From NCBI GenBank assembly GCA_964005815.1, contig CAXFSR010000017.1, positions 173,401 to 237,400 on the forward strand: a stretch of DNA of 64,000 bases, in the 5' to 3' direction. Under the pieces are notes generated by a model. It searched no databases and had not been told where the DNA came from. It worked only from the letters and a program-made list of their open reading frames with translations. This document shows, piece after piece, positions 1 through 64,000 of this stretch; the first letter of the stretch is position 1; every line of letters begins with the position of its first letter. Both the position numbers and the translations under genes were made by a program. Origin of the DNA: an uncultured Nitrospinaceae bacterium (GTDB lineage: Bacteria; UBA8248).

Positions 1-264
1 GGGGATACTTTGCTTGGATCTGTTTCACAGCGAACAGGACAGGAAATCTCATTTAAAGAAATATTTCGCACCTTCTCTTCTATATTTTTTCTTTTAGTGG
101 GATGCATGTCTACGCGCATATCTTGACCAGAAGGGAGCGTGACCTTAACCAAATCGAATGGAGTTCTCACACAGAAAATGACTTCATGGCTTGTAAAAAA
201 AGCCAACCTAGCACCAAAAACACAACCTATTGCACCAGCTCCAACTACTGCTATTTTAGACATT
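1..264 (-). CDS. ApbA/PanE-family (2-dehydropantoate 2-reductase-like) NAD(P)-binding protein, N-terminal fragment; gene continues past window start
   Basis: Reverse complement of 1-264 reads MSKIAVVGAGAIGCVFGARLAFFTSHEVIFCVRTPFDLVKV..., a GxGxxG Rossmann motif at the extreme N-terminus as in the ketopantoate reductase family. ATG at 262-264. Absent from the ORF track because truncated by the window edge. Confidence 0.5.
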
Positions 265-287
265 ATACCTCGTAAAACTGATATTGG

Positions 288-650
288 TTAAACACATCCA
301 GGTCCTCTCACTTCTTGATCTGATGCATTTTCTGGAACTAAACTCGCAAGAAACCTTTGAGGATCTTTTTCAAACTCTTCGCTCATAGATTGCAATTGGG
401 AAAGCAACAATTCTTTTTTCATCAAACCAATTTTATAAATTCCTATAGGATTTACAAGTTTCATGAAATAATGATTGGGAGCACCATATTCTACTGAACA
501 ATTCGAAGGTTTCTGAGCCACCAATAACTGATCCGAAAAAGTATTGACAAATGTAATAAAAATCGGTTCTTCTTTAAGATCATCAGGGATTTCGGGAAAT
601 CGAGATACAATTTCTTCAACCAACATGTTTATCTCCTTTCTTATACTCAA
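288..650 (-). CDS. hypothetical protein (120 aa)
   Basis: Clean ORF in series with the flanking minus-strand genes. No motif recognised. Confidence 0.4.
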   Translation of the reverse strand: MSIRKEINMLVEEIVSRFPEIPDDLKEEPIFITFVNTFSDQLLVAQKPSNCSVEYGAPNHYFMKLVNPIGIYKIGLMKKELLLSQLQSMSEEFEKDPQRFLASLVPENASDQEVRGPGCV

Positions 651-664
651 AAGATAAAATAATT

Positions 665-1042
665 TTAACTATTTTTTTCTTCATCAATTACCTCTTTTAA
701 TGCCTCGCATCCAGCAATAAGTACCATCATACCACAAGGAGCAAGAATAGATTCAAATGCTTCCAAACATTCCTGATATGTTGCTCCTAATTTAATCGCT
801 CTTTGCAAATGAAGTTTGATTTGACTGTGAGCAGAAGGATTACGAACTGCAATTGCTATAGATATAAATAGTTCACGGAGTTTCTCAGGCATCTCATTCT
901 CTTTGCCCATGATATAATCCTTGAGATTTTCATACCGCTCAATAAGTTCAGGATCCATATCGCAAAGAAGTTCAAATGAAGGAAACACAAATCCTCTTTT
1001 CGAGAGCATTTCTTCATATTTTTTTCTTCCAATTTTATCCAT
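665..1042 (-). CDS. carboxymuconolactone decarboxylase (CMD/AhpD-fold) family protein
   Basis: 125 aa. C-terminal HLQRAIKLGATYQECLEAFESILAPCG resembles the gamma-CMD family signature (H..A...GaT..Ei.E....a.y.G.P). Confidence 0.6.
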   Translation of the reverse strand: MDKIGRKKYEEMLSKRGFVFPSFELLCDMDPELIERYENLKDYIMGKENEMPEKLRELFISIAIAVRNPSAHSQIKLHLQRAIKLGATYQECLEAFESILAPCGMMVLIAGCEALKEVIDEEKNS

Positions 1043-1063
1043 GAAATCACTCTACCTCATTAT

Positions 1064-1810
1064 TTAATCTGTATAATAGCCACCATTAACATCAAATGCT
1101 TCTCCTGTAATATGTGCTGTTTCTTCACTTGCTAAAAAAAGAGTGGCAGAAACAATTTCCTTAGGCATTGCAAATCTTCCCATTGGATGTTTAGCCAAAG
1201 AAGCTTTCAAAGTATTTGCATCAAATTGGCTCATCATATGTCCATCTATAGGACCTGGAACTAAACAATTCACTGTAACTTTGGTTTTCGCAAATTCTCT
1301 AGCTAGATTAAATGTCATAGCTAAAATTCCACCCTTGCACGCACCATAAGTCAGGTTCGTGCCTATTCCTCCATGTTTTCCTGCACCTGAACCAAATAAA
1401 ATAATTCTACCTGAAGCAGACTCACATAAAAAAGGAAAAGACTCTTGTATGAAAAAATAGGGCGCAAGTAAATTAATATTTAAAGCATATTTCCAGTCAC
1501 TTTCACTGAGAGACAAAGGATCATTTACTTGCATATATGCTGCTGTGTGAATAAAGATATCACATCCTCCTAACCAATTCAGACTCTGTTGCGCAATATC
1601 CTTAATTTGTTCTGTTTGATTAAAATCAATAGAAACATATTTCGCAGTTCCTTTTATATCTTCCATAGCGTTGACTTTCTCGGGACTTCTTCCCACACCA
1701 AAAAGCTTCGCTCCAGACTTCAAAAAAGAATTCGCAAGAACACTTCCAACATCACCTGTCACTCCAGTGAGAAGAACTTTTTTCCCTTTAAAATCAAAAT
1801 CAAGTGACAA
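1064..1810 (-). CDS. short-chain dehydrogenase/reductase (SDR) family oxidoreductase
   Basis: N-terminal KVLLTGVTGDVGSVLANSF matches the TGxxxGxG NAD(P)-binding motif. 248 aa, typical SDR length. YxxxK region present. Confidence 0.75.
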   Translation of the reverse strand: MSLDFDFKGKKVLLTGVTGDVGSVLANSFLKSGAKLFGVGRSPEKVNAMEDIKGTAKYVSIDFNQTEQIKDIAQQSLNWLGGCDIFIHTAAYMQVNDPLSLSESDWKYALNINLLAPYFFIQESFPFLCESASGRIILFGSGAGKHGGIGTNLTYGACKGGILAMTFNLAREFAKTKVTVNCLVPGPIDGHMMSQFDANTLKASLAKHPMGRFAMPKEIVSATLFLASEETAHITGEAFDVNGGYYTD

Positions 1811-1923
1811 AGAACTTTCCCCTTATAAAAAAAACGTGTAAAAAGAATAAAGGATCGTCGCTATTGTTTTATAAAACAAAAACCGTTACTCAGTATACCT
1901 TAAAATTCACTTCAGGAGTTTTC

Positions 1924-3189
1924 ATGAATATAGTAGAAGATCTTGAAAAAAGAGGACTACTACACGATTACACAGACAATCCAGAAATGATCGATGCACT
2001 TTCCAAGAAATCTGTAAGTGTATACTGTGGTTTTGATCCTACAGCAACTAGCCTCCATATTGGAAGTCTCATGCCGATTATCTCCCTCGCAAGATTCCAG
2101 AAATATGGACATACTCCAATCTTACTTATTGGGGGCGGTACAGGAATGATCGGAGATCCTTCTGGCAAGTCTGAAGAGAGGAATCTTCTTGATGGAGAAA
2201 TTTTAGAAAAAAATATAGCGGGTATTACATCTCAGTTACAAAACTTAATTGATTTTGATTGTGGAACAAACTCCGCAAAGATTTTAAATAATAATAGTTG
2301 GCTTAGCAAAATGAACATGATTGAATTCTTAAGAGATATTGGAAAGAATTTTTCAATAGGATACATGATGTCAAAAGAATCTGTGAAGAACCGAATAAAC
2401 GAACGTGGTATTTCCTACACAGAATTTACATACATGATTCTTCAAGCCTACGATTTTCTTCACTTATTCGATACCGAAAAATGTCAATTGCAAATAGGTG
2501 GATCAGACCAATGGGGAAACATAACTGCGGGAATTGAATTGATTCGTAGAATGAGAGCACAAAACTTATGGGGCATTACATTTCCTTTAATCACAACTTC
2601 AAGCGGAAGAAAGTTTGGAAAAACTGAAAAAGGAAATATTTGGCTAGACCCTAAACTAACCAGTCCATATCGTTTTTATCAATACTGGATACAAACAAAC
2701 GACGACGATGTTATTAAATTCCTATCTTTCTTTACTTTCCTCACAGAAAAGGAAATTAAAGAAATTGGAACCTCACAAAAAGAAAACCCGGAAAAAAGAG
2801 AAGCACAACTTGAACTTGCAAGGCTAGTCACTTCTTTTGTACATGGAAACTCTGCAACAGAAAGCGCATTGAGAGTTTCCGATTTACTTTTCACAGGTAA
2901 TATAGATGGGATAAGTGAGGAAGATTTAGTTTCTGTCACTAATGAAATGCCTCATACTGTGTACGAAAACGATTGTCCAATTTTGCTAATAGATATCTTA
3001 ACCGAAACAGGTATGTCTAAATCGAAGAGTATGTCTCGAAAGGATATTGCAGGAGGAGGAATTTATCTCAACAACGAAAGAATCACAGAAGAAAAAACAG
3101 AAATTTTGGACAAACAACTTCTTTTTGGAAAATACTTCCTGCTTAGAAAAGGAAAGAAAAATTATCACTTAGTTGAAATAAAAAATTAG
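1924..3189 (+). CDS. tyrS: tyrosine--tRNA ligase
   Basis: Class I aaRS motifs HIGS(L) and KFGKT (KMSKS-type) present, with a C-terminal S4-like region. The ORF-track frame opens at 1804, but the first Met with an upstream AGGAG is at 1924 (MNIVEDLEKRGLL...). Confidence 0.9.
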   Translation: MNIVEDLEKRGLLHDYTDNPEMIDALSKKSVSVYCGFDPTATSLHIGSLMPIISLARFQKYGHTPILLIGGGTGMIGDPSGKSEERNLLDGEILEKNIAGITSQLQNLIDFDCGTNSAKILNNNSWLSKMNMIEFLRDIGKNFSIGYMMSKESVKNRINERGISYTEFTYMILQAYDFLHLFDTEKCQLQIGGSDQWGNITAGIELIRRMRAQNLWGITFPLITTSSGRKFGKTEKGNIWLDPKLTSPYRFYQYWIQTNDDDVIKFLSFFTFLTEKEIKEIGTSQKENPEKREAQLELARLVTSFVHGNSATESALRVSDLLFTGNIDGISEEDLVSVTNEMPHTVYENDCPILLIDILTETGMSKSKSMSRKDIAGGGIYLNNERITEEKTEILDKQLLFGKYFLLRKGKKNYHLVEIKN

Positions 3190-3201
3190 TGTTTTGAAAA
3201 A

Positions 3202-4566
3202 TTACTTAGATAGTTCTTCTAAAATTGCAATCTTCATATCTTCTTCATCACCATCGAAATTTTCAAATATATAATTGGAGACCATAATCTTTACTTTCTG
3301 AATATGCTGTTGAAAATCCTCCAAATACCTCGACACCCCAAACCGAAGATTTTTCTCTTGGTCTTGAACGAAAATGTCCAAGCGTATATCTCTTTGTATC
3401 AATAAATTCATTGCACACAGGAGTTCTTTTTTTTCATTAAGATCAAAAATAATTTTCCTTTCAATTTCACCTCCAAAAACTAGTCGAAGAATAAATTTCG
3501 AATCTGATAAAAAATCAGGAGCCAGAAACCGAACATTTGTGAATTCAACTCTTGAATTTGCGTGTATTCCCACAATAAGATACGTATCCATTCCAACAAA
3601 GAATCTGAATAATTCACTTACTTCATTTTGTTTGATTTCATTTTCAAAGAGTTCTGTAATCCAATCGGGCAATCTTTCTCGACCGGGATAGGCAATTGGA
3701 GTTTCGCCTTCATCAAGTAATCTAAGACGGCTTGCCCAAGTTAGGATTGAATCAAAAATCGGAGGGGAAAACGTAACTAGTGCTTTTTCCCATGGCAAAA
3801 TTCCGTCAAGGAATCCTTTCATACTTCTGGTAATCTCATGACAGAAATTTAACACATGAGTAGTTTTTGTTTTATCTTTAATAGAATACAAGTTACTTTT
3901 TACGTATTCTAGAATTTTTACTCTGCTAACTAATTCATTAAAATCAACGTGGTCACATATATCTGTATATCCAGAATAATCATGCTGAATATACTCTGGA
4001 AAAAAAATGGTGATTTGTTCATAAAAATCACTTGATAGAGTTTCTAGACCACGATTGATACTCTGAAGGCGTTTTGAAAAATTTTTCGCTTTTTCAATCG
4101 TAAAACGAACGGCATCTGCGTCTTCTATTTTCCAAAATTCTCTCAATTCATCTTTCATTTGCTCTTCATTTAGATTTTCCTTTGCTAGTCTAACAGTCAA
4201 AAGACTAAAGAAAGCATCCCTAGCTAATGCAAGTGATGACAACTTGCCAGGAGTGGAACTCAAAGAAGTAAGTAAAAGATAAAGTGTCCCAGGTTGAATC
4301 TCAGGACCATTTTTATAAAAAAGGTCTTTTAGATTATTTAAGTCTTTAAAAACTACATCAAAAGTTAATCCACTTAAAAGTCTTAGGCTTGCGAATGAGA
4401 GGGGGAGAACTTCTTCATATATTGCAATTTCTCCTGTATCTTTAAAGAAAGAAACGTGAATCATTTCTCTTATTTCTGATTCAACCGGACCAAAACTTTT
4501 TTCTAAATAAAAAATTGACCTTTTACTGATCCAATTCAACAAATCGTCGTTCTTAATTATTTGCAT
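3202..4566 (-). CDS. hypothetical protein (454 aa), no recognisable domain
   Basis: Long uninterrupted ORF, 19 nt downstream of the small membrane ORF, in series with coaD-aspC on the minus strand. No TM segments and no catalytic motif found by eye. Confidence 0.6.
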   Translation of the reverse strand: MQIIKNDDLLNWISKRSIFYLEKSFGPVESEIREMIHVSFFKDTGEIAIYEEVLPLSFASLRLLSGLTFDVVFKDLNNLKDLFYKNGPEIQPGTLYLLLTSLSSTPGKLSSLALARDAFFSLLTVRLAKENLNEEQMKDELREFWKIEDADAVRFTIEKAKNFSKRLQSINRGLETLSSDFYEQITIFFPEYIQHDYSGYTDICDHVDFNELVSRVKILEYVKSNLYSIKDKTKTTHVLNFCHEITRSMKGFLDGILPWEKALVTFSPPIFDSILTWASRLRLLDEGETPIAYPGRERLPDWITELFENEIKQNEVSELFRFFVGMDTYLIVGIHANSRVEFTNVRFLAPDFLSDSKFILRLVFGGEIERKIIFDLNEKKELLCAMNLLIQRDIRLDIFVQDQEKNLRFGVSRYLEDFQQHIQKVKIMVSNYIFENFDGDEEDMKIAILEELSK

Positions 4567-4584
4567 AGGAGTGACCCTATTTCT

Positions 4585-4788
4585 TCACTTTTTTTGATTA
4601 GTAGAGATTGCAGAAGATTCAGGCAAAAAACGATTCTGTATAATTCTTCCAGAATAGAAAAGAAGTATCGCTGTAGCCAGAAAAATTAACTGAATTCCAT
4701 AAGATGCGGGATTATACATCCCCCATATAAGAGCTACACAGCAGTCAATCATAGCAATAAATTGGAGAATTCGTGAGAAAATATACAT
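4585..4788 (-). CDS. small hydrophobic membrane protein (67 aa)
   Basis: Two predicted TM stretches (IAMIDCCVALIWGM, IQLIFLATAILLFY). Its ATG overlaps the aspC-like stop as TAATG at 4786-4790, suggesting translational coupling. Confidence 0.35.
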   Translation of the reverse strand: MYIFSRILQFIAMIDCCVALIWGMYNPASYGIQLIFLATAILLFYSGRIIQNRFLPESSAISTNQKK

Positions 4789-5999
4789 TATTTAAGCATA
4801 CTAACAGCAGTTCTAATCCTATCAATTCCCTCTAAGATATTCTCTGTTGAGGTGGCATATGAGAAACGTATAAAATTGTCATCTCCAAACCCAGCACCAG
4901 GAACGGCAGCACATCTGGCATGTTCTAAGAAGAAAAGACCAACATCTACAGAATTTTGAAGAATTCCCTCCGGCCCTTCCAACCCAAAAAGACCGTTAAT
5001 TCTTGGAAAAACATAAAATGCGCCCTTGGGCATGACAACATCAATCCCATCTATACTACGAAGTCCTTCAACAATTTTCTTTCTTCTTTCATCATACTTA
5101 CTTATCCAGTCATTAAGAAAGTCATGAGACCCTTGTAGTGCAGCAATTCCACCATACTGAGCAAACGTAGTGACATTACTTGTACTTTGTCCTTGCAAAG
5201 TATCCATAGCTTTAATTATTTCAGGTGGACCCAGAGTATATCCCATTCTCCAACCAGTCATCGCGTAAGTTTTTGAGAATCCATCCAAAATTAATGATTT
5301 ATTCTTCATCTCTTCAGAGATACTGGCGATAGAAACATGTTCCTCTCCATCATATAAAATCTTCCCGTAAATCTCATCAGAAAGAATCATTGCATTAGAG
5401 TCTAAGATAACTCTAGAAAGTTCTTCTAACTCAGTTTTTGTATAAACACACCCTGTAGGATTACAGGGACTATTGATAACAACTAATTTTGTCTTTGGAG
5501 TAATAGCCTTTTTAAAATCTTCTGCTGTTGCTTTAAAAGCATTCTCTTCTTTCGCTTCCACTAGGACAACTTTTGCTCCAGTAAGATTCGCAACTGGTTC
5601 ATAAGCAACCCAAATAGGTGATGGAATAACAACCTCATCGCCTTCCTCAAGAAGACAATGAAGTGCATTAAAAACAGATTGTTTCCCTCCAACTGTTACA
5701 ACTACCTCTTTCTCAGAATCATAAGAAATGCCCTTATTATCAAGAACCCAATTACATATCTCCTCTCTCAGTGAGGGAATACCCTTTACAGCAGTATATT
5801 TAGTCTGCCCATCAAAAAGAGCTTTAGATGCAGCTTCTTTGATATGAACTGGAGTATCGAAATCCGGCTCTCCAGCTGCAAATGAAATAACGTCTACACC
5901 TTTTGCTCTCAATTCTCCAGCCTTCGTATTCATTGCAAGCGTTGGAATCGGAGGTAATTTTTCCATCCTTGATGATAATTTCATTTCAAAAAACTCCAA
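4788..5999 (-). CDS. class I/II pyridoxal-phosphate aminotransferase (aspartate aminotransferase-like)
   Basis: 403 aa with typical AAT-fold motifs (NSPCNPTG, SDEIYGKILYDG, SKTYAMTGWRMGY with the PLP lysine). The start could also be the internal Met (MKLSS). Confidence 0.85.
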   Translation of the reverse strand: MEFFEMKLSSRMEKLPPIPTLAMNTKAGELRAKGVDVISFAAGEPDFDTPVHIKEAASKALFDGQTKYTAVKGIPSLREEICNWVLDNKGISYDSEKEVVVTVGGKQSVFNALHCLLEEGDEVVIPSPIWVAYEPVANLTGAKVVLVEAKEENAFKATAEDFKKAITPKTKLVVINSPCNPTGCVYTKTELEELSRVILDSNAMILSDEIYGKILYDGEEHVSIASISEEMKNKSLILDGFSKTYAMTGWRMGYTLGPPEIIKAMDTLQGQSTSNVTTFAQYGGIAALQGSHDFLNDWISKYDERRKKIVEGLRSIDGIDVVMPKGAFYVFPRINGLFGLEGPEGILQNSVDVGLFFLEHARCAAVPGAGFGDDNFIRFSYATSTENILEGIDRIRTAVSMLK

Positions 6000-6003
6000 A
6001 TTT

Positions 6004-6489
6004 TTATATATTGAATTGATCTTTCAAAGAACTGAAAACTGAAGAAGGAACCATAGAACTCACATCTCCTCCCAAAGATGCAACTTCCTTCACTATACTC
6101 GAACTAAGAAAACTATATTGTTGACTTGGCATTAAAAAAATCGTCTCAACACTCTCATCTAAATTCCGATTCATTAATGTCATTTGCAGTTCATAATCAA
6201 AATCACTTACAGCCCTTAACCCTCTGATAATTACTTGGGCACCTACCTTTTTTGAAAAACCAACAAGAAGTTCTTTATCAAAACTAACAAAACTCAATCT
6301 TTCTTCATTTTCGAATTCATCCATAAAAAACTGTTTTCTTTGATCAAAGCTAAACATAGGAGTTTTAGCTGGATTGACAGAAATTGCTACTATCACTTTC
6401 TCAAACATGCGGAGACTTCTCCTAACTAAATCTATATGACCGTTAGTAGGAGGGTCAAAAGTCCCAGGATATATTGCGACATTATCCAT
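6004..6489 (-). CDS. coaD: phosphopantetheine adenylyltransferase
   Basis: N-terminus VAIYPGTFDPPTNGHIDLVRRS carries the nucleotidyltransferase T/HxGH motif. 161 aa. Confidence 0.9.
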   Translation of the reverse strand: MDNVAIYPGTFDPPTNGHIDLVRRSLRMFEKVIVAISVNPAKTPMFSFDQRKQFFMDEFENEERLSFVSFDKELLVGFSKKVGAQVIIRGLRAVSDFDYELQMTLMNRNLDESVETIFLMPSQQYSFLSSSIVKEVASLGGDVSSMVPSSVFSSLKDQFNI

Positions 6490-6599
6490 TGTGAAAGAAA
6501 CCTCTAGTAAAAAAATAAGTTTTTGAGTGCGTTAGACCTTCAAAAATCCATACAAACATATCATCCATTCTTAAAAGATAAAAGGTTTCTAGTAAACTT

Positions 6600-7148
6600 C
6601 TATCTTAAAACTTCCCTTACCATATGACTAATTTCAGGAATTATGATTTTATCTAATGCAGTTCTACAAGCATTACCTGAACCAGGCAAAGTCATTATTA
6701 TTGTGTCATTATAGACTCCAGCAGTTGCGCGTGTGAGGATCGCAGGAGTCCCAATTTCCTGAAAACTAATATTACGAAATAATTCTCCAAATCCCGGCAT
6801 TTCTTTATCTAAAATCGAAACTACAACATCATAGGTAGTATCTCTTTTTGTAATACCAGTCCCACCATTTGTGAGTATTACTTGCACAGAAGCATTTTTC
6901 GAAAATTCCTCAATCGAAGACCGGATTTGATCTGGTTCATCTTTTACTATCTTATAAAAATCTGCTTTATGACCATTTTCGACTAATGAATTAATTATTA
7001 ATCTTCCGCTAGTATCATTTTCTTCATTTCTAGTATCACTGACAGTAATGATTGCGCAATTGACTCCCTGTGGACCTTCTGCTTTATGTTCATTGTACGT
7101 TTTTTTATTTACGGCATTTTCTATCTCAGAACGAGATGGATTTTTCAT
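6600..7148 (-). CDS. moaB: molybdenum cofactor biosynthesis protein MoaB/MogA family
   Basis: Contains the GGTG motif (ILTNGGTGITKRDTTYD) and overall MogA/MoaB fold signature. 182 aa. Confidence 0.8.
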   Translation of the reverse strand: MKNPSRSEIENAVNKKTYNEHKAEGPQGVNCAIITVSDTRNEENDTSGRLIINSLVENGHKADFYKIVKDEPDQIRSSIEEFSKNASVQVILTNGGTGITKRDTTYDVVVSILDKEMPGFGELFRNISFQEIGTPAILTRATAGVYNDTIIMTLPGSGNACRTALDKIIIPEISHMVREVLR

Positions 7149-7309
7149 AAAGGGATTCCTTATATTAAGAATTCTGTTTTTTTCATCAAAAACTAAACAA
7201 TGATTAAGATAAATTAACTTTTAATGACAAGCAAATACATTTACTGAGGATTTAGTGGTAAAATAGAGAAAATTTAGTTTAAATTTCTACATTTTGGGAG
7301 ATAAAGTCT

Positions 7310-8113
7310 TTGGATACATCTGAGTTAAAAGGTCACTGGGCACTTATACTTGGTGCGAGCAGTGGATTTGGAGAAGCAGTTTCTTTGAGACTAGCAAAAG
7401 AAGGAATGAATATTTTTGGAGTTCATCTGGATAGGAAAGCTACCCTTCCTAACGTTGAAAGAATAAGAACAGAAATTGAAAAATCTGGTTCAGAAACAGT
7501 TTTTTTTAATATCAATGCAGCAGGTCATGAAGAACGTGCAAATGTAGTTGAAGAAATAGATGAAAAGTTAAGTAACTCTGCGATCAAGATTCGAATTATG
7601 CTTCACAGTCTCGCCTTTGGAACACTCAAACCTTTTATTGCTGATGATCAAAAAGATTCTATTAACCCTAAGCAAATGGACATGACTCTCGACGTCATGG
7701 CTCATAGTCTCGTTTATTGGACTCAAGACTTAGTATCAAAAAATCTTTTTTCTGAAAACGGAAGAATCTTTGCAATGACCAGTGCAGGAGGTCATAGAAT
7801 TTGGCCCACATACGGCGCTGTATCTGCTGCAAAAGCTGCATTAGAAAGTCATATCAGACAATTGTCAGTAGAACTTGCAAAGAAAAAGATTACTGCAAAT
7901 AGTATCCAAGCTGGAGTAACCGATACTCCTGCATTGAGAAAAATTCCAGGAAATTCAGAAATGATAGACAATACAAAAAGGGTAAATCCCTACGGAGAAC
8001 TGACAACACCAGAAAAAGTTGCGAATGCGATAGCAACGTTTTGTCTTTCAAGTACTGAGTGGATGACAGGAAATGTAATAAGAATAGACGGCGGAGAAGA
8101 TATTGCCGGATAA
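7310..8113 (+). CDS. SDR-family oxidoreductase (enoyl-ACP reductase-like)
   Basis: Glycine-rich NAD-binding motif LILGASSGFGEAV, Y/K catalytic region (YGAVSAAKAA), 267 aa. Confidence 0.7.
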   Translation: MDTSELKGHWALILGASSGFGEAVSLRLAKEGMNIFGVHLDRKATLPNVERIRTEIEKSGSETVFFNINAAGHEERANVVEEIDEKLSNSAIKIRIMLHSLAFGTLKPFIADDQKDSINPKQMDMTLDVMAHSLVYWTQDLVSKNLFSENGRIFAMTSAGGHRIWPTYGAVSAAKAALESHIRQLSVELAKKKITANSIQAGVTDTPALRKIPGNSEMIDNTKRVNPYGELTTPEKVANAIATFCLSSTEWMTGNVIRIDGGEDIAG

Positions 8114-8122
8114 CAACAGACA

Positions 8123-8173
8123 GACTAATCTATGGCCATAAAATCTAAAAGTATGGCCATAAATTAGTCTTTT
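8123..8173. terminator. long hairpin between convergent genes (candidate bidirectional terminator)
   Basis: 18-bp stem with one mismatch (GACTAATCTATGGCCATA / TATGGCCATAAATTAGTC), 11-nt loop, followed by TTTT. Each arm carries the palindrome ATGGCCAT. Confidence 0.45.
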
Positions 8174-8190
8174 AAAAAAAGATTTTTCAA

Positions 8191-9375
8191 CTACTTTTTC
8201 TTTTTCTTATTCTTCATAATTTTTCTTGTTTTGTCTCCTTCAGAAGTTTTTCCTTTGGGAGGTTTATTTTCACCTGGGAAATTTAGTTTGTTTCTACTTG
8301 CATTTATTCCAGCGAGTTTCGCTAGCGTTCCCCCTAAGAAATTCTTTTTCAAGTCTTTAGGAAGTGCTGGATATCCCCATTTTTCCTGTAATTCCTCAGG
8401 AATATCTAGTTTAAGGATTGCTTCTACAGATTGATAAGGATCCGATGCAGGCCAATCTGAACCCCAAACAAACCTATTTTCACCGGCAATTTGTAAAGTC
8501 GTTCCGACCATGTGGGCAAAACGATGAGGAGCGCGCATCAACCAAGTCAATAAAATAGAATAACTAACATAGATATGAGGATGTTTCCACATCAGAGTAA
8601 CTAATTCCTCCCAATAGGGAAAACCCCCATGATATGCAACTATCTTAAGATCAGGAAAATCTGAAGCAACTTCATCTAATAAAACTGGAAGAGTATAGCG
8701 AGTAGGTCCCATCCTTATAGTTATTCCAGTGTGAAAAAATGCAACAATGCCCCTATCCTGACACATTTCATACACAGGCCATAACCTTCTGTCATTTATA
8801 GGACAATCTTCCGGTTGATAAAATTTAGTAAACTTAAAATTATAGTTATCATGCAAATATTCCAATTCCCAAAGAATATCTTTCAATTTTCTTTTTGAAA
8901 ATGGACCTACATTTGACACTCCAATTACTCGATCTGGGTATTTCTCTATTGCATCTATTACATGTTGATTTGTGGAAAAAGGAGCACTATCTCCCGCAGT
9001 ATCTATAAATGACTCTCTCATCAAAGCAATTTGATCGACACCTGAACGATCCATATCGGCGATGATCTTATCAATATGCCAGTCCATTCCTGGATGAATA
9101 GCTGCTTGTTTTCCTGTTCTATGATCTTTCCAAAACCAGTGGTTGCACATCTCATGAGCAAATTCAAATGTTTTGGTACCTTCAAAATACTGTATAAAAC
9201 GGCGATAGTCCTCAGGCATAACGTGTGTTTCACAATCTAGAATATAAAAATCATTAGCCGTCTCTCCCGTTTCTGGATTAGAAGGGAGAGGCATAATTGT
9301 ATCCCAAGTTGCTGGTTTATTTGATTTTTTAGATACATTTTCGTTACTGGAATTGGCCTTAGCACGTTTAACCAT
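8191..9375 (-). CDS. amidohydrolase-2 (TIM-barrel metal-dependent hydrolase) family protein with lysine-rich termini
   Basis: 394 aa. Amidohydrolase_2-like core (…IVAFFHTGI…, …HGGFPYWEEL…). N-terminal about 35 residues and the C-terminal tail (IMKNKKKKK) are low-complexity and Lys-rich. Confidence 0.7.
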   Translation of the reverse strand: MVKRAKANSSNENVSKKSNKPATWDTIMPLPSNPETGETANDFYILDCETHVMPEDYRRFIQYFEGTKTFEFAHEMCNHWFWKDHRTGKQAAIHPGMDWHIDKIIADMDRSGVDQIALMRESFIDTAGDSAPFSTNQHVIDAIEKYPDRVIGVSNVGPFSKRKLKDILWELEYLHDNYNFKFTKFYQPEDCPINDRRLWPVYEMCQDRGIVAFFHTGITIRMGPTRYTLPVLLDEVASDFPDLKIVAYHGGFPYWEELVTLMWKHPHIYVSYSILLTWLMRAPHRFAHMVGTTLQIAGENRFVWGSDWPASDPYQSVEAILKLDIPEELQEKWGYPALPKDLKKNFLGGTLAKLAGINASRNKLNFPGENKPPKGKTSEGDKTRKIMKNKKKKK

Positions 9376-9497
9376 TTGTGCCCTCCATCAGTATAGTTAG
9401 AAATGAAAATATGAAAAATATATACAAAGTATGTTAGGATGGTTACCCATCGCTGTAAAGTGTTAATTCACCTACTAAAGAGCTAAAAGGTTTTCAA

Positions 9498-11780
9498 ATG
9501 AATGAGTTAAAAAGAACAACATTTACAACTTGTTCCCCCCATTGCGGAAATAATCCCTGTAGTTTTGAGGTTGAAACCAAAGGGGAGGAAATTTCATCAT
9601 TTCGTGCAAATCCAAGAATGGATATTAAGCCCTGTATCAAAGGATTTCAGATACCTGATAGATATAATCACCCGGATAGAATTTTATACCCGATGAAAAG
9701 GATTGGGAAAAAAGGAAGTGGCAAAAACGGATATAATACTTTTGAGAGAATTTCATGGGATGAAGCTATAACATCTATCGCGGATGGCTTAAACGCTGCA
9801 AAGGTTAAGAGTGGAAATGACAGTATTTTATTATACAACTATTCATCTCAACATACTCTTCCCGGCGGGAGAGATGGAGCACCTGCAACTATTATGAGAC
9901 TTTTAAATCTATGGGGTGGAGCAATAGAAGCCTTCAATAGAGGAAGTCTTTGCTGGAGCGCTTTCTTAGGTGGGAGTGATGACGTTCTTGGACAGTGGCA
10001 AATAAAAAATAAAAAAAGCGACAATTGTGATTGGATTATTCTTTGGGGGAACAATCCTGTTGAAACTGGATACAGAGGATTGACACAATCTCTTCAAGAA
10101 GCGAAACGCAAGGGAACAAAATTCATAGTAATAGACCCAATGAAAACTAAAACAGTTCAACGGTTCGCCGATATTCATATTCCCATTGAACCTTCTACCG
10201 ATACTGCGCTAGCACTTGGGGTCCTAAAAATTGTACTCGAAGAACAATATTTAGATAAAGACTTTCTTGCGAAAAGGACAAATGCCCCTTTCCTAGTCAA
10301 AAAATCTACTGGCAAATTTATAACCGATAGAAATGGAGACCCTTTAGTTTGGGACGAAAAGTTAGACGCATTAGTTTCTTACAAAGTTTCTCAAAAACCT
10401 ATGATTGATACAGAAAAAAATATAAATGGAGAAAAATGCACAACTTCATTTAAGCTACTACAAAATGCTTCCCAAAAATGGACCGAAGAAGCTGTAGAAA
10501 AAGAATGTGGGATACCTTCATCTAGTGTACATCAAATTGCTTATGCACTTAAAAATGGAAAAATAATAGTTTATTACGGTGCCTACCAAAGAACGTTAAA
10601 AGGGGAAAATGCGGTCAGGGCTTTACATATTTTAAATCTGATAAGCGGAGCAATTGATGGAGTTATAAATCATGGCTCAACATATACAGACACTCATTTT
10701 GATAGAGCAACAGAATCAGGATTATCAAAGATAATGGCAGAAAATTGGTCAGTACCAAATCCAGTTAAAAGAACTATACCAGTAGGCAAAATTGCAGAAG
10801 CAATCCTAAATCCTGATTCTTACGGGGGAGCCATCCACGCTGGTTTATTTATGTGGGGCAATCCTATAGGACAAGGAGGAAATTCTAATAAAACAAAAAA
10901 AGCATTACTTTCTCTCGATTTTTGCGCTGTGTCAGAAATTTTTCTCACTCCAACCGCCAAATGTGCAGATATAATAATTCCTGCTTCAACTTGGCTAGAA
11001 CGTTCCACTATCACTGAAGGTATGAGTGTGGGCGCAACGTTTTATCACCTCATTGAAGAAAGAAAACCAAAACACCAGATTTTTTATTCTCCTGGCGTAC
11101 TTAAACCATTAGGAGAATCAAAAGATGATTTTGATTTTGTATGTTTACTTGCTGAAAAAATGGGATTCAGAAAAGAATTCCCATGGGCTGATTCTAAACA
11201 ATGGATTGAAAATTTAGTTGATCTTGCTAGAAAAGATTCTCGATTTCCTTGGTTTGAGAAAATTACCACAGAAAAACTAGAAAAGAATGGAGTCCTCACC
11301 TTAGATATTCCTAGAGCAAATTCTTCATGGGACCTTAAAACAAAACACGGCCGCGCCCAGATTTATTTTGAAAATAAGACCCATTCTGTTCCGGAATATT
11401 TTTCGTCAGAAGAATTACTTGAATCTAAACAAATGAAATATCCGCTTAAACTGATAACCCCAAAAACTTATTTCCGTGCTAGTTCAACATTTAACAATGC
11501 AAACAAACTTCTCAGACATGACTTTAACGTTGCTACAATTAATAAAGAAGATGCAAAGAAACGTGACATAAAAAACGGAGATTACATACGCTTATTTAAT
11601 GACTTTGGTGAGACTAAATTTGTTGCTAAGACTACTGACGTTATTCGAAAGGGAGTTGTTCATATCCCTGCTGGCGGAAATGAAGAATTAGGAATGGCAA
11701 ACGAATTAACCGGCGATATGCTTTCTGAATACGAAAACGCTACCTTTAACAGTTACAGAATAGAACTCGAAAGAATTTAA
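9498..11780 (+). CDS. molybdopterin (bis-MGD) oxidoreductase, DmsA-like type II, stand-alone, no Tat signal
   Basis: 760 aa. N-terminal Cys cluster TCSPHCGNNPC (Cx3Cx4C) plus a distal Cys, and the DmsA-like block DRYNHPDRILYPMKRIGKKGSGKN...FERISWDEA. No RRxF twin-arginine leader and no adjacent FeS or membrane subunit. Confidence 0.85.
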   Translation: MNELKRTTFTTCSPHCGNNPCSFEVETKGEEISSFRANPRMDIKPCIKGFQIPDRYNHPDRILYPMKRIGKKGSGKNGYNTFERISWDEAITSIADGLNAAKVKSGNDSILLYNYSSQHTLPGGRDGAPATIMRLLNLWGGAIEAFNRGSLCWSAFLGGSDDVLGQWQIKNKKSDNCDWIILWGNNPVETGYRGLTQSLQEAKRKGTKFIVIDPMKTKTVQRFADIHIPIEPSTDTALALGVLKIVLEEQYLDKDFLAKRTNAPFLVKKSTGKFITDRNGDPLVWDEKLDALVSYKVSQKPMIDTEKNINGEKCTTSFKLLQNASQKWTEEAVEKECGIPSSSVHQIAYALKNGKIIVYYGAYQRTLKGENAVRALHILNLISGAIDGVINHGSTYTDTHFDRATESGLSKIMAENWSVPNPVKRTIPVGKIAEAILNPDSYGGAIHAGLFMWGNPIGQGGNSNKTKKALLSLDFCAVSEIFLTPTAKCADIIIPASTWLERSTITEGMSVGATFYHLIEERKPKHQIFYSPGVLKPLGESKDDFDFVCLLAEKMGFRKEFPWADSKQWIENLVDLARKDSRFPWFEKITTEKLEKNGVLTLDIPRANSSWDLKTKHGRAQIYFENKTHSVPEYFSSEELLESKQMKYPLKLITPKTYFRASSTFNNANKLLRHDFNVATINKEDAKKRDIKNGDYIRLFNDFGETKFVAKTTDVIRKGVVHIPAGGNEELGMANELTGDMLSEYENATFNSYRIELERI

Positions 11781-11802
11781 TGAAAAGTATAGTTCTCATT
11801 AC

Positions 11803-12693
11803 TTATTTACTTGGGATCCCCGCTAATCTTCTAAAGATTTCTATGATAGACCCTGTATCTGATTCACCTAAACCGCTTTGCTCCGCTGCCTGAAGAACTT
11901 GCAGATGTATTTGACTTAACAAAGTCGGCGAAGCAAGTTTTTGTCCTTGTTCGAGAATAAGTCTGACATCTTTATGATGTTGTTTAATCCTAGAAATGGG
12001 AGGATCATATGCAGCATTTATCATTATTTCTCCTCTAGTATCCATAGCTTTACTATAAGCTGCGCTATCTTTCAAAACCTTTAATAATGTCTCTGTATCC
12101 ATTTCTGCTTTCATTCCCATTACTAAACCTTCTGCAAGAACTAACCTATTTAATCCTAGAACTTGATTTACTATTAATTTTGTTCTTGCACCCGCTCCGT
12201 TTGAGCCAAGATGGTAAATAGACCTACTAAACACTTCCAAAACCTCTTTTGCTTTAGAAAATGCATCCTTATCGCCTCCTACCATCGCAACCATATTTCT
12301 TTTGAGTACATCTGGACTTCCACCACTTAGACTAGCATCTAAGAATTGAAATCCATTTTTTTGCATATCTGAACCAGTTTCTATTGAATCTTCTGGTCTG
12401 GATGTAGAAGTATCAATGACTATTAATCCCTTATTATTAGATTCGCAAATTCCGTCTTTCCCAAGACAAACTTCTCGCACTACTTCACTATAAAGCAAGG
12501 ATGTAATAACAAAATCAGCTCCAGTTGCAGCCTCTTTAGGTGAAGAAACACTTTTTCCTCCTTCCGAAACCAATTCATCCACCCTATTTTGGTCAATATC
12601 ATAACCTTGAATGTTAAATTTAGCTTCGATTAATTTTTTACTCATCGCCAAACCCATGAGACCAAGACCGATTACGCCTACTGCTTTAGACAT
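11803..12693 (-). CDS. NAD-binding 3-hydroxyisobutyrate/6-phosphogluconate dehydrogenase-like (HIBADH family)
   Basis: N-terminal VGVIGLGLMGLAMSKKL Rossmann motif. 296 aa, typical beta-hydroxyacid dehydrogenase architecture. Confidence 0.8.
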   Translation of the reverse strand: MSKAVGVIGLGLMGLAMSKKLIEAKFNIQGYDIDQNRVDELVSEGGKSVSSPKEAATGADFVITSLLYSEVVREVCLGKDGICESNNKGLIVIDTSTSRPEDSIETGSDMQKNGFQFLDASLSGGSPDVLKRNMVAMVGGDKDAFSKAKEVLEVFSRSIYHLGSNGAGARTKLIVNQVLGLNRLVLAEGLVMGMKAEMDTETLLKVLKDSAAYSKAMDTRGEIMINAAYDPPISRIKQHHKDVRLILEQGQKLASPTLLSQIHLQVLQAAEQSGLGESDTGSIIEIFRRLAGIPSK

Positions 12694-12717
12694 TGTTATC
12701 TCCTCATATTAAAAATC

Positions 12718-13851
12718 TTAGAATTTAGGCCTTCCATACTTAGCATAACCCGTCATTTCAACAAAACCTACTCCATTCACAGATACCCCTTGACTAAAAC
12801 CTTCTACATTTATTCCACCTTCCCAATAAATAATTTGAGTACTCTTTGTAGTATCTAGTTCCTGTTTTTCATGCAAAGCTTTTATTTTTAGATTAATATT
12901 ATATTTAGGCACTTCTATCACCCATTCAACTGGGTATAAAGCTTTGCTTTTTTTACTTTTCCAAAAATTTTTATTCTTAATTGTAAAATCATATAGAGAA
13001 AGATGTATCACACTACCATCACCTAAAATTAGTGATCCACTACTTGTAAGATCATAACTTCCACTTTTGTTTCGCATAAGATAAAGCATTAATTCAGTAT
13101 TGTTTGAGAGTTGAATACTAAACCAATCCCAACCGATCTGTTCTTTTCCAAGTTGATTAGAACCAAATTCATGATCCATCCAAGCCGAACCATTAACAGA
13201 AATTCTTTCACCTTCTATAGAAAGAGAACCATTAACTTTTAATCTTGTATACGAATAATAATGTGAAGCTTGGCCAACTCCAGCAGATTTCTGACTAATT
13301 CCATTTGTCCCATGAATTACAGGATTTTTTTGTGGTTCTAATTTAAAATCAAGATATAATTTATCTTGTTTTGCAAAAATTAATATTTTATTCGTTTGTT
13401 CTTGATCCTCAATTTCTGCCTTCCAATCATCTATCCATACTTTAAATTTTTCTGTGGATGCACCTGCTTGACCAAGTGCCCCTCTGCTAAATTTTTCTGA
13501 AAAATAATGTTTGTTTTTTTTTGCACTGTAAACGGAAAAATGAGAGAAGTACAAATTATTAAGTGCCCATCTACTCCTATTCACTTCAGATTTTTTTTCT
13601 AAACGTAATCCCCTTCTAAAAAAAGTTAACATAAAAGAATACTTATTTCCGCTTTCATCTTTTACATTGCCAGAAAAATACCACCATTCAATTTTAAAAT
13701 TCGGATGAGATCGGTGTTCGTTTGGAAAATCATACTTATATCCAGGAAGAGCTAATTTCCATTTATTTGCAAACACAACAGGTGCAGGAATTAATATCAA
13801 AAACGTTAAAAAATAAATTAAACATCGAATTAGTAAAAAATGTGTCATCAT
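12718..13851 (-). CDS. AttH-like secreted lipoprotein (CrtC/hydroxyneurosporene-synthase-like, lipocalin-like domain), ABC-transporter associated
   Basis: N-terminal hydrophobic signal/anchor (LLIRCLIYFLTFLILIPAPVVFA). The WWYFSG motif is characteristic of the COG5621/AttH family. 4-nt ATGA overlap with the upstream FtsX permease. Confidence 0.65.
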   Translation of the reverse strand: MMTHFLLIRCLIYFLTFLILIPAPVVFANKWKLALPGYKYDFPNEHRSHPNFKIEWWYFSGNVKDESGNKYSFMLTFFRRGLRLEKKSEVNRSRWALNNLYFSHFSVYSAKKNKHYFSEKFSRGALGQAGASTEKFKVWIDDWKAEIEDQEQTNKILIFAKQDKLYLDFKLEPQKNPVIHGTNGISQKSAGVGQASHYYSYTRLKVNGSLSIEGERISVNGSAWMDHEFGSNQLGKEQIGWDWFSIQLSNNTELMLYLMRNKSGSYDLTSSGSLILGDGSVIHLSLYDFTIKNKNFWKSKKSKALYPVEWVIEVPKYNINLKIKALHEKQELDTTKSTQIIYWEGGINVEGFSQGVSVNGVGFVEMTGYAKYGRPKF

Positions 13852-16427
13852 TCTGCTCTCAGTGCATTTTTAATTTCTGTCTTCGCAGCTATTCTAGAAG
13901 GAATAGTTCCCGCTAAAAGTGAAGATAAATATACAAAGAAAAGATAAATAAAAACGCTATAAAAAGAAAAATCAAAATAAATTGTCCAACCAAAACTCTG
14001 CTTATTGATAACAAAAATCAAAATTCCTGCTAAGAAATAACCAGAAATCGTTCCCAGAAAACAGGCAAAAAAACCGAGAAATCCAGATTCAAAAATTACG
14101 GAAAAAATTGTTCCAACTCTATTCATACCTATTGCACGAAGAGTTCCTATTTCTCTTCTTCTATCTAAAATATTAGAACTTAGATTTGTAGCAACCCCCA
14201 AAATTGCTACTAAGATTGCGATAGCTTCTAAAACATACGTAATCGAAAAAGTCTGATCGAAAACATCAAAAACTCTTTTCTTAAGACCAGAATTATTCAG
14301 AAGTATAAAGTTAGATGGTAGAGTTTTTCTTATCTTATCAAATAATTTATCCTTACTAGTTCCATTCTTTAAATAAATAGCAATAGAATTCAGGGTATAA
14401 TCGTTCCAAAGTTCTTGATAAAAATCTTGATCAATGATTACCCTCCCTCCTTCCGTGGTGTAATCGTAAAAAACACCCTTTATTTCTATTTGAATTTTTC
14501 CCCGAGGAGTAGGCAACACGATGGTGTCCCCTTTCTTGATTTTAAATCGATTTGAGAAGGTCTCAGTTATGATTGCTCCTCTGTGTTTTTTAGCTCGTCT
14601 TAAAATTTCTTTTGAATTACCATCTAAAAATAAAAGATTGCCAAAATCTGCAACGATATTAAAATTTCCTGAACCGACTTCAATGTTACTTTCTTTCCAA
14701 AAAACTTTAATACTTCTATAACCATCTACTGCTGTAATCTCCTCTAAATTCTTTAATTCAATAATTTCTTTTTTCATAAAACCAGCTTGCGAACCTTTTA
14801 TAAAATTCGATGCGGGTGCAGAATAAAAATCTGCTCTTAGAGTTTGCTCAGTCCATATAGAAACCGTTTCTCGAAAACTATTAATCATTACCACTAAACT
14901 AACGAGCATAGCTACAGCTACGGACAAAGATGCAACAGTAACAACATTTCTCGAGAGATGTCTTCGTATATTGTGTGATGCAAGAGATATTAATTTAAAC
15001 TTATAAAAAATAGATTTAAAAATTAAAGAGGTATAAAAAACAACTATAAAACTAATCGAAGAAATAGATGCAATAAGAAATAAAGCAGAAAGATATCCAA
15101 AAATTGGAACACCATTCCAAGGTGCAAATCGAGATGTAATATAAGAAAGAAATATCATGATTATTGTAAAAATAATGAACCGATACATATAAAAATCAGG
15201 AAGAACAATAGATGGAAATCTAACTCTAATGCCCCGTGAAGGATCAATTTTTCCAGCCTTAATCGCTGGCCATAAAGACGAAAAGAAGGACCCTACTACC
15301 CCTATACACATGGCGATTATAAGTTCAAATATAGAAGGACTGACATCTGTTACGTACAAAAAAGTATAGAGATTCTGGATTGTCTTTGTAACAATAAATA
15401 GAACACCCCTAGAAAAAATAAAAGCTAAAACAACTCCCAAGCAAGAACCAGCTAAACCAATACAAATTGCCTCCATGCAAATTAAAATAGTTCCCTGCAA
15501 AGAAGTTAAACCAAGAGATCTCAAGGTTGCAATCTCCTTCGTACGTCTAATAACTGATGCAGACATAGAATTAAAGATTAGGAAAAAACCTACTAGAACA
15601 GAAATAAAACTTAGAACTTTTAGATTTAATTGAAACGAACCTAACATTTTCTGTACATCAGACCCACGTCTTTCAGGTCTATCTACTATCAATCCACTCG
15701 GAATTTTTAATTGTATCAAACGTTTCATGTGGTCTGTTTTTTTATTGTCTTTTAGAACTATATCTATACGATCTAAATATCCTAATCTATTAAAAGATGC
15801 TTGAGCGTCACCTATATCCATAACTACGAGCATTCCGCCCATTGAGTTTGATAATTTATTCTTTTTTAAAATTCCTCTAACCTCAAATTCTTGATAGTTT
15901 GCAGACTCTATTTTCACAAAAGACCCTATTCCAACACCAAGAACATTTGCTAATTCCTTACCTATAAACAAACCGTTACGATTTTCTAAACTAGACAATA
16001 CATCTTCGGTTGAAATAATTTTTTCTACTTCATAAAGACGAAAATTCTCTCTTGCGAGAATATCGACTCCTAGAAGCAAAGCTGGTTTTTGGGAAGATTT
16101 AACAGAATTTTCTTTGTCTAGAGCGTTTTTTATTAATACCGTCTGTTGAATAACAGGAGATAAATTTTCAATTTGTGTTAATTTCAAAAGTTTAATAAAT
16201 GTTTCCTCAGGCACACCTAATCCACTACCTAAAACTTGAAGATTAGTTTTTCCGGAAATTGCATCTAAACTATTTTGAAAAGCTCTAAGAGAAGCATTAT
16301 TTGCAAGTTGAATCGATAAATAAACAGATACTCCTAAAGCTACTCCTAGAACAGTGAGAATAAACCTATATCGTTCTATTCTTAAGTAACGTAAAAATAA
16401 AGTTTTAAAGATTTTAATTAAGAACAA
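13848..16427 (-). CDS. ABC transporter permease with two FtsX domains (MacB/LolE-like, AttF/G-type)
   Basis: 859 aa with two 4-TM FtsX-like blocks separated by large extracytoplasmic domains. Apparent TTG start immediately abutting the ATPase TGA (TGATTG). Confidence 0.8.
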   Translation of the reverse strand: MFLIKIFKTLFLRYLRIERYRFILTVLGVALGVSVYLSIQLANNASLRAFQNSLDAISGKTNLQVLGSGLGVPEETFIKLLKLTQIENLSPVIQQTVLIKNALDKENSVKSSQKPALLLGVDILARENFRLYEVEKIISTEDVLSSLENRNGLFIGKELANVLGVGIGSFVKIESANYQEFEVRGILKKNKLSNSMGGMLVVMDIGDAQASFNRLGYLDRIDIVLKDNKKTDHMKRLIQLKIPSGLIVDRPERRGSDVQKMLGSFQLNLKVLSFISVLVGFFLIFNSMSASVIRRTKEIATLRSLGLTSLQGTILICMEAICIGLAGSCLGVVLAFIFSRGVLFIVTKTIQNLYTFLYVTDVSPSIFELIIAMCIGVVGSFFSSLWPAIKAGKIDPSRGIRVRFPSIVLPDFYMYRFIIFTIIMIFLSYITSRFAPWNGVPIFGYLSALFLIASISSISFIVVFYTSLIFKSIFYKFKLISLASHNIRRHLSRNVVTVASLSVAVAMLVSLVVMINSFRETVSIWTEQTLRADFYSAPASNFIKGSQAGFMKKEIIELKNLEEITAVDGYRSIKVFWKESNIEVGSGNFNIVADFGNLLFLDGNSKEILRRAKKHRGAIITETFSNRFKIKKGDTIVLPTPRGKIQIEIKGVFYDYTTEGGRVIIDQDFYQELWNDYTLNSIAIYLKNGTSKDKLFDKIRKTLPSNFILLNNSGLKKRVFDVFDQTFSITYVLEAIAILVAILGVATNLSSNILDRRREIGTLRAIGMNRVGTIFSVIFESGFLGFFACFLGTISGYFLAGILIFVINKQSFGWTIYFDFSFYSVFIYLFFVYLSSLLAGTIPSRIAAKTEIKNALRAE

Positions 16428-17135
16428 TCAAGAAACCTCTTCCCCTAACCTTCCATCTCTAATTTCAACTCTTCGTGATGCAGAAAACAAAGCCATAGGA
16501 TCATGACTTACCATCAAAACCGTCACATGACCTTCTTTAGATAAATTAGAGATTAATTCTAAAATTTCCTTTCCTCGATTTGAGTCTAGATTCCCTGTCG
16601 GTTCATCTGCAAGCAACAGAGAAGGGGAATTTATAAACGCTCTTGCTATAGCAACTCGCTGCATCTCTCCACCTGAAAGTTGTTGAGGCAAAAAATTCAT
16701 CCTATTCTCAAGACCGACTTTGATTAACAGATCACCAGACTTTTTCTCTATTTCTTTTTTGTTTTTTCCTGCTAAAACTAAAGGTAAAGATACATTTTCA
16801 ATCGCACTCATTGTAGGCATTAGATTAAAGAACTGATGAACAAAACCAATTTCTTCACGCCTCATCTTACTCAGTTCTCTATCATGAAAATTTACAACAT
16901 TTTTTCCGTTTATAATTATTTCTCCTGATGTTGGAGAATCAATACAACCAATTAAATTTAAAAGAGTACTCTTTCCCGAACCACTAGGGCCAGAAATAGA
17001 AAGAAATTCCCCCTTTTCAACTTTTAAATCAATATTTTCTACTGCATTAAAACGAAATGTTCCTTGAATATATTCTTTGGTAATTTTTTTTAGACTAACT
17101 ATCAAAAAGAACTCCATTTTTATAGTAAAATACAC
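16428..17135 (-). CDS. ABC transporter ATP-binding protein (LolD/MacB-ATPase type)
   Basis: Walker A GPSGSGKST, ABC signature LSGGEMQRVAIARA, Walker B LLLADEPTGNLD. The true start may be the internal Met (MEFFLIV) at 17115-17117. Confidence 0.85.
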   Translation of the reverse strand: MYFTIKMEFFLIVSLKKITKEYIQGTFRFNAVENIDLKVEKGEFLSISGPSGSGKSTLLNLIGCIDSPTSGEIIINGKNVVNFHDRELSKMRREEIGFVHQFFNLMPTMSAIENVSLPLVLAGKNKKEIEKKSGDLLIKVGLENRMNFLPQQLSGGEMQRVAIARAFINSPSLLLADEPTGNLDSNRGKEILELISNLSKEGHVTVLMVSHDPMALFSASRRVEIRDGRLGEEVS

Positions 17136-17179
17136 GTAGATTTATATATGAGAAAAATAATTTTAAAAAGGACATTCTA

Positions 17180-17593
17180 ATGTTTAAATCTATTTCAAAT
17201 ATCTTTTTGATTTGTAAAGACTTAGAAAAATCAAGAAAGTTTTACTCAGATATTTTAGAACTAAAAGAGAAAAAAAGAGAAAGAGATTTTATAAAATATG
17301 AAATTGGTGAAAATTGTCTTGTAATCCATGCTCCAATAAAAGATGAAACAATGGAAGAATGGAATCTAAAACCAGTCAATAAGGACAGGGGTTCAGGAGT
17401 GATTCTCACTTTAGTCCCTGAAAATTTAGAAAATACATATCAAAAGATATTAAAAAACAAAGGGAAGATTCTTTTTCCGCCAAAAGATGTTTCATGGGGA
17501 TATAGAATTTTTATGATAGAAGACCCTAACGGATTTGTGATAGAAATAGGCGAAAAGTCTCATCAAGAAGAACTTACAAACCCTCGAAAATAG
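17180..17593 (+). CDS. VOC (glyoxalase/bleomycin-resistance/dioxygenase) family protein
   Basis: 137 aa, paired beta-alpha-beta-beta-beta module pattern typical of the VOC fold. Low-information call. Confidence 0.65.
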   Translation: MFKSISNIFLICKDLEKSRKFYSDILELKEKKRERDFIKYEIGENCLVIHAPIKDETMEEWNLKPVNKDRGSGVILTLVPENLENTYQKILKNKGKILFPPKDVSWGYRIFMIEDPNGFVIEIGEKSHQEELTNPRK

Positions 17594-18455
17594 AAGTTTC
17601 TTCACCTTTTAATGGTTTTTTACTTTTTACGCAAACAAAAGTTTCTTCGCCATACAACCATCTACCCGTCAAGCGTACAAACCACCAAAAGAAGTTTCCT
17701 GTTATTTGACTCTTATGTTGAACTAGTGCTTTCCATTTTTTCCCTAAAAAAGATCTTATATCTATGTATGTAGTAATTTCATGATCGGGAACACCATATT
17801 TGTCTTCTCTAAAATCTGGATCGTCCAAAGGAGTTTTTGCACCAAAAAATTTCATCCACTTCCATGTTTTAATCATTTTTGATCTTGCCCAGGCAGTATA
17901 ATAAATTTTTTCAACTTTCCAGCAATTTAATTCTTCAGTGATAAATGTAGAATCCTCAGATAGCCTTATCGCTTCGCTAGTGACCTTGTGAGTCATAATA
18001 TGATCTGGATGTCCATAGCCACCTCTTTCGTTATAAGTAATAACGACATGAGGCCTATGTTTTCTAATAAGGAAAGCTACCTTTTGTGAGACCACCGATA
18101 AATCTGCATTCATAAAAGCCTCACTATTATCATTACTATCCCAACCATCCATTCCCGAATCTTTATATCCAAGGGTATATAATCTTTGCACACCCAATAT
18201 TTTTGTAGCTTTTTTTAATTCCGAAATACGAATTTCTCCTAATCGTTCTTGTGGTGATGACGCACTTTTGATGTCTTTCTCAAGACTCCTATCTTTGATT
18301 TCTCCCATTTCTCCATTAGTACATGTAACAAGTATAACTTCATGTCCATCTTTTACAGATTTGATAATTAATCCACCTGTAGAACTACATTCATCGTCTG
18401 GATGAGCGTGTACTATTAGTAACGAATACGAAGATTTTTGTTGGTTAGATTTCAA
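17574..18455 (-). CDS. PIG-L/LmbE-family N-acetylglucosaminyl deacetylase (MshB/BshB-like)
   Basis: N-terminal LLIVHAHPDDECSSTGG carries the HPDDE zinc-binding signature of the LmbE family. 293 aa. Confidence 0.75.
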   Translation of the reverse strand: MKSNQQKSSYSLLIVHAHPDDECSSTGGLIIKSVKDGHEVILVTCTNGEMGEIKDRSLEKDIKSASSPQERLGEIRISELKKATKILGVQRLYTLGYKDSGMDGWDSNDNSEAFMNADLSVVSQKVAFLIRKHRPHVVITYNERGGYGHPDHIMTHKVTSEAIRLSEDSTFITEELNCWKVEKIYYTAWARSKMIKTWKWMKFFGAKTPLDDPDFREDKYGVPDHEITTYIDIRSFLGKKWKALVQHKSQITGNFFWWFVRLTGRWLYGEETFVCVKSKKPLKGEETSIFEGL

Positions 18456-18471
18456 AATAGAAGAAAAAAAT

Positions 18472-19488
18472 CTATTGATGTTCCCAAATATCGCCTGTTC
18501 TTAAAAGACTATCTAAATCAGGATCTTTCTTAGATTGCGCATCTTTTACTTGACTTTCTACACCTTGTTCAAAGACCGGTCTATTAATTTGCCTTAGTAT
18601 TCCAAGTGGTACAGGACCCCCTTCAGTTTCCATTCTACTCAACATATAAGCGTATGCGCCTGTTTCCTCTTTTTGGTCATGAACTATTACCTGACCAGAA
18701 TCTGCAGAAACTGTTGTGCAATTATATCCATCAAAGGCTATACCCTTTCTATCTTCTTTCGGACCATAAAGAAGAGGTTGTCCATCTTCTAAATAAACGA
18801 CGTTTTCTTCCTTAACACCTTTTTCCGTATATTGACTCCAGGCACCATCATTAAAAACAATACAATTTTGTAAAATTTCTACAAATGCGGTTCCTTCATG
18901 CTCAGCGGCCGCTTTTAAAATAGAACCCATATGCTTTTGATCTCTATCTACAGTCCTTGCGATAAAAGTACATTCTGCACCAAGTGCTAATGTAAGTGGA
19001 TGTAGAGGAGCATCGATGGAACCAACCGGCGTTGATTTTGTTTTAGAACCAATTAAAGAAGTAGGAGAATATTGCCCTTTGGTTAGACCATAAATACGAT
19101 TATTAAACAGTAGAATCTTCACTCCAACATTTCTACGCATTGTATGTATTAAATGATTCCCTCCAATACTTAGAGCATCACCATCTCCAGAGATAACCCA
19201 TACAGAAAGATCTGGCTGAGTAACCTTCATGCCAGTAGCAAATGAAGGAGCTCGACCATGTATAGTATGAAAACCATATGTATTCATATAATAAGGAAAC
19301 CTTGCTGCACAGCCTATTCCACCTACAAATACAAAATTTTCTCTGGGAATTTCTAATTCCGGCAAAACCTTCTGCATCTGAGCTAAAATCGCATAATCAC
19401 CACAACCAGGACACCATCTAACTACTTGATTAGATTGAAAATCTTTTCGTGTTAATCCTAATCCTTCTACCTCAACTTTTGCTTCCAA
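18472..19488 (-). CDS. korB: 2-oxoacid:ferredoxin oxidoreductase beta subunit (TPP-binding)
   Basis: CPGCGDY and GDGD...G.N (TPP-binding) motifs. 338 aa. Confidence 0.85.
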   Translation of the reverse strand: MEAKVEVEGLGLTRKDFQSNQVVRWCPGCGDYAILAQMQKVLPELEIPRENFVFVGGIGCAARFPYYMNTYGFHTIHGRAPSFATGMKVTQPDLSVWVISGDGDALSIGGNHLIHTMRRNVGVKILLFNNRIYGLTKGQYSPTSLIGSKTKSTPVGSIDAPLHPLTLALGAECTFIARTVDRDQKHMGSILKAAAEHEGTAFVEILQNCIVFNDGAWSQYTEKGVKEENVVYLEDGQPLLYGPKEDRKGIAFDGYNCTTVSADSGQVIVHDQKEETGAYAYMLSRMETEGGPVPLGILRQINRPVFEQGVESQVKDAQSKKDPDLDSLLRTGDIWEHQ

Positions 19489-19489
19489 T

Positions 19490-21349
19490 CTAGAGTATCT
19501 CCTCTATCTTTGAGATCAATTCCGAAATTTTAAATGGTTTTCCTCTAACAAGATTTAGTCCTATAGTTTCTACGAGGAATTCATAACGAATCATTTTTGA
19601 TAACTGTCCCAAATTAATCTCAGGAACAAGAACTTTTTTGAAATTCTTTAAGATTTCTCCAAGATTTTTTGGGAAAGGATTTAAGTGTGTGAGATGAACA
19701 TGGGAAACAGAAGCTCCTCTTGCCTGTAAGATCTCAACTGCAGCTAAAATAGACCCGTATGTTCCTCCCCATCCTAGTACTAGAACATCACCACTATCCT
19801 TACCAAATACGTCTGCATCAGGAATATCATTAGCGATACCAGCAACTTTTTTTGCTCGTATTCTACACATCATGTCATGGTTATCAGGATCGTAACTAAT
19901 ATTTCCAGTGCCGTCTTGTTTTTCTATACCACCAATACGGTGTTCATAACCAGGTTTACCGGGCACAGCCCACGGTCTACTTAATAATTCTGGATCCCTG
20001 TCATATGACATAAACGATTCAGTTGGTCCTAATTCTCTAACAATATTCATTTCTGGAATTTCTTCAGATTTTGGGAGAAGCCAAGGTTCAGAACCATTGC
20101 CTAAATAACCATCACTTAAAAGAACTACCGGTGTCATATATTTTACAGCAATTCTAGATGCTTCAACTGCAGCCCAGAAACAATCCGAAGGAGTTTTTGC
20201 TGCTACTATAGGAATGGGACTCTCACTATTTCTACCAAACATACATTGCAATAGATCTGCCTGCTCAGTTTTTGTAGGCAAACCAGTACTAGGACCACCT
20301 CTTTGAATATTTACTATAACTAAAGGTAATTCTGTCATTACAGCAAGACCCATCGCTTCACCTTTCAAAGCAATTCCTGGGCCACTTGAGCAGGTCACTC
20401 CCAGAGAACCAGCAAAAGATGCACCTATCGCTGCAGAAACGGCAGCGATTTCATCTTCAGCCTGAAATGTATAGACCCCAAAATTTTTATGTCTAGAAAG
20501 CTCATGCAAAACATCACTTGCTGGAGTGATAGGATAAGCACCCCAAAATAATTTTAATCCAATTTTCTGAGTTGCAGCAATAAACCCATATGCCAAAGCA
20601 ACATTTCCTGAGATATTTCTATAAGTACCAGGAGGATAAGTTGCTTCACGTACAATGTAATTTGCTGCAAAAATTTCAGCATTTTCTCCAAAATAATAGC
20701 CTGCCTCTAGAGCCCTTGTATTTGCAGTAACAAACTCTTCGTTCTTAGAAAACTTTTCTTTAATCCATTCCTTTGTTGGTTCTAAGGGACGAGAATACAT
20801 CCAGTACATAAGACCAAGTGCAAAGAAATTCTTACATCTATCAGAAAGATTAGACTGGATTTCTACATCTTCTAAGGCTTTACGAGTCATTGATGTGATT
20901 TTAACTTCGTGAAGTTGGTATGCAGATTTTAAAGCATCATCTTCAAGTGGATTGGAATCATATTCTGCTTTCTCTAAATCTTTTTCATTAAAATTATCAA
21001 CATTAGCAATTATAACGCCGCCCTTTTTCAAATCATGTAGATTTGCTTTTAAAGCAGCTGGATTCATAGCAACAAGAACATCAACCGAATCTCCAGGGGT
21101 ATGAACTTCTTTACTACTAAAATTAACTTGGAATCCACTGACACCTGCCAAGGTACCAGCAGGAGCTCTAATTTCTGCGGGAAAATCAGGGAATGTACTT
21201 AAATCATTTCCAGCAATTGCGGCGGCGTTTGTGAATCGATCTCCAGTCAACTGCATACCGTCTCCAGAATCACCTGCAAAACGGATAGCAACAGTTTCTA
21301 GCTCAACTAACTCCTTGTTAGCACGACTCTCTGGAGATGAATCAGACAT
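19490..21349 (-). CDS. korA: 2-oxoacid:ferredoxin oxidoreductase alpha subunit (fused alpha/gamma type)
   Basis: 619 aa with pyruvate/2-oxoglutarate ferredoxin oxidoreductase domain order. 1-nt gap to korB. Confidence 0.85.
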   Translation of the reverse strand: MSDSSPESRANKELVELETVAIRFAGDSGDGMQLTGDRFTNAAAIAGNDLSTFPDFPAEIRAPAGTLAGVSGFQVNFSSKEVHTPGDSVDVLVAMNPAALKANLHDLKKGGVIIANVDNFNEKDLEKAEYDSNPLEDDALKSAYQLHEVKITSMTRKALEDVEIQSNLSDRCKNFFALGLMYWMYSRPLEPTKEWIKEKFSKNEEFVTANTRALEAGYYFGENAEIFAANYIVREATYPPGTYRNISGNVALAYGFIAATQKIGLKLFWGAYPITPASDVLHELSRHKNFGVYTFQAEDEIAAVSAAIGASFAGSLGVTCSSGPGIALKGEAMGLAVMTELPLVIVNIQRGGPSTGLPTKTEQADLLQCMFGRNSESPIPIVAAKTPSDCFWAAVEASRIAVKYMTPVVLLSDGYLGNGSEPWLLPKSEEIPEMNIVRELGPTESFMSYDRDPELLSRPWAVPGKPGYEHRIGGIEKQDGTGNISYDPDNHDMMCRIRAKKVAGIANDIPDADVFGKDSGDVLVLGWGGTYGSILAAVEILQARGASVSHVHLTHLNPFPKNLGEILKNFKKVLVPEINLGQLSKMIRYEFLVETIGLNLVRGKPFKISELISKIEEIL

Positions 21350-21375
21350 CTAAAATTGACCCTTAATAAAAAACA

Positions 21376-21475
21376 TTTAAATAATTAAAAATCAAATAAA
21401 AAGAATAGCAACTCGCAAATTATTACGAAATAGAACTTACTCGTCAAATAAATTTTTAAATTTAAATAATTAAAA
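21376..21475. repeat. two exact 15-bp direct repeats TTTAAATAATTAAAA in the korA / M24 divergent intergenic region
   Basis: Copies at 21376-21390 and 21461-21475, 85 bp apart, within a 270-nt about 15% GC spacer between divergently transcribed genes. Confidence 0.4.
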
Positions 21476-21619
21476 TACATTTCCTGTTTTTAAGAGGATA
21501 TTATTTTAAAAGAAAAATATATAATGAAAGAAATCTGTTGTGTAAAACTCAACGAATATGATATTAATCGAATCTCATTTAAATAAAAATTTACAAATCA
21601 AACTCACGGAGATTTAAGC

Positions 21620-22849
21620 ATGCTTTATAATAAAAGTAGAGCGCTATCATTAATGCAAGAAAACAATCTCGAAGCAATTATTGCAACTACACATGAAAAT
21701 GTTACATATCTAACTGGTCACGTTGGCTGGGCTCAAAGAGTTTATAGACAAAGAAAAAGTTGTGCGTTGCTTACGAACAATCCTGATGCAGGAACTGACC
21801 TAATTATGAATAGAGCAGACAACACATACTATGCAGCTTATGGTGGTTACGCAGAAAATGTTTATAGTTACGGTGGGCAAGCCTATCACATAGGTCAGGA
21901 TAATTACGAAACTGAAAATATTGAATTTGAAAAATACTTACAACTACACAATAGCGGTGGAGAAAACCCTACTCTTCTTGAAGCACTGGTAAAAGCACTA
22001 AAAAATAGAGACATAACGTCAGGGAACATCGCTTTGGATGAAGAAGGATGCTCTGAAAGTTTATTTTCCGCATTAGAGAATGAATTTCCAAATTGCAATT
22101 TTTTTCCTGCATCAGGATTATTTCTAATGATTCGACTAGTAAAAACAAATGAAGAACTTGAAATTTTAAGAGATGCTGCTTCTATTAATGAAAATGCCAT
22201 ACAGCAGGTTTTTAATTTTGTAAAAGAAGGAGTCTCGGAAAATGAAGTAGCAGAAATTTGGAGACAAGCAGTCGCAAAACCTGGTGGAATGTGGCATTGG
22301 TTCCATTTTAACAGTGGCCATAGGAGTGTTTTTATCTTTCCACCAACTGAAAAGAAATTACAAAAAGGCGATTTGTTTATGTTTGATGCAGGATTATTTT
22401 ACAAAAACTATAATGCAGATACGGGCAGTTGTGGTTGTATTGGAGAACCAACAGATCGAATCAAAAAAGAATGGTCTGCTATTCAAGATGGGTTCCTTCA
22501 ATCATTGGAAGTCGTAAAAGCAGGATGCACTGGAGGACAAATATATAAAGCATTAATTTCGGGTATTAAATCAAAATTTCCTGAATTTGATGCTCCATTT
22601 GCAGGACATACGATTGGATTAGAAGCACGAGAGTTTCCCTTTATTTTAGGTGAGGAAACAAAACATAATCAAAAATTTCTTCCAAGTACTTCAGAAATTC
22701 CTTTGCCTGTAAATTCCGTAATTAACATTGAGGCTCCGATAGGAACTTTTGGATTTGGAGGATACCAAATAGAGTATTCAGTTATAGTTAAAGAAAATGG
22801 TTGGGAACCTCTCATAGAACAAAAAAGAGAACTTAAAATAATAGAATAA
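21620..22849 (+). CDS. M24-family metallopeptidase/hydrolase (Xaa-Pro aminopeptidase/creatinase-like)
   Basis: 409 aa. N-terminal creatinase/prolidase-type domain plus pita-bread domain with D..D (FMFDAG...NADTG), H (AGHTIG), E (NIEAP) metal-ligand-like positions. Confidence 0.7.
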   Translation: MLYNKSRALSLMQENNLEAIIATTHENVTYLTGHVGWAQRVYRQRKSCALLTNNPDAGTDLIMNRADNTYYAAYGGYAENVYSYGGQAYHIGQDNYETENIEFEKYLQLHNSGGENPTLLEALVKALKNRDITSGNIALDEEGCSESLFSALENEFPNCNFFPASGLFLMIRLVKTNEELEILRDAASINENAIQQVFNFVKEGVSENEVAEIWRQAVAKPGGMWHWFHFNSGHRSVFIFPPTEKKLQKGDLFMFDAGLFYKNYNADTGSCGCIGEPTDRIKKEWSAIQDGFLQSLEVVKAGCTGGQIYKALISGIKSKFPEFDAPFAGHTIGLEAREFPFILGEETKHNQKFLPSTSEIPLPVNSVINIEAPIGTFGFGGYQIEYSVIVKENGWEPLIEQKRELKIIE

Positions 22850-22987
22850 AAAAACACTCTTTTTTAAACAGAAAACTATTTACACTTTATACAGTTTTTT
22901 TGAGTTCTTCTTTATGTTATAAATATTTCCGTTGTAGAGGAAAAAAGTTTTATTTAAAGTAGCGAAAAATAATTCTAAGAGGTCCAG

Positions 22988-24508
22988 ATGTCTAAATATG
23001 CAATGGCAATTGATTTAAGAGCATGTATTGGCTGTCATGCCTGTACTATAGCCTGTAAATCAGAACACGACATTCCAATAGGTACTTGGCGTTGTTGGGT
23101 GAAAGAGGTAGAGAAAGGCACATTCCCAAATACGAGACGAGAGTTTCTTCCTGTTCTCTGCAATCAATGCGATGACGCCCCTTGTCAAAATATTTGTCCA
23201 ACAAAAGCACTCTTCAGAAGGAATGATGGAATTGTAGATTTGGATCCAGAATGGTGCATAGGATGTAAATCATGTATAGCAGCATGTCCTTATGATCAAA
23301 TATTCATAGACCCAAATACAAGTACTGCCGAAAAATGTAATTTTTGTTCCAACCGACTGGAAGCAGATTTGGAACCTGCGTGTGTTGTTGTTTGTCCAAC
23401 AGAGTGTAGAGTCTTTGGTGATTTAGAAGACCCAGATGCTAAAATCAATAAATTATTAACACATGAACCACATAATGTAAGAAAACCTGAATACAACACT
23501 TCTCCAAATATTTATTATGTAAATGGAAGTCAACAACTTCTAGATCCAACAAAACCAATGCAATCTGGAATTTACAAACAAGGAGAAATGAGCGAAGAAT
23601 TGAAACAATCTGTTCCCGAATTTAAGAATGATCCTCAAGAAAGTCGAACAGTTTATGACACTTTCCATAATATTCCTTGGGACAAGAATATTATTACATA
23701 TTTAATGACTAAGGGTGCTAGTACAGGCTTACTAATTTTAAGTCTCTTTCTTTGGTGGGTTGGTTTCAAGAGTAGTTTATTCTCTTTCTGGATGCCTATA
23801 CTTAGTGGAGTTCTCCTAACTATCACAGGTTATGTACTTATTACGGATTTAAAAAAACCAGAACGTTTTTATTATATTTTACTTCGTTCAAATTGGAATA
23901 GTTGGATGGCATGGGGAACTTGGTTCATTACGTTAAAAGGAATATTTATTTTACTATGGTTACTAGGAGCAATGGCTGGAAATGATGGATTTTTGGACTT
24001 CATTCTTTGGCCTACTATCTTACTTTCTTTTCTTTCTTCTATTTATACTGGATTCTTCTTCGCCCAAGCTAGCGCTAGAGACCTCTGGAAAGGAAGTGAA
24101 AATACGATAGATATCGGAGTTTTATCGATTCTTAAAGGAGCATCAATTTTAGCTTTTTTCGTAATAATTTTTCCAGTCGCGGACAAAACTAACATACTGA
24201 ACACACTTGGAAACGTAATAACAGTATGTACCCTTCTTCATTTTTCAATTTTAATGTTCTCAATACTTTTACATAGATTCGGCTCTGTTGCACATGAGAG
24301 ATCCATCGAGTTAATACTTAAAGGACCTTTCAAAAAGGAATTTTGGAATGGGGCAATTATTGCCGGGTGTGCGGTTCCTATGTTTATTTTCTGGTGGATT
24401 GGATATAACTATTTTACTTTCTTAGTTGCTAGTACGCTTATAGTACTAGGTTCCTACTACTGGGATAAAATATGGGTACAAGCTGGGCAGAAAGTACCAT
24501 TGTCTTAA
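22988..24508 (+). CDS. fused four-cluster [4Fe-4S] ferredoxin (PsrB/NrfC-like) + 8-TM NrfD/PsrC-like quinone-interacting membrane subunit
   Basis: N-terminal 4 Cys motifs (CIGCHACTIAC, CNQCDDAPCQNICP, CIGCKSCIAACP, CNFCS...CVVVCP), then about 8 predicted TM helices in residues about 235-500. No signal or Tat motif. Confidence 0.8.
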   Translation: MSKYAMAIDLRACIGCHACTIACKSEHDIPIGTWRCWVKEVEKGTFPNTRREFLPVLCNQCDDAPCQNICPTKALFRRNDGIVDLDPEWCIGCKSCIAACPYDQIFIDPNTSTAEKCNFCSNRLEADLEPACVVVCPTECRVFGDLEDPDAKINKLLTHEPHNVRKPEYNTSPNIYYVNGSQQLLDPTKPMQSGIYKQGEMSEELKQSVPEFKNDPQESRTVYDTFHNIPWDKNIITYLMTKGASTGLLILSLFLWWVGFKSSLFSFWMPILSGVLLTITGYVLITDLKKPERFYYILLRSNWNSWMAWGTWFITLKGIFILLWLLGAMAGNDGFLDFILWPTILLSFLSSIYTGFFFAQASARDLWKGSENTIDIGVLSILKGASILAFFVIIFPVADKTNILNTLGNVITVCTLLHFSILMFSILLHRFGSVAHERSIELILKGPFKKEFWNGAIIAGCAVPMFIFWWIGYNYFTFLVASTLIVLGSYYWDKIWVQAGQKVPLS

Positions 24509-24524
24509 TTTTCAAGGAGAAGAA

Positions 24525-27398
24525 ATGGTTTCAAAACATTTACAATCTGGAGTTGGGGCACATAATATTTCTTCGTTGGGATATCCTGAACTTTTAGAAA
24601 CTTCGAAAACAACCTCAGATTCAGATAAAACACATACTGTAAAAAAGAATGGGAAATTAAGATCCTACCCACCACCTGAAGAATGGGACAACTGGACTGA
24701 GTTTGAAAGTGGAACTTGGCCCGAAAAAACACAAAGAAATTATTCTCTTATTCCTACTCTTTGCTTCAACTGTGAAGCAGGTTGTGGTCTTCTGGCTTAT
24801 GTTGATAAAGACGATATGAAAATCAGGAAAATAGAGGGAAACCCTCTTCATCCTGGTTCTAGAGGAAGAAACTGTGCAAAAGGATGGGTAACACTGAATC
24901 AAGTAAATGACCCAGATAGAATCCTTTATCCACTCAAGAGAGTCGGCAAAAGAGGAGAAGGAGAATGGGAAAGAGTAAGTTGGGACGAAGTACTAGATGA
25001 TCTTTCAGCAAGAATCAGAAAATCTATTGAAGAAGAAAGACGTAACGAAATTATATATCATGTGGGAAGACCTGGTGAAGATGGTTTTATGTTTAGAACT
25101 CTCGCAAGTTGGGGTGTCGATGGGCATAATAGTCATACAAATGTTTGTAGTTCCTCTGCAAGAATTGGCCAGTACCTTTGGAATGGTTCAGATCGTCCAT
25201 CACCAGATTTTTCCAACGCAGAAGCAATTCTTTTAATAAGCAGTCATTTAGATACAGGCCACTACTTTAACCCTTCAGCTCAGCGCATTATTGAAGCTCA
25301 ATTAAACGGTGCTAAAATCATTGTAATAGACCCGAGACTTTCAAATACTGCGGCTAAAGCAGACTACTGGCTTCCTGCGTATAGCGGAACAGAACCTGCA
25401 ATCTTACTTGCTATTGTTCGCTACTTGTTAGAAACCGGACAATTTGACGAAAAATTTGTTGAAGAATGGTTTAACTGGGCCGAATATTTGAGTTCTGTTC
25501 ATCCTCAAGATGAAATTACTTTTGACAATTTCATTGTTAGGCTAAAAGAAGAATATGCTGAATTCACTTTTGAATATGCATCTGAGGAAACAGGTGTTTC
25601 AATAGAACAAATAGCAGAAGTTGCTCAGGTGATTGCTAGAGCAGGTAGTCGACTATGTGTTCACGTATGGAGAGCAGCAGCTACAGGCAATTTGAATGGA
25701 TGGCAAGTTGCAAGATGCCTACATTTTATTCCATCTTTGACTGGCGCAATAGGTACTGTCGGAGGAACACATTTAGCAAGTTGGCATAAATTCGTTCCTT
25801 CTCATCCAAATCCTGCACCCGGCCCCAAAGACTGGAACGAATTACTTTACCCTACAGAATATCCACTAGCTCATTTTGAAATGAGTTTCTTAATGCCACA
25901 CCTGATGAAAGACAAAGGACATAAAATAGACACATATTTTACCCGTGTTTATAACCCTGTATGGACGAATCCAGACGGTTTTATGTGGGTAGATATGCTA
26001 AGAGATGAAAATAAAATCGGTTGTCACGTCGCACTTACTCCCACTTGGAGTGAGACTGCGTGGTTTGCTGATTACATCTTACCGATGGGAGTTGCTACAG
26101 AAAGACATGACAATCAGAGTCAAGAAACTCATCCAGCGAAATGGTTTGGATTCAGGCAACCTGTTCTCCGTGTCGCTAGAGAAAAACTAGGTGAAACTGT
26201 TGAAACGACTAGAGAAACAAACCCGGGTGAAGTGTGGGAAGAAAATGAATTTTTAATAGAACTTTCTTGGAGAATTGACCCTGATGGTTCATTAGGAATC
26301 AGAAAATATTTCGAAAGTCCATATAGAAATGGAGAGAAAATTACAGTTAACGAGTATTATCAATGGATGTTCGAAAATGGAGTACCTGGACTTCCAGAAG
26401 CGTCCGAAAAAGAGGGCCTTTCTCCATTAGAATATATGAGAAAATATGGAACTTTCACCGTGGAAGATAATGTCTATGAAGTACACATGAAAGAACTTCC
26501 CGAGGATGACCTTAACAGTGCAGATATTACTGAACTAGATGGAACTATTAATGATAATGGAAAAACTATTGGGAATATGAGTAAAGGAAAAGCTCGAATT
26601 GGCTTCAATACTCCATCAAAAAAATTAGAATTTTACAGCGCGACTATGACTGATTGGAACTGGCCAGAACATGCAATTCCTTCCTACAAAAAAACACATG
26701 TTTACTGGAGAGACATGGATAAGAGTGAAAATGAATTTGATTTACTACCTAATTATAGACTACCAACTTTGATACATACTAGATCTGCAGTGAAATGGTT
26801 ATACGAAATTACTCACAATAATCCTCTCTGGATACATACCGAAGATGCAAATCGTATGGGCATCAAAACAGACGACTTAGTCAAGGTAGAAACTGAAATA
26901 GGTTATTTCGTAACACGTTGCTGGGTAACAGAAGGTTTGAAGCCAGGAATAGTTGCAATGGCTCACCACCTAGGACGTTGGAGATTAAATGAAAATATCG
27001 GGGCACCTAAAATTGCTTCTGCTTTAGTTGAAATAGAAGAACAGGACAGTGAATTTACTATGAATCAAATTCACGGGGTTCAACCATTTAAAAGTGATGA
27101 CCCAGATACCGAAAGAATATGGTGGAAAGAAATAGGAGTAAATCAAAACTTAACTTTTCCTGTAAATCCTGATCCTATTAGTGGTATGCACTGTTGGCAT
27201 CAAAAAGTAAAATTAACCAAAGCGACTTCTTCAGAAAGTTATGGAGATATTAAAGTAGATACAGAAAAAAGTTTTGCACACTACAAAAAATGGCTAGAAA
27301 TGGCTAGACCTGCTCCAGGACCAGATGGTCTAAGAAGACCTCTCTGGTTTTTAAGACCAAATAAACCACAAGCAGATGCTTATTTGCTAGAGGAGTAA
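24525..27398 (+). CDS. molybdopterin oxidoreductase catalytic subunit, Psr/Phs/Ttr/Soe-like, no Tat signal
   Basis: 957 aa. CFNCEAGCG (Cx2Cx3C) FS0 motif, ILYPLKRVGKRGEGEWERVSWDEV block, MGD-binding regions. N-terminus MVSKHLQSGVGAHN lacks a twin-arginine. AAGGAGA RBS 8 nt upstream. Confidence 0.85.
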   Translation: MVSKHLQSGVGAHNISSLGYPELLETSKTTSDSDKTHTVKKNGKLRSYPPPEEWDNWTEFESGTWPEKTQRNYSLIPTLCFNCEAGCGLLAYVDKDDMKIRKIEGNPLHPGSRGRNCAKGWVTLNQVNDPDRILYPLKRVGKRGEGEWERVSWDEVLDDLSARIRKSIEEERRNEIIYHVGRPGEDGFMFRTLASWGVDGHNSHTNVCSSSARIGQYLWNGSDRPSPDFSNAEAILLISSHLDTGHYFNPSAQRIIEAQLNGAKIIVIDPRLSNTAAKADYWLPAYSGTEPAILLAIVRYLLETGQFDEKFVEEWFNWAEYLSSVHPQDEITFDNFIVRLKEEYAEFTFEYASEETGVSIEQIAEVAQVIARAGSRLCVHVWRAAATGNLNGWQVARCLHFIPSLTGAIGTVGGTHLASWHKFVPSHPNPAPGPKDWNELLYPTEYPLAHFEMSFLMPHLMKDKGHKIDTYFTRVYNPVWTNPDGFMWVDMLRDENKIGCHVALTPTWSETAWFADYILPMGVATERHDNQSQETHPAKWFGFRQPVLRVAREKLGETVETTRETNPGEVWEENEFLIELSWRIDPDGSLGIRKYFESPYRNGEKITVNEYYQWMFENGVPGLPEASEKEGLSPLEYMRKYGTFTVEDNVYEVHMKELPEDDLNSADITELDGTINDNGKTIGNMSKGKARIGFNTPSKKLEFYSATMTDWNWPEHAIPSYKKTHVYWRDMDKSENEFDLLPNYRLPTLIHTRSAVKWLYEITHNNPLWIHTEDANRMGIKTDDLVKVETEIGYFVTRCWVTEGLKPGIVAMAHHLGRWRLNENIGAPKIASALVEIEEQDSEFTMNQIHGVQPFKSDDPDTERIWWKEIGVNQNLTFPVNPDPISGMHCWHQKVKLTKATSSESYGDIKVDTEKSFAHYKKWLEMARPAPGPDGLRRPLWFLRPNKPQADAYLLEE

Positions 27399-27477
27399 GA
27401 AAATTTGGCCTAGACGTTCTAAAAACCTAGAGGAACTAAATCAGCAGTCTAAATTAAGAGAAGAATTATATAGAGTC

Positions 27478-28044
27478 ATGTCTATAACTTTTCTAGATCC
27501 TCCGGAAAAAAAGTTATTACACTTCTTGAATGAAAATTATCCATTCCTTTTTGAAGAAAATGGAAATCCTTTAGGTGACTTAGTTAAAGATCTAAGAGTA
27601 GATTTCACGAATCTATTTGTCTTGTCCTCTCCACCATATGAATCTGTTTTATTGGATGAAAGTGGTTTTTTGAATTCAAAAGTGACTGACAACGTGAATG
27701 ATTTTTTTAGACATTCTGGATTTAACCCTAGTTCAAAAAATATAGGACAGAAATTTCATAGTATACTATCAATGGACCATATTAGCGTAGAATTAGAATT
27801 TATGTCTCACCTCGCAAAAAATCAACATAAAGACCTCATCAATAAAAATGAACAAGAATATTACAAATCATTAGATTTATCGTCAAAATTTCTAGATAAT
27901 CACTTATTAAGATGGGTCCCTATTTATTTAACAGCTATAGAAAGGGATTCTAAAACTTTTTTTTACAAAGAATTGTGCAAGTGGGCTCAAAACTACATTT
28001 TAGATGACAGAAAATATATCGAAGAAATAACTAAAAGAAATTAA
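27478..28044 (+). CDS. TorD/DmsD-family molybdoenzyme maturation chaperone
   Basis: 188 aa. DHISVELEFMSHLA matches the TorD-family DHxxxELEF core signature. Positioned immediately after the catalytic subunit. Confidence 0.7.
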   Translation: MSITFLDPPEKKLLHFLNENYPFLFEENGNPLGDLVKDLRVDFTNLFVLSSPPYESVLLDESGFLNSKVTDNVNDFFRHSGFNPSSKNIGQKFHSILSMDHISVELEFMSHLAKNQHKDLINKNEQEYYKSLDLSSKFLDNHLLRWVPIYLTAIERDSKTFFYKELCKWAQNYILDDRKYIEEITKRN

Positions 28045-28069
28045 GATCTATACCCCTATATATAATTTT

Positions 28070-28522
28070 TTATTGTTCCTGAGACCACTTCTGTGACTTA
28101 GTAAGATAACTTCTCAACTCATGCAGATCTTTAGTCCATTTTTCCCAACTTCCTTTTGAAACCTTACAATTTTTAGAGAAAAAACCGTATTTTTCTAACC
28201 AGAATTTTGCGTCTGAATCTAGAATTTTCAATAATTCGAAAATTTTATTTTCTGAACCAGCCTCTCTAAAAAGATTTTCAAGCATTCTTTTTCGTGTCTG
28301 AATTCCCGTTCTTAAGCCCATCTCTAAACCAATCTCTCTAATCCTATTTCTTGTCAAGAAAAAACCACATCTAGTTGGCGCTATCAACAATTCAACAAGG
28401 TCATGCAGATTTCCTTTAGTAAAAGTTTCTGAGATATCTGACAAAAAACTCCCTTTCAGAAGATGAAAAGATTTTTCCAAATAGACAAACAAATAAGAAA
28501 ATACCATAGAAACTAAAAGCAA
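28070..28522 (-). CDS. hypothetical protein (150 aa)
   Basis: ORF divergent from the trmJ-like gene. N-terminal hydrophobic stretch. No motif recognised. Confidence 0.4.
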   Translation of the reverse strand: MLLVSMVFSYLFVYLEKSFHLLKGSFLSDISETFTKGNLHDLVELLIAPTRCGFFLTRNRIREIGLEMGLRTGIQTRKRMLENLFREAGSENKIFELLKILDSDAKFWLEKYGFFSKNCKVSKGSWEKWTKDLHELRSYLTKSQKWSQEQ

Positions 28523-28589
28523 AAAAATCTATTTTCATAAAAAAGAATTTATGGTTGGTTATTCGCATAACACATGTTATTTTTTGTCA

Positions 28590-29348
28590 ATGATAAAAAA
28601 AGAACAAAACCTTGTAATAGTACTTGTAAGACCTAAGGGAGCATCTAACGTTGGGTCAATTGCTCGAGCAATGACACACTTTGGTTTAACAGAGTTACGA
28701 GTAGTCTCTCCAATATGCGATGTTAAAGATATAAAAGCCCATTCTATGGCAATGGCAGGACAAGAGATTCTAAAAAGATCATCTCACTACGCTACCCTCA
28801 AAGATGCAATAATGGATTGTAATCTTACGATAGCAACTTCAAGAAGAATTGGAAGAAAAAGATTGCCTTCCCTCTCACTAAGGGATGATGCACAAAAAAT
28901 ATATAGATCTATTCTACTTAAAAAAGTGGCAATTGTTTTTGGGCAAGAAGACAAAGGTCTTTTTAAAGAAGAAATGGAGTTATGCCAAGAACATTTAGTA
29001 ATACCTGCAAGACCTCAGTCAGAATCTTACAACTTATCACAAGCGGTACTCTTAATACTCTGGGAAATTTTTATGTCTAATCCGAAGGATTTTGAAAAAC
29101 CAGAAAATATAGATAATCAGAGAGAGGTTGAAACCGTTGCTTCAAGAAAAGAGATTGAGGATTTACTAGAACAAATACTTGAAGTATCTATAAAAATTGG
29201 GTTTGTCCCCTATTACGAACCAAAACGAGTAACTAATACATTCAGAAAAATGATTAACCGTGTTGAACCTACAAGTAGAGAAGTGAGAACTATGAGAGGT
29301 ATGATAAAGCAGGTAAATTCTAAATTTTTAGATAAAGAAACTGAATAA
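28590..29348 (+). CDS. SpoU/TrmH-class tRNA/rRNA 2'-O-methyltransferase (TrmJ-like)
   Basis: NLVIVLVRPKGASNVGSIARAMTHFG (SPOUT motif 1), FGQEDKGL (motif 2) and a C-terminal extension as in TrmJ. Start chosen at the Met of MIKKEQ. An in-frame alternative start exists at 28551. Confidence 0.75.
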   Translation: MIKKEQNLVIVLVRPKGASNVGSIARAMTHFGLTELRVVSPICDVKDIKAHSMAMAGQEILKRSSHYATLKDAIMDCNLTIATSRRIGRKRLPSLSLRDDAQKIYRSILLKKVAIVFGQEDKGLFKEEMELCQEHLVIPARPQSESYNLSQAVLLILWEIFMSNPKDFEKPENIDNQREVETVASRKEIEDLLEQILEVSIKIGFVPYYEPKRVTNTFRKMINRVEPTSREVRTMRGMIKQVNSKFLDKETE

Positions 29349-29367
29349 TGCAAAGAAAAAATCGAAA

Positions 29368-30396
29368 ATGACATTAAACTTAGATAATCTTGACTACAAA
29401 TTACCCGAAAAAAAAATTGCAAAGTACCCGTTAGAAAATAGGGAAGATGCCAAACTCCTTTGTATTAACAAAAAGAATTCAGAAATTATACACACTAAAA
29501 TAAAAAACTTGCCCGATATATTGAATCAAAATGATCTGATTATTTTCAATAATACAAAAGTTAATAACTGGAGATTTTATGGGAATCTTACGACAGGCGC
29601 AAAAGTAGAAGTTCTACTTTATGAGAGAAAAACAGAAACAACTTTCCTTGCACTCCTATCTGCGAATAGAAAAATAAAAGAAAATGAGAAAATTAAATTT
29701 AAAAAAGGAATTTCGGCAACTGTAGAGTTTAGAGGGAAAGAAAGGCTTCTGGAATTTACCAAAATTAAGAACTTTGAAAATTGGCTATCAAAAGAAGGTG
29801 ATGTGCCAATACCCCCCTATCTTCGCAGAAAATCAGAATCGATTGACTACGAAAGATACCAGACAATCTTTTCTAAAAACCCTGGTTCGATTGCAGCTCC
29901 CACAGCAGGATTCCATTTTTCTGAAAAACTTATGGAAAACATTACCAAAAAGAAAATAGAAATTGCAGAGATTACTTTAGATATTGGTATTGGTACTTTC
30001 TCCCCAATAAGGGAAAAGAACTTCAAACAGCACAAAATGCATGAAGAAAAATATGAAATACCACAAGACGTTGTAAACAAAATAGAACAAACAAATTCAA
30101 GATGTGGCCGAGTAATTGCAATTGGTACTACTGTTACAAGAGCATTGGAATCCTCTTATTTAAAAAACAAAAACATTATAAATTCAGGAAAAGGAACTAG
30201 TGATTTATTTATTACCCCAGGATATAAATTTCAAGTAATTAATGGATTATTAACCAATTTTCATTTGCCAAAATCTACTTTGTTATCATTAGTAATTGCT
30301 TTTGGAGGCAAGAATGCAATAGAAAAAGCTTACACTAGTGCGCTTAGTGATGATTACAGGTTTTATAGTTATGGGGATGCAATGCTAATTACTTAA
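29368..30396 (+). CDS. queA: S-adenosylmethionine:tRNA ribosyltransferase-isomerase
   Basis: 342 aa. LDYKLPEKKIAKYPLENREDAKLL N-terminus and ...AAPTAGFHF... core typical of QueA. Confidence 0.9.
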   Translation: MTLNLDNLDYKLPEKKIAKYPLENREDAKLLCINKKNSEIIHTKIKNLPDILNQNDLIIFNNTKVNNWRFYGNLTTGAKVEVLLYERKTETTFLALLSANRKIKENEKIKFKKGISATVEFRGKERLLEFTKIKNFENWLSKEGDVPIPPYLRRKSESIDYERYQTIFSKNPGSIAAPTAGFHFSEKLMENITKKKIEIAEITLDIGIGTFSPIREKNFKQHKMHEEKYEIPQDVVNKIEQTNSRCGRVIAIGTTVTRALESSYLKNKNIINSGKGTSDLFITPGYKFQVINGLLTNFHLPKSTLLSLVIAFGGKNAIEKAYTSALSDDYRFYSYGDAMLIT

Positions 30397-30398
30397 GA

Positions 30399-30707
30399 TC
30401 AATAAAAACGTGAAGAGGATTTAATTTTTGATTTATCATTCAGTACTAATTTAAAATATTTTCCTGGTTTAAATCTCACTACCTTTCTCGCACTTATCTC
30501 CGCCTCCTCTCCAGTTTTAGGATTTCTTCCTATTCGTGCACTTTTCTTTTTTACATCGAAAGAACCAAATCTTCTTAGAACTACAGGATCTCCTTTGGAC
30601 AAACTACTTTTGATAGCATTAAAAATGGTCTCTACTGCTTCTTCAGATTTAACTTTGCTCAATCCCGTATCACCAGCGACAAGATTAACGATATCCACTT
30701 TAGTCAA
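30399..30707 (-). CDS. HU/IHF-family nucleoid-associated DNA-binding protein
   Basis: RFGSFDVKKKSARIGRNPKTGEEAEISARKVVRFKPGK matches the HU/IHF beta-arm signature. 102 aa. Confidence 0.85.
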   Translation of the reverse strand: MTKVDIVNLVAGDTGLSKVKSEEAVETIFNAIKSSLSKGDPVVLRRFGSFDVKKKSARIGRNPKTGEEAEISARKVVRFKPGKYFKLVLNDKSKIKSSSRFY

Positions 30708-30828
30708 AGTCAGGCCCTAAAAATAAAAAGAAATAAATATTAATTAAGTAAAATTTATATTAACATTGTGTTATTCAAGGGGCAAGAAAAACAAGCATCT
30801 TTAAATATTAGAATGAAAGATTGTAAAT

Positions 30829-31956
30829 ATGTTCTCCTCTAAAATTGAAGAAATTCAACCGTTCTTAGTTATGGATATTTTAAGAAAAGCGAACGATCTT
30901 GAGAGAGACGGAAAAAAAATTGTACACTTAGAACTAGGAGAACCCGATTTTCCCACGCCTAAAGTAATAGTCGAATCCGCAAAAAAAGCTCTTAAAGATG
31001 GAAATACTCATTACACAAACTCTTTAGGGATTCTAGAATTAAGAAAATCAATTTCAGATTATTACAACGAAACATATAATTTAAATATTTCATCTAATAG
31101 AGTGATTGTCACAAACGGCACTAGTCCAGCGATGTTGATTCTGTTCAAATTACTACTTGAAATTGATGACGAAGTAATAATTTCTGACCCCCACTACGCA
31201 TGCTATCCTTCCTTTATAACTTGTACGGGTGCTAAACCTGTATTAGTACCATTCAAAAACTTTTCTTCAGAAGTCACAAACTATATCACTGACAAAACAA
31301 AAATCATTTTAATCAACTCTCCTTCCAATCCCACTGGCACGAGACTTAGAAAGGAGGAAATAGAAAAATTATCAGCCTTACATCCAGTAATCGTTTCAGA
31401 TGAGATTTATCATGGAATTAGCACGGGAATTAGAGACCATTCTGCATTAGAATTCTCAGATAATTCAGTTGTGATAAACGGCTTTTCAAAATTTTTTGCT
31501 ATGACTGGATGGAGATTAGGATACATGATTGTACCAGAATGTTTCGTGAGAAAATTAGAGATACTACAACAGAATTTCTTTATTTCAGCTAATCCATTTG
31601 TCCAAATAGCAGGAATTACCGCACTCAAAGAAGCAATACCGGAAGCGAAACTCATGAATCAAATCTACACCAAAAGGAGAAAGTTAGCTTTAGAAGGTTT
31701 AGAATCAATTAATCTGGAAACAAGACCGCATCCTGATGGTGCTTTTTATGCACTATTTAACGTAAGTAATTTTGAAAAAGATAGTATGAAACTTGCAAGC
31801 GAAATACTGACCTCTGCTGGAGTAGCGCTAGCCCCAGGAAAGGATTTTGGACCAAGAGGGGAAGGACACCTCAGGCTCTCGTATTGTAATTCAGAAGAAA
31901 ATATAGAAAAAGGAATCAATCTAATAGGGAAATTTTTAAAAGAAAAATATCTCTAA
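30829..31956 (+). CDS. class I/II PLP-dependent aminotransferase
   Basis: 375 aa. NSPSNPTG, SDEIY, SKFFAMTGWRLGY (PLP-Lys) motifs. Confidence 0.8.
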   Translation: MFSSKIEEIQPFLVMDILRKANDLERDGKKIVHLELGEPDFPTPKVIVESAKKALKDGNTHYTNSLGILELRKSISDYYNETYNLNISSNRVIVTNGTSPAMLILFKLLLEIDDEVIISDPHYACYPSFITCTGAKPVLVPFKNFSSEVTNYITDKTKIILINSPSNPTGTRLRKEEIEKLSALHPVIVSDEIYHGISTGIRDHSALEFSDNSVVINGFSKFFAMTGWRLGYMIVPECFVRKLEILQQNFFISANPFVQIAGITALKEAIPEAKLMNQIYTKRRKLALEGLESINLETRPHPDGAFYALFNVSNFEKDSMKLASEILTSAGVALAPGKDFGPRGEGHLRLSYCNSEENIEKGINLIGKFLKEKYL

Positions 31957-32234
31957 TCTTCTGTATTTAACTCTATAGAATTTTCATCTAAAAGTACTTC
32001 TTCAGAATCATTTCTAGTGTCAGTCCACTCAAGTTTTCCTTCAATAATTTCTCGAAAAACTACTTCTTCCTTAGTATCAGTTTTCTTAGTTTCTACTAGA
32101 GGTTCTGCTCCATTCCTTAATTGATTAACTCTCTTTGCGAGTAAAATAGACATCAAGAATCTATTCTGTACTTGGTCGGTTGCAAGTTCGAAAAGCTCAT
32201 CATAACTAGCTTGCTCTAACATAAATGCCTCCAA
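31953..32234 (-). CDS. rpoZ: DNA-directed RNA polymerase subunit omega
   Basis: ATDQVQNRFLMSILLAKRVNQLRNGAEPLVETKKTDTKEEVVFREIIEGKL aligns along its length with E. coli RpoZ [51 protein letters not shown]. Confidence 0.85.
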   Translation of the reverse strand: MEAFMLEQASYDELFELATDQVQNRFLMSILLAKRVNQLRNGAEPLVETKKTDTKEEVVFREIIEGKLEWTDTRNDSEEVLLDENSIELNTED

Positions 32235-32263
32235 AACACTAAATATAAAATTTTAAAATTTAC

Positions 32264-32788
32264 TTATCCGATACCAACATGCTGCACATAGGCAACTTGC
32301 ATATTTGATCGTACTTGCTTAAGTATATCAGCTTCTTCTTCAGTCAAATTTCCTTTCATTTTCTCTTCTAACATACCAAAGAGATCAACAAATAATTTAG
32401 CAGCTCTAGGATCAGCCGACCCTACCTTTTCACCTGTTTGAGGATGAAGTCCCATTGCACCCAAAGCATTCGCTTGAAGAATAGCGATCATCATTTCGAA
32501 ATGTTTTTCATCTTCCTCTTCTTCCTTTTCTTCCTTAGATTCTTCCGATTGAATATCTGAGGATTCATCCGGAGACTGCTTAACTTCTTCTGGAATTTCT
32601 TGATTTAACTCGGATACATTTTCTGTTTGCCCTGAGGGTTCCGAATTATCAGAAGAAATAATAGGATTACTATCTGATTTTTCTTCAACTTCTTCAGCAT
32701 CATAACCAGTTACAGAATAGCGTCTATCTGAAACCTTGAAACTTTGAGGTTCTTCATTCTCTGAGATGTTTTTTTCTTCTTCAGACAT
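32264..32788 (-). CDS. hypothetical acidic protein (174 aa; Glu/Ser-rich N-terminal half, conserved-looking C-terminal about 80 aa)
   Basis: ORF between dnaJ and rpoZ on the minus strand. The N-terminal half is low-complexity and acidic (EEEKEEEEDEK). C-terminal MIAILQANALGAMGLHPQTGEKVGSADPRAAKLFVDLFGMLEEK... not recognised. Confidence 0.5.
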   Translation of the reverse strand: MSEEEKNISENEEPQSFKVSDRRYSVTGYDAEEVEEKSDSNPIISSDNSEPSGQTENVSELNQEIPEEVKQSPDESSDIQSEESKEEKEEEEDEKHFEMMIAILQANALGAMGLHPQTGEKVGSADPRAAKLFVDLFGMLEEKMKGNLTEEEADILKQVRSNMQVAYVQHVGIG

Positions 32789-32830
32789 TTTTCCCTCTTT
32801 TGTAAAATAAAAAATACAAGAAGAACATAT

Positions 32831-33982
32831 TTATCTATAGAAAGGCAACCTTGGAAACTCAAAAAACTTTTTTATCTTATCAAATATGTGAATGCAGTTC
32901 AGAAAAGATTTAGTCGTCGGAGTTCCTTGCTTTTCAAATTTGGCTAATTCTTGGAATAGCTTCTTTTCTTTAGAACTTAACTTCCTTGGAGTAAGTATAG
33001 AAAAGACGACTATATGATCACCCTTAGAATTGCTTGTCAAAGATGGAAATCCTTGTTTTTTAATAACCGCGCTTTCTCCTGACTGAACTCCCTGTGGTAC
33101 TGTAATTTCACTTTCCCCATACAAAGTTTGTACAAGAATCTTTCCACCAAGCGCAGCCTGAGAAAAAGTCACATCTTCTCTGCTAAAAACATTATTTCCT
33201 TCTCTTTCTAATCTATCATGTTTTAATAGATTGACTATTACATGCAAATCTCCAGAAGGCCCTCCATTAATTCCACCTTCTCCCTTTTCACGTAATCTCA
33301 AACGTGATTCATGGTCAGCTCCTGGTGGAATTTTAACTTTCACAGAACATTCTTCTTGACGTTTTCCAGAACCCCTACATTCATCACAATGCTCTATAAT
33401 CTTATTTCCAGAACCGTCACATTCGGAACACTGAGAGCTAAAAGTTACGAACCCCTGCCTATATGCTACTTGACCACTTCCACCACAGGTTTCACAATTT
33501 AAAATAGATTCTGAATTTTTAGCTCCTGTACCACCGCAATATACACACTCTATTTCTCTTTCAAATTCGACATCATGTTCTGAACCCATAGCAGCTTCTT
33601 CGAATGTAAGATCTAACTGATATGCAAGATCTCTTCCTTTTACTCTTCCATCTCCTCTAGAACTTCGTCCAAATGCTCCGCCAAAAATGTCAGAAAAAAC
33701 ATCTCCAAAAGATGAGAAAATATCATCTACACTTGAGAAACCAGAAGAAAATCCACCAGAAAGTCCATCATGACCATATTGATCATAAATACCTCTTTTT
33801 TGAGTATCACTTAAAACTTGATAGGCTTCGGAAGCTTCTTTAAAAAGTTCTTCAGCTTTTGAATCTCCTGGATTTCTGTCTGGATGATACTGCATTGCTG
33901 TTGAGCGGTAAGCTTTTTTTATTTCCGACTCTGTTGCATTCCTGCTAATATTTAAAATTTCGTAATAATCCCTTTTTGACAC
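32831..33982 (-). CDS. dnaJ: chaperone DnaJ (type I, with CxxCxGxG zinc-finger repeats)
   Basis: J-domain with HPD (YHPDRNPG), G/F-rich linker, four CxxCxGxG repeats (CVYCGGTG, CETCGGSG, CSECDGSG, CDECRGSG), C-terminal domains. Confidence 0.9.
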   Translation of the reverse strand: MSKRDYYEILNISRNATESEIKKAYRSTAMQYHPDRNPGDSKAEELFKEASEAYQVLSDTQKRGIYDQYGHDGLSGGFSSGFSSVDDIFSSFGDVFSDIFGGAFGRSSRGDGRVKGRDLAYQLDLTFEEAAMGSEHDVEFEREIECVYCGGTGAKNSESILNCETCGGSGQVAYRQGFVTFSSQCSECDGSGNKIIEHCDECRGSGKRQEECSVKVKIPPGADHESRLRLREKGEGGINGGPSGDLHVIVNLLKHDRLEREGNNVFSREDVTFSQAALGGKILVQTLYGESEITVPQGVQSGESAVIKKQGFPSLTSNSKGDHIVVFSILTPRKLSSKEKKLFQELAKFEKQGTPTTKSFLNCIHIFDKIKKFFEFPRLPFYR

Positions 33983-34012
33983 TTTATATGTTCTCCCGAG
34001 TCAACCATACGT

Positions 34013-34759
34013 TTAAGTAGGTTGCTCATCTTTTTTTGATTCGATATATCTTCCGACTGCAACACGACTAGGACGGAGAATCTCATCGTTTAAAAAATAC
34101 CCTACTGAAAGTTCTTCTAAAATTTTTCCATCTAATTCTTTATCTGTTACATCGTCAGAACGTATCGCTTCATGTCTAACAGGATCGAAAATTTCCCCAA
34201 CAGATTGAATTGGTTTTACCCCTTGTGAGGATAATTCTTGAAAGAATCTACTCTCCACCATTCGAAATCCTTCAATAAGGGATTGTATACCTTCAACTTT
34301 TGTGTTGGGTTCATTTTTCCAACCATCCTGTACTGCATGATTAGCCCTAGATAAATCATCTCCAACACTCAACAAACTAGTAAACAGTTCTTTTTTTACT
34401 TGTTGAATTCTTCTTTCTAAATCCTTTTCTTGACGTTTTCTAAACTCCTTAGACTCTTTATTAACTCTTGCAATATGTTCTTGAAGTTTTTCTTCTGCTA
34501 TCAAAACTTTTTTCTCTAAAAGTTCAACATAACTTGGCACCAAAGATGGTGACTCATCTTTATTTTTTTCTTCTGTTGAATCTTCTTCTGTAGGATCTTC
34601 TTCTGATTTAAAACGTCTACGATCATTTACACGGGCTTTTTCCTCTTCGTTCTCAATTTCTTTTGAATTCTCATCCTCTTTGGTATCAGAAGAAAAAATA
34701 TTTTCTCCTAATGAGGATTTCTCATCATCGTTAGAATCAACCTTCTCTACCTGCATCAA
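34013..34759 (-). CDS. grpE: nucleotide exchange factor GrpE
   Basis: 248 aa. Acidic N-terminus, long coiled-coil (…RVNKESKEFRKRQEKDLERRIQQVKKELF…) and a C-terminal beta-domain typical of GrpE. Confidence 0.85.
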   Translation of the reverse strand: MMQVEKVDSNDDEKSSLGENIFSSDTKEDENSKEIENEEEKARVNDRRRFKSEEDPTEEDSTEEKNKDESPSLVPSYVELLEKKVLIAEEKLQEHIARVNKESKEFRKRQEKDLERRIQQVKKELFTSLLSVGDDLSRANHAVQDGWKNEPNTKVEGIQSLIEGFRMVESRFFQELSSQGVKPIQSVGEIFDPVRHEAIRSDDVTDKELDGKILEELSVGYFLNDEILRPSRVAVGRYIESKKDEQPT

Positions 34760-34847
34760 AAAACCTCCAAAAGTTAAAAACTTTACAACCTAAAAAACCT
34801 TTACGAATTTCACTGACTTAAAACAAAAGAACAATACTATGTTCTAA

Positions 34848-35252
34848 TTATTTCTCTCTTTTGAGTTTCATAAGCTTCGCTCCTATAGATGGTATAAGAG
34901 CATTCATGTCAGGAGTTGCATTTTCAATTTTTTGACGAAATTCCTCAAATGCATCACTACTTAAAACCTCTTCCATCTGCTCAAGTCTTTCTATTGCCAA
35001 ATGTAGTTTTTGACGTAATTCTATAATTACTTCAACTCCAGCCAAATTAATTCCCATATCTCTAGTAAGTGTTAGAATAATTTCTAACTTTTCTAAATCT
35101 TTCTCTTCATAAAGACGAGTTCTACCCTCACTTCGCATAGGTTCAATTAATCCCTCTCTTTCATACATTCTCAAGGTCTGGGGATGTATTTCGAACATTT
35201 CAGCAACAGTACTTATAGTATATTTTACTTGTTTCCTGCTCCTACGTACCAA
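34848..35252 (-). CDS. hspR: MerR-family heat-shock repressor HspR-like
   Basis: N-terminal MerR HTH (YTISTVAEMFEIHPQTLRMYEREGLIEP...R.Y) followed by a coiled-coil. Embedded between J-protein and grpE genes. Confidence 0.8.
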   Translation of the reverse strand: MVRRSRKQVKYTISTVAEMFEIHPQTLRMYEREGLIEPMRSEGRTRLYEEKDLEKLEIILTLTRDMGINLAGVEVIIELRQKLHLAIERLEQMEEVLSSDAFEEFRQKIENATPDMNALIPSIGAKLMKLKREK

Positions 35253-35265
35253 GACCTTATCCTCA

Positions 35266-36213
35266 TTAAGTTCGTGAAATATTCATGCCTTCTCTAGGAT
35301 CAATTGGATTCAATCTTTCAAATTCTCGAATTAAATCTTTACTTTTTTCGTCAATTCTTTCAGGAAGTTTTAAACTTACAGCTACAAAAAGATCTCCCTT
35401 ACCAGTTCCCTTCATTTGAGGTGCGCCTTTTCCATTTAGTCGCAACCTTTGTCCATTTTGAGTCCCAGGAGGAATTGTAACTTTCGTTACTCCTTCGAAA
35501 GTTTCTAATTCTACACGAGTACCTAAAGAAAGCTCACCTAGAGTCAGGGGAAGATCAATATATAAATTATCTCCTTTTCTTTCAATGTAAGGATGAGTAC
35601 TTACCTTTGTTAAAATATACAGGTCACCATTTTTCCCTCCTGTCTGAGAAGTTTCCCCTTTACCTGTTAACCTAATTCGAGAACCATTTGAAACACCAGC
35701 AGGTATTTTCACTTTAATTCTTTCTGTTGCCCTTCTGAGGACACCATTGTTAATAATATTTTTAGGAACTGTCACAACAGTTTCCAGACCACGTAAGGCA
35801 TCATCAAAACCAATCTCTATAGAATAATTTACATCTTCTCCCTTTGTGTTTACTGGAGAACCCCAGTTTGAGGAACGATAGGAAGTTCTTCCACGTTGTC
35901 CTCCAAAAAAACTACCAAAGATATCTCCTATACCTATGTCTTTTAAGATATCTTCCATATTTATTCCGCCTTCCCATGGATTACCTCCTGAAAATGCAGC
36001 GTGGCCCATCGTGTCATATTTACGTCTTTTTTCAACATCAGAGAGGACTGCGTAAGCTTCACTTATTTCCTTGAAACGCTCTTCTGCAGATTTGTTCCCG
36101 GGATTTACATCAGGATGATATTTTCTGGCAAGTTTTTTAAATGCTCTCTTCAATTGTTCAGAAGAAACATCTCTATTTACTCCTAACAGCTCATAATAAT
36201 CCCGTTTCGACAT
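35266..36213 (-). CDS. cbpA: J-domain co-chaperone without zinc finger (CbpA/DnaJ type II-like)
   Basis: J-domain with HPD (YHPDVNPG), G/F region, C-terminal substrate-binding domains. No CxxCxGxG repeats. 315 aa. Confidence 0.8.
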   Translation of the reverse strand: MSKRDYYELLGVNRDVSSEQLKRAFKKLARKYHPDVNPGNKSAEERFKEISEAYAVLSDVEKRRKYDTMGHAAFSGGNPWEGGINMEDILKDIGIGDIFGSFFGGQRGRTSYRSSNWGSPVNTKGEDVNYSIEIGFDDALRGLETVVTVPKNIINNGVLRRATERIKVKIPAGVSNGSRIRLTGKGETSQTGGKNGDLYILTKVSTHPYIERKGDNLYIDLPLTLGELSLGTRVELETFEGVTKVTIPPGTQNGQRLRLNGKGAPQMKGTGKGDLFVAVSLKLPERIDEKSKDLIREFERLNPIDPREGMNISRT

Positions 36214-36248
36214 ACGAATTCCCTGAAAGATAAAAAATTAGAATAAAA

Positions 36249-38174
36249 TTATTTGTCCTTTTTAACTTCTTCAAATTCTGCATCTACTACATCACCATCA
36301 TCACCACCTGTTTCATTTCCATTTTCTGTATTAGCAGATGGATTTTCAGAATCTGTATTTGCCTGTTTGCTAGCTTCTTCGTACATCGCCTGAGACAATT
36401 TATGTGATACAGTTTCTAAATTCGTTTTAGCAGAATCAATTTCTTCAATAGTTGCATCTTGATTTTCAAGAACTTTACGGACCTCTGCAATAGCATCTTC
36501 TATAGCTTTTTTATCTTCCTCTGAAACTTTATCATTGTTTTCACCCAACATCTTTTCTGTACTGTATGCGAGAGATTCTGCATTGTTTCTAGATTCCACG
36601 AGTTCTCTACGTTTTTTATCCTCACCAGCATTTTCTTCAGCATCTTTCACCATATTATTTATCTCTTCTTCAGAAATACCACTTGAACTCGTAATCGTAA
36701 TAGCTTGTTCCTTACCTGTACCTAAATCTTTTGCAGAAACATTAACAATCCCATTAGCATCAATGTCAAAGGTGACTTCTATTTGTGGCACTCCACGCGG
36801 AGCAGACGGAATATCTACAAGATGAAATTTTCCAAGACTACGATTATCAGCAGCCATTTCTCTCTCTCCTTGTAGAACATGCACCTCCACAGAAGTTTGA
36901 TTATCCGCAGCAGTAGAAAATGTTTCACTTTTTTTAACAGGAATTGTGGTGTTACGCTCAATAAGTTTCGTACAAACATTTCCTAAAGTCTCTATCCCTA
37001 GTGATAATGGAGTAACATCCAACAATAAAACATCCTTAACATCCCCTGCTAGAACACCACCTTGTACTGCCGCACCGACTGCTACAACTTCATCAGGATT
37101 CACACCTTTATGTGGTTCTTTAGTAAAGAATTTCTTTACTGTTTCCTGAACAAGAGGCATACGCGTAGAACCTCCAACTAAAACCACCTCATCTATATCT
37201 CCAGGTTGAAGATTTGCATCATTTAAAGATTGACGACAAGGAACAAGTGTTCTTTCTACTAATTCACCAGCAAGTTGTTCTAACTTAGAACGAGAAATTT
37301 TGATATTTAAATGTTTGGGTCCTGAGGAATCAGCTGTAATAAATGGAAGGTTAATATCAGTTTCCATTGAACTAGAAAGTTCAATCTTTGCTTTCTCAGA
37401 CTCTTCACGTAACCTCTGTAAAGCCATTGGATCAGTAGACAAATCAATACCCTGATCTTTTTTAAACTCCTCAACTAGCCAATCTATAATTTGTTGGTCA
37501 ATATTGTCACCACCTAGATGGGTATCTCCATTTGTCGCCTTAACTTCAACAACGTTATCTCCAACTTCGAGGATAGAAACATCGAAAGTTCCACCACCAA
37601 AATCATAAACAGCTATAGTTTGATCCTGCTTTTTGTCCAGACCATAGGCCAAAGCTGCCGCAGTAGGTTCATTAATTATACGCAGAACATTTAATCCAGC
37701 GATCTTTCCAGCATCTGTAGTAGCTTGTCTTTGACTATCATTAAAATATGCAGGAACTGTCACTACAGCATCACTAACTTCCTCTCCAAGATAGTCACTA
37801 GCTGCTTGTTTTAATTTTTGTAGAACACTAGAAGAAATTTCAGGTGGTGCGTAAACTTTACCATTTATCTTAAGCCTAGCATCACCATTCTCAGCTTTTA
37901 TAACTTCATAAGGCACCATCTTAACTTCTTCTGGAACCTCATCGAATCTTCTACCCATAAATCTCTTTACTGAATAAATAGTATTTGTAGGGTTGGTTAC
38001 TGCTTGCCTTTTAGCAACAACTCCAACAAGTTTCTCACCTTCTGGAGTAAAACCAACTATACTAGGTGTAGTACGATTCCCTTCCTGATTTGGTATGACC
38101 GTAGGTTCACCGGCTTCCATAATAGAAACTACAGAGTTTGTGGTTCCTAAATCAATACCAATAACTTTTCCCAT
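36249..38174 (-). CDS. dnaK: molecular chaperone DnaK (Hsp70)
   Basis: [28 protein letters not shown] Hsp70 signatures. 641 aa. AGGAGG RBS 7 nt upstream. Confidence 0.95.
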
Positions 38175-38246
38175 TTTTGCCTCCTAAAACAAAAAAATAA
38201 AATTAAAATCAACAATAAAAAAATAAAAAAACAAAATTGGATGTTA

Positions 38247-38301
38247 AATTTATAATATGAGTCTTTTATTGTCAATTTATATAAGTATAATTAACTCATA
38301 T
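38247..38301 (-). promoter_or_regulatory. candidate dnaK-operon sigma70-type promoter overlapped by an inverted repeat ATATGAGT/ACTCATAT (candidate HspR operator)
   Basis: Minus-strand TTGACA at 38270-38275. TATAAA-like -10 about 15-17 nt downstream (38247-38254). 8-bp inverted repeat arms at 38255-38262 and 38294-38301 bracket the -35. TGAGT/ACTCA are the half-sites of the HAIR consensus CTTGAGT-N7-ACTCAAG, but the spacing here is 31 nt. Confidence 0.4.
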
Positions 38302-38362
38302 ATAAATTGAATTAATTTTTTTATAAAATATCTGATTTGGAAATTAATTATTGATTAATTAA

Positions 38363-38392
38363 TTGATAGATTTGACAAAATTAAAATATAAA
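38363..38392 (+). promoter_or_regulatory. candidate promoter for the divergent iscA/erpA-like gene
   Basis: TTGATA (38363-38368), 18-nt spacer, TATAAA (38387-38392). A TTGACA is also present at 38372-38377. Very AT-rich context, so weak evidence. Confidence 0.25.
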
Positions 38393-38458
38393 GATAGCCT
38401 AACAAAAGAAATTGTTTATAAAGATATTAGTTAAAAATATTTAAAAAAGGGAACGTGA

Positions 38459-38827
38459 ATGGTAACTTTATTTGATGAAACCAAGTCACCTACAAAAAGC
38501 TCCGGGATTACCGTAACAGAAAATGCATCTAAAAAAGTGAGTGAACTTCTTAAAGCAGAAGGAAAAGAAAATCACGGACTTCGTTTATCAGTGACCGCAG
38601 GGGGCTGTTCAGGCTATAACTACGGATTATTTTTTGACGAAAAAGCAAACCCTGATGACAAAGTTTACGAATCAAACGGCATCAATATATTCATAGACAC
38701 TCAGAGCGATTCTCTTCTATCTGGCACAGAAATAGATTTCGTTGACAGCCTAGAAGGCTCAGGATTTAAAATCAACAATCCTAATGCAACGGGCACTTGC
38801 GGCTGCGGAAAATCTTTCACAGCCTAA
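38459..38827 (+). CDS. iron-sulfur cluster insertion protein, HesB/IscA/ErpA family
   Basis: 122 aa. Conserved Cys triad in GGCSGYNY ... GTCGCGKSF (C-x(n)-C-G-C). Confidence 0.8.
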   Translation: MVTLFDETKSPTKSSGITVTENASKKVSELLKAEGKENHGLRLSVTAGGCSGYNYGLFFDEKANPDDKVYESNGINIFIDTQSDSLLSGTEIDFVDSLEGSGFKINNPNATGTCGCGKSFTA

Positions 38828-38865
38828 ACAAAAAATCAACTAGCTAATTACCATCTAATTGAAGA

Positions 38866-38899
38866 AAACGGATTTTAATAAAATACAATCCGTTTTTTT
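38866..38899 (+). terminator. rho-independent terminator after the iscA-like gene
   Basis: Perfect 9-bp stem AAACGGATT / AATCCGTTT with a 12-nt loop followed by a T7 run (38893-38899). Confidence 0.6.
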
Positions 38900-38982
38900 G
38901 CCAATCTATATAAAATCGTTAAAAGAATGGTAAAATAATAAAATACACCCTTTTATTTAGCCTACTTAAAGAGGAATTTTTA

Positions 38983-39774
38983 ATGCAACGTTTTAAAAAT
39001 AAAGTTTGCATCATAAGTGGTGGAGCTAGTGGAATTGGCGCTAAAACCGCTGAAATGTTTGCAGAAGAAGGTGGAAAGGTTTTAATAGGAGATGTTGATG
39101 AAAAAAATGGAAAGAATCAAACAGAAAAAATTACCGAAAAATACGGTAATGGAACTGCTATTTTTTTCTATCTAGATGTTTCCAATCCTAACGATTGCGA
39201 AAAAGCTGTAAAGAAAGCTGTTCATGAATTTGGTTGCGTAAACTACCTACTAAATAGCGCAATTAAAATGGCTCCAGGAATGCTAAAAGAACTTTCTCTC
39301 GAAAATTGGAATACAATGATCACAATTGGATTAACTGGGACATTTCTCATGACTCAAGCAACTGGAAGGTGGATGATTGACAACAACATCCCTGGGTCTA
39401 TAGTCACAATGTCGTCTATTGGTGGACAACAACCATACGGAATGTCAGGTGCTTACTCAACTGTAAAAGCCGCTGTCATCATGCTTGCAGAACACTTTGG
39501 GATAGAATGGGCCAGCCACAAAATCAGGGTTAATGCCATATGCCCTGGTCACACAGAAACACCTTTAACATCTTACTTAAAAGACTCGGACATAAAAAAA
39601 CAGAGAAGTGAAATCACACCACTGCTGAGGGTCGCACAGCCAATAGATATTGCCAACGGTATTTTATTCTTATTCTCAGAAGAAGCAGATTACATAACTG
39701 CTACAACCCTAGAAATTGACGGCGGACTTAGCAAAACTGTAATGAATCATCTACCTGGTCGAAAGTGGAAATAA
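38983..39774 (+). CDS. SDR-family oxidoreductase
   Basis: KVCIISGGASGIGAKTA (TGxxxGIG) NAD-binding motif, S..Y...K catalytic triad region (SGAYSTVKAA). 263 aa. Confidence 0.75.
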   Translation: MQRFKNKVCIISGGASGIGAKTAEMFAEEGGKVLIGDVDEKNGKNQTEKITEKYGNGTAIFFYLDVSNPNDCEKAVKKAVHEFGCVNYLLNSAIKMAPGMLKELSLENWNTMITIGLTGTFLMTQATGRWMIDNNIPGSIVTMSSIGGQQPYGMSGAYSTVKAAVIMLAEHFGIEWASHKIRVNAICPGHTETPLTSYLKDSDIKKQRSEITPLLRVAQPIDIANGILFLFSEEADYITATTLEIDGGLSKTVMNHLPGRKWK

Positions 39775-39806
39775 AAGCTTTGAAAAAAATCAAAGAGAAC
39801 AAAAAA

Positions 39807-41186
39807 ATGAAAATACTATTAATTTCATGTTATGAACTAGGGAATCAACCTATACCAACAGCTAGCTTACATGCTTTCTTAAAGAGTTACTCCTACAACC
39901 CCCAAGTTTTAGATTTATCTACACAAAAGATCAATCATGAAGATATTCAAAATTGCGATTTTATTGCTCTTAGCACTCCTATGCATACTGCCCTATCAAT
40001 TGCAGTAGAAGCGACAAAAATAATTCGCAAGTTCAACAAAGAGTGTCATATTTGCTACTATGGAGATTATGCAGATCTTAACTCTAATTACCTTCTGAAA
40101 AATATAGCTGATAGTTGCTTAAGCGGCGAAACACAAAAATCAATACTCGAAATAATAAAATCTATTCAGTCTTCCTCTAACACAATTACATACAAACAAA
40201 ACAGAGAAAAAAAGAAAATTCGACTTATAGAAAAACCAGATTTCAAAATACCAGAAAGATCCCTACTTCCTGATCTATCCAATTACAATAAATTAATTAA
40301 TGATCAAAACCATGTTACAACAGCTGCAGTCGAAACTAGCAGAGGCTGCAAACATCAATGTTTACATTGCCCTATCACACCTATTTTCAAAGGTCGTTTT
40401 TTTGTTGTGCCAAAAGAAATAGTTTTATCCGACATAAAAAACTTGTATTTACAAGGCGCTAGACATATCACATTTACCGACCCTGATTTTCTAAACGGAC
40501 CCAAACATTCGCTTAAAATTCTTAGAGAAATGAACAATTTATTCCCTGAAATGACTTTTGACTTTACAGCAAAAATTGAGCATCTAATCCAACAAAAAGA
40601 CATTTTTACCGAACTTCAAGAATTAGGTTGCCTATTTATCGTTACAGCTTTGGAATCTTTAAATAACAAAATCTTAAAAAAATTAATTAAAGGACATTCG
40701 AAAAAAGATTTCTTGGAAGTTTTAAAAATCGCAAGAGCGAACGGGATTTCTATTCGACCTTCATTAATTGCATTTACTCCTTGGACAACTCCCAAAGATT
40801 ACATAGAATTACTTGATTTTATTGAGAAAAATGAATTGATTGATGAAATAGATCCAATTCAGATGTCAATAAGATTACTCATACCACCTGAGTCGAGTCT
40901 GCTTCAATTACAAGACCTAAAGAAATACATAGTGCGCTTCGAACCAGACAAATTTTCTTATATATGGAAGCATCCAAATCCAAAAATGGAACTTTTAAAT
41001 TTGAAAATTTCGAGGATTGTAGAAAATCATGCAAATCTTAACAAAGAAGCTTTAGAAACATTTTTCGCTCTTAAGAAAGAATTTTCGAAAATCTTTCCTG
41101 AAATCATAAAAGAGGAAAACGTTACTATCAGAACAAAAAAAATTACCGCGAAACCTCCAAAACTTACCGAATCATGGTTCTGTTGA
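39807..41186 (+). CDS. B12-binding domain radical SAM protein
   Basis: N-terminal MKILLISCY...IALSTPMH B12-binding-like Rossmann region, then SRGCKHQCLHC (Cx3Cx2C) radical-SAM cluster motif. The ORF frame is open from 39765, which would overlap the SDR gene by 10 nt. Start at 39807 (MKILLI) chosen by analogy with the family. Confidence 0.7.
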   Translation: MKILLISCYELGNQPIPTASLHAFLKSYSYNPQVLDLSTQKINHEDIQNCDFIALSTPMHTALSIAVEATKIIRKFNKECHICYYGDYADLNSNYLLKNIADSCLSGETQKSILEIIKSIQSSSNTITYKQNREKKKIRLIEKPDFKIPERSLLPDLSNYNKLINDQNHVTTAAVETSRGCKHQCLHCPITPIFKGRFFVVPKEIVLSDIKNLYLQGARHITFTDPDFLNGPKHSLKILREMNNLFPEMTFDFTAKIEHLIQQKDIFTELQELGCLFIVTALESLNNKILKKLIKGHSKKDFLEVLKIARANGISIRPSLIAFTPWTTPKDYIELLDFIEKNELIDEIDPIQMSIRLLIPPESSLLQLQDLKKYIVRFEPDKFSYIWKHPNPKMELLNLKISRIVENHANLNKEALETFFALKKEFSKIFPEIIKEENVTIRTKKITAKPPKLTESWFC

Positions 41187-41218
41187 GCAGAGCCAACTGA
41201 GAGTCAGTTGACTCTAAA

Positions 41219-41932
41219 TTAAAGATTCAATACCGCAACTGCTCGTATTGGAGAACCAGAACCTCCACGAATTTTTAGAGGAAGACCAATATAAAGAAAT
41301 TCCTTACCTGCCACATCTTCAATATTACAAAGATTTTCTGTGTTATGACATTGCAATTCTCTACATAACACATGACAAGGGAAAGTCATTTCTCCTGTAT
41401 TAATTCCAGCATCGATACTAGGGGCATCCTGACCAATATTTACGATCCCGCATTCTCTATATAGAAAATTGCCAGCATCGTATGAAAGACCAGGATAATC
41501 AGTATTATAGCTATCCTCGGGATAAGTTCGTCTAAAATGTCCACCAGTAAAAAGAAAGGTACCCGCATTGGGTGGTGTCAAATCTTGGCTACTAAGCTCA
41601 TCTTCAAGAAGCTTTAAAGAAATCTCCTCTTTAGGTTCCACTTTACCAGTAAAGTCGATAGCAATACCTCTTGTAATAAATTTTTTAAGGTTAGATTGAT
41701 CTATAGTGGGGGCAGTTTCTCTTTCGTCAATATGGCTAACTGCATCAACATGGGTTGGACCATGATCACACATATGCAACATCATTGCTGCGTAAGTAAT
41801 ATCTTTAGGTCTAATAGGAGCATTCCTTGCGTCTTCATGTGTAGCAATAAACTCTATTTCCGTGGGAGGATGCCCAGGAAACCTTGGAGCACCCGTATAT
41901 ATATCCTGACTAAGATTAACAATATCATACAT
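41219..41932 (-). CDS. putative cyclase family protein (kynurenine formamidase-like, PF04199-type)
   Basis: HMCDHGPTHVDAVSHID matches the cyclase-family HxGTHxDxPxH zinc motif. 237 aa. Confidence 0.75.
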   Translation of the reverse strand: MYDIVNLSQDIYTGAPRFPGHPPTEIEFIATHEDARNAPIRPKDITYAAMMLHMCDHGPTHVDAVSHIDERETAPTIDQSNLKKFITRGIAIDFTGKVEPKEEISLKLLEDELSSQDLTPPNAGTFLFTGGHFRRTYPEDSYNTDYPGLSYDAGNFLYRECGIVNIGQDAPSIDAGINTGEMTFPCHVLCRELQCHNTENLCNIEDVAGKEFLYIGLPLKIRGGSGSPIRAVAVLNL

Positions 41933-41982
41933 AATAACACCCCTCTAAAAATTCAAGAAAAAACTATTCCGAGTCAGTAAAC

Positions 41983-43227
41983 TTAGCCAATTCCACCTAC
42001 TGTGACACCATTTGGCTCGGGCGCTTCAAGTGCTGGCAATACATGAGTCATAAATGCATCTAACTCAGATATTACTTCTTTAGATGGAATCTGTGCATAG
42101 TGCCAGATCAAAGTGATATATTCAGCGGGAACTTTATCATAAGAATGGAGGAATTGCTCCTTCAACTGTTCTACGGTACCACCGAGAAAAATACCACTAT
42201 CTTTCATGTTCTCTACCCAATCTATATTTGATGTGTCATCTGGGAACTGGGGAAAGAAAGGAACATAAAAATTTTCATAGATATCTTGATCATACTCTTT
42301 AAGCTTACGATCGTAATCGGCTTCATTTTCAGCTACATGAATCCACCTGCAAACACATTGCCTTTCTCCATGCGCAAAGTTATGTCCATGCTTTTGTGCT
42401 TCTTCTACATAAACATATGACATTTCTTCCATTTTTTCCAATTTAGTGAAATACACAGGCCGAAAACCATGCTTAGCTGCAAATTTGATAGAATCATTAC
42501 TAGCACTAACTGCCTGAAAAACTGGAGGATGTGGAGACTGGTATGGTTTAGGAACAACACTGACTTTATGTACTCTTCCATCTTCACCTACTTCTCCGTG
42601 CGTTCCTGCATCTCGTGCACTTTTCCAAGCTGGATACTCTATACCGTCTTTATAGGGGTAAGGAATTTTATAATAGTTGCCATCTATCTGTGAAGATTCT
42701 TCAGTCCAAAATTTCAAAAGCATCTCTGCACGCTCTTCGAAAATTTCTCGATTTTTCACATCATCATCTCCGCCAAGATCAGAACTAACGGTTGCAACCG
42801 AATCTGTGAATTGGCCCAAAACATTTGCCCATCTGGACTGATACCCTCGTGCCATACCAACAAACATTTTCCCTTTAGTTATATGATCCAGAATTGCGGT
42901 TTCTTCTGCAACCCTAACTGGATCCTGTGTAGCCATAACATAGCCTAGAGCACCAACACGCGCATTTTTTACGTGACTAGCCCACCAAGCATTTAAAACA
43001 CCTGGATTAGGTCCTACCTCATACCCTTCTGAATGAAAATGATGTTCTATAGTACTAACCCCCCAAACACCCATTTCATCTGCAGCCTTGACTATATCAA
43101 GCCATTCGTGGAGAACATGATGGTAAAGATCTGTGTCACAAGCAAGAGGCCTTTTTTCTTCACGCTCAGCACGATCCTTTGATGGAAGCATAGGGTATAA
43201 CTGAACTATGACTTTAGGTTTTGCCAT
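41983..43227 (-). CDS. LLM-class (luciferase-like) flavin-dependent monooxygenase/oxidoreductase
   Basis: 414 aa TIM-barrel LLM pattern (…WGVSTIEHHF…, …ALGYVMATQDP…, …FVGMARGY…). Confidence 0.8.
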   Translation of the reverse strand: MAKPKVIVQLYPMLPSKDRAEREEKRPLACDTDLYHHVLHEWLDIVKAADEMGVWGVSTIEHHFHSEGYEVGPNPGVLNAWWASHVKNARVGALGYVMATQDPVRVAEETAILDHITKGKMFVGMARGYQSRWANVLGQFTDSVATVSSDLGGDDDVKNREIFEERAEMLLKFWTEESSQIDGNYYKIPYPYKDGIEYPAWKSARDAGTHGEVGEDGRVHKVSVVPKPYQSPHPPVFQAVSASNDSIKFAAKHGFRPVYFTKLEKMEEMSYVYVEEAQKHGHNFAHGERQCVCRWIHVAENEADYDRKLKEYDQDIYENFYVPFFPQFPDDTSNIDWVENMKDSGIFLGGTVEQLKEQFLHSYDKVPAEYITLIWHYAQIPSKEVISELDAFMTHVLPALEAPEPNGVTVGGIG

Positions 43228-43270
43228 TTTCTACTCCTTTATTAAAAAATGAATACTTCCATTAAGAAAA

Positions 43271-43792
43271 TTATGCCACATTCTTATTTCCTTTAGATCT
43301 CCAGTTACTTATTCCGAGATCTAATTTTGACAAAAATTTGGATACAACAAGCTTTTCTTCATCTGTAACATCTGACATGAGATTCGCTATAGATAAAAAA
43401 TAATCAGGGAAAATATTTTCCAGAAGGTCCTCCCCTTTCTTAGTAATCTTTACATTTGTCCTTCTTTTATCTTCATCCAAATGTTCTCTCTTAACAAATC
43501 CATCACGCTCGAGACCATCAACTAGGCCGGTCATGGTTGCTCTAGTAACTCCAGCACTCTCGGCCAAATCTGAAGGTGCGAATCCTTTATCTTTCCTTCT
43601 TAGGATTAATAGAACTACAAATCTCCCTTGAGATATTCCATAAGAGATTAAATAATCATTGAAGATATTTAAAAGATCACTGCCGGATCTTAAAAATTGA
43701 TAGAAAAGAAGCATAGATGATGGTTCTAAACTAGAATATACTTCTAGTGGCCTAAAATCCTCTCTTGTTGGAAGGTCTTTCATACAAAACAT
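43271..43792 (-). CDS. MarR-family transcriptional regulator
   Basis: Winged-helix region APSDLAESAGVTRATMTGLVDGLERDGFVKR. 173 aa (the start may be the internal Met MKDLPT). Confidence 0.75.
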   Translation of the reverse strand: MFCMKDLPTREDFRPLEVYSSLEPSSMLLFYQFLRSGSDLLNIFNDYLISYGISQGRFVVLLILRRKDKGFAPSDLAESAGVTRATMTGLVDGLERDGFVKREHLDEDKRRTNVKITKKGEDLLENIFPDYFLSIANLMSDVTDEEKLVVSKFLSKLDLGISNWRSKGNKNVA

Positions 43793-43929
43793 GGAAATCC
43801 CCTTAAATAATTAGCCTCCTAACCATATAACTTTACAATGAAATTTTCAATAATAAAATTGGCAAACTTTATTTTTTTAAATTATAATTATGGTGATTTA
43901 AGTTTTTAAAATTTTCATAGGAGAAAAAA

Positions 43930-44640
43930 ATGCGTTCGGGCAATGCAACACAACTAAATCGGCAAGATTCTATATCACTTCAGGCAGCAGCGTTCATGCA
44001 ACGTGTTTATGGATGGATGACACTTGGGCTAATTGTAACTGGGTTTAGTGCTTTCTATATAGCTTCAAGTCAAAGCGCAATTAATTTTATTTTTGGTAGC
44101 TCTATGTCTATATTACTAATTTTTGCCGTACAACTCGGCATAGTTTTTGCTATCAAACCTGCTATGAGAAGCGGTGGCTGGCAAATTGGACTACTTCTAT
44201 TTGTTGTTTTCAGCGCCTCCTTGGGAGTAACTGTTTCTAGTCTTTTACTGCGGTATACATTTACATCGGTTTCACAAGCTTTCTTTGTTACTGCAGGTGC
44301 TTTTGGAGCTATGACAATTTTTGCTTTTGTCACAAAAAAAGACTTATCTGGATGGCAAAATTTTCTTTACGTAGGTCTTTTTGGAATTATTATAGCGATG
44401 ATTGTTAATATCTTTTTGCAAAGCAGTGCTCTTCATTTCGCCATAAGTGTAATAGGAGTTTTAGTTTTTGCAGGTCTTACTGCATATGATACTCAAAAGA
44501 TGAAAGAATACGCATACTCACAAGATACAAACAATGAAACCGGCAGAAGAGCGTCAGTAATGGCAGCTCTAGAACTTTATCTTGATTTCATAAATATGTT
44601 TATTTTTCTTACACATCTTTTAGGAAGTTCTAGAGATTAG
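43930..44640 (+). CDS. Bax-inhibitor-1/YccA family inner-membrane protein
   Basis: 236 aa, seven predicted TM helices, characteristic BI-1 C-terminal region. Confidence 0.8.
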   Translation: MRSGNATQLNRQDSISLQAAAFMQRVYGWMTLGLIVTGFSAFYIASSQSAINFIFGSSMSILLIFAVQLGIVFAIKPAMRSGGWQIGLLLFVVFSASLGVTVSSLLLRYTFTSVSQAFFVTAGAFGAMTIFAFVTKKDLSGWQNFLYVGLFGIIIAMIVNIFLQSSALHFAISVIGVLVFAGLTAYDTQKMKEYAYSQDTNNETGRRASVMAALELYLDFINMFIFLTHLLGSSRD

Positions 44641-44649
44641 ATAACTTTT

Positions 44650-44675
44650 CATCCCCTGGATTTATCCAGGGGATG
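44650..44675. terminator. perfect 12-bp inverted repeat between convergent stops (candidate bidirectional terminator)
   Basis: CATCCCCTGGAT-TT-ATCCAGGGGATG, lying exactly between the yccA-like stop (44640) and the M16 peptidase stop (44679). Flanking U-tracts are weak. Confidence 0.5.
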
Positions 44676-44678
44676 TTA

Positions 44679-45947
44679 CTAAATCTCGGAATTTTCTTCT
44701 ATTTCCTTACGTAATGACTTTTCACTTATAACCGCAATGGTCATCTTTTCTTTTCTAAAAATATCCTTAGCAACACTAACTATTTCTTCTTTCGTAACTG
44801 ATTCTACTTCTTCAATTTCTTGTTTCATAGGATAAAGCATATTTCGTAACATTAAACTTGAACCATTTCTTCCTGCAAAATAACTTGAACTTTCGTGTAT
44901 TTGTAGATTCCCTCTTATGTAACTTTTAGCTTCTGACAATTCTTCATCTGTAACTTCTTCATCCTTAAACTTAGAAGATTCCTCTAAAATTACTTTTGTC
45001 GCCTCAGAAGCTTTTTCTAATGCAACTCCTGCTTTCATTTCAACGTATCCTGCGTCTGTAAAACAATTCGCACTTGCACCTACACTGTATGCAAGACCTC
45101 TTTTCTCCCTAACTTCAGTGAAAAGACGACTACTCATTTTCCCGCCTAAAATATTACACATTACCCTAAGAGGCTGAAGATTCTCATGATCCAAACCATA
45201 ACCGCGAAATCCAATAGAAAGATTAACTTGATCAGTTTGTCTTACTTGTTCCACGAATGACTTTTTACTTTCCTTTGGCAAGGAAACATTATCTGGCCTC
45301 TCTGAACTTCCAGAACGAGACCCAAAAAACTTTTCAGAGAGTTCAACAACATATTCATGCTTAACTCCACCTGCAACGGAAATGACGGTATTTCCGGGCT
45401 GATACCATATATCAATCAATTCACGCATATTTTCTGGTTCAATCCTATTAATTGTTTCTTTGCTTCCAATTACACCTACCTGGAGGTTAAACATAGTCGT
45501 TTCAAGCAGATCAGAAACCCAAATTCTTGGCATATCTTCGTACATTTTCAACTCTTCTAATATGACATGCCTTTCTCTACTCCACTCTTCTTTATCTAGC
45601 AGGCAGTTATTTACCGCATCTGCATAAACATTTAAAACTTTTTCAAAAACTTGCACTGGAGAGGTAAAATGGTAACAAGTCCTTTCCGCTGCTGTATTCG
45701 CATTGATTGAAGCACCATTTCCTTCCATTTCTCTTGCAATATCTAAAGTCGATCTAGTTGGAGTCCCTTTAAAAACCATATGCTCTAGAGCATGTGACAC
45801 ACCAACAACTTCATTTCCTTCATGACGACCACCACAACCAAAGTATATATGAAACGCGACTGCAGCAGACTCCTCTCGTTCTGTAGTTACTACTTGAATG
45901 CCATTTGACAAAATACTTTTCTTAACTTCCATTTGACCTCCAATCAA
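44679..45947 (-). CDS. M16-family (insulinase/pitrilysin-like) zinc metallopeptidase
   Basis: Inverted zinc motif HALEHMVFKGT (HxxEH) near the N-terminus. 422 aa with two M16 domains. Confidence 0.8.
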   Translation of the reverse strand: MIGGQMEVKKSILSNGIQVVTTEREESAAVAFHIYFGCGGRHEGNEVVGVSHALEHMVFKGTPTRSTLDIAREMEGNGASINANTAAERTCYHFTSPVQVFEKVLNVYADAVNNCLLDKEEWSRERHVILEELKMYEDMPRIWVSDLLETTMFNLQVGVIGSKETINRIEPENMRELIDIWYQPGNTVISVAGGVKHEYVVELSEKFFGSRSGSSERPDNVSLPKESKKSFVEQVRQTDQVNLSIGFRGYGLDHENLQPLRVMCNILGGKMSSRLFTEVREKRGLAYSVGASANCFTDAGYVEMKAGVALEKASEATKVILEESSKFKDEEVTDEELSEAKSYIRGNLQIHESSSYFAGRNGSSLMLRNMLYPMKQEIEEVESVTKEEIVSVAKDIFRKEKMTIAVISEKSLRKEIEENSEI

Positions 45948-45974
45948 AGTTTCCTAAGAAAAAATTCTTCTTTT

Positions 45975-46910
45975 TTATTTTTCAAGTATGGCACGAGCTT
46001 TTTCAACATCTAAAGAAATTTGTTGAACTAGTTTTTCAACACTAGAAAATTTAAATTCATCTCTAATTCTTTCAACAAACTCCAACCGAATCTCCTTTCC
46101 GTAGATATTCCCACCTTCCCAGTTAAGTATATGAGCTTCTATAGTAACGCTTTGACCGTCAAAAGTTGGCCTTTTCCCAATATTCAAAACTGTTGGGAAA
46201 AAATCAGATGAAAAAGATTTGACTTTTGACCAACATGCATAAACACCATTTGAAGGAATCAATGTTGAAGGAGGTGCAACATTTGCAGTAGGAAATCCAA
46301 TTCCAGCCCCTCTCCCATCTCCTTTCTCAATTAGACCTTCAAGGCAATGTCTTGTTCCAAGCAATACATTCGCCTCTGCAACAGACCCAGATGAAAGCAT
46401 CTTTCGGATTTCAGTACTACTTACAATTTTATCCTGAAAAGCAAAAGGTTCAAGAACTTCTACCAAAAAATCAAAATTTTTTCCGAGTGTCTTAAGAAAT
46501 TCTATATTCCCTCCTCTATTCTTTCCAAAATGAAAGTTATACCCAACTAAAACTTCCTTCGCTTTTATTCCATTAGTAATATAAGTAGAAACAAACTGTT
46601 CAGGGCTAAAATCAGAGAGGTCTTTTGTAAATGGTTCAACTACCATTATATCAATTCCTTCATCTTCTAATCTTTTTGTCTTTTCAGATAATGTAGTCAT
46701 TAAAGAGGGACACCTTTCTGGTGCAACTATCGATAATGGATGCGGATCAAAAGTAAGTATTACCGACCTAAGTTTTCCACTTTTTGATTTTTCTCTAAGT
46801 TTTGCACATATATTTTTATGTGCCAGATGAACTCCATCAAAATTGCCAATTGATAAGACTGCACCATCCCAATCCGAATCTAAATTATCAATCCCTTTTA
46901 TGATTTCCAT
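45975..46910 (-). CDS. ribF: bifunctional riboflavin kinase / FMN adenylyltransferase
   Basis: N-terminal GNFDGVHLAH (nucleotidyltransferase HxGH). C-terminal riboflavin kinase domain (GFPTAN...E.H). Confidence 0.85.
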   Translation of the reverse strand: MEIIKGIDNLDSDWDGAVLSIGNFDGVHLAHKNICAKLREKSKSGKLRSVILTFDPHPLSIVAPERCPSLMTTLSEKTKRLEDEGIDIMVVEPFTKDLSDFSPEQFVSTYITNGIKAKEVLVGYNFHFGKNRGGNIEFLKTLGKNFDFLVEVLEPFAFQDKIVSSTEIRKMLSSGSVAEANVLLGTRHCLEGLIEKGDGRGAGIGFPTANVAPPSTLIPSNGVYACWSKVKSFSSDFFPTVLNIGKRPTFDGQSVTIEAHILNWEGGNIYGKEIRLEFVERIRDEFKFSSVEKLVQQISLDVEKARAILEK

Positions 46911-47122
46911 TAAACGATCCTATAAATAATAAAAATTACGTAAACACTCAGTGAAATCAGTACCTTGAAAACTAAACATTTTCAACCATTCAAGAATAAA
47001 AAAATAAACACATAAAATTGCATTACATGATAGATTGCAATCAATCATATAATAAGCTTTAATCGTTGATGTCTTATAACTAGGCATTTTTTTCAACTGA
47101 TTTTACTTTCAAAAGGTCTTAA

Positions 47123-48697
47123 ATGATTTTTCCAACAAAAATGTTATTAATTTTAATGGTTTTATTCTCTTTTCTATGGATAGACAAAAATTCCTTTGCA
47201 AAAAATTCTACCAGAAATAATTACATTAAAAAAAATCGTCCTAAAAGTCCGACACCAACTCCTAAAATTAATTCCCTTAAATTAGAATTATCTTTAAAAG
47301 AAGCAATAAGTCTAGCTTTGGCGAGGAATTTTGATATAAGCATCGAAAGATTAAAAGGAGAAATCAAAAAAGAAGAGATTATTGAGAAAAAATCAAAGTT
47401 TGATACAACCTTCATTGCTAGTGGAGAATCGGAGAAATCTAAAAATGAGACTGTTAGCACTACTTCTACTGGAAGCACTAAAAAAGTAAATAGCACTCAA
47501 AACATTCAGGCTGGATTCAAAAGGAAAATCTTAAGTGGCGCGGAATTATCTATGTTGTTTGATTGGGACCGAGAAGGGACTAATTCAAAGAACAACCTTT
47601 TCGACCCAAATTTCAGTACAGGACTCACGCTTTCTGTCACACAACCGCTTTTAAGAAATTACGGAGTAGATCTCAATTCTGCAGATATAAGAATTGCTAC
47701 TGAAAATCTTCGTCAATCAAGAAACGAATACAATAAAAAGATTACAAATATTGTTACCGATGTAGAATTGTCCTACTGGGATTTGATTCTTGCTATTAGA
47801 AATTTAAAATTAAAAAAGAAATCTCTGGAATTAGCCAAGGATTTACTCCGCCGAAATAAAATACAGGTAAAAATAGGCACTCTGACTAGAATCGAAATTC
47901 TAGATGCAAAAACAAGTGTAGCCATGAGAGAAGATGAACTAATTGTCGCTAAAAGAGAAGTTCTTGAGAGAGAAGATACATTAAAATTACTCCTCAATAT
48001 TTCCATTCGTTCAAGACCATCAAGAATTGCTCTCAAACCAACGAGTAAACTCGACTTCAAGCAAATTCGGATTAACGAATTTGATTTATTCGAAAAAGCT
48101 CTCTCACGAAGAACAGATCTCATTAAAGATAAGATAGAAATTCAAAAGAGAAAAATTACGATCAATAAAAAAAGAAATCTGTTACTACCTAAACTGAATT
48201 TTACTAGCAGTTTAAAAAATAGTTCGAAGCAAGATTCAACTCAAAAAGCGCTAAAAAGACAATTCTCTAACAAGGGCTATGAAATATCGGGAAAATTAGC
48301 ATTTGAATTTCCTTTAGGAAATCGTGAAGCAAAATCAAATTACAGAAAATCCAAAAGCGAATATTACGAAGCAAAAGAAATATTCAAGAAAAATAAACAA
48401 ATAATCTTAGAAGAAGTCCAAAAGATTTCTCGCAAAACAAAAACGAGTATGAAAAGAATTAAAACTACTCTACTCGCAAAAAAGCTTGCTGCTCAACGTT
48501 TAGAAGTACAAGAACAAAAGTTCGCCCTAGGTCTCACAACAAGTCGTCAGATTTTAGAAGATCAAGAATCTTTAGAGAATGCCTCGTTGAACCATATCCG
48601 AGCCTTGATAAACTACAAGAAGAACTTAGCAATGTTAAGAAAGACTACTCAAACTACTTTGTCATTTTTTAAGATTTCTCTCTCAAAAACTAAATAG
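47123..48697 (+). CDS. TolC-like outer-membrane efflux protein (OEP family)
   Basis: Signal peptide (MLLILMVLFSFLW), two repeated coiled-coil/beta OEP modules, 524 aa. No adjacent pump genes. Confidence 0.7.
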   Translation: MIFPTKMLLILMVLFSFLWIDKNSFAKNSTRNNYIKKNRPKSPTPTPKINSLKLELSLKEAISLALARNFDISIERLKGEIKKEEIIEKKSKFDTTFIASGESEKSKNETVSTTSTGSTKKVNSTQNIQAGFKRKILSGAELSMLFDWDREGTNSKNNLFDPNFSTGLTLSVTQPLLRNYGVDLNSADIRIATENLRQSRNEYNKKITNIVTDVELSYWDLILAIRNLKLKKKSLELAKDLLRRNKIQVKIGTLTRIEILDAKTSVAMREDELIVAKREVLEREDTLKLLLNISIRSRPSRIALKPTSKLDFKQIRINEFDLFEKALSRRTDLIKDKIEIQKRKITINKKRNLLLPKLNFTSSLKNSSKQDSTQKALKRQFSNKGYEISGKLAFEFPLGNREAKSNYRKSKSEYYEAKEIFKKNKQIILEEVQKISRKTKTSMKRIKTTLLAKKLAAQRLEVQEQKFALGLTTSRQILEDQESLENASLNHIRALINYKKNLAMLRKTTQTTLSFFKISLSKTK

Positions 48698-48709
48698 AAG
48701 TCATATGAA

Positions 48710-49141
48710 TTGGACAAAACAATTAAACGTATTTTAGGAATAGACTATGGAAGCAAAAGAGTAGGAATTGCAATAAGCGATGAACTGCAATTGACTGCAC
48801 AACCTCTCACGCTTTTAAAAAGATTGAATGATAACGACATAATCTCTGAAATAAAAAAAATAATGAGTCTATATAATATAGAAAAGATTATAGTTGGTTT
48901 CCCAGTTTTACTAGATGGGAGTCATTCTAAACAAACAAAAACAACAAAGAATTTTATTTCACGTGTGAGAAAATCTATAGATTTGCCTGTCAAAAAATGG
49001 GAAGAACGTTTATCTACTATTGAGGCTGGAAAAATATTAAGTTCCGTTTCAAAAAACAAAAAGAAAGAAAATATCGATATAGTTTCAGCCCAAATTATAC
49101 TTCAGAGTTTCCTTGACAAAATCAGAAAAAATCAAAAATGA
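48710..49141 (+). CDS. ruvX: Holliday-junction-resolvase-like putative pre-16S rRNA nuclease YqgF/RuvX
   Basis: ILGIDYGSKRVGIAISD N-terminal RNase-H-fold motif. 143 aa. Confidence 0.85.
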   Translation: MDKTIKRILGIDYGSKRVGIAISDELQLTAQPLTLLKRLNDNDIISEIKKIMSLYNIEKIIVGFPVLLDGSHSKQTKTTKNFISRVRKSIDLPVKKWEERLSTIEAGKILSSVSKNKKKENIDIVSAQIILQSFLDKIRKNQK

Positions 49142-50184
49142 ATTACAACAAGACCTTACTTTTCTTTGGTACAGTTGCAATAGTTTTCTTCTTAGTAATT
49201 ATATATGCAAATAATATTTTCTATTCTCCATCGAATGTCACAAACAAAGAATTAGTTTTAATTGAAATAAAAAAAGGAATGGGATTATCCGACATTTCTT
49301 TACTCCTATCAAAAAAAGGAATTATTAATCATCCCTACCTATTTAACACTCAAATTATATTAAGAGGCAGTTCTTCGCATCTAAAAGTTGGGATATACGA
49401 ACTAAGCCCATCAATGACACAAAATAGAGTTTACCGAACACTCTTAGCAGGAAATGTAGCTACAAGGACTATCACTATTCCTGAAGGGTTTACAGTAAAA
49501 ATGATTGGAGAAAAACTTGAAAAGAATGGAATAACTAACAAAAAAGACATCATTAGACTAAGCGGCGAAAAGGAGTTCATCTTATCCCTAGGTCTTAAAA
49601 CACATTCATTAGAAGGATATCTTTTTCCTGATACCTATATTTTAAGAGTGAAAATGCATCCTGAACTTGTCTTAAAAAAAATGATACAAAATTTCAGAAA
49701 AAAAATGACATCAGAAATAAGGTTGAAGATACAAAAACAAAAAAAGACTTTACATGAAGTACTCACACTTGCTTCTATTGTCGAGAAAGAAACTTCAGTT
49801 CCCAAAGAAAGATTCCTAATAGCTTCAGTTTTTTTAAATAGATTAAAAAAAAACATGCGACTTCAAAGCGACCCGACTGTGATTTACTCTCTACCTTTTT
49901 TAAAAAGAAAACTATCAAAAAAAGACCTAAGCTATAACTCTCCCTACAACACTTATATACGTAGGGGACTACCGCCAGGACCAATTGCAAACCCTGGGAT
50001 AGAATCTATACTTGCTGTCTTAAATCCCTCGAAAAAAACTTTTCTTTATTTTGTTGCAAAAGGAGATAGTAGTCATTTTTTTTCAAAAACCTACAAAGAA
50101 CATAGAAGAAACATTCGTTTTATCAAAAAACAACGGCTCAGAAAGGTTGACCTGAATTATGGCACAGTGTCATCATCTAAATAA
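49138..50184 (+). CDS. mltG: endolytic murein transglycosylase MltG (YceG family)
   Basis: N-terminal TM anchor, YceG-like domain with LQSDPTVIY catalytic-region signature. ATGA overlap with ruvX. Confidence 0.85.
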   Translation: MNYNKTLLFFGTVAIVFFLVIIYANNIFYSPSNVTNKELVLIEIKKGMGLSDISLLLSKKGIINHPYLFNTQIILRGSSSHLKVGIYELSPSMTQNRVYRTLLAGNVATRTITIPEGFTVKMIGEKLEKNGITNKKDIIRLSGEKEFILSLGLKTHSLEGYLFPDTYILRVKMHPELVLKKMIQNFRKKMTSEIRLKIQKQKKTLHEVLTLASIVEKETSVPKERFLIASVFLNRLKKNMRLQSDPTVIYSLPFLKRKLSKKDLSYNSPYNTYIRRGLPPGPIANPGIESILAVLNPSKKTFLYFVAKGDSSHFFSKTYKEHRRNIRFIKKQRLRKVDLNYGTVSSSK

Positions 50185-50234
50185 TTTTGACTTAGTTTTA
50201 CTTATTTCTTTTTTTTAAATCGCAAATAATTTTT

Positions 50235-52874
50235 TTGCAAATGGAGAGAGTTTTGTTGGAAACAAGATACAATCCAAAAGAAACAGAAGCAAAATGGTAT
50301 GAGTATTGGCAAAAAAATGGATGCTTCAAGGGAAAACCTGATAATCAAAAGAAGATGTTTTCTCTAGTGATTCCACCACCAAATGTAACCGGTTCTCTTC
50401 ATATGGGACATGCACTTAATAATACACTGCAGGACATTTTAGCAAGATGGCATAGAATGAAAGATTATTCTGTATGCTGGATGCCAGGTACTGACCATGC
50501 AGGAATTGCAACTCAAAATGTTGTCGAGAGAATGCTATCTTCAGAAAATAAGTCGAGAGAAGAATTAGGAAGGAAAAAATTTATAGAAGAAGTCTGGAAA
50601 TGGAAAGAAGAAAGTGGTGGAACAATCATCAATCAGTTACACAGACTTGGCGCTTCTTGCGATTGGGACAGAGAACGTTTCACAATGGACGAAGGACTAT
50701 CTCTTGCCGTTAGAGAAGCATTTGTTCGTTTATACGAAGACGACCTTATCTACAGAGGAGACTATTTAGTTAATTGGTGCCCGCGCTGTGGTACTGCTGT
50801 ATCAGACCTAGAAGTTGAGTTTGAAGAACAAAAAGGAAACCTATGGGATATCTTTTATCCTTTTGATAATCACGAATCAGGATTAATAGTTTCAACAACA
50901 AGACCAGAAACTATGTTGGGTGATACAGCACTAGCAGTTCATCCTGAAGATGAAAGATATAGGAAGTTCATAGGCAGGAAACTACGACTCCCCTTAGTAG
51001 GAAGAAAAATCCCTCTTATAGCCGATAATTTTGTAGACCCTGATTTTGGTTCTGGTGTAGTAAAAATCACACCTGCTCATGATCCTAATGATTACGAAGC
51101 AGGTAAAAGAAATCAATTACCCCAAATAAATATTCTCACAGAAGATGGAAAAATCAACGAAAATGGAGGGAAATATTATGGCCTTGATCGATTTGAAGCA
51201 AGAGAAAGAATTATTTCAGATTTAAAAGGCTTATCTTTTTTAAAACAAGTAAGAGAACACGAACACAATGTCGGAGTTTGTTATCGTTGTTCTACGATAA
51301 TAGAACCTTTTTTATCAAAACAGTGGTTTGTAAGAACCAAGCCCTTAGCAGAAGAAGCTATAAAAGCTGTCGAAAATAGTAAAATACGTATAATTCCTAA
51401 ACAATGGGAAAATACATACTTTGAATGGATGTATAATATAAAGGATTGGTGTATAAGCAGACAAATTTGGTGGGGTCATCAAATTCCGGCATGGTACCAC
51501 ATTGAAACTGGAGAAGTCATAGTTTCAAGAGAAGATATTCAGGATAAAAATTATCGTCGTGAAACAGACGTTCTTGACACCTGGTTTAGTTCAGCACTAT
51601 GGCCGTTCTCCACATTTGGATGGCCACAAAAGAACTCAGACTTAGATTATTTTTATCCAACCTCCACTCTTGTTACTGGATTTGATATTATATTTTTTTG
51701 GGTTGCAAGAATGATTATGGCAGGCCTGAAATTTATGGATGATATCCCTTTTCAGGACGTGTATATACACGCTCTTGTTAGAGACGAACACGGTCAAAAG
51801 ATGAGTAAAACAAGGGGCAATGTAATTGACCCCATAGAGATTATTGACGAATCTGGTGCAGATTCACTAAGGTTTACTTTAACTGCTATGGCTGCACAAG
51901 GTAGAGATGTACGTCTTTCAGAAGAAAGAATTGCAGGCTACAGGAATTTCTGCAATAAAATTTGGAATGCAGCACGTTTCATTCTTTTAAACGTAAACAA
52001 AGATGTCAAGAATATTTCGGAAACATCTACCCTTACACTAGGTGATAAATGGATTCTGAGCAGAATCAATACCGTTTCAAGAGAAGTCGAAAAATCTCTT
52101 AAAGAATATAGATTTAATGATTATGCGTCTACACTCTACCAATTCACCTGGCATGAATTTTGTGATTGGTATATCGAAGTAGTGAAGCCAAATATAATAA
52201 ACGACAAAAAACATTCAAAAAGCAAAGATGTACTTGTAATCGTCTTAAGTAAAATCCTCAGATTATTACATCCAATTATGCCATTTATCACCGAAGAGAT
52301 ATGGGAAAAACTTCCTATTAAGGGCAAACATAATTCAATAATGAATGCAGAATGGCCTAGTTTTAACTCTGATTATGAAAACTTAGATTCTGAAGAAGAG
52401 TTTTCAATAATTATAGATATTGTGAGTACCATTAGGAACTTACGAGGGGAACTTAATATATCTCCTGGAAAAGATATACCATGCATCTTAAAACTTTCAA
52501 ACAAAGAACATGAATCGCTGATTCTGAGAGAGCAAGAAACAATCAAGAGATTGGCAAAAATAGGTCCAGAATGGTCAATTGGACCCGATGTTCAATACCC
52601 CAAACTTTCTTCTTCAGCTGTAATCAGAAATATACAAATTTTCATTCCATTGGAAGGATTAATTGATTTAGAAAGTGAAACAAACCGCTTAAAAAAACAA
52701 CTCACAGATACAGATAAAACTATATCTTCTTTAAAGAAGAAACTTTCTAATAACGAATTTATAAGAAAAGCACCCGAAGAAGTAATTAAAAAGAACGAAG
52801 AAAAGCTTAAAGAAGAACAAAACAAATACGAAAAACTTTCTACTAATCTAAAGAAACTCTCTACTCCTTCCTAA
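50235..52874 (+). CDS. valS: valine--tRNA ligase
   Basis: PPPNVTGSLHMGHA (HIGH), KMSKTRGN (KMSKS), editing domain, C-terminal coiled-coil. 879 aa. Confidence 0.95.
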   Translation: MQMERVLLETRYNPKETEAKWYEYWQKNGCFKGKPDNQKKMFSLVIPPPNVTGSLHMGHALNNTLQDILARWHRMKDYSVCWMPGTDHAGIATQNVVERMLSSENKSREELGRKKFIEEVWKWKEESGGTIINQLHRLGASCDWDRERFTMDEGLSLAVREAFVRLYEDDLIYRGDYLVNWCPRCGTAVSDLEVEFEEQKGNLWDIFYPFDNHESGLIVSTTRPETMLGDTALAVHPEDERYRKFIGRKLRLPLVGRKIPLIADNFVDPDFGSGVVKITPAHDPNDYEAGKRNQLPQINILTEDGKINENGGKYYGLDRFEARERIISDLKGLSFLKQVREHEHNVGVCYRCSTIIEPFLSKQWFVRTKPLAEEAIKAVENSKIRIIPKQWENTYFEWMYNIKDWCISRQIWWGHQIPAWYHIETGEVIVSREDIQDKNYRRETDVLDTWFSSALWPFSTFGWPQKNSDLDYFYPTSTLVTGFDIIFFWVARMIMAGLKFMDDIPFQDVYIHALVRDEHGQKMSKTRGNVIDPIEIIDESGADSLRFTLTAMAAQGRDVRLSEERIAGYRNFCNKIWNAARFILLNVNKDVKNISETSTLTLGDKWILSRINTVSREVEKSLKEYRFNDYASTLYQFTWHEFCDWYIEVVKPNIINDKKHSKSKDVLVIVLSKILRLLHPIMPFITEEIWEKLPIKGKHNSIMNAEWPSFNSDYENLDSEEEFSIIIDIVSTIRNLRGELNISPGKDIPCILKLSNKEHESLILREQETIKRLAKIGPEWSIGPDVQYPKLSSSAVIRNIQIFIPLEGLIDLESETNRLKKQLTDTDKTISSLKKKLSNNEFIRKAPEEVIKKNEEKLKEEQNKYEKLSTNLKKLSTPS

Positions 52875-52880
52875 GTCAAA

Positions 52881-53642
52881 ATGAAGACACCTAAAAAAGA
52901 ACTTGTTTGGAATATTCAAGAATTTGATGAAGTAGATTCTACGAATGATCTTCTTCTTGATAGTTCACGAAAAGGGGCAAAACAGGGAATGGTTATTTAT
53001 GCTAATTCTCAAAAAAAAGGGAGAGGAAGATTTGGAAGAACATGGTATTCACCAAAAGGAGATGGTCTTTATTTTTCATATCTTTTAAAACCAAAACTTA
53101 CAAAAGAAAAACTTCATCTTCTAAGTTTAGTTTTCGGTTTGGGTGTCGCAGAAGGGCTAAATGAATTTTCGAATATGAGAAACAAAACTCTTGCACTGGG
53201 TTTAAAATGGCCAAACGATATTCGTATTTTCAAGAAGAAAGTAGGTGGAATTCTCTGTGAAATTGAAATTGACAAAGAAAACAATCCTTCTGTAATAGTA
53301 GGAATTGGGATAAATACAAATATGATTGTTAACAGGGGCCCCGAGAATCTTCAAAATATTACAACTTCATTAAAAAATGAAGGACTAGGAATGATAGAAA
53401 ATAAAAAATTACTATACGTACTACTTGAAAAACAGAAAGAACTATACAATGAATTTATAAATTTTGGATTTGAAAACATTCTGGTCAGATGGATGTCATT
53501 TTGTGATTCATTAGGAGAAGAAGTTTTTGTGAAAGATCGAAAAATAAAAGGAAAAATCATAAAAATCAATTCAAAGGGACACTTAATAGTCAAAAGTGAT
53601 GGTGGTGAAATGTTAGAAATCTTTTCGAGTGAGATCATATAA
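52881..53642 (+). CDS. birA: biotin--[acetyl-CoA-carboxylase] ligase (no N-terminal HTH domain)
   Basis: GRGRFGRTWYSPKG matches the BirA GRGRxGRxW signature. 253 aa, catalytic plus C-terminal SH3-like domain only. Confidence 0.8.
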   Translation: MKTPKKELVWNIQEFDEVDSTNDLLLDSSRKGAKQGMVIYANSQKKGRGRFGRTWYSPKGDGLYFSYLLKPKLTKEKLHLLSLVFGLGVAEGLNEFSNMRNKTLALGLKWPNDIRIFKKKVGGILCEIEIDKENNPSVIVGIGINTNMIVNRGPENLQNITTSLKNEGLGMIENKKLLYVLLEKQKELYNEFINFGFENILVRWMSFCDSLGEEVFVKDRKIKGKIIKINSKGHLIVKSDGGEMLEIFSSEII

Positions 53643-53644
53643 AG

Positions 53645-54421
53645 ATGACGAGTTCAAATTTACTTATGGCAATAGATGTTGGTAATACCCAGACACAAAT
53701 AGGTCTTTTCGATGAAGAAGTTTTATTAGAAAACTGGGCAATCAGTTCTTCTGTATACAGAACTACTGACGAACTTGGAATTCTAATTCAAGAATTGTTT
53801 CAAAGTAAAAAAATAGATATTAAAATTGTCAATAAAATTATTATTTCTAGTGTCGTTCCTCAATTAGTATCAATTCTAGAAGATATGACTCAAAAATATT
53901 TTAAAACTAAGCCACTATTCGTTAGACCAGGTATTAAAACTGGGATCACGATTAAATACGACAATCCAGCCGAAGTTGGAGCAGACAGAATAGTAAATGC
54001 AGTTGCAGGATTCCATCTTTATAAGGGTCCTTTAATTATTATAGATTATGGGACCGCTACAACTTTTGATGCAATTTCAGATAAAGGCGAGTATTTAGGA
54101 GGAGCAATCGCTCCAGGTTTTGGTATAACTTTGGAAGCGCTTACAGAAAGAACAGCAAAACTCCCGAGGGTAGAACCAAAAATGCCACAAAATGTAATTG
54201 GCAAAAATACAACAAACAGTATTCAAGCAGGGATGTTTTTTGGCTACCGTGGTTTAGTGAAAGAGATTTTGGAAAAAATGAAAAAGGAACTTGGACCTCA
54301 AACAAAGATAGTTGCTACAGGTGGATTTAGTTCGATTTTTTCTGAGGAAGAAAATTTTTACGATGAAAAGAACACAAATCTAACTCTTATTGGCCTTAGA
54401 CTTATCGCAGATTTAAACTAA
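53645..54421 (+). CDS. coaX: type III pantothenate kinase
   Basis: LMAIDVGNTQTQIGLF (ASKHA-fold phosphate 1), …IIIDYGTATTFD…, …GGAIAPG… motifs. 258 aa. Confidence 0.85.
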   Translation: MTSSNLLMAIDVGNTQTQIGLFDEEVLLENWAISSSVYRTTDELGILIQELFQSKKIDIKIVNKIIISSVVPQLVSILEDMTQKYFKTKPLFVRPGIKTGITIKYDNPAEVGADRIVNAVAGFHLYKGPLIIIDYGTATTFDAISDKGEYLGGAIAPGFGITLEALTERTAKLPRVEPKMPQNVIGKNTTNSIQAGMFFGYRGLVKEILEKMKKELGPQTKIVATGGFSSIFSEEENFYDEKNTNLTLIGLRLIADLN

Positions 54422-54435
54422 TCCAATTAGATTCT

Positions 54436-55020
54436 TCAATTAACTCCGTTAAATGTGCGTCTATGTATTTTAGTTGCTCCTAGGTTCCGGATACATTCAA
54501 GATGTTCTTTAGTAGGATAGCCTTTATGCTTTTCAAAACCATATCCAGGATAATGTGAATTCATCCTAACCATAATTCTATCTCTACAAACTTTGGCTAC
54601 TATACTCGCAGCAGCAATACTTGCGCAGAGTGAGTCACCTTTTACTATAGTTTCTTGAGGAATTATGGAATCTATCATTCTGTTTCCGTCAATCAAAAGA
54701 AAATCAGGTTGAAGCATTAAACGAGAAACAGAAACTCTCATTGCCTCTAATGAAGCATTTAGAATATTTATACGTTCAATTTGCCGCGGTCCTATGGATG
54801 CAACTGAAACAGAAACAGATTTATTTAGTATCTCATACACAAGTTCATCTCTTTTTTTTGGTGTTATTTTCTTGCTATCTTGAATACCGTCAATAGGGCG
54901 CAAAGGATCTAAAATGACAGCTGCAGCTACAACAGGACCTGCCAGCGGACCTCTGCCAACTTCATCTATTCCAGCTATAAGGTTGAATTCTTTACCTAAT
55001 TTTTTCTCGTAAGAATACAT
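54436..55020 (-). CDS. rnhB: ribonuclease HII
   Basis: LIAGIDEVGRGPLAGPVVAAAVIL (DEVGRG catalytic motif). Start set at MYSYEK (ATG 55018-55020, GGAG upstream) by analogy with the family. The ORF frame is open to 55044. Confidence 0.85.
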   Translation of the reverse strand: MYSYEKKLGKEFNLIAGIDEVGRGPLAGPVVAAAVILDPLRPIDGIQDSKKITPKKRDELVYEILNKSVSVSVASIGPRQIERINILNASLEAMRVSVSRLMLQPDFLLIDGNRMIDSIIPQETIVKGDSLCASIAAASIVAKVCRDRIMVRMNSHYPGYGFEKHKGYPTKEHLECIRNLGATKIHRRTFNGVN

Positions 55021-55148
55021 AAAACTCCATGTATAAGTTCTCATACAATACTAACAAATTTCTCATATAAATCAGATCGTAAACTTGAAAACGTAAACAA
55101 TACAATCTATGGTTTATTCACGAAAATAACTAAAACAAAAGGTGAAAG

Positions 55149-56138
55149 ATGATGCCCAAAAAAATTGAGGTTATAGAACACTTTGTCCCATCAAACGATC
55201 CCGATATTTTTCTTCATCTACGAGAAAAAAAGCCCAAGGGAATGAAAAAAAAAGATTCTGACACAACTCTTCTGATGGTCCATGGACAAAGTGTTCCCGG
55301 TCCGATTGCTTTTGATTTTTCACTCCCAGGTTATTCTTGGATGGATTTTGCTGCAAACAGAGGAATGAATGTTTTCTCTTTATCTGTTAGAGGTTACGGA
55401 TTATCAACGAGAATTCCTGAATTAAAGGAATCACCAAATAATAAGTCACCTATAGTCAGGGGTATGACTGCAGTAAAGGATATAGATGCTGCTGTGAATT
55501 ATATATGCAAAAAAAACAAAATTAAAAAATTGCTACTCTTAGGATACTCATGGGGAACAACAACAACTGCCGCATATACTTCTCTTAATCCAAAAAAAAT
55601 AAAACGTCTGGCACTTTATGCACCCTTTTATGCATATGATGACCCAAAAAGAGCTGCAGAAAGTGAAGACCCTAAAAAACCAGGCAGATGGAATCCAAAA
55701 ATTGGTTCTTGGAGGTGGGTAACAGAATCTGAACAACGAGAACGTTGGGATGGTAGTATTCCGATAGGAAAACATAAAAAATGGAGATCGGAAAAAGCAA
55801 TTAAACAATTTTGGCTACAACAGCTAAAATTTGATAATGAAGGACAAAAAAGAACCACTCCAGGTGTTAGAATTCCGAACGGACCTATGGCAGATCGTTA
55901 TGACAGAGCAAGGAATATTCCTTTATATGACGCTCAAAAGATCAAGTGTCCTGTTCTTTTAATAAAAGGTGACCATGATAGAAGTTCTCTTGATCCTGAG
56001 TTTTTTGGTTTATATAAGGCACTGAGAAATAGTGAAGGAAAAAGAATGATAATTTTTGGTGATGCAACACATTTTGCTCAATATGAGTGGTGCAGAAAGG
56101 AATTTATGGGTGAGGTACAAAGCTTCCTTGAAGGATAA
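55149..56138 (+). CDS. alpha/beta-hydrolase fold protein
   Basis: GYSWG nucleophile elbow (GxSxG), HG oxyanion-like motif (LLMVHGQS), C-terminal His (DATHF). 329 aa. Confidence 0.65.
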   Translation: MMPKKIEVIEHFVPSNDPDIFLHLREKKPKGMKKKDSDTTLLMVHGQSVPGPIAFDFSLPGYSWMDFAANRGMNVFSLSVRGYGLSTRIPELKESPNNKSPIVRGMTAVKDIDAAVNYICKKNKIKKLLLLGYSWGTTTTAAYTSLNPKKIKRLALYAPFYAYDDPKRAAESEDPKKPGRWNPKIGSWRWVTESEQRERWDGSIPIGKHKKWRSEKAIKQFWLQQLKFDNEGQKRTTPGVRIPNGPMADRYDRARNIPLYDAQKIKCPVLLIKGDHDRSSLDPEFFGLYKALRNSEGKRMIIFGDATHFAQYEWCRKEFMGEVQSFLEG

Positions 56139-56140
56139 AA

Positions 56141-56488
56141 TTACACTCTTCTTTTTTCTCTTATTTGAGCAGCCTTCCCTTTTCTATCTCTCAAATAATA
56201 TAGTTTAGCGCGTCTTACTCTACCTTTCTTCACTATTTCAATCTGATCTAACCTTGGAGAATGCAAGGGAAATATTCTTTCTACTCCTACTCCATAAGAA
56301 ACCTTACGAACACGGAATGTTTCTCGAAGACCACCGCCACTTAGGCCAATAACAATTCCCTCGAAAACCTGTATTCTTTCCTTGTCACCTTCTACAATTT
56401 TGACATGAACACGTACTGTGTCTCCAGACTGAACTCTGGGAACATCTTTACGCATACCCTGTTTTTCTAAAGCATCTATAAGATTCAA
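56141..56488 (-). CDS. rplS: 50S ribosomal protein L19
   Basis: …[26 protein letters not shown]… L19 signature. 115 aa. Conserved position after trmD. Confidence 0.9.
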
Positions 56489-56535
56489 GTAAAATCTCCA
56501 AAAAAAGACTCTTATACATAGATTTGAATACTAAA

Positions 56536-57063
56536 TCAATTCCTACCTAAAACTTTATCTAAAATTATTCCAGAAGCAGAGCGTACTGAAAGATGATTAT
56601 ATTTCAAATCTTTTGCACTCCTTAGTGGTAACAGGACAAAATCAGAGTTGTCAACAATTTCTTTAGACAAACCCCAACTAGTTCCAAAAAGCAACAAAAA
56701 TGGACCCGGTTCCTTTGTAACTTTGTCTCGTAAAAATTCGTAACTTATTTGAGTCGGATCATCTTTTGCCGTGGTTGCGACTACAAACGGCTTCTTACTT
56801 TCTATCTCAGCAATTCTTTTTATAACTACTTCTAAAGATTTAAAAACTTCTACCAACTGGAGAGTCTCTGCTCTATCAGGATTGAACTTTTTTCCTTCTC
56901 CTATAACAAAATGGTTTACAACCCTCTCAACAAATTTCCTTTGTATTTCCGAAGGATGAACGATAAAATATTTAGAAACTCCATAAGTTCGAGCAGAACG
57001 AGAAATATCATGAATATCTAAGCTAGTAATTGAAGATGTAGCTTCATTCCCTAGATTATCCAA
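56536..57063 (-). CDS. SPOUT-like (TrmH/SpoU-pattern) putative RNA methyltransferase, inserted between trmD and rplS
   Basis: 175 aa. Motif-like blocks IHDISRSARTYGV (N..AR..G), LLLFGTSWGLS (l.lG.E.GL-like), LPLRSAKDLKYNHLSVRSASGIILD (…SLN.S.A.gI.L…). Assignment by pattern only. Confidence 0.45.
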   Translation of the reverse strand: MDNLGNEATSSITSLDIHDISRSARTYGVSKYFIVHPSEIQRKFVERVVNHFVIGEGKKFNPDRAETLQLVEVFKSLEVVIKRIAEIESKKPFVVATTAKDDPTQISYEFLRDKVTKEPGPFLLLFGTSWGLSKEIVDNSDFVLLPLRSAKDLKYNHLSVRSASGIILDKVLGRN

Positions 57064-57128
57064 AACAGGATAATGAACTAATGCAATATATAAATTACCC
57101 AGTTTTTTAACCTTTATAAATAAAAGAT

Positions 57129-57851
57129 CTATTTTGTCTCTATATCTTTATCTGATAGCTTATTTTCGTCAAACAAATCTTTTCTGCGAATTTTTGTTCT
57201 TACTAATGATTCATTCTTTCTCCACATCTGAATTTCATCATGATTACCTGACAAAAGAACATCAGGAACTTTCATCCCATTGTATTCTGCAGGACGTGTA
57301 TAATGAGGATAATCTAACAAACCATCTGAAAAACTTTCATCTTCTAAAGAATTTTTGTTTGACAAAACCCCTGAAACCAAACGAGATAAGACATCAATAA
57401 AAATCATCGAAGGAATTTCCCCACCAGATAGAACATAATCACCAACGGAAATCTCATCGTCAACACAAAACTCCCGAACACGCTCATCCACTCCTTCATA
57501 TCTTCCACAAATCAGTAAAAATCGTTCTTTTTTTATTAAATTTCTCGCAATTTTTTGATTCAAAGTTCTACCCTGGGGCGTCATTAAAACTTTCCACAAT
57601 TTTCCCTTAGAGTTTGTACTTGAAATTTTTTCGATAGCCTTAAAAATTGGCTCAATTTTCAAAACCATACCTGCTCCACCCCCAAAGGGTTCATCATCAA
57701 CTTTCTTATATGTCCCCTCAGAAAAATCTCTCAAATTCCAAACATTTAATTTAATCAATCCTTTTTCTATAGCTCTTCCAACTACACCTTGTTGAAAAAC
57801 TTTATCAAATGAATTTGGGAAAATAGTTAAAACATCGAAATGAATAGACAT
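57129..57851 (-). CDS. trmD: tRNA (guanine37-N1)-methyltransferase
   Basis: MSIHFDVLTIFP N-terminus and …LICGRYEGVDERV…, …SVGDYVLSGGE… TrmD motifs. Start chosen at MSIHF (ATG 57849-57851). The frame is open to 57902, which would overlap rimM by 28 nt. Confidence 0.85.
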   Translation of the reverse strand: MSIHFDVLTIFPNSFDKVFQQGVVGRAIEKGLIKLNVWNLRDFSEGTYKKVDDEPFGGGAGMVLKIEPIFKAIEKISSTNSKGKLWKVLMTPQGRTLNQKIARNLIKKERFLLICGRYEGVDERVREFCVDDEISVGDYVLSGGEIPSMIFIDVLSRLVSGVLSNKNSLEDESFSDGLLDYPHYTRPAEYNGMKVPDVLLSGNHDEIQMWRKNESLVRTKIRRKDLFDENKLSDKDIETK

Positions 57852-57874
57852 ATGATTTTCACAGCCATAGAAAT

Positions 57875-58378
57875 TTAAGTAAGAGGTATTTTGATAATCC
57901 ACTTATTATCTTTAAAACCGAGGACAAATTGTTTTACTGCAGGAATTAAAATTTCTTCACCATCAAGATTTTTTAGTACTAGAACGTCATTGCCTCCACT
58001 ACCGATTAAATCTGTAAAATATCCTACTTCATTTCCTTCATCATCAAAAACTTTATAACCTTCAAAGTCTTCCCAATAAAAGACACCTTCATCCTTACCT
58101 TTAAGACATTTTCTCTCTACTGAGACTATCTTTCCAGAAACAAACTCAGCTCTTTCTAAGGAATCAATTCCGTCCAATTTCCAAATTTGAAATTTCTTCC
58201 CATGAGGCACAACCGAAAGAACCTTAAAAAACGAATCATCTAAATCCTTAAGGGAAACTTCTTCCACAAGAGAATAATCCTCAAAATAATCCAACCACGG
58301 CTTAAATTTGATCAAACCCTTGTAGCCATGAGGCTTTACTATAACCCCAACTTCTATTTTATCTTTCTTTTCGGTCAT
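57875..58378 (-). CDS. rimM: ribosome maturation factor RimM
   Basis: …VGVIVKPHGYKGLIKFKP… N-terminal RimM beta-barrel and PRC-barrel C-terminal domain. 167 aa. Conserved rpsP-rimM-trmD order. Confidence 0.85.
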   Translation of the reverse strand: MTEKKDKIEVGVIVKPHGYKGLIKFKPWLDYFEDYSLVEEVSLKDLDDSFFKVLSVVPHGKKFQIWKLDGIDSLERAEFVSGKIVSVERKCLKGKDEGVFYWEDFEGYKVFDDEGNEVGYFTDLIGSGGNDVLVLKNLDGEEILIPAVKQFVLGFKDNKWIIKIPLT

Positions 58379-58385
58379 TTAAGGC

Positions 58386-58631
58386 CTAAGAGTCAATACC
58401 TTTTTTCTTGAGTATACTTCTTACCGTCACTGTAGGTTTTGCACCTTTCCCTAACCAGTGCTTGGCTTTCTCTTCATCGATGTCTATCAATGGGGGATCT
58501 TGCATTGGATCGTAACGACCAATCCACTCTAGAAATCGACCATCCCTTGGCATACGTTCATCCTGAACAACTACTCTGTAGCGGGGATCCTTTTTTTTTC
58601 CGCGTCTTGCTAGTCTAATTTTAACAACCAA
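58386..58631 (-). CDS. rpsP: 30S ribosomal protein S16
   Basis: MVVKIRLARRGKKKDPRYRVVV is the S16 N-terminal signature. 81 aa. Confidence 0.9.
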   Translation of the reverse strand: MVVKIRLARRGKKKDPRYRVVVQDERMPRDGRFLEWIGRYDPMQDPPLIDIDEEKAKHWLGKGAKPTVTVRSILKKKGIDS

Positions 58632-58642
58632 ATGAAATCTCC

Positions 58643-59983
58643 TTAAGATTTAAACATCTTCTTAACAAACCCAAGTTTATCTTTATTCTTAGTTTTAGAA
58701 AACTTACCCATTATCTTTCTAGTCTGCATAAACTGTTTTAACAGGCGATTGACGTCTTGCACAAGTACTCCACTCCCATTTGCAATTCTTTTTCTTCTAC
58801 TACCCTTAATAATTTCAGGAAAAATTCTTTCTTTATGTGTCATAGAATCAATTATAGCAATATTCCTATAAATTTGTTTTTCGTCAAAATCTACATCCTT
58901 TATCTTTGAAGGAACACCCGGCAATGAAGAAAGCATATCATTTATGGATCCAACTTTTTTCATTTGTTTTAATTGTTCCTTCATAGTTTCTAGATTAAAA
59001 ACATCATCAGAAATCATCTCCATTTCTTCAATGGGTACTGATGCCTCTGCTTTTTCAATTAAGGAAAAAATATCTCCCATTCCTAAAATACGAGAAGCCA
59101 TTTTTTCTGGATCAAATTCCTCTATATCAGCAATTTTTTCTCCAACACCAACAAACCTTACAGGCAAATTTGTGACAGAGCGTATAGAAAGAACTGCTCC
59201 TCCTCTAGAATCTCCATCAAATTTCGTGAAAATCACTCCTGTTAGATCAATTCTATTAGAAAATGACTCTCCAAGTGAAACTGCATCCTGACCTGCCATA
59301 GAATCTACTACAAGGATAGATTCATCAGGCTTTGATATCTGATGTATTTCCTTTAATTCTGCCATTAAATCATCATCATCACTTAATCTTCCTGAACTAT
59401 CAATTATACAATAATCATAATGTCCCTTTTTTCCCTCTTCTAAAGCATTTTTCACAAGCGGAACAGGACTTTTAAAATCAATTGGATCAAAAAAATCAAC
59501 TTCTGCTTGTTGTGATAGAACCTTCAATTGTTTCACTGCAGCAGGTCTAGCAAGATCTGCAGGAACTAACAATACTCTCATGCCTTTATCTTTAAAACTT
59601 TTAGCAACCTTCCCAGCTGTAGTAGTCTTACCTGAACCTTGAAGTCCTACTAATAGTATAACAGTTGGCCCAAATTCAACTCTCTTAAATGGATTTGATT
59701 TCATCCCCATTAAATTTATCAATTCTTCTTTTACAGCCTTTATAACTTGCTGAGAGGGATCTAAATGAGCGGCTTTTTGAACACCGATTAATTTCTCTCT
59801 AACCTTCTCAATGAATTTTTTTGCTACATTAAAATTAACATCAGCTTCAAGAAAAGCCATACGGATTTCTCTCAAAACAACGTCAATGTTTTCCTCACTC
59901 AACAAACCCTTCTGTCGGAGATCTGAAAAAATACCTGTCAAACGACTAGTTAAAGACTCAAACACATAACCCCCCAAAATCAC
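58643..59983 (-). CDS. ffh: signal recognition particle protein Ffh
   Basis: N/G domains with GLQGSGKTTT (GTPase P-loop), DTAGR-type (VDSMAGQD variant region), and a Met-rich M-domain (…KQMKKVGSINDMLSSLPGV…). 446 aa. Confidence 0.95.
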   Translation of the reverse strand: MILGGYVFESLTSRLTGIFSDLRQKGLLSEENIDVVLREIRMAFLEADVNFNVAKKFIEKVREKLIGVQKAAHLDPSQQVIKAVKEELINLMGMKSNPFKRVEFGPTVILLVGLQGSGKTTTAGKVAKSFKDKGMRVLLVPADLARPAAVKQLKVLSQQAEVDFFDPIDFKSPVPLVKNALEEGKKGHYDYCIIDSSGRLSDDDDLMAELKEIHQISKPDESILVVDSMAGQDAVSLGESFSNRIDLTGVIFTKFDGDSRGGAVLSIRSVTNLPVRFVGVGEKIADIEEFDPEKMASRILGMGDIFSLIEKAEASVPIEEMEMISDDVFNLETMKEQLKQMKKVGSINDMLSSLPGVPSKIKDVDFDEKQIYRNIAIIDSMTHKERIFPEIIKGSRRKRIANGSGVLVQDVNRLLKQFMQTRKIMGKFSKTKNKDKLGFVKKMFKS

Positions 59984-60046
59984 AAAAAGTGTCTTATAGA
60001 GTAATAAGAAGTATTATGTCAATTACCAGAAAAGTAAAACCGTGAT

Positions 60047-60754
60047 TTATCCTCTAAGCAAACTGATGGTTTTTGCATAATCATTAGAACCAAAAATAGC
60101 TGTCCCTGCAACTAAAACATCAGCTCCAGATTTTCGAATTTCTTCAGCATTATAAATATTCACTCCTCCATCAACCTCTAAAAGAACATTTAGGTTTTCT
60201 TCTTCAATATAAGAATGAATCTGCTTTATTTTCTCTAACGAAGATGGAATAAAAGACTGACCACCAAAACCGGGATTTACACTCATTAAAAGGACTATAT
60301 CAACTTGATCCAAAATAGAATTTATTGCGCTAAATGGAGTTTCAGGATTTAAACTTATTCCTACTAAGACATCCTTAGATTTAATCATCTTAACCGTTTC
60401 TTGAAAATCTGAAATTGCTTCTATGTGAAAGGTAATAATATCGGCACCAGCATCAATGAACTCTTTAATCATCATTTCTGGATGAGAAATCATCAAATGA
60501 ACATCTAAAACTATATTTGGACAGCATTTTCTTGTAGTATGCACAAACTGAGGTCCAAATGAAATATTTGGCACAAAATGCCCATCCATAATATCCAAGT
60601 GTAACCAGTCAGCACCGGATTTCTCAACCAATAGAAGTTCATCTTTAAGATTTTCAAAATTGCTTGCTAGTACTGAAGGTGCAATTTTTATTTTACCACG
60701 CGTTAAATCTAGACTTGGCATTTTTCCCCTGTCAATGATCTTGTTCTTCAACAA
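60047..60754 (-). CDS. rpe: ribulose-phosphate 3-epimerase
   Basis: …IAPSVLASNF…, …HLDIMDGHFVPNISFGP…, …VDGGVN… motifs. 235 aa (the start may be the internal Met). Confidence 0.9.
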   Translation of the reverse strand: MLKNKIIDRGKMPSLDLTRGKIKIAPSVLASNFENLKDELLLVEKSGADWLHLDIMDGHFVPNISFGPQFVHTTRKCCPNIVLDVHLMISHPEMMIKEFIDAGADIITFHIEAISDFQETVKMIKSKDVLVGISLNPETPFSAINSILDQVDIVLLMSVNPGFGGQSFIPSSLEKIKQIHSYIEEENLNVLLEVDGGVNIYNAEEIRKSGADVLVAGTAIFGSNDYAKTISLLRG

Positions 60755-61697
60755 GTTCGTTATCTAAAAAGATTTTCACTCTATTATACCCCGTAGAGGG
60801 AATCAAGGTATGAATTTTCTCTCCCGCTCTTACTTTTTTTGAAAAAATTTCCTTTTCTTGACCTTTCTCTAATAGAACAATTCGAATTCTACGTTCAAAC
60901 GAACCTGATGGCACCGTATATCTTAAAACACTAAAATTACCTGCAATCTGGTCCAAACCTCTAGCTACTTTAACATGTACGCTATGACCTGCCAGAACTT
61001 TTTTCCCAGACAGAGGCACCTGAGAAATGATATAGCCTCTAGGAATACCTTGAGTATCTACATATTTCACTCTCCCAACTGTTAAACCTAACTTACGTAC
61101 GATATCTAATCCAGAATTTACTGAAGTCCCAACTATTCTTGGCATGGAGTAAGCTCTTTCTCTTGAACCTTGACTTACAATCAAAACAACACCCTCTCCT
61201 CTTCTTACCTTAGTCTTAGGACTTGGCCATATTCCCATAACCTGAGAAAAAGAGACATCAGAATTATAAACTCTTCCTAAATACTTAACTCGTAATCCGT
61301 TCAAACGAACTAAAGTTTCTGCCCTGTTAACATTTTCACCAACAACCTTTGGAACTTCAACATCACGAGAACCAAGACTGATAATTAGACCTACATTTCT
61401 GCCCTTTCTTATTCTCCTTCCACCAGTAGGTATTTGTTCAATGACATGATTCCTAGGAATAGAATCACTGAAGGAGTGTTTCTTTACTGTCACTGGAATA
61501 TCAAGACTACCATACTTCTCCAACACTCTACCTACATCCATACCAACTACATTTGGGAGATAAACCGAACCTCCAGTTCTAAAAAGATAAAGCCCAAAAA
61601 TACCTCCTACGACAATTGTAAACATTATCAAAACAAAACATATGAAATACTTTAAAACCGTCTTAATCTCAATTGTCATCATTTTCTTCTTTTCCAC
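60732..61697 (-). CDS. membrane-anchored PASTA-repeat protein without kinase domain
   Basis: N-terminal TM helix (FICFVLIMFTIVVGGIFGLYLF) followed by three about 65-aa PASTA-like repeats (LPNVVGMDVGRV…, VPKVVGENVNRA…, MPRIVGTSVNSG…) and an about 70-aa tail. Overlaps rsmB (19 nt) and rpe (23 nt). Confidence 0.75.
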   Translation of the reverse strand: MEKKKMMTIEIKTVLKYFICFVLIMFTIVVGGIFGLYLFRTGGSVYLPNVVGMDVGRVLEKYGSLDIPVTVKKHSFSDSIPRNHVIEQIPTGGRRIRKGRNVGLIISLGSRDVEVPKVVGENVNRAETLVRLNGLRVKYLGRVYNSDVSFSQVMGIWPSPKTKVRRGEGVVLIVSQGSRERAYSMPRIVGTSVNSGLDIVRKLGLTVGRVKYVDTQGIPRGYIISQVPLSGKKVLAGHSVHVKVARGLDQIAGNFSVLRYTVPSGSFERRIRIVLLEKGQEKEIFSKKVRAGEKIHTLIPSTGYNRVKIFLDNELVEEQDH

Positions 61698-63040
61698 CTC
61701 ATAGCATAAAAACCATCTATATTTCCATCCTCTGGTTTTATCTGCAAAGAACCATCTGTTTGAATAAATTGCATTGCACTATCAGGAAAATTTGATTTAT
61801 CTACATTTACAAAAAATTCTTTAGATGTAAATGCAGATGTTACTAAATCCGTTTCTTCTGGTTCGTTACTGCAAACAGAATACACTAAAACGCCACCTGG
61901 TCTAACAGATTTAGAAACTGCATCAAGAAGATGTTTTTGTCGTTTGGAAAAATCTTTTAATTTATTTCTTTCCAAACGCCATCTTGCATCAGGATGTCGT
62001 CTTAGCACGCCTAAAGAAGAACAAGGAGCATCTAATAAAACTAGATCAAAAACATCATTGAAAATTTCATCCAGCACATCTGCTATCAAAATATTGACTT
62101 TAGCATTCATTCTAAAGCAATTAATCTTTAATCTATCAATTCTACTAACAGAAAAATCAGAAGCCAAAACGTTCCCATTTTCTCCTAATGAAAGATAAAG
62201 ACCTACTGTCTTACCTCCAGGGGCAGCACAACTATCCCAAATGAGATTGCCAGATTTTGGATTTGCATAACGCGTAACCAAGCTTGAAGCCTCATCTAGT
62301 ATCCAAAAAGCTCCTTCCCTAAACAAATCGTTATCCGTTAGAGAGTTATTTCTTACATTTGGAGAAGTAGCTAAATGCAAACAATCAGGATCAAACAATC
62401 CTGGGGTAAGATTGTAACCCATGCTTACTAATCTATCCGACAAATCTTCTACGCTTCCCCATTTTAGATTCACTCTCAAAACAACATTAGGAATCTGATT
62501 ATTACTTTGGCAACGATTTTTAGCCAGTTCAGGACCTAATTCTTTTGTCCATTTTCTTGTTAACCATTTTGGATGTGATTCCCAAATTGATAAATCTTTA
62601 ATTATTTCTTCTGATGGAAAAGGTTTAGAGTTTGATATTTTTCTTAAAACAGCATTCACTAAACCTTTTGCCCAGATGTCTTTTGTATTTTTCAGTAAAT
62701 CTACTGAAGTATTTATTGCACTATAATTTGGAATTCTATCCAGAAAAATTAACTGATACACTCCTATTCGAAGAGCCTGTTTAATTTGATGGCTTAATCT
62801 ATCAATTGGTTTATTTAAAAAAATCTCATATGTCCAATCTAAACGATTTCTCCAACGTAAAACTCCATAAATAATCTCACGCAAAAGTGTTTTATCTCTA
62901 TTATCAAGATCATGTGGACAGAATTTTTTGAAAAGGTCAGTTGTATGTTGCGGATTGTTTTCAAAATAATTTAATGCTTTAAATGCTATTTCTCTAATAT
63001 CTACACTTTCCTTATTTTTTTTAATTTTAGACAAAATCAT
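61679..63040 (-). CDS. rsmB: 16S rRNA (cytosine967-C5)-methyltransferase RsmB/Sun
   Basis: N-terminal NusB-like domain, SAM-binding DSCAAPGGKT and DAPCSSLGV, catalytic VYSVCS motifs. 453 aa. Confidence 0.85.
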   Translation of the reverse strand: MILSKIKKNKESVDIREIAFKALNYFENNPQHTTDLFKKFCPHDLDNRDKTLLREIIYGVLRWRNRLDWTYEIFLNKPIDRLSHQIKQALRIGVYQLIFLDRIPNYSAINTSVDLLKNTKDIWAKGLVNAVLRKISNSKPFPSEEIIKDLSIWESHPKWLTRKWTKELGPELAKNRCQSNNQIPNVVLRVNLKWGSVEDLSDRLVSMGYNLTPGLFDPDCLHLATSPNVRNNSLTDNDLFREGAFWILDEASSLVTRYANPKSGNLIWDSCAAPGGKTVGLYLSLGENGNVLASDFSVSRIDRLKINCFRMNAKVNILIADVLDEIFNDVFDLVLLDAPCSSLGVLRRHPDARWRLERNKLKDFSKRQKHLLDAVSKSVRPGGVLVYSVCSNEPEETDLVTSAFTSKEFFVNVDKSNFPDSAMQFIQTDGSLQIKPEDGNIDGFYAMRWKRRK

Positions 63041-63059
63041 CTTCTTAATTTTAAAATAC

Positions 63060-64000
63060 CTAGATATTTACAAATATACTTCCATTTACTATTGGAAATC
63101 CTTTCAAAAAATCTTCCGCATCTAGAACCTTCTTTCCTGATAATTGTACTTTTAATAACAACAAATCACCTTTTCCTGTTCTTACTCTTAAACCAACTCC
63201 TAATTTACATTTCGCTAGGCCTAAAAATGTTCCGGGTCTCGCAAGAACTTTACTTTCAGATTCAATAACAAATGCATCCCAGATTCTTACTCTATACTTA
63301 CCTTCTGACAAATAACTTTCTGCTACTGGCCAAGATTTAAAAGCTCTAATTTTACGTTCAATATCTACAGCACTCTTTTGCCAATCTATCTTTGCTTCAT
63401 CTTTATGTATTTTTTCTGCAAAAGTTACTTTCGATTCATCTTGTTCTTTCTCTTTCAACTCAATACTAGATATCTTTTCTATAGTATCTTTTAACAGAAT
63501 AGCTCCAATAGTTGACATTCTCTCATATAAAGAATCAGCAGTTTCTCTTTCATGAATAGAAATTTTCTTTTCTGCTAAAATTGGACCTGCATCCATCTCT
63601 GGAATTAATCGTATAATAGATACACCCGTTTCTTTGTCCCCATGGAGAATAGCTCGTTGTATTGGTGCAGCTCCTCTCCAACGTGGCAACAATGATCCAT
63701 GGAGATTTATAGTTCCTTTTTTGGGGATCCCAAGGAACTTCTTACTCAATATCTGTCCATATGCTACTACTACACAAAGATCGGGCTCTAAATCTGATAT
63801 GTCCTTTGAAGTGATTCTTTCTGGTTGTTTTACTTCTAGTCCCAGACAATTGGATGTTTCCTTGACTGGAGAAATATGTAGTTTCCTACCTCTACCCGAT
63901 TTTCTGTCAGGTTGACAAAACACCCTTACTAGTTCTCCAGAAGATTTTTGCAATGCCTCCAATGATGGAACTGCAAAATCGGGAGTTCCAAGAAAAACTA
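63060..64000 (-). CDS. fmt: methionyl-tRNA formyltransferase (5' end beyond window)
   Basis: Reverse complement of the window end reads …LGTPDFAVPSLEALQKSSGELVRVFCQPDRKSGRGRKL…, then HGSLLPRWRGAAPIQRAI (formyltransferase SLLP motif) and a C-terminal domain. The N-terminus lies beyond coordinate 64000. Confidence 0.85.
   Translation of the reverse strand, partial: VFLGTPDFAVPSLEALQKSSGELVRVFCQPDRKSGRGRKLHISPVKETSNCLGLEVKQPERITSKDISDLEPDLCVVVAYGQILSKKFLGIPKKGTINLHGSLLPRWRGAAPIQRAILHGDKETGVSIIRLIPEMDAGPILAEKKISIHERETADSLYERMSTIGAILLKDTIEKISSIELKEKEQDESKVTFAEKIHKDEAKIDWQKSAVDIERKIRAFKSWPVAESYLSEGKYRVRIWDAFVIESESKVLARPGTFLGLAKCKLGVGLRVRTGKGDLLLLKVQLSGKKVLDAEDFLKGFPIVNGSIFVNI

Follow-up and report, generated by a model that had tools for sequence, protein, structure and literature searches.

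A probable selenocysteine-containing radical SAM protein of the CUAEP/CCAEP-tail family beside an iron-sulfur carrier gene in a Nitrospinaceae genome

Between an iscA-like and a yccA-like gene, a 64,000-nucleotide stretch of DNA from an uncultured Nitrospinaceae bacterium (the window) carries an SDR gene and a radical SAM (rSAM) gene that face a minus-strand trio, and the question is whether these five genes form one pathway. A sequence-only reading had proposed that they do, as a tailoring island around a B12-dependent rSAM methylase. Its open reading frames are all present (38983–39774 and 39765–41186 on the plus strand; 41219–41932, 41983–43227 and 43271–43792 on the minus strand), its Pfam families are those that we find (adh_short_C2/adh_short, Radical_SAM, Cyclase (PF04199), Bac_luciferase and MarR), and so are the flanking genes, Fe-S_biosyn (IscA/ErpA-like) and Bax1-I (YccA-like), while the end of the rSAM gene, its B12-binding domain and the GC values had to be revised. 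The SDR and rSAM genes were described as overlapping or within 33 nt, which is correct: a GTG-start frame gives a 10-nt overlap, and the family-supported ATG at 39807 a 32-nt gap. The features are as follows.

38459–38827, plus strand: iscA-like gene (IscA/ErpA-like, A-type iron-sulfur carrier; PF01521, 83 bits)
38862–38901, plus strand: terminator-like hairpin and T-run directly 3' of the iscA-like gene (fold −12.8 kcal/mol)
38983–39774, plus strand: SDR gene (classical oxidoreductase; PF13561, 193 bits; adh_short_C2/adh_short)
39807–41222, plus strand: rSAM gene, predicted CUAEP-tail selenoprotein (NF040546; 471 codons, ATG at 39807, TAA at 41220–41222)
40347–40370, plus strand: CX3CX2C motif, C181-K-H-Q-C185-L-H-C188 (read directly from the sequence)
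41184–41186, plus strand: in-frame UGA, putative Sec codon (U460), directly 3' of the C459 codon
41200–41215, plus strand: SECIS-like hairpin AGAGUC-AGUU-GACUCU, 13 nt past the UGA, within the last rSAM codons
41219–41932, minus strand: cyclase gene (Cyclase/arylformamidase-superfamily hydrolase; PF04199, 73 bits), last of the trio
41983–43227, minus strand: LLM gene (luciferase-like flavin monooxygenase, Bac_luciferase; PF00296, 75 bits)
43271–43792, minus strand: MarR-family regulator gene (PF01047, 47.5 bits), first of the trio
43910–43881, minus strand: promoter-like site by the MarR gene

The rSAM product scores 554.4 bits against the NCBIfam equivalog NF040546, "CUAEP/CCAEP-tail radical SAM (seleno)protein" (cut-off 500), and the match covers profile positions 1–457 of 468, breaking off exactly at the TGA. 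Judged by this score, the gene is a member of a catalogued but uncharacterised family, by whose name the closest MAG homologue already goes in the NCBI annotation. Like other members, it has a CX3CX2C motif and a C-terminal tail of the form WFC-[U/C]-AEP, the U position being a TGA codon; no defining feature separates it from the family, and it retains 106 of the 123 family-conserved positions together with every conserved Cys. The cysteines of CX3CX2C are invariant in 121 of 121 members and are the predicted ligands of the SAM-cleaving [4Fe-4S] cluster; C8, C80, C83 and C275 are each conserved in 90–100% of members. The rSAM of the window's clade forms a long branch (median identity 44%, vs. 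56% among other members) and has drifted in composition, being rich in K, N and I; the clade also differs from the family in that the SDR gene is wedged between the rSAM gene and its IscA partner. The family is found in at least 589 GTDB species genomes, largely of aerobic lineages. The AF2 model has a pLDDT of 88, with a moderately confident (68–80) and probably mobile C-terminal tail.

The rSAM frame had been ended at 41186, but the TGA there is very probably a Sec codon, with the gene extending to 41222, where its TAA overlaps the stop codon of the convergent cyclase gene. Translation past the TGA gives AEPTESQL..., a continuation that matches the tails of the Cys-form homologues. Across 77 homologous loci the codon at the U460 site is TGA in 56 and TGC or TGT in 21, and both groups keep the AEPTxxQ frame that follows it. 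None of the window clade's four genomes has lost the TGA, the C/U position is filled in 121 of 121 family members, and the preceding C459 is invariant. No selA, selB, selD or tRNA-Sec gene was found within the window, so Sec decoding in this organism, which we infer, rests on comparative evidence. MAGs labelled Nitrospinota carry 48–54 selenoprotein genes (PMC13326102), and the rSAM locus of five relatives (L089, L004, L011, L009 and L014) holds a second gene with an in-frame TGA, for an ArsC-family selenoprotein. CU motifs are rare and have been proposed to contact heavy metals (10.1101/2022.07.06.499078).

The hairpin at 41200–41215 belongs to the MFE fold, and comparison among loci argues for a SECIS-like element. 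Among the 77 loci, only those with TGA, and not the Cys loci, have a hairpin that covaries, lying some 13 nt past the codon and capped by an AGUU(N) loop; the fixed position yields a stem of 6 or more contiguous base pairs for 74% of TGA loci, as against 5% of Cys loci and 0.9% of shuffled sequences (p = 1.4e-9), and the covariation score (0.53 vs. 0.27) was reached by none of 500 shuffles. In L081, a compensatory change turns a G-C pair of the stem into A-U. A search of the hairpin against Rfam matched no family. Like bacterial SECIS elements of the E. coli fdhF type, it is a short stem-loop at a fixed short distance 3' of the UGA (13 nt), lies within coding sequence, keeps a G and a U in its apical loop and has a stem that is preserved by compensatory changes; it differs in that the stem has just 6–7 bp, the loop is AGUU(N), a bulged U is not evident, and it sits in the final 12 codons of the gene, so that the peptide TxxQ(L/F) would also serve as RNA structure.

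The iscA-like gene, whose product reaches the NCBIfam ErpA equivalog (120 bits, cut-off 117), had been taken for a boundary of the island, and turns out instead to be the characteristic partner of this rSAM family. Over many phyla, 63 of 80 loci have an IscA/Nfu or YggX gene linked to the rSAM gene; in 58 of the 80 a gene for Fe-S or Fe trafficking is encoded on the rSAM strand no more than 700 nt away, and in 44 an IscA/Nfu-type gene lies within 6 kb. IscA is directly upstream of the rSAM gene in L004, L011, L014, L089 and L090, with an Rrf2 regulator upstream of IscA in the last of these. We consider a functional link between the rSAM protein and the Fe-S carrier probable. In codon usage, the iscA-like gene stands out (GC3 z 3.3). 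A hairpin with a T-run stands at the same place 3' of iscA, in unrelated sequence, in L001, L002, L081, L004, L011 and L014; the consensus scanner missed the post-iscA hairpin, as its loop exceeds 8 nt. Since a terminator-like hairpin follows iscA in all Nitrospinota loci, iscA and rSAM may not be co-transcribed here.

What the rSAM protein does can be approached through ArsL (RCCLKC-tail, NF040542), the second-best NCBIfam model, with 303 bits over residues 17–413; this makes ArsL the best-matching characterised family by profile score, below its own cut-off of 450. [quoted passage not shown] It cleaves SAM to MTA and an ACP species, and transfers the aminocarboxypropyl group to arsenite, As(III), which is bound by its own Cys-rich C-terminal motif (10.1101/2024.02.01.577332; 10.64898/2026.04.29.721666). 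Both proteins have a Rossmann-like N-terminal domain, the canonical cluster motif and a short Cys-containing C-terminal tail. With the UGA read as Sec under the direction of the AGUU-loop hairpin, the protein would end ...WFC-U-AEPTESQLTLN. By homology with ArsL, we suggest that the enzyme would reductively cleave SAM at its [4Fe-4S] cluster, and that the flexible Cys-Sec dyad may then swing into the active site, where the SAM-derived fragment would be passed to a soft atom that the dyad holds or itself provides. This ArsL-like role of the tail is put forward tentatively, as less probable than not: with C-U-AEP where ArsL has RCCLKC, the tail offers two chalcogen ligands (one of them selenium) against the three Cys of ArsL, and no arsM, arsQ or other ars gene is in the neighbourhood. 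The CUAEP family also differs from ArsL in being far more widespread and in being tied to Fe-S carriers, not to ars operons. The conserved C8, C80, C83 and C275, which ArsL reportedly lacks (10.64898/2026.04.29.721666), could form an auxiliary cluster, and this too counts against the ArsL-like reading.

Sec is typical of redox sites, and mammalian thioredoxin reductase carries a C-terminal Gly-Cys-Sec-Gly (GCUG) redox arm. The Cys-Sec pair of the rSAM protein might likewise be a redox-active selenenylsulfide arm. In that case the radical chemistry of the enzyme would be of the usual 5'-deoxyadenosyl kind, with the tail donating electrons or a hydrogen atom so that the reaction is completed or an intermediate resolved. 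The vicinal C-U or C-C pair lies on a C-terminal extension that is probably mobile, the family comes largely from aerobic lineages, and the ArsC-family neighbour of some relatives, a thioredoxin-fold UxxC selenoprotein (NF041106) encoded immediately beside the rSAM gene, could re-reduce such an arm. However, of about 90 loci only 5 have this neighbour, which the window's clade lacks; the tail of ArsL serves to bind substrate, not for redox; and the linkage to Fe-S carriers is left unexplained. We regard a redox arm as rather unlikely. With thioredoxin reductase the resemblance is one of analogy only: neither the rSAM fold nor the motif context (WFCUAEP, 12 residues from the end) is related to it, and there is no flavin or disulfide centre.

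It also seems unlikely that the tail Cys and Sec, with C8, C80, C83 and perhaps C275, ligate an auxiliary iron-sulfur cluster that turnover consumes or damages, as in MiaB, RimO and LipA, and that the neighbouring IscA, Nfu or YggX rebuilds. This would account for the near-universal extra cysteines and for the frequency (63 of 80 loci) with which a gene for an Fe-S carrier or for Fe trafficking lies next to the rSAM gene, and it has a precedent in LipA, whose sacrificial cluster is rebuilt by the carrier NfuA; there are also weak sequence matches to MiaB/RimO models and a RimO structure, and a fold match to MiaB (TM 0.63). Nevertheless, the MiaB-family scores are far under the cut-offs, and the rSAM protein has no TRAM or other methylthiotransferase domain. 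The model places C80 and C83 at the start of or within a beta strand, on the sheet edge opposite C8, which makes a joint cluster site uncertain. Tail-less ArsL keeps its Fe/S content unchanged (10.1101/2024.02.01.577332), so the tail of ArsL is not a cluster ligand.

As for the five genes as a unit, the lineage-wide synteny that the sequence-only reading had named as an argument for core metabolism is largely what was found. The block DnaJ-DnaK-IscA-SDR-rSAM-cyclase-LLM-MarR-YccA-M16-RibF is syntenic in the four clade genomes (the window, L001, L002 and L081), and the same block without SDR in L004, L011 and L089; L090, also of the Nitrospinota, keeps IscA-rSAM-YccA and lacks the trio. The SDR gene is present only in the clade and absent from L004, L011, L014, L089 and L090, and is thus a clade-specific insertion between iscA and rSAM. 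In the Nitrospinota, IscA-rSAM is the constant backbone between dnaK and yccA, and since the SDR gene and the trio vary separately, they are two inserts and not one island; the accessory character that had been proposed holds for these variable parts. That they are independent inserts, the trio being a separate regulator-headed minus-strand unit that converges on the rSAM gene by chance, we consider quite likely. The gaps of 43 nt (MarR-LLM) and 50 nt (LLM-cyclase) suggest that the trio, whose MarR gene is divergent from yccA, is one transcription unit. Synteny of the cyclase is confined to the Nitrospinota lineage (L090 lacks it), and it is not KynB, as it scores 40 bits against the arylformamidase equivalog with a cut-off of 223. 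Neither the LLM nor the SDR product reached an NCBIfam family or equivalog, respectively; the LLM family is tightly conserved, with homologues 60–77% identical across phyla whose neighbours vary and include neither cyclase nor rSAM, and the SDR has homologues of 60–75% identity in other phyla, where their surroundings are unrelated.

The GC excess has the direction that had been noted, but is smaller (gene averages: cyclase 38.5%, LLM 40.8%, SDR 38.8%, rSAM 32.3%; mean of the window's genes 35.0%, sd 2.7), and in the cyclase and LLM genes it lies in codon positions 1 and 2, not in GC3. The SDR gene is a codon-usage outlier (GC3 z 2.2, RSCU z 3.6), while the rSAM, cyclase and MarR genes are typical.

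It is very improbable that the SDR, a cobalamin-dependent class B methylase, the cyclase, LLM and MarR are a horizontally acquired pathway that tailors a lipid or secondary metabolite, a proposal that synteny already largely refutes. Adjacency conserved in four clade genomes, the atypical SDR, the trio's absence from one relative and the fold speak for it: in Foldseek, the rSAM protein resembles the cobalamin-dependent class B enzymes MgmA/QCMT, OxsB, TsrM, TokK and CysS (E 1e-15 to 1e-10, TM 0.56–0.68), with which it has a two-domain architecture in common. The identity to these is only 13–15%, however, and the cobalamin-independent AprD4 and MiaB belong to the same fold group and match equally well. 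The B12-binding domain PF02310 was undetected in the rSAM product by profile search at E <= 0.01 (many homologues carry a precomputed match), and all class B models scored 15–56 bits against cut-offs of 360–650, so that assignment as a class B methylase is rejected, only the overall architecture being similar. ArsL reactions were reconstituted without added cobalamin (10.1101/2024.02.01.577332). Outside this lineage the rSAM gene is linked to none of the other four.

The weakest alternative, a genuine stop at the TGA with a protein ending ...WFC and with the downstream similarity and hairpin as remnants or a transcription terminator, could appeal to a window without Sec machinery and to a hairpin at the transcript's 3' end between convergent genes, but is scarcely credible, given that the post-TGA frame is conserved as protein in 56 loci in agreement with the Cys forms, that the hairpin lacks a T-run, its covariation at constant spacing from the TGA being confined to TGA loci, that a Leu to Phe change in the clade compensates a synonymous change and preserves the stem, and that no family member leaves the C/U position unfilled.

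On balance, we favour the explanation that this locus is a two-gene backbone, an Fe-S carrier and a Sec-containing rSAM protein, with two unrelated inserts, in which the rSAM enzyme would have its cluster supplied or rebuilt by the IscA/ErpA-type carrier encoded next to it.

The five open reading frames (ORFs) that the sequence-only reading had grouped between 38983 and 43792 are all present at its positions, and Pfam upheld the family of each, as well as the IscA-like and YccA-like genes said to flank them. They are listed here with gene-average GC and RSCU z values (block genes by ORF call and Pfam family, flanking genes by Pfam).

38459-38827, plus strand, Fe-S_biosyn (IscA-like) flanking gene
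38983-39774, plus strand, SDR, GC 38.8%
39765-41186, plus strand, radical SAM gene (rSAM), ORF as first called, GC 32.3%, RSCU z 1.2
41219-41932, minus strand, cyclase, GC 38.5%, RSCU z -0.3
41983-43227, minus strand, luciferase-like monooxygenase (LLM), GC 40.8%, RSCU z 0.8
43271-43792, minus strand, MarR, GC 34.9%, RSCU z -0.7
43930-44640, Bax1-I (YccA-like) flanking gene

The true start of rSAM is most likely ATG 39807, since the NCBIfam profile and the tblastn matches in relatives begin there; the gap from the SDR end to this ATG is 32 nt. The called stop is TGA 41184-41186, and the in-frame codons 3' of it are GCA GAG CCA ACT GAG AGT CAG TTG ACT CTA AAT TAA. Read-through gives ...TESWFC-U-AEPTESQLTLN before the TAA, with the C-U-A-E-P motif encoded by TGT TGA GCA GAG CCA (41181-41195). 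The protein matches NF040546, "CUAEP/CCAEP-tail radical SAM (seleno)protein", with 554.4 bits (E 1.9e-166) against a curated equivalog cut-off of 500, which even the ORF truncated at the TGA passes, and the alignment runs to profile position 457 of 468, precisely where the ORF ends. Of the 120 best homologues, 117 have the tail motif: 72 continue as ...WFCCAEPTxxQ..., and 45 are cut at its C and end at ...WFC.

The rival reading takes the TGA as a genuine stop codon, with a protein ending at ...WFC. In a set of 77 loci that spans many phyla, 56 have TGA at this position and 21 have a Cys codon, TGC or TGT, and the frame 3' of it is kept as AEPTxxQ(L/F) in both kinds of loci alike. A natural Cys form occurs, for example, in Thermogemmatispora carboxidivorans (L031). 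In the clade of the window, which comprises the window and three of the numbered homologous loci from other genomes (L001, L002 and L081, the last from GCA_036231405.1), TGA is retained in 4 of 4 genomes, with rSAM 70-86% identical. We are confident that rSAM is a selenoprotein gene and that its annotated end is wrong. The selenocysteine (Sec) is probably at the business end of the enzyme. Gene callers cut the protein at the TGA and, as the 45 of the 120 best homologues that end at ...WFC indicate, Sec is therefore invisible in most records.

A scan of the window returned no other credible in-frame TGA, only ordinary gene-end overlaps. Two molybdopterin oxidoreductase genes and one NrfD fusion gene lie at 9498-11780, 22988-24508 and 24525-27398 (all plus strand); one oxidoreductase has 957 aa with an Fe4S4 domain, and the gene ahead of it encodes a fusion of a 4Fe-4S dicluster domain with an NrfD-type membrane subunit. 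Neither molybdopterin oxidoreductase gene of the window has an in-frame TGA.

No tRNA-Sec, selA, selB or selD turned up in the 64-kb window, either in tRNA and tmRNA scans or when 20 more ORFs were compared with Pfam, and Sec decoding in the source organism is inferred from comparative evidence. It is supported by a second gene with an in-frame TGA at the rSAM locus of five relatives. This gene is convergent on rSAM, and its product is an ArsC-family (seleno)protein (NF041106, with 120 bits where the cut-off is 85) that has a U-x-x-C motif, HRSG-U-KTC. As called, this gene starts after its TGA (86 aa instead of 116), and it is absent from the window's clade. Its positions are as follows.

L089:9474-9821, minus strand, ArsC-family (seleno)protein gene
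L004:11434-11778, ArsC-family (seleno)protein gene
L011:11430-11777, ArsC-family (seleno)protein gene
L009:2565-2909, ArsC-family (seleno)protein gene
L014:8098-8436, ArsC-family (seleno)protein gene

Further support comes from the 48-54 selenoprotein genes listed for MAGs labelled Nitrospinota, the source of L014 among them (PMC13326102).

About 13 nt downstream of the TGA, the transcript can form a SECIS-like hairpin, AGAGUC-AGUU-GACUCU (41200-41215). The minimum-energy fold of this stretch has two helices, and the hairpin is one of them. Bacterial SECIS elements are short stem-loops inside the reading frame, a few nt 3' of the UGA, whose loops contain G and U, and the placement of the rSAM hairpin matches them. 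In TGA loci the hairpin has a fixed position, the last base of its 5' arm being an invariant C that lies 19 nt past the UGA, with a loop of AGUU or AGUUN and a stem of 6-7 bp. A stem of at least 6 contiguous bp at this position was present in 74% of 57 TGA sequences, compared with 5% of 21 Cys-codon loci and 0.9% of shuffles (TGA against Cys loci, Mann-Whitney p=1.4e-9). Covariation was measured on 40 sequences with a 5-nt loop against 500 shuffles. The paired cells amounted to 87.9%, compared with 74.2% in shuffles (0/500 reached the observed value), a figure inflated by the best-stem criterion used to pick the subset; the count of cells changed on both sides, which that criterion does not inflate, was 53 against 21 (0/500), and the covariation score was 0.53 against 0.27. 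All slid registers were at most 54% paired. In L081 the hairpin is GAAAGUC-AGUU-GACUUUC: one arm has GAA for GAG, a synonymous change, and the opposite arm compensates with UUC for CUA, which replaces Leu by Phe. The RNA structure thus partly dictates the last residues of the rSAM protein.

No Rfam model scored the hairpin, either in a whole-window scan at gathering thresholds or in a permissive scan of 41100-41300, where the sole matches were chance miRNA and lncRNA hits with E about 8-10. An alternative hairpin, CAACUGA-GAG-UCAGUUG, has the minimum energy when folding begins at the UGA; it was rejected because only AGAGUC-AGUU-GACUCU sits at the position that is conserved and covarying across loci. 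A putative helix in which UGA makes up the triloop, UGGUUCUGU-UGA-GCAGAGCCA, formed in one fold. The Ala codon after the Sec/Cys codon (41187-41189 in the window) is GCG or GCA in 53 of 57 TGA loci, compared with 11 of 21 Cys loci (Fisher p=1.5e-4), and in the same set the third position of the Pro codon has no such bias. The Ala-codon bias may reflect an influence of context on the decoding of UGA, or it may represent the closing pair of the UGA-triloop helix.

Regarding the type of enzyme, the CX3CX2C motif (C181-KHQ-C185-LH-C188; PF04055, 56 bits) is invariant in the family. Assignment to the B12-dependent class B methylases, to which the sequence-only reading had inclined, did not hold in HMM classification, where class B models scored 15-56 bits against cut-offs of 360-650: PhpK 56 (600), QCMT 51 (360), HpnR 50 (650), and outside that range of cut-offs the RiPP C-methyltransferase 44 (282), with the Trp 2-C-methyltransferase at 15 (500). 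The B12-binding domain PF02310 was undetected in the window protein at E<=0.01 and is precomputed in many homologues. An AlphaFold model of the TGA-truncated ORF (pLDDT 88, pTM 0.89) is similar to proteins that combine a Rossmann-like N-domain with a radical SAM core, all matches being at 13-15% identity. The fold resembles the cobalamin enzymes MgmA, OxsB, TsrM, TokK and CysS, but the cobalamin-independent AprD4 and MiaB match equally well; therefore, "B12-rSAM methylase" is an architectural resemblance and not a membership.

The best-scoring characterised family was ArsL (NF040542), the radical SAM enzyme of arsinothricin biosynthesis, with 303.2 bits, under the cut-off of 450. [quoted passage not shown] The two differ at the C-terminus, where rSAM has WFCUAEPTESQLTLN and does not have the RCCLKC arsenite-binding motif of ArsL, and in their neighbours, since arsM and arsQ of the arsQML genes are absent at rSAM, where IscA, SDR, cyclase, LLM and MarR are found instead. 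Its canonical motif notwithstanding, ArsL cleaves SAM to MTA and a 3-amino-3-carboxypropyl species, which is attached to As(III); RCCLKC is the arsenite-binding site, required for product and not a cluster ligand, and the reaction mixtures are described without cobalamin (10.1101/2024.02.01.577332). It was also reported that all three tail Cys bind As, with an Fe-C(gamma) organometallic intermediate proposed, and that ArsL has only six conserved Cys (10.64898/2026.04.29.721666). In the NF040546 family, the Cys conserved beyond the cluster and the tail are C8 (98%), C80 (90%), C83 (90%) and C275 (100%). The rSAM of the window's clade forms a long branch, with a median identity to other members of 44%, compared with 56% among those; K, N and I are up and A, G and R down, a shift that suits a genome of 35% GC, and the window protein retains 106 of 123 highly conserved positions.

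Relatives of rSAM are encoded in at least 589 species-level genomes from Nitrospinota, Nitrospirota, Acidobacteriota, Chloroflexota, Planctomycetota, Gemmatimonadota and others. According to tblastn with the window's proteins, SDR, cyclase, LLM and MarR stand beside rSAM only in Nitrospinota-type loci. Neighbouring ORFs were clustered without bias in species-representative genomes, at the 80 best of at least 589 loci, and the recurrent partners were the following.

IscA/HesB or Nfu-type carriers, 44/80 loci
ATP-grasp protein of L-amino-acid-ligase type, 32/80 loci
YggX Fe(II)-trafficking protein, 20/80 loci
DUF169 protein, 16/80 loci
Formyltransferase-like protein, 15/80 loci
ATG22-like MFS protein, 7/80 loci

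In 63 of these 80 loci rSAM has an IscA/Nfu or YggX gene no more than 6 kb away, and in 58 such a gene is on the same strand at a distance of at most 700 nt; no methyltransferase cluster was enriched around rSAM in them. The ATP-grasp, DUF169 and ATG22-like MFS partners occur in many phyla, among L003-L080 (e.g., L006 11852-13120, L012, L015, L024 and L029), and the arrangement of rSAM with ATP-grasp, DUF169 and MFS genes resembles small amino-acid or dipeptide natural-product clusters. The sole recurrent partner in the window is the IscA/ErpA-like gene, which passes the ErpA equivalog (120 against a cut-off of 117); a search of the rest of the window for ATP-grasp, DUF169, YggX and Nfu genes gave none.

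A terminator-like hairpin with a T-run follows directly 3' of this gene (38862-38901, plus strand); with its 12-nt loop it escaped the consensus terminator scan. A hairpin and T-run of unrelated sequence occupy the same place in L001, L002, L081, L004, L011 and L014, so co-transcription of iscA and rSAM is uncertain in the Nitrospinota lineage. In one Nitrospinota MAG, an Rrf2-family (IscR-like) regulator gene (L090:6973-7398, plus strand) lies directly upstream of IscA-rSAM, which hints at control by Fe-S status.

The proposal that the five genes form one horizontally acquired tailoring island was examined by composition and by neighbourhood. The higher GC of the cyclase and LLM over rSAM, read from sampled 60-mers, persists in gene averages, at values lower than the 60-mers suggested; the mean of the 59 window genes is 35.0% (sd 2.7). 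With these 59 genes as the reference set, the only codon-usage outliers are IscA (GC3 0.33 against a mean of 0.24, z 3.3; RSCU distance z 3.9) and SDR (GC3 0.30, z 2.2; RSCU z 3.6), while rSAM, cyclase, LLM and MarR stay between z -0.7 and 1.2, which speaks against a horizontal island. The deviation of the SDR agrees with recent insertion. The IscA-like gene is the window's strongest codon-usage outlier, yet vertically syntenic, and expression-related bias may account for this. The GC excess of LLM sits in codon positions 1 and 2 (0.47) and reflects protein composition, though its tetranucleotide z reaches 2.65. The GC skew profile tracks gene orientation and is uninformative on replication or islands. 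As to island borders, the window has no tRNA, and no integrase or transposase ORF was found between 38 and 45 kb. Elsewhere in the window, a CrtC-like (hydroxyneurosporene synthase/lipocalin) gene (12718-13851, minus strand) adjoins a MacB/FtsX-type permease gene (13848-16427), and a 454-aa ORF (3202-4566, minus strand) has no Pfam match at E<=1e-6.

The gene orders in related genomes are as follows.

Window, L001, L002, L081: DnaJ-DnaK-IscA-SDR-rSAM-cyclase-LLM-MarR-YccA-M16-RibF
L004, L011, L089: the window order minus SDR, with the ArsC-family selenoprotein gene between rSAM and cyclase
L090: ClpB / Rrf2-IscA-rSAM / MFS / YccA, with cyclase, LLM and MarR absent
L009 (Tectomicrobia): IscA-rSAM-ArsC-like...LLM-YccA-M16-RibF

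Across these arrangements, IscA-rSAM is the part that stays constant, between the chaperone genes on one side and yccA on the other. A heat-shock block (MerR/HspR-like, DnaJ and DnaK, with or without ClpB and GrpE) is always divergent from IscA-rSAM in Nitrospinota-type genomes (window 32831-38174, minus strand; L081, L089, L090). In the window's clade the SDR is inserted and the ArsC-like gene lost, so that the stop codons of rSAM and cyclase now overlap. The marR-LLM-cyclase unit is found in most relatives, not all, and as it varies independently of the SDR among them, the five-gene island dissolves into a conserved backbone and two unrelated inserts. Homologues of the SDR subfamily (60-75% identical in Alpha- and Gammaproteobacteria, Planctomycetes and others) and of the LLM family (60-77% identical across phyla) lie in unrelated neighbourhoods. 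The SDR, together with rSAM only in the window's clade, was accordingly rejected as a partner of the rSAM family, and LLM with cyclase as a recurrent pair outside the lineage. The cyclase belongs to the PF04199 superfamily, while its kynurenine-formamidase likeness fails at the KynB equivalog TIGR03035 (40 bits against a cut-off of 223). Most likely, the marR-LLM-cyclase unit functions independently; it would comprise a MarR-controlled flavin monooxygenase and a metal-dependent amidohydrolase acting on a small molecule.

As the best, though tentative, explanation, we suggest that the Sec-tailed rSAM could work by an ArsL-like tail mechanism. The CX3CX2C cluster would cleave SAM, a soft acceptor atom would be presented by the mobile C-U dyad, unless the dyad is itself the acceptor, and the neighbouring A-type carrier would service the cluster. 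Two rivals place the tail in another role. The first is a redox arm with a selenenylsulfide like that of TrxR, favoured by the UxxC selenoprotein adjacent to rSAM in relatives; the second is an auxiliary Fe-S cluster, perhaps a sacrificial one, with the extra Cys and the tail as its ligands, favoured by the Fe-S carrier linkage and by the resemblance of rSAM to MiaB/RimO. Going beyond the ArsL-like tail mechanism, and somewhat less probable than it, is the idea that rSAM is a widespread second ArsL-type case, in which ACP or another SAM fragment would be transferred to a soft atom (Se, S, metal or metalloid) on the C-U dyad, Fe-S carriers would keep the cluster loaded, and the ATP-grasp amino-acid ligase would, in many phyla, process the product amino acid. 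The bond so formed, between carbon and a heteroatom, would be of a hitherto undescribed kind.

The NF040546 family, its Sec/Cys tail and its name are already known, and the annotation of the closest MAG homologue uses this name. In Haft's preprint the family is termed uncharacterised, its CU motif rare and associated with heavy-metal contact (10.1101/2022.07.06.499078), and it is absent from the list in a 2026 review of prokaryotic selenoproteins. Beyond the published work that we found are the comparative definition of the family's SECIS hairpin, the strong cross-phylum linkage of rSAM to Fe-S carrier and Fe-trafficking genes, and the dissection of the local gene block into backbone and inserts. 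The family is large, functionally uncharacterised and a close relative of ArsL, and it offers experimental handles in the Sec/Cys alternation at one tail position, the family-specific SECIS hairpin and the IscA/Nfu/YggX linkage. Its interest would be higher if rSAM proves to do ArsL-type chemistry on a new acceptor.
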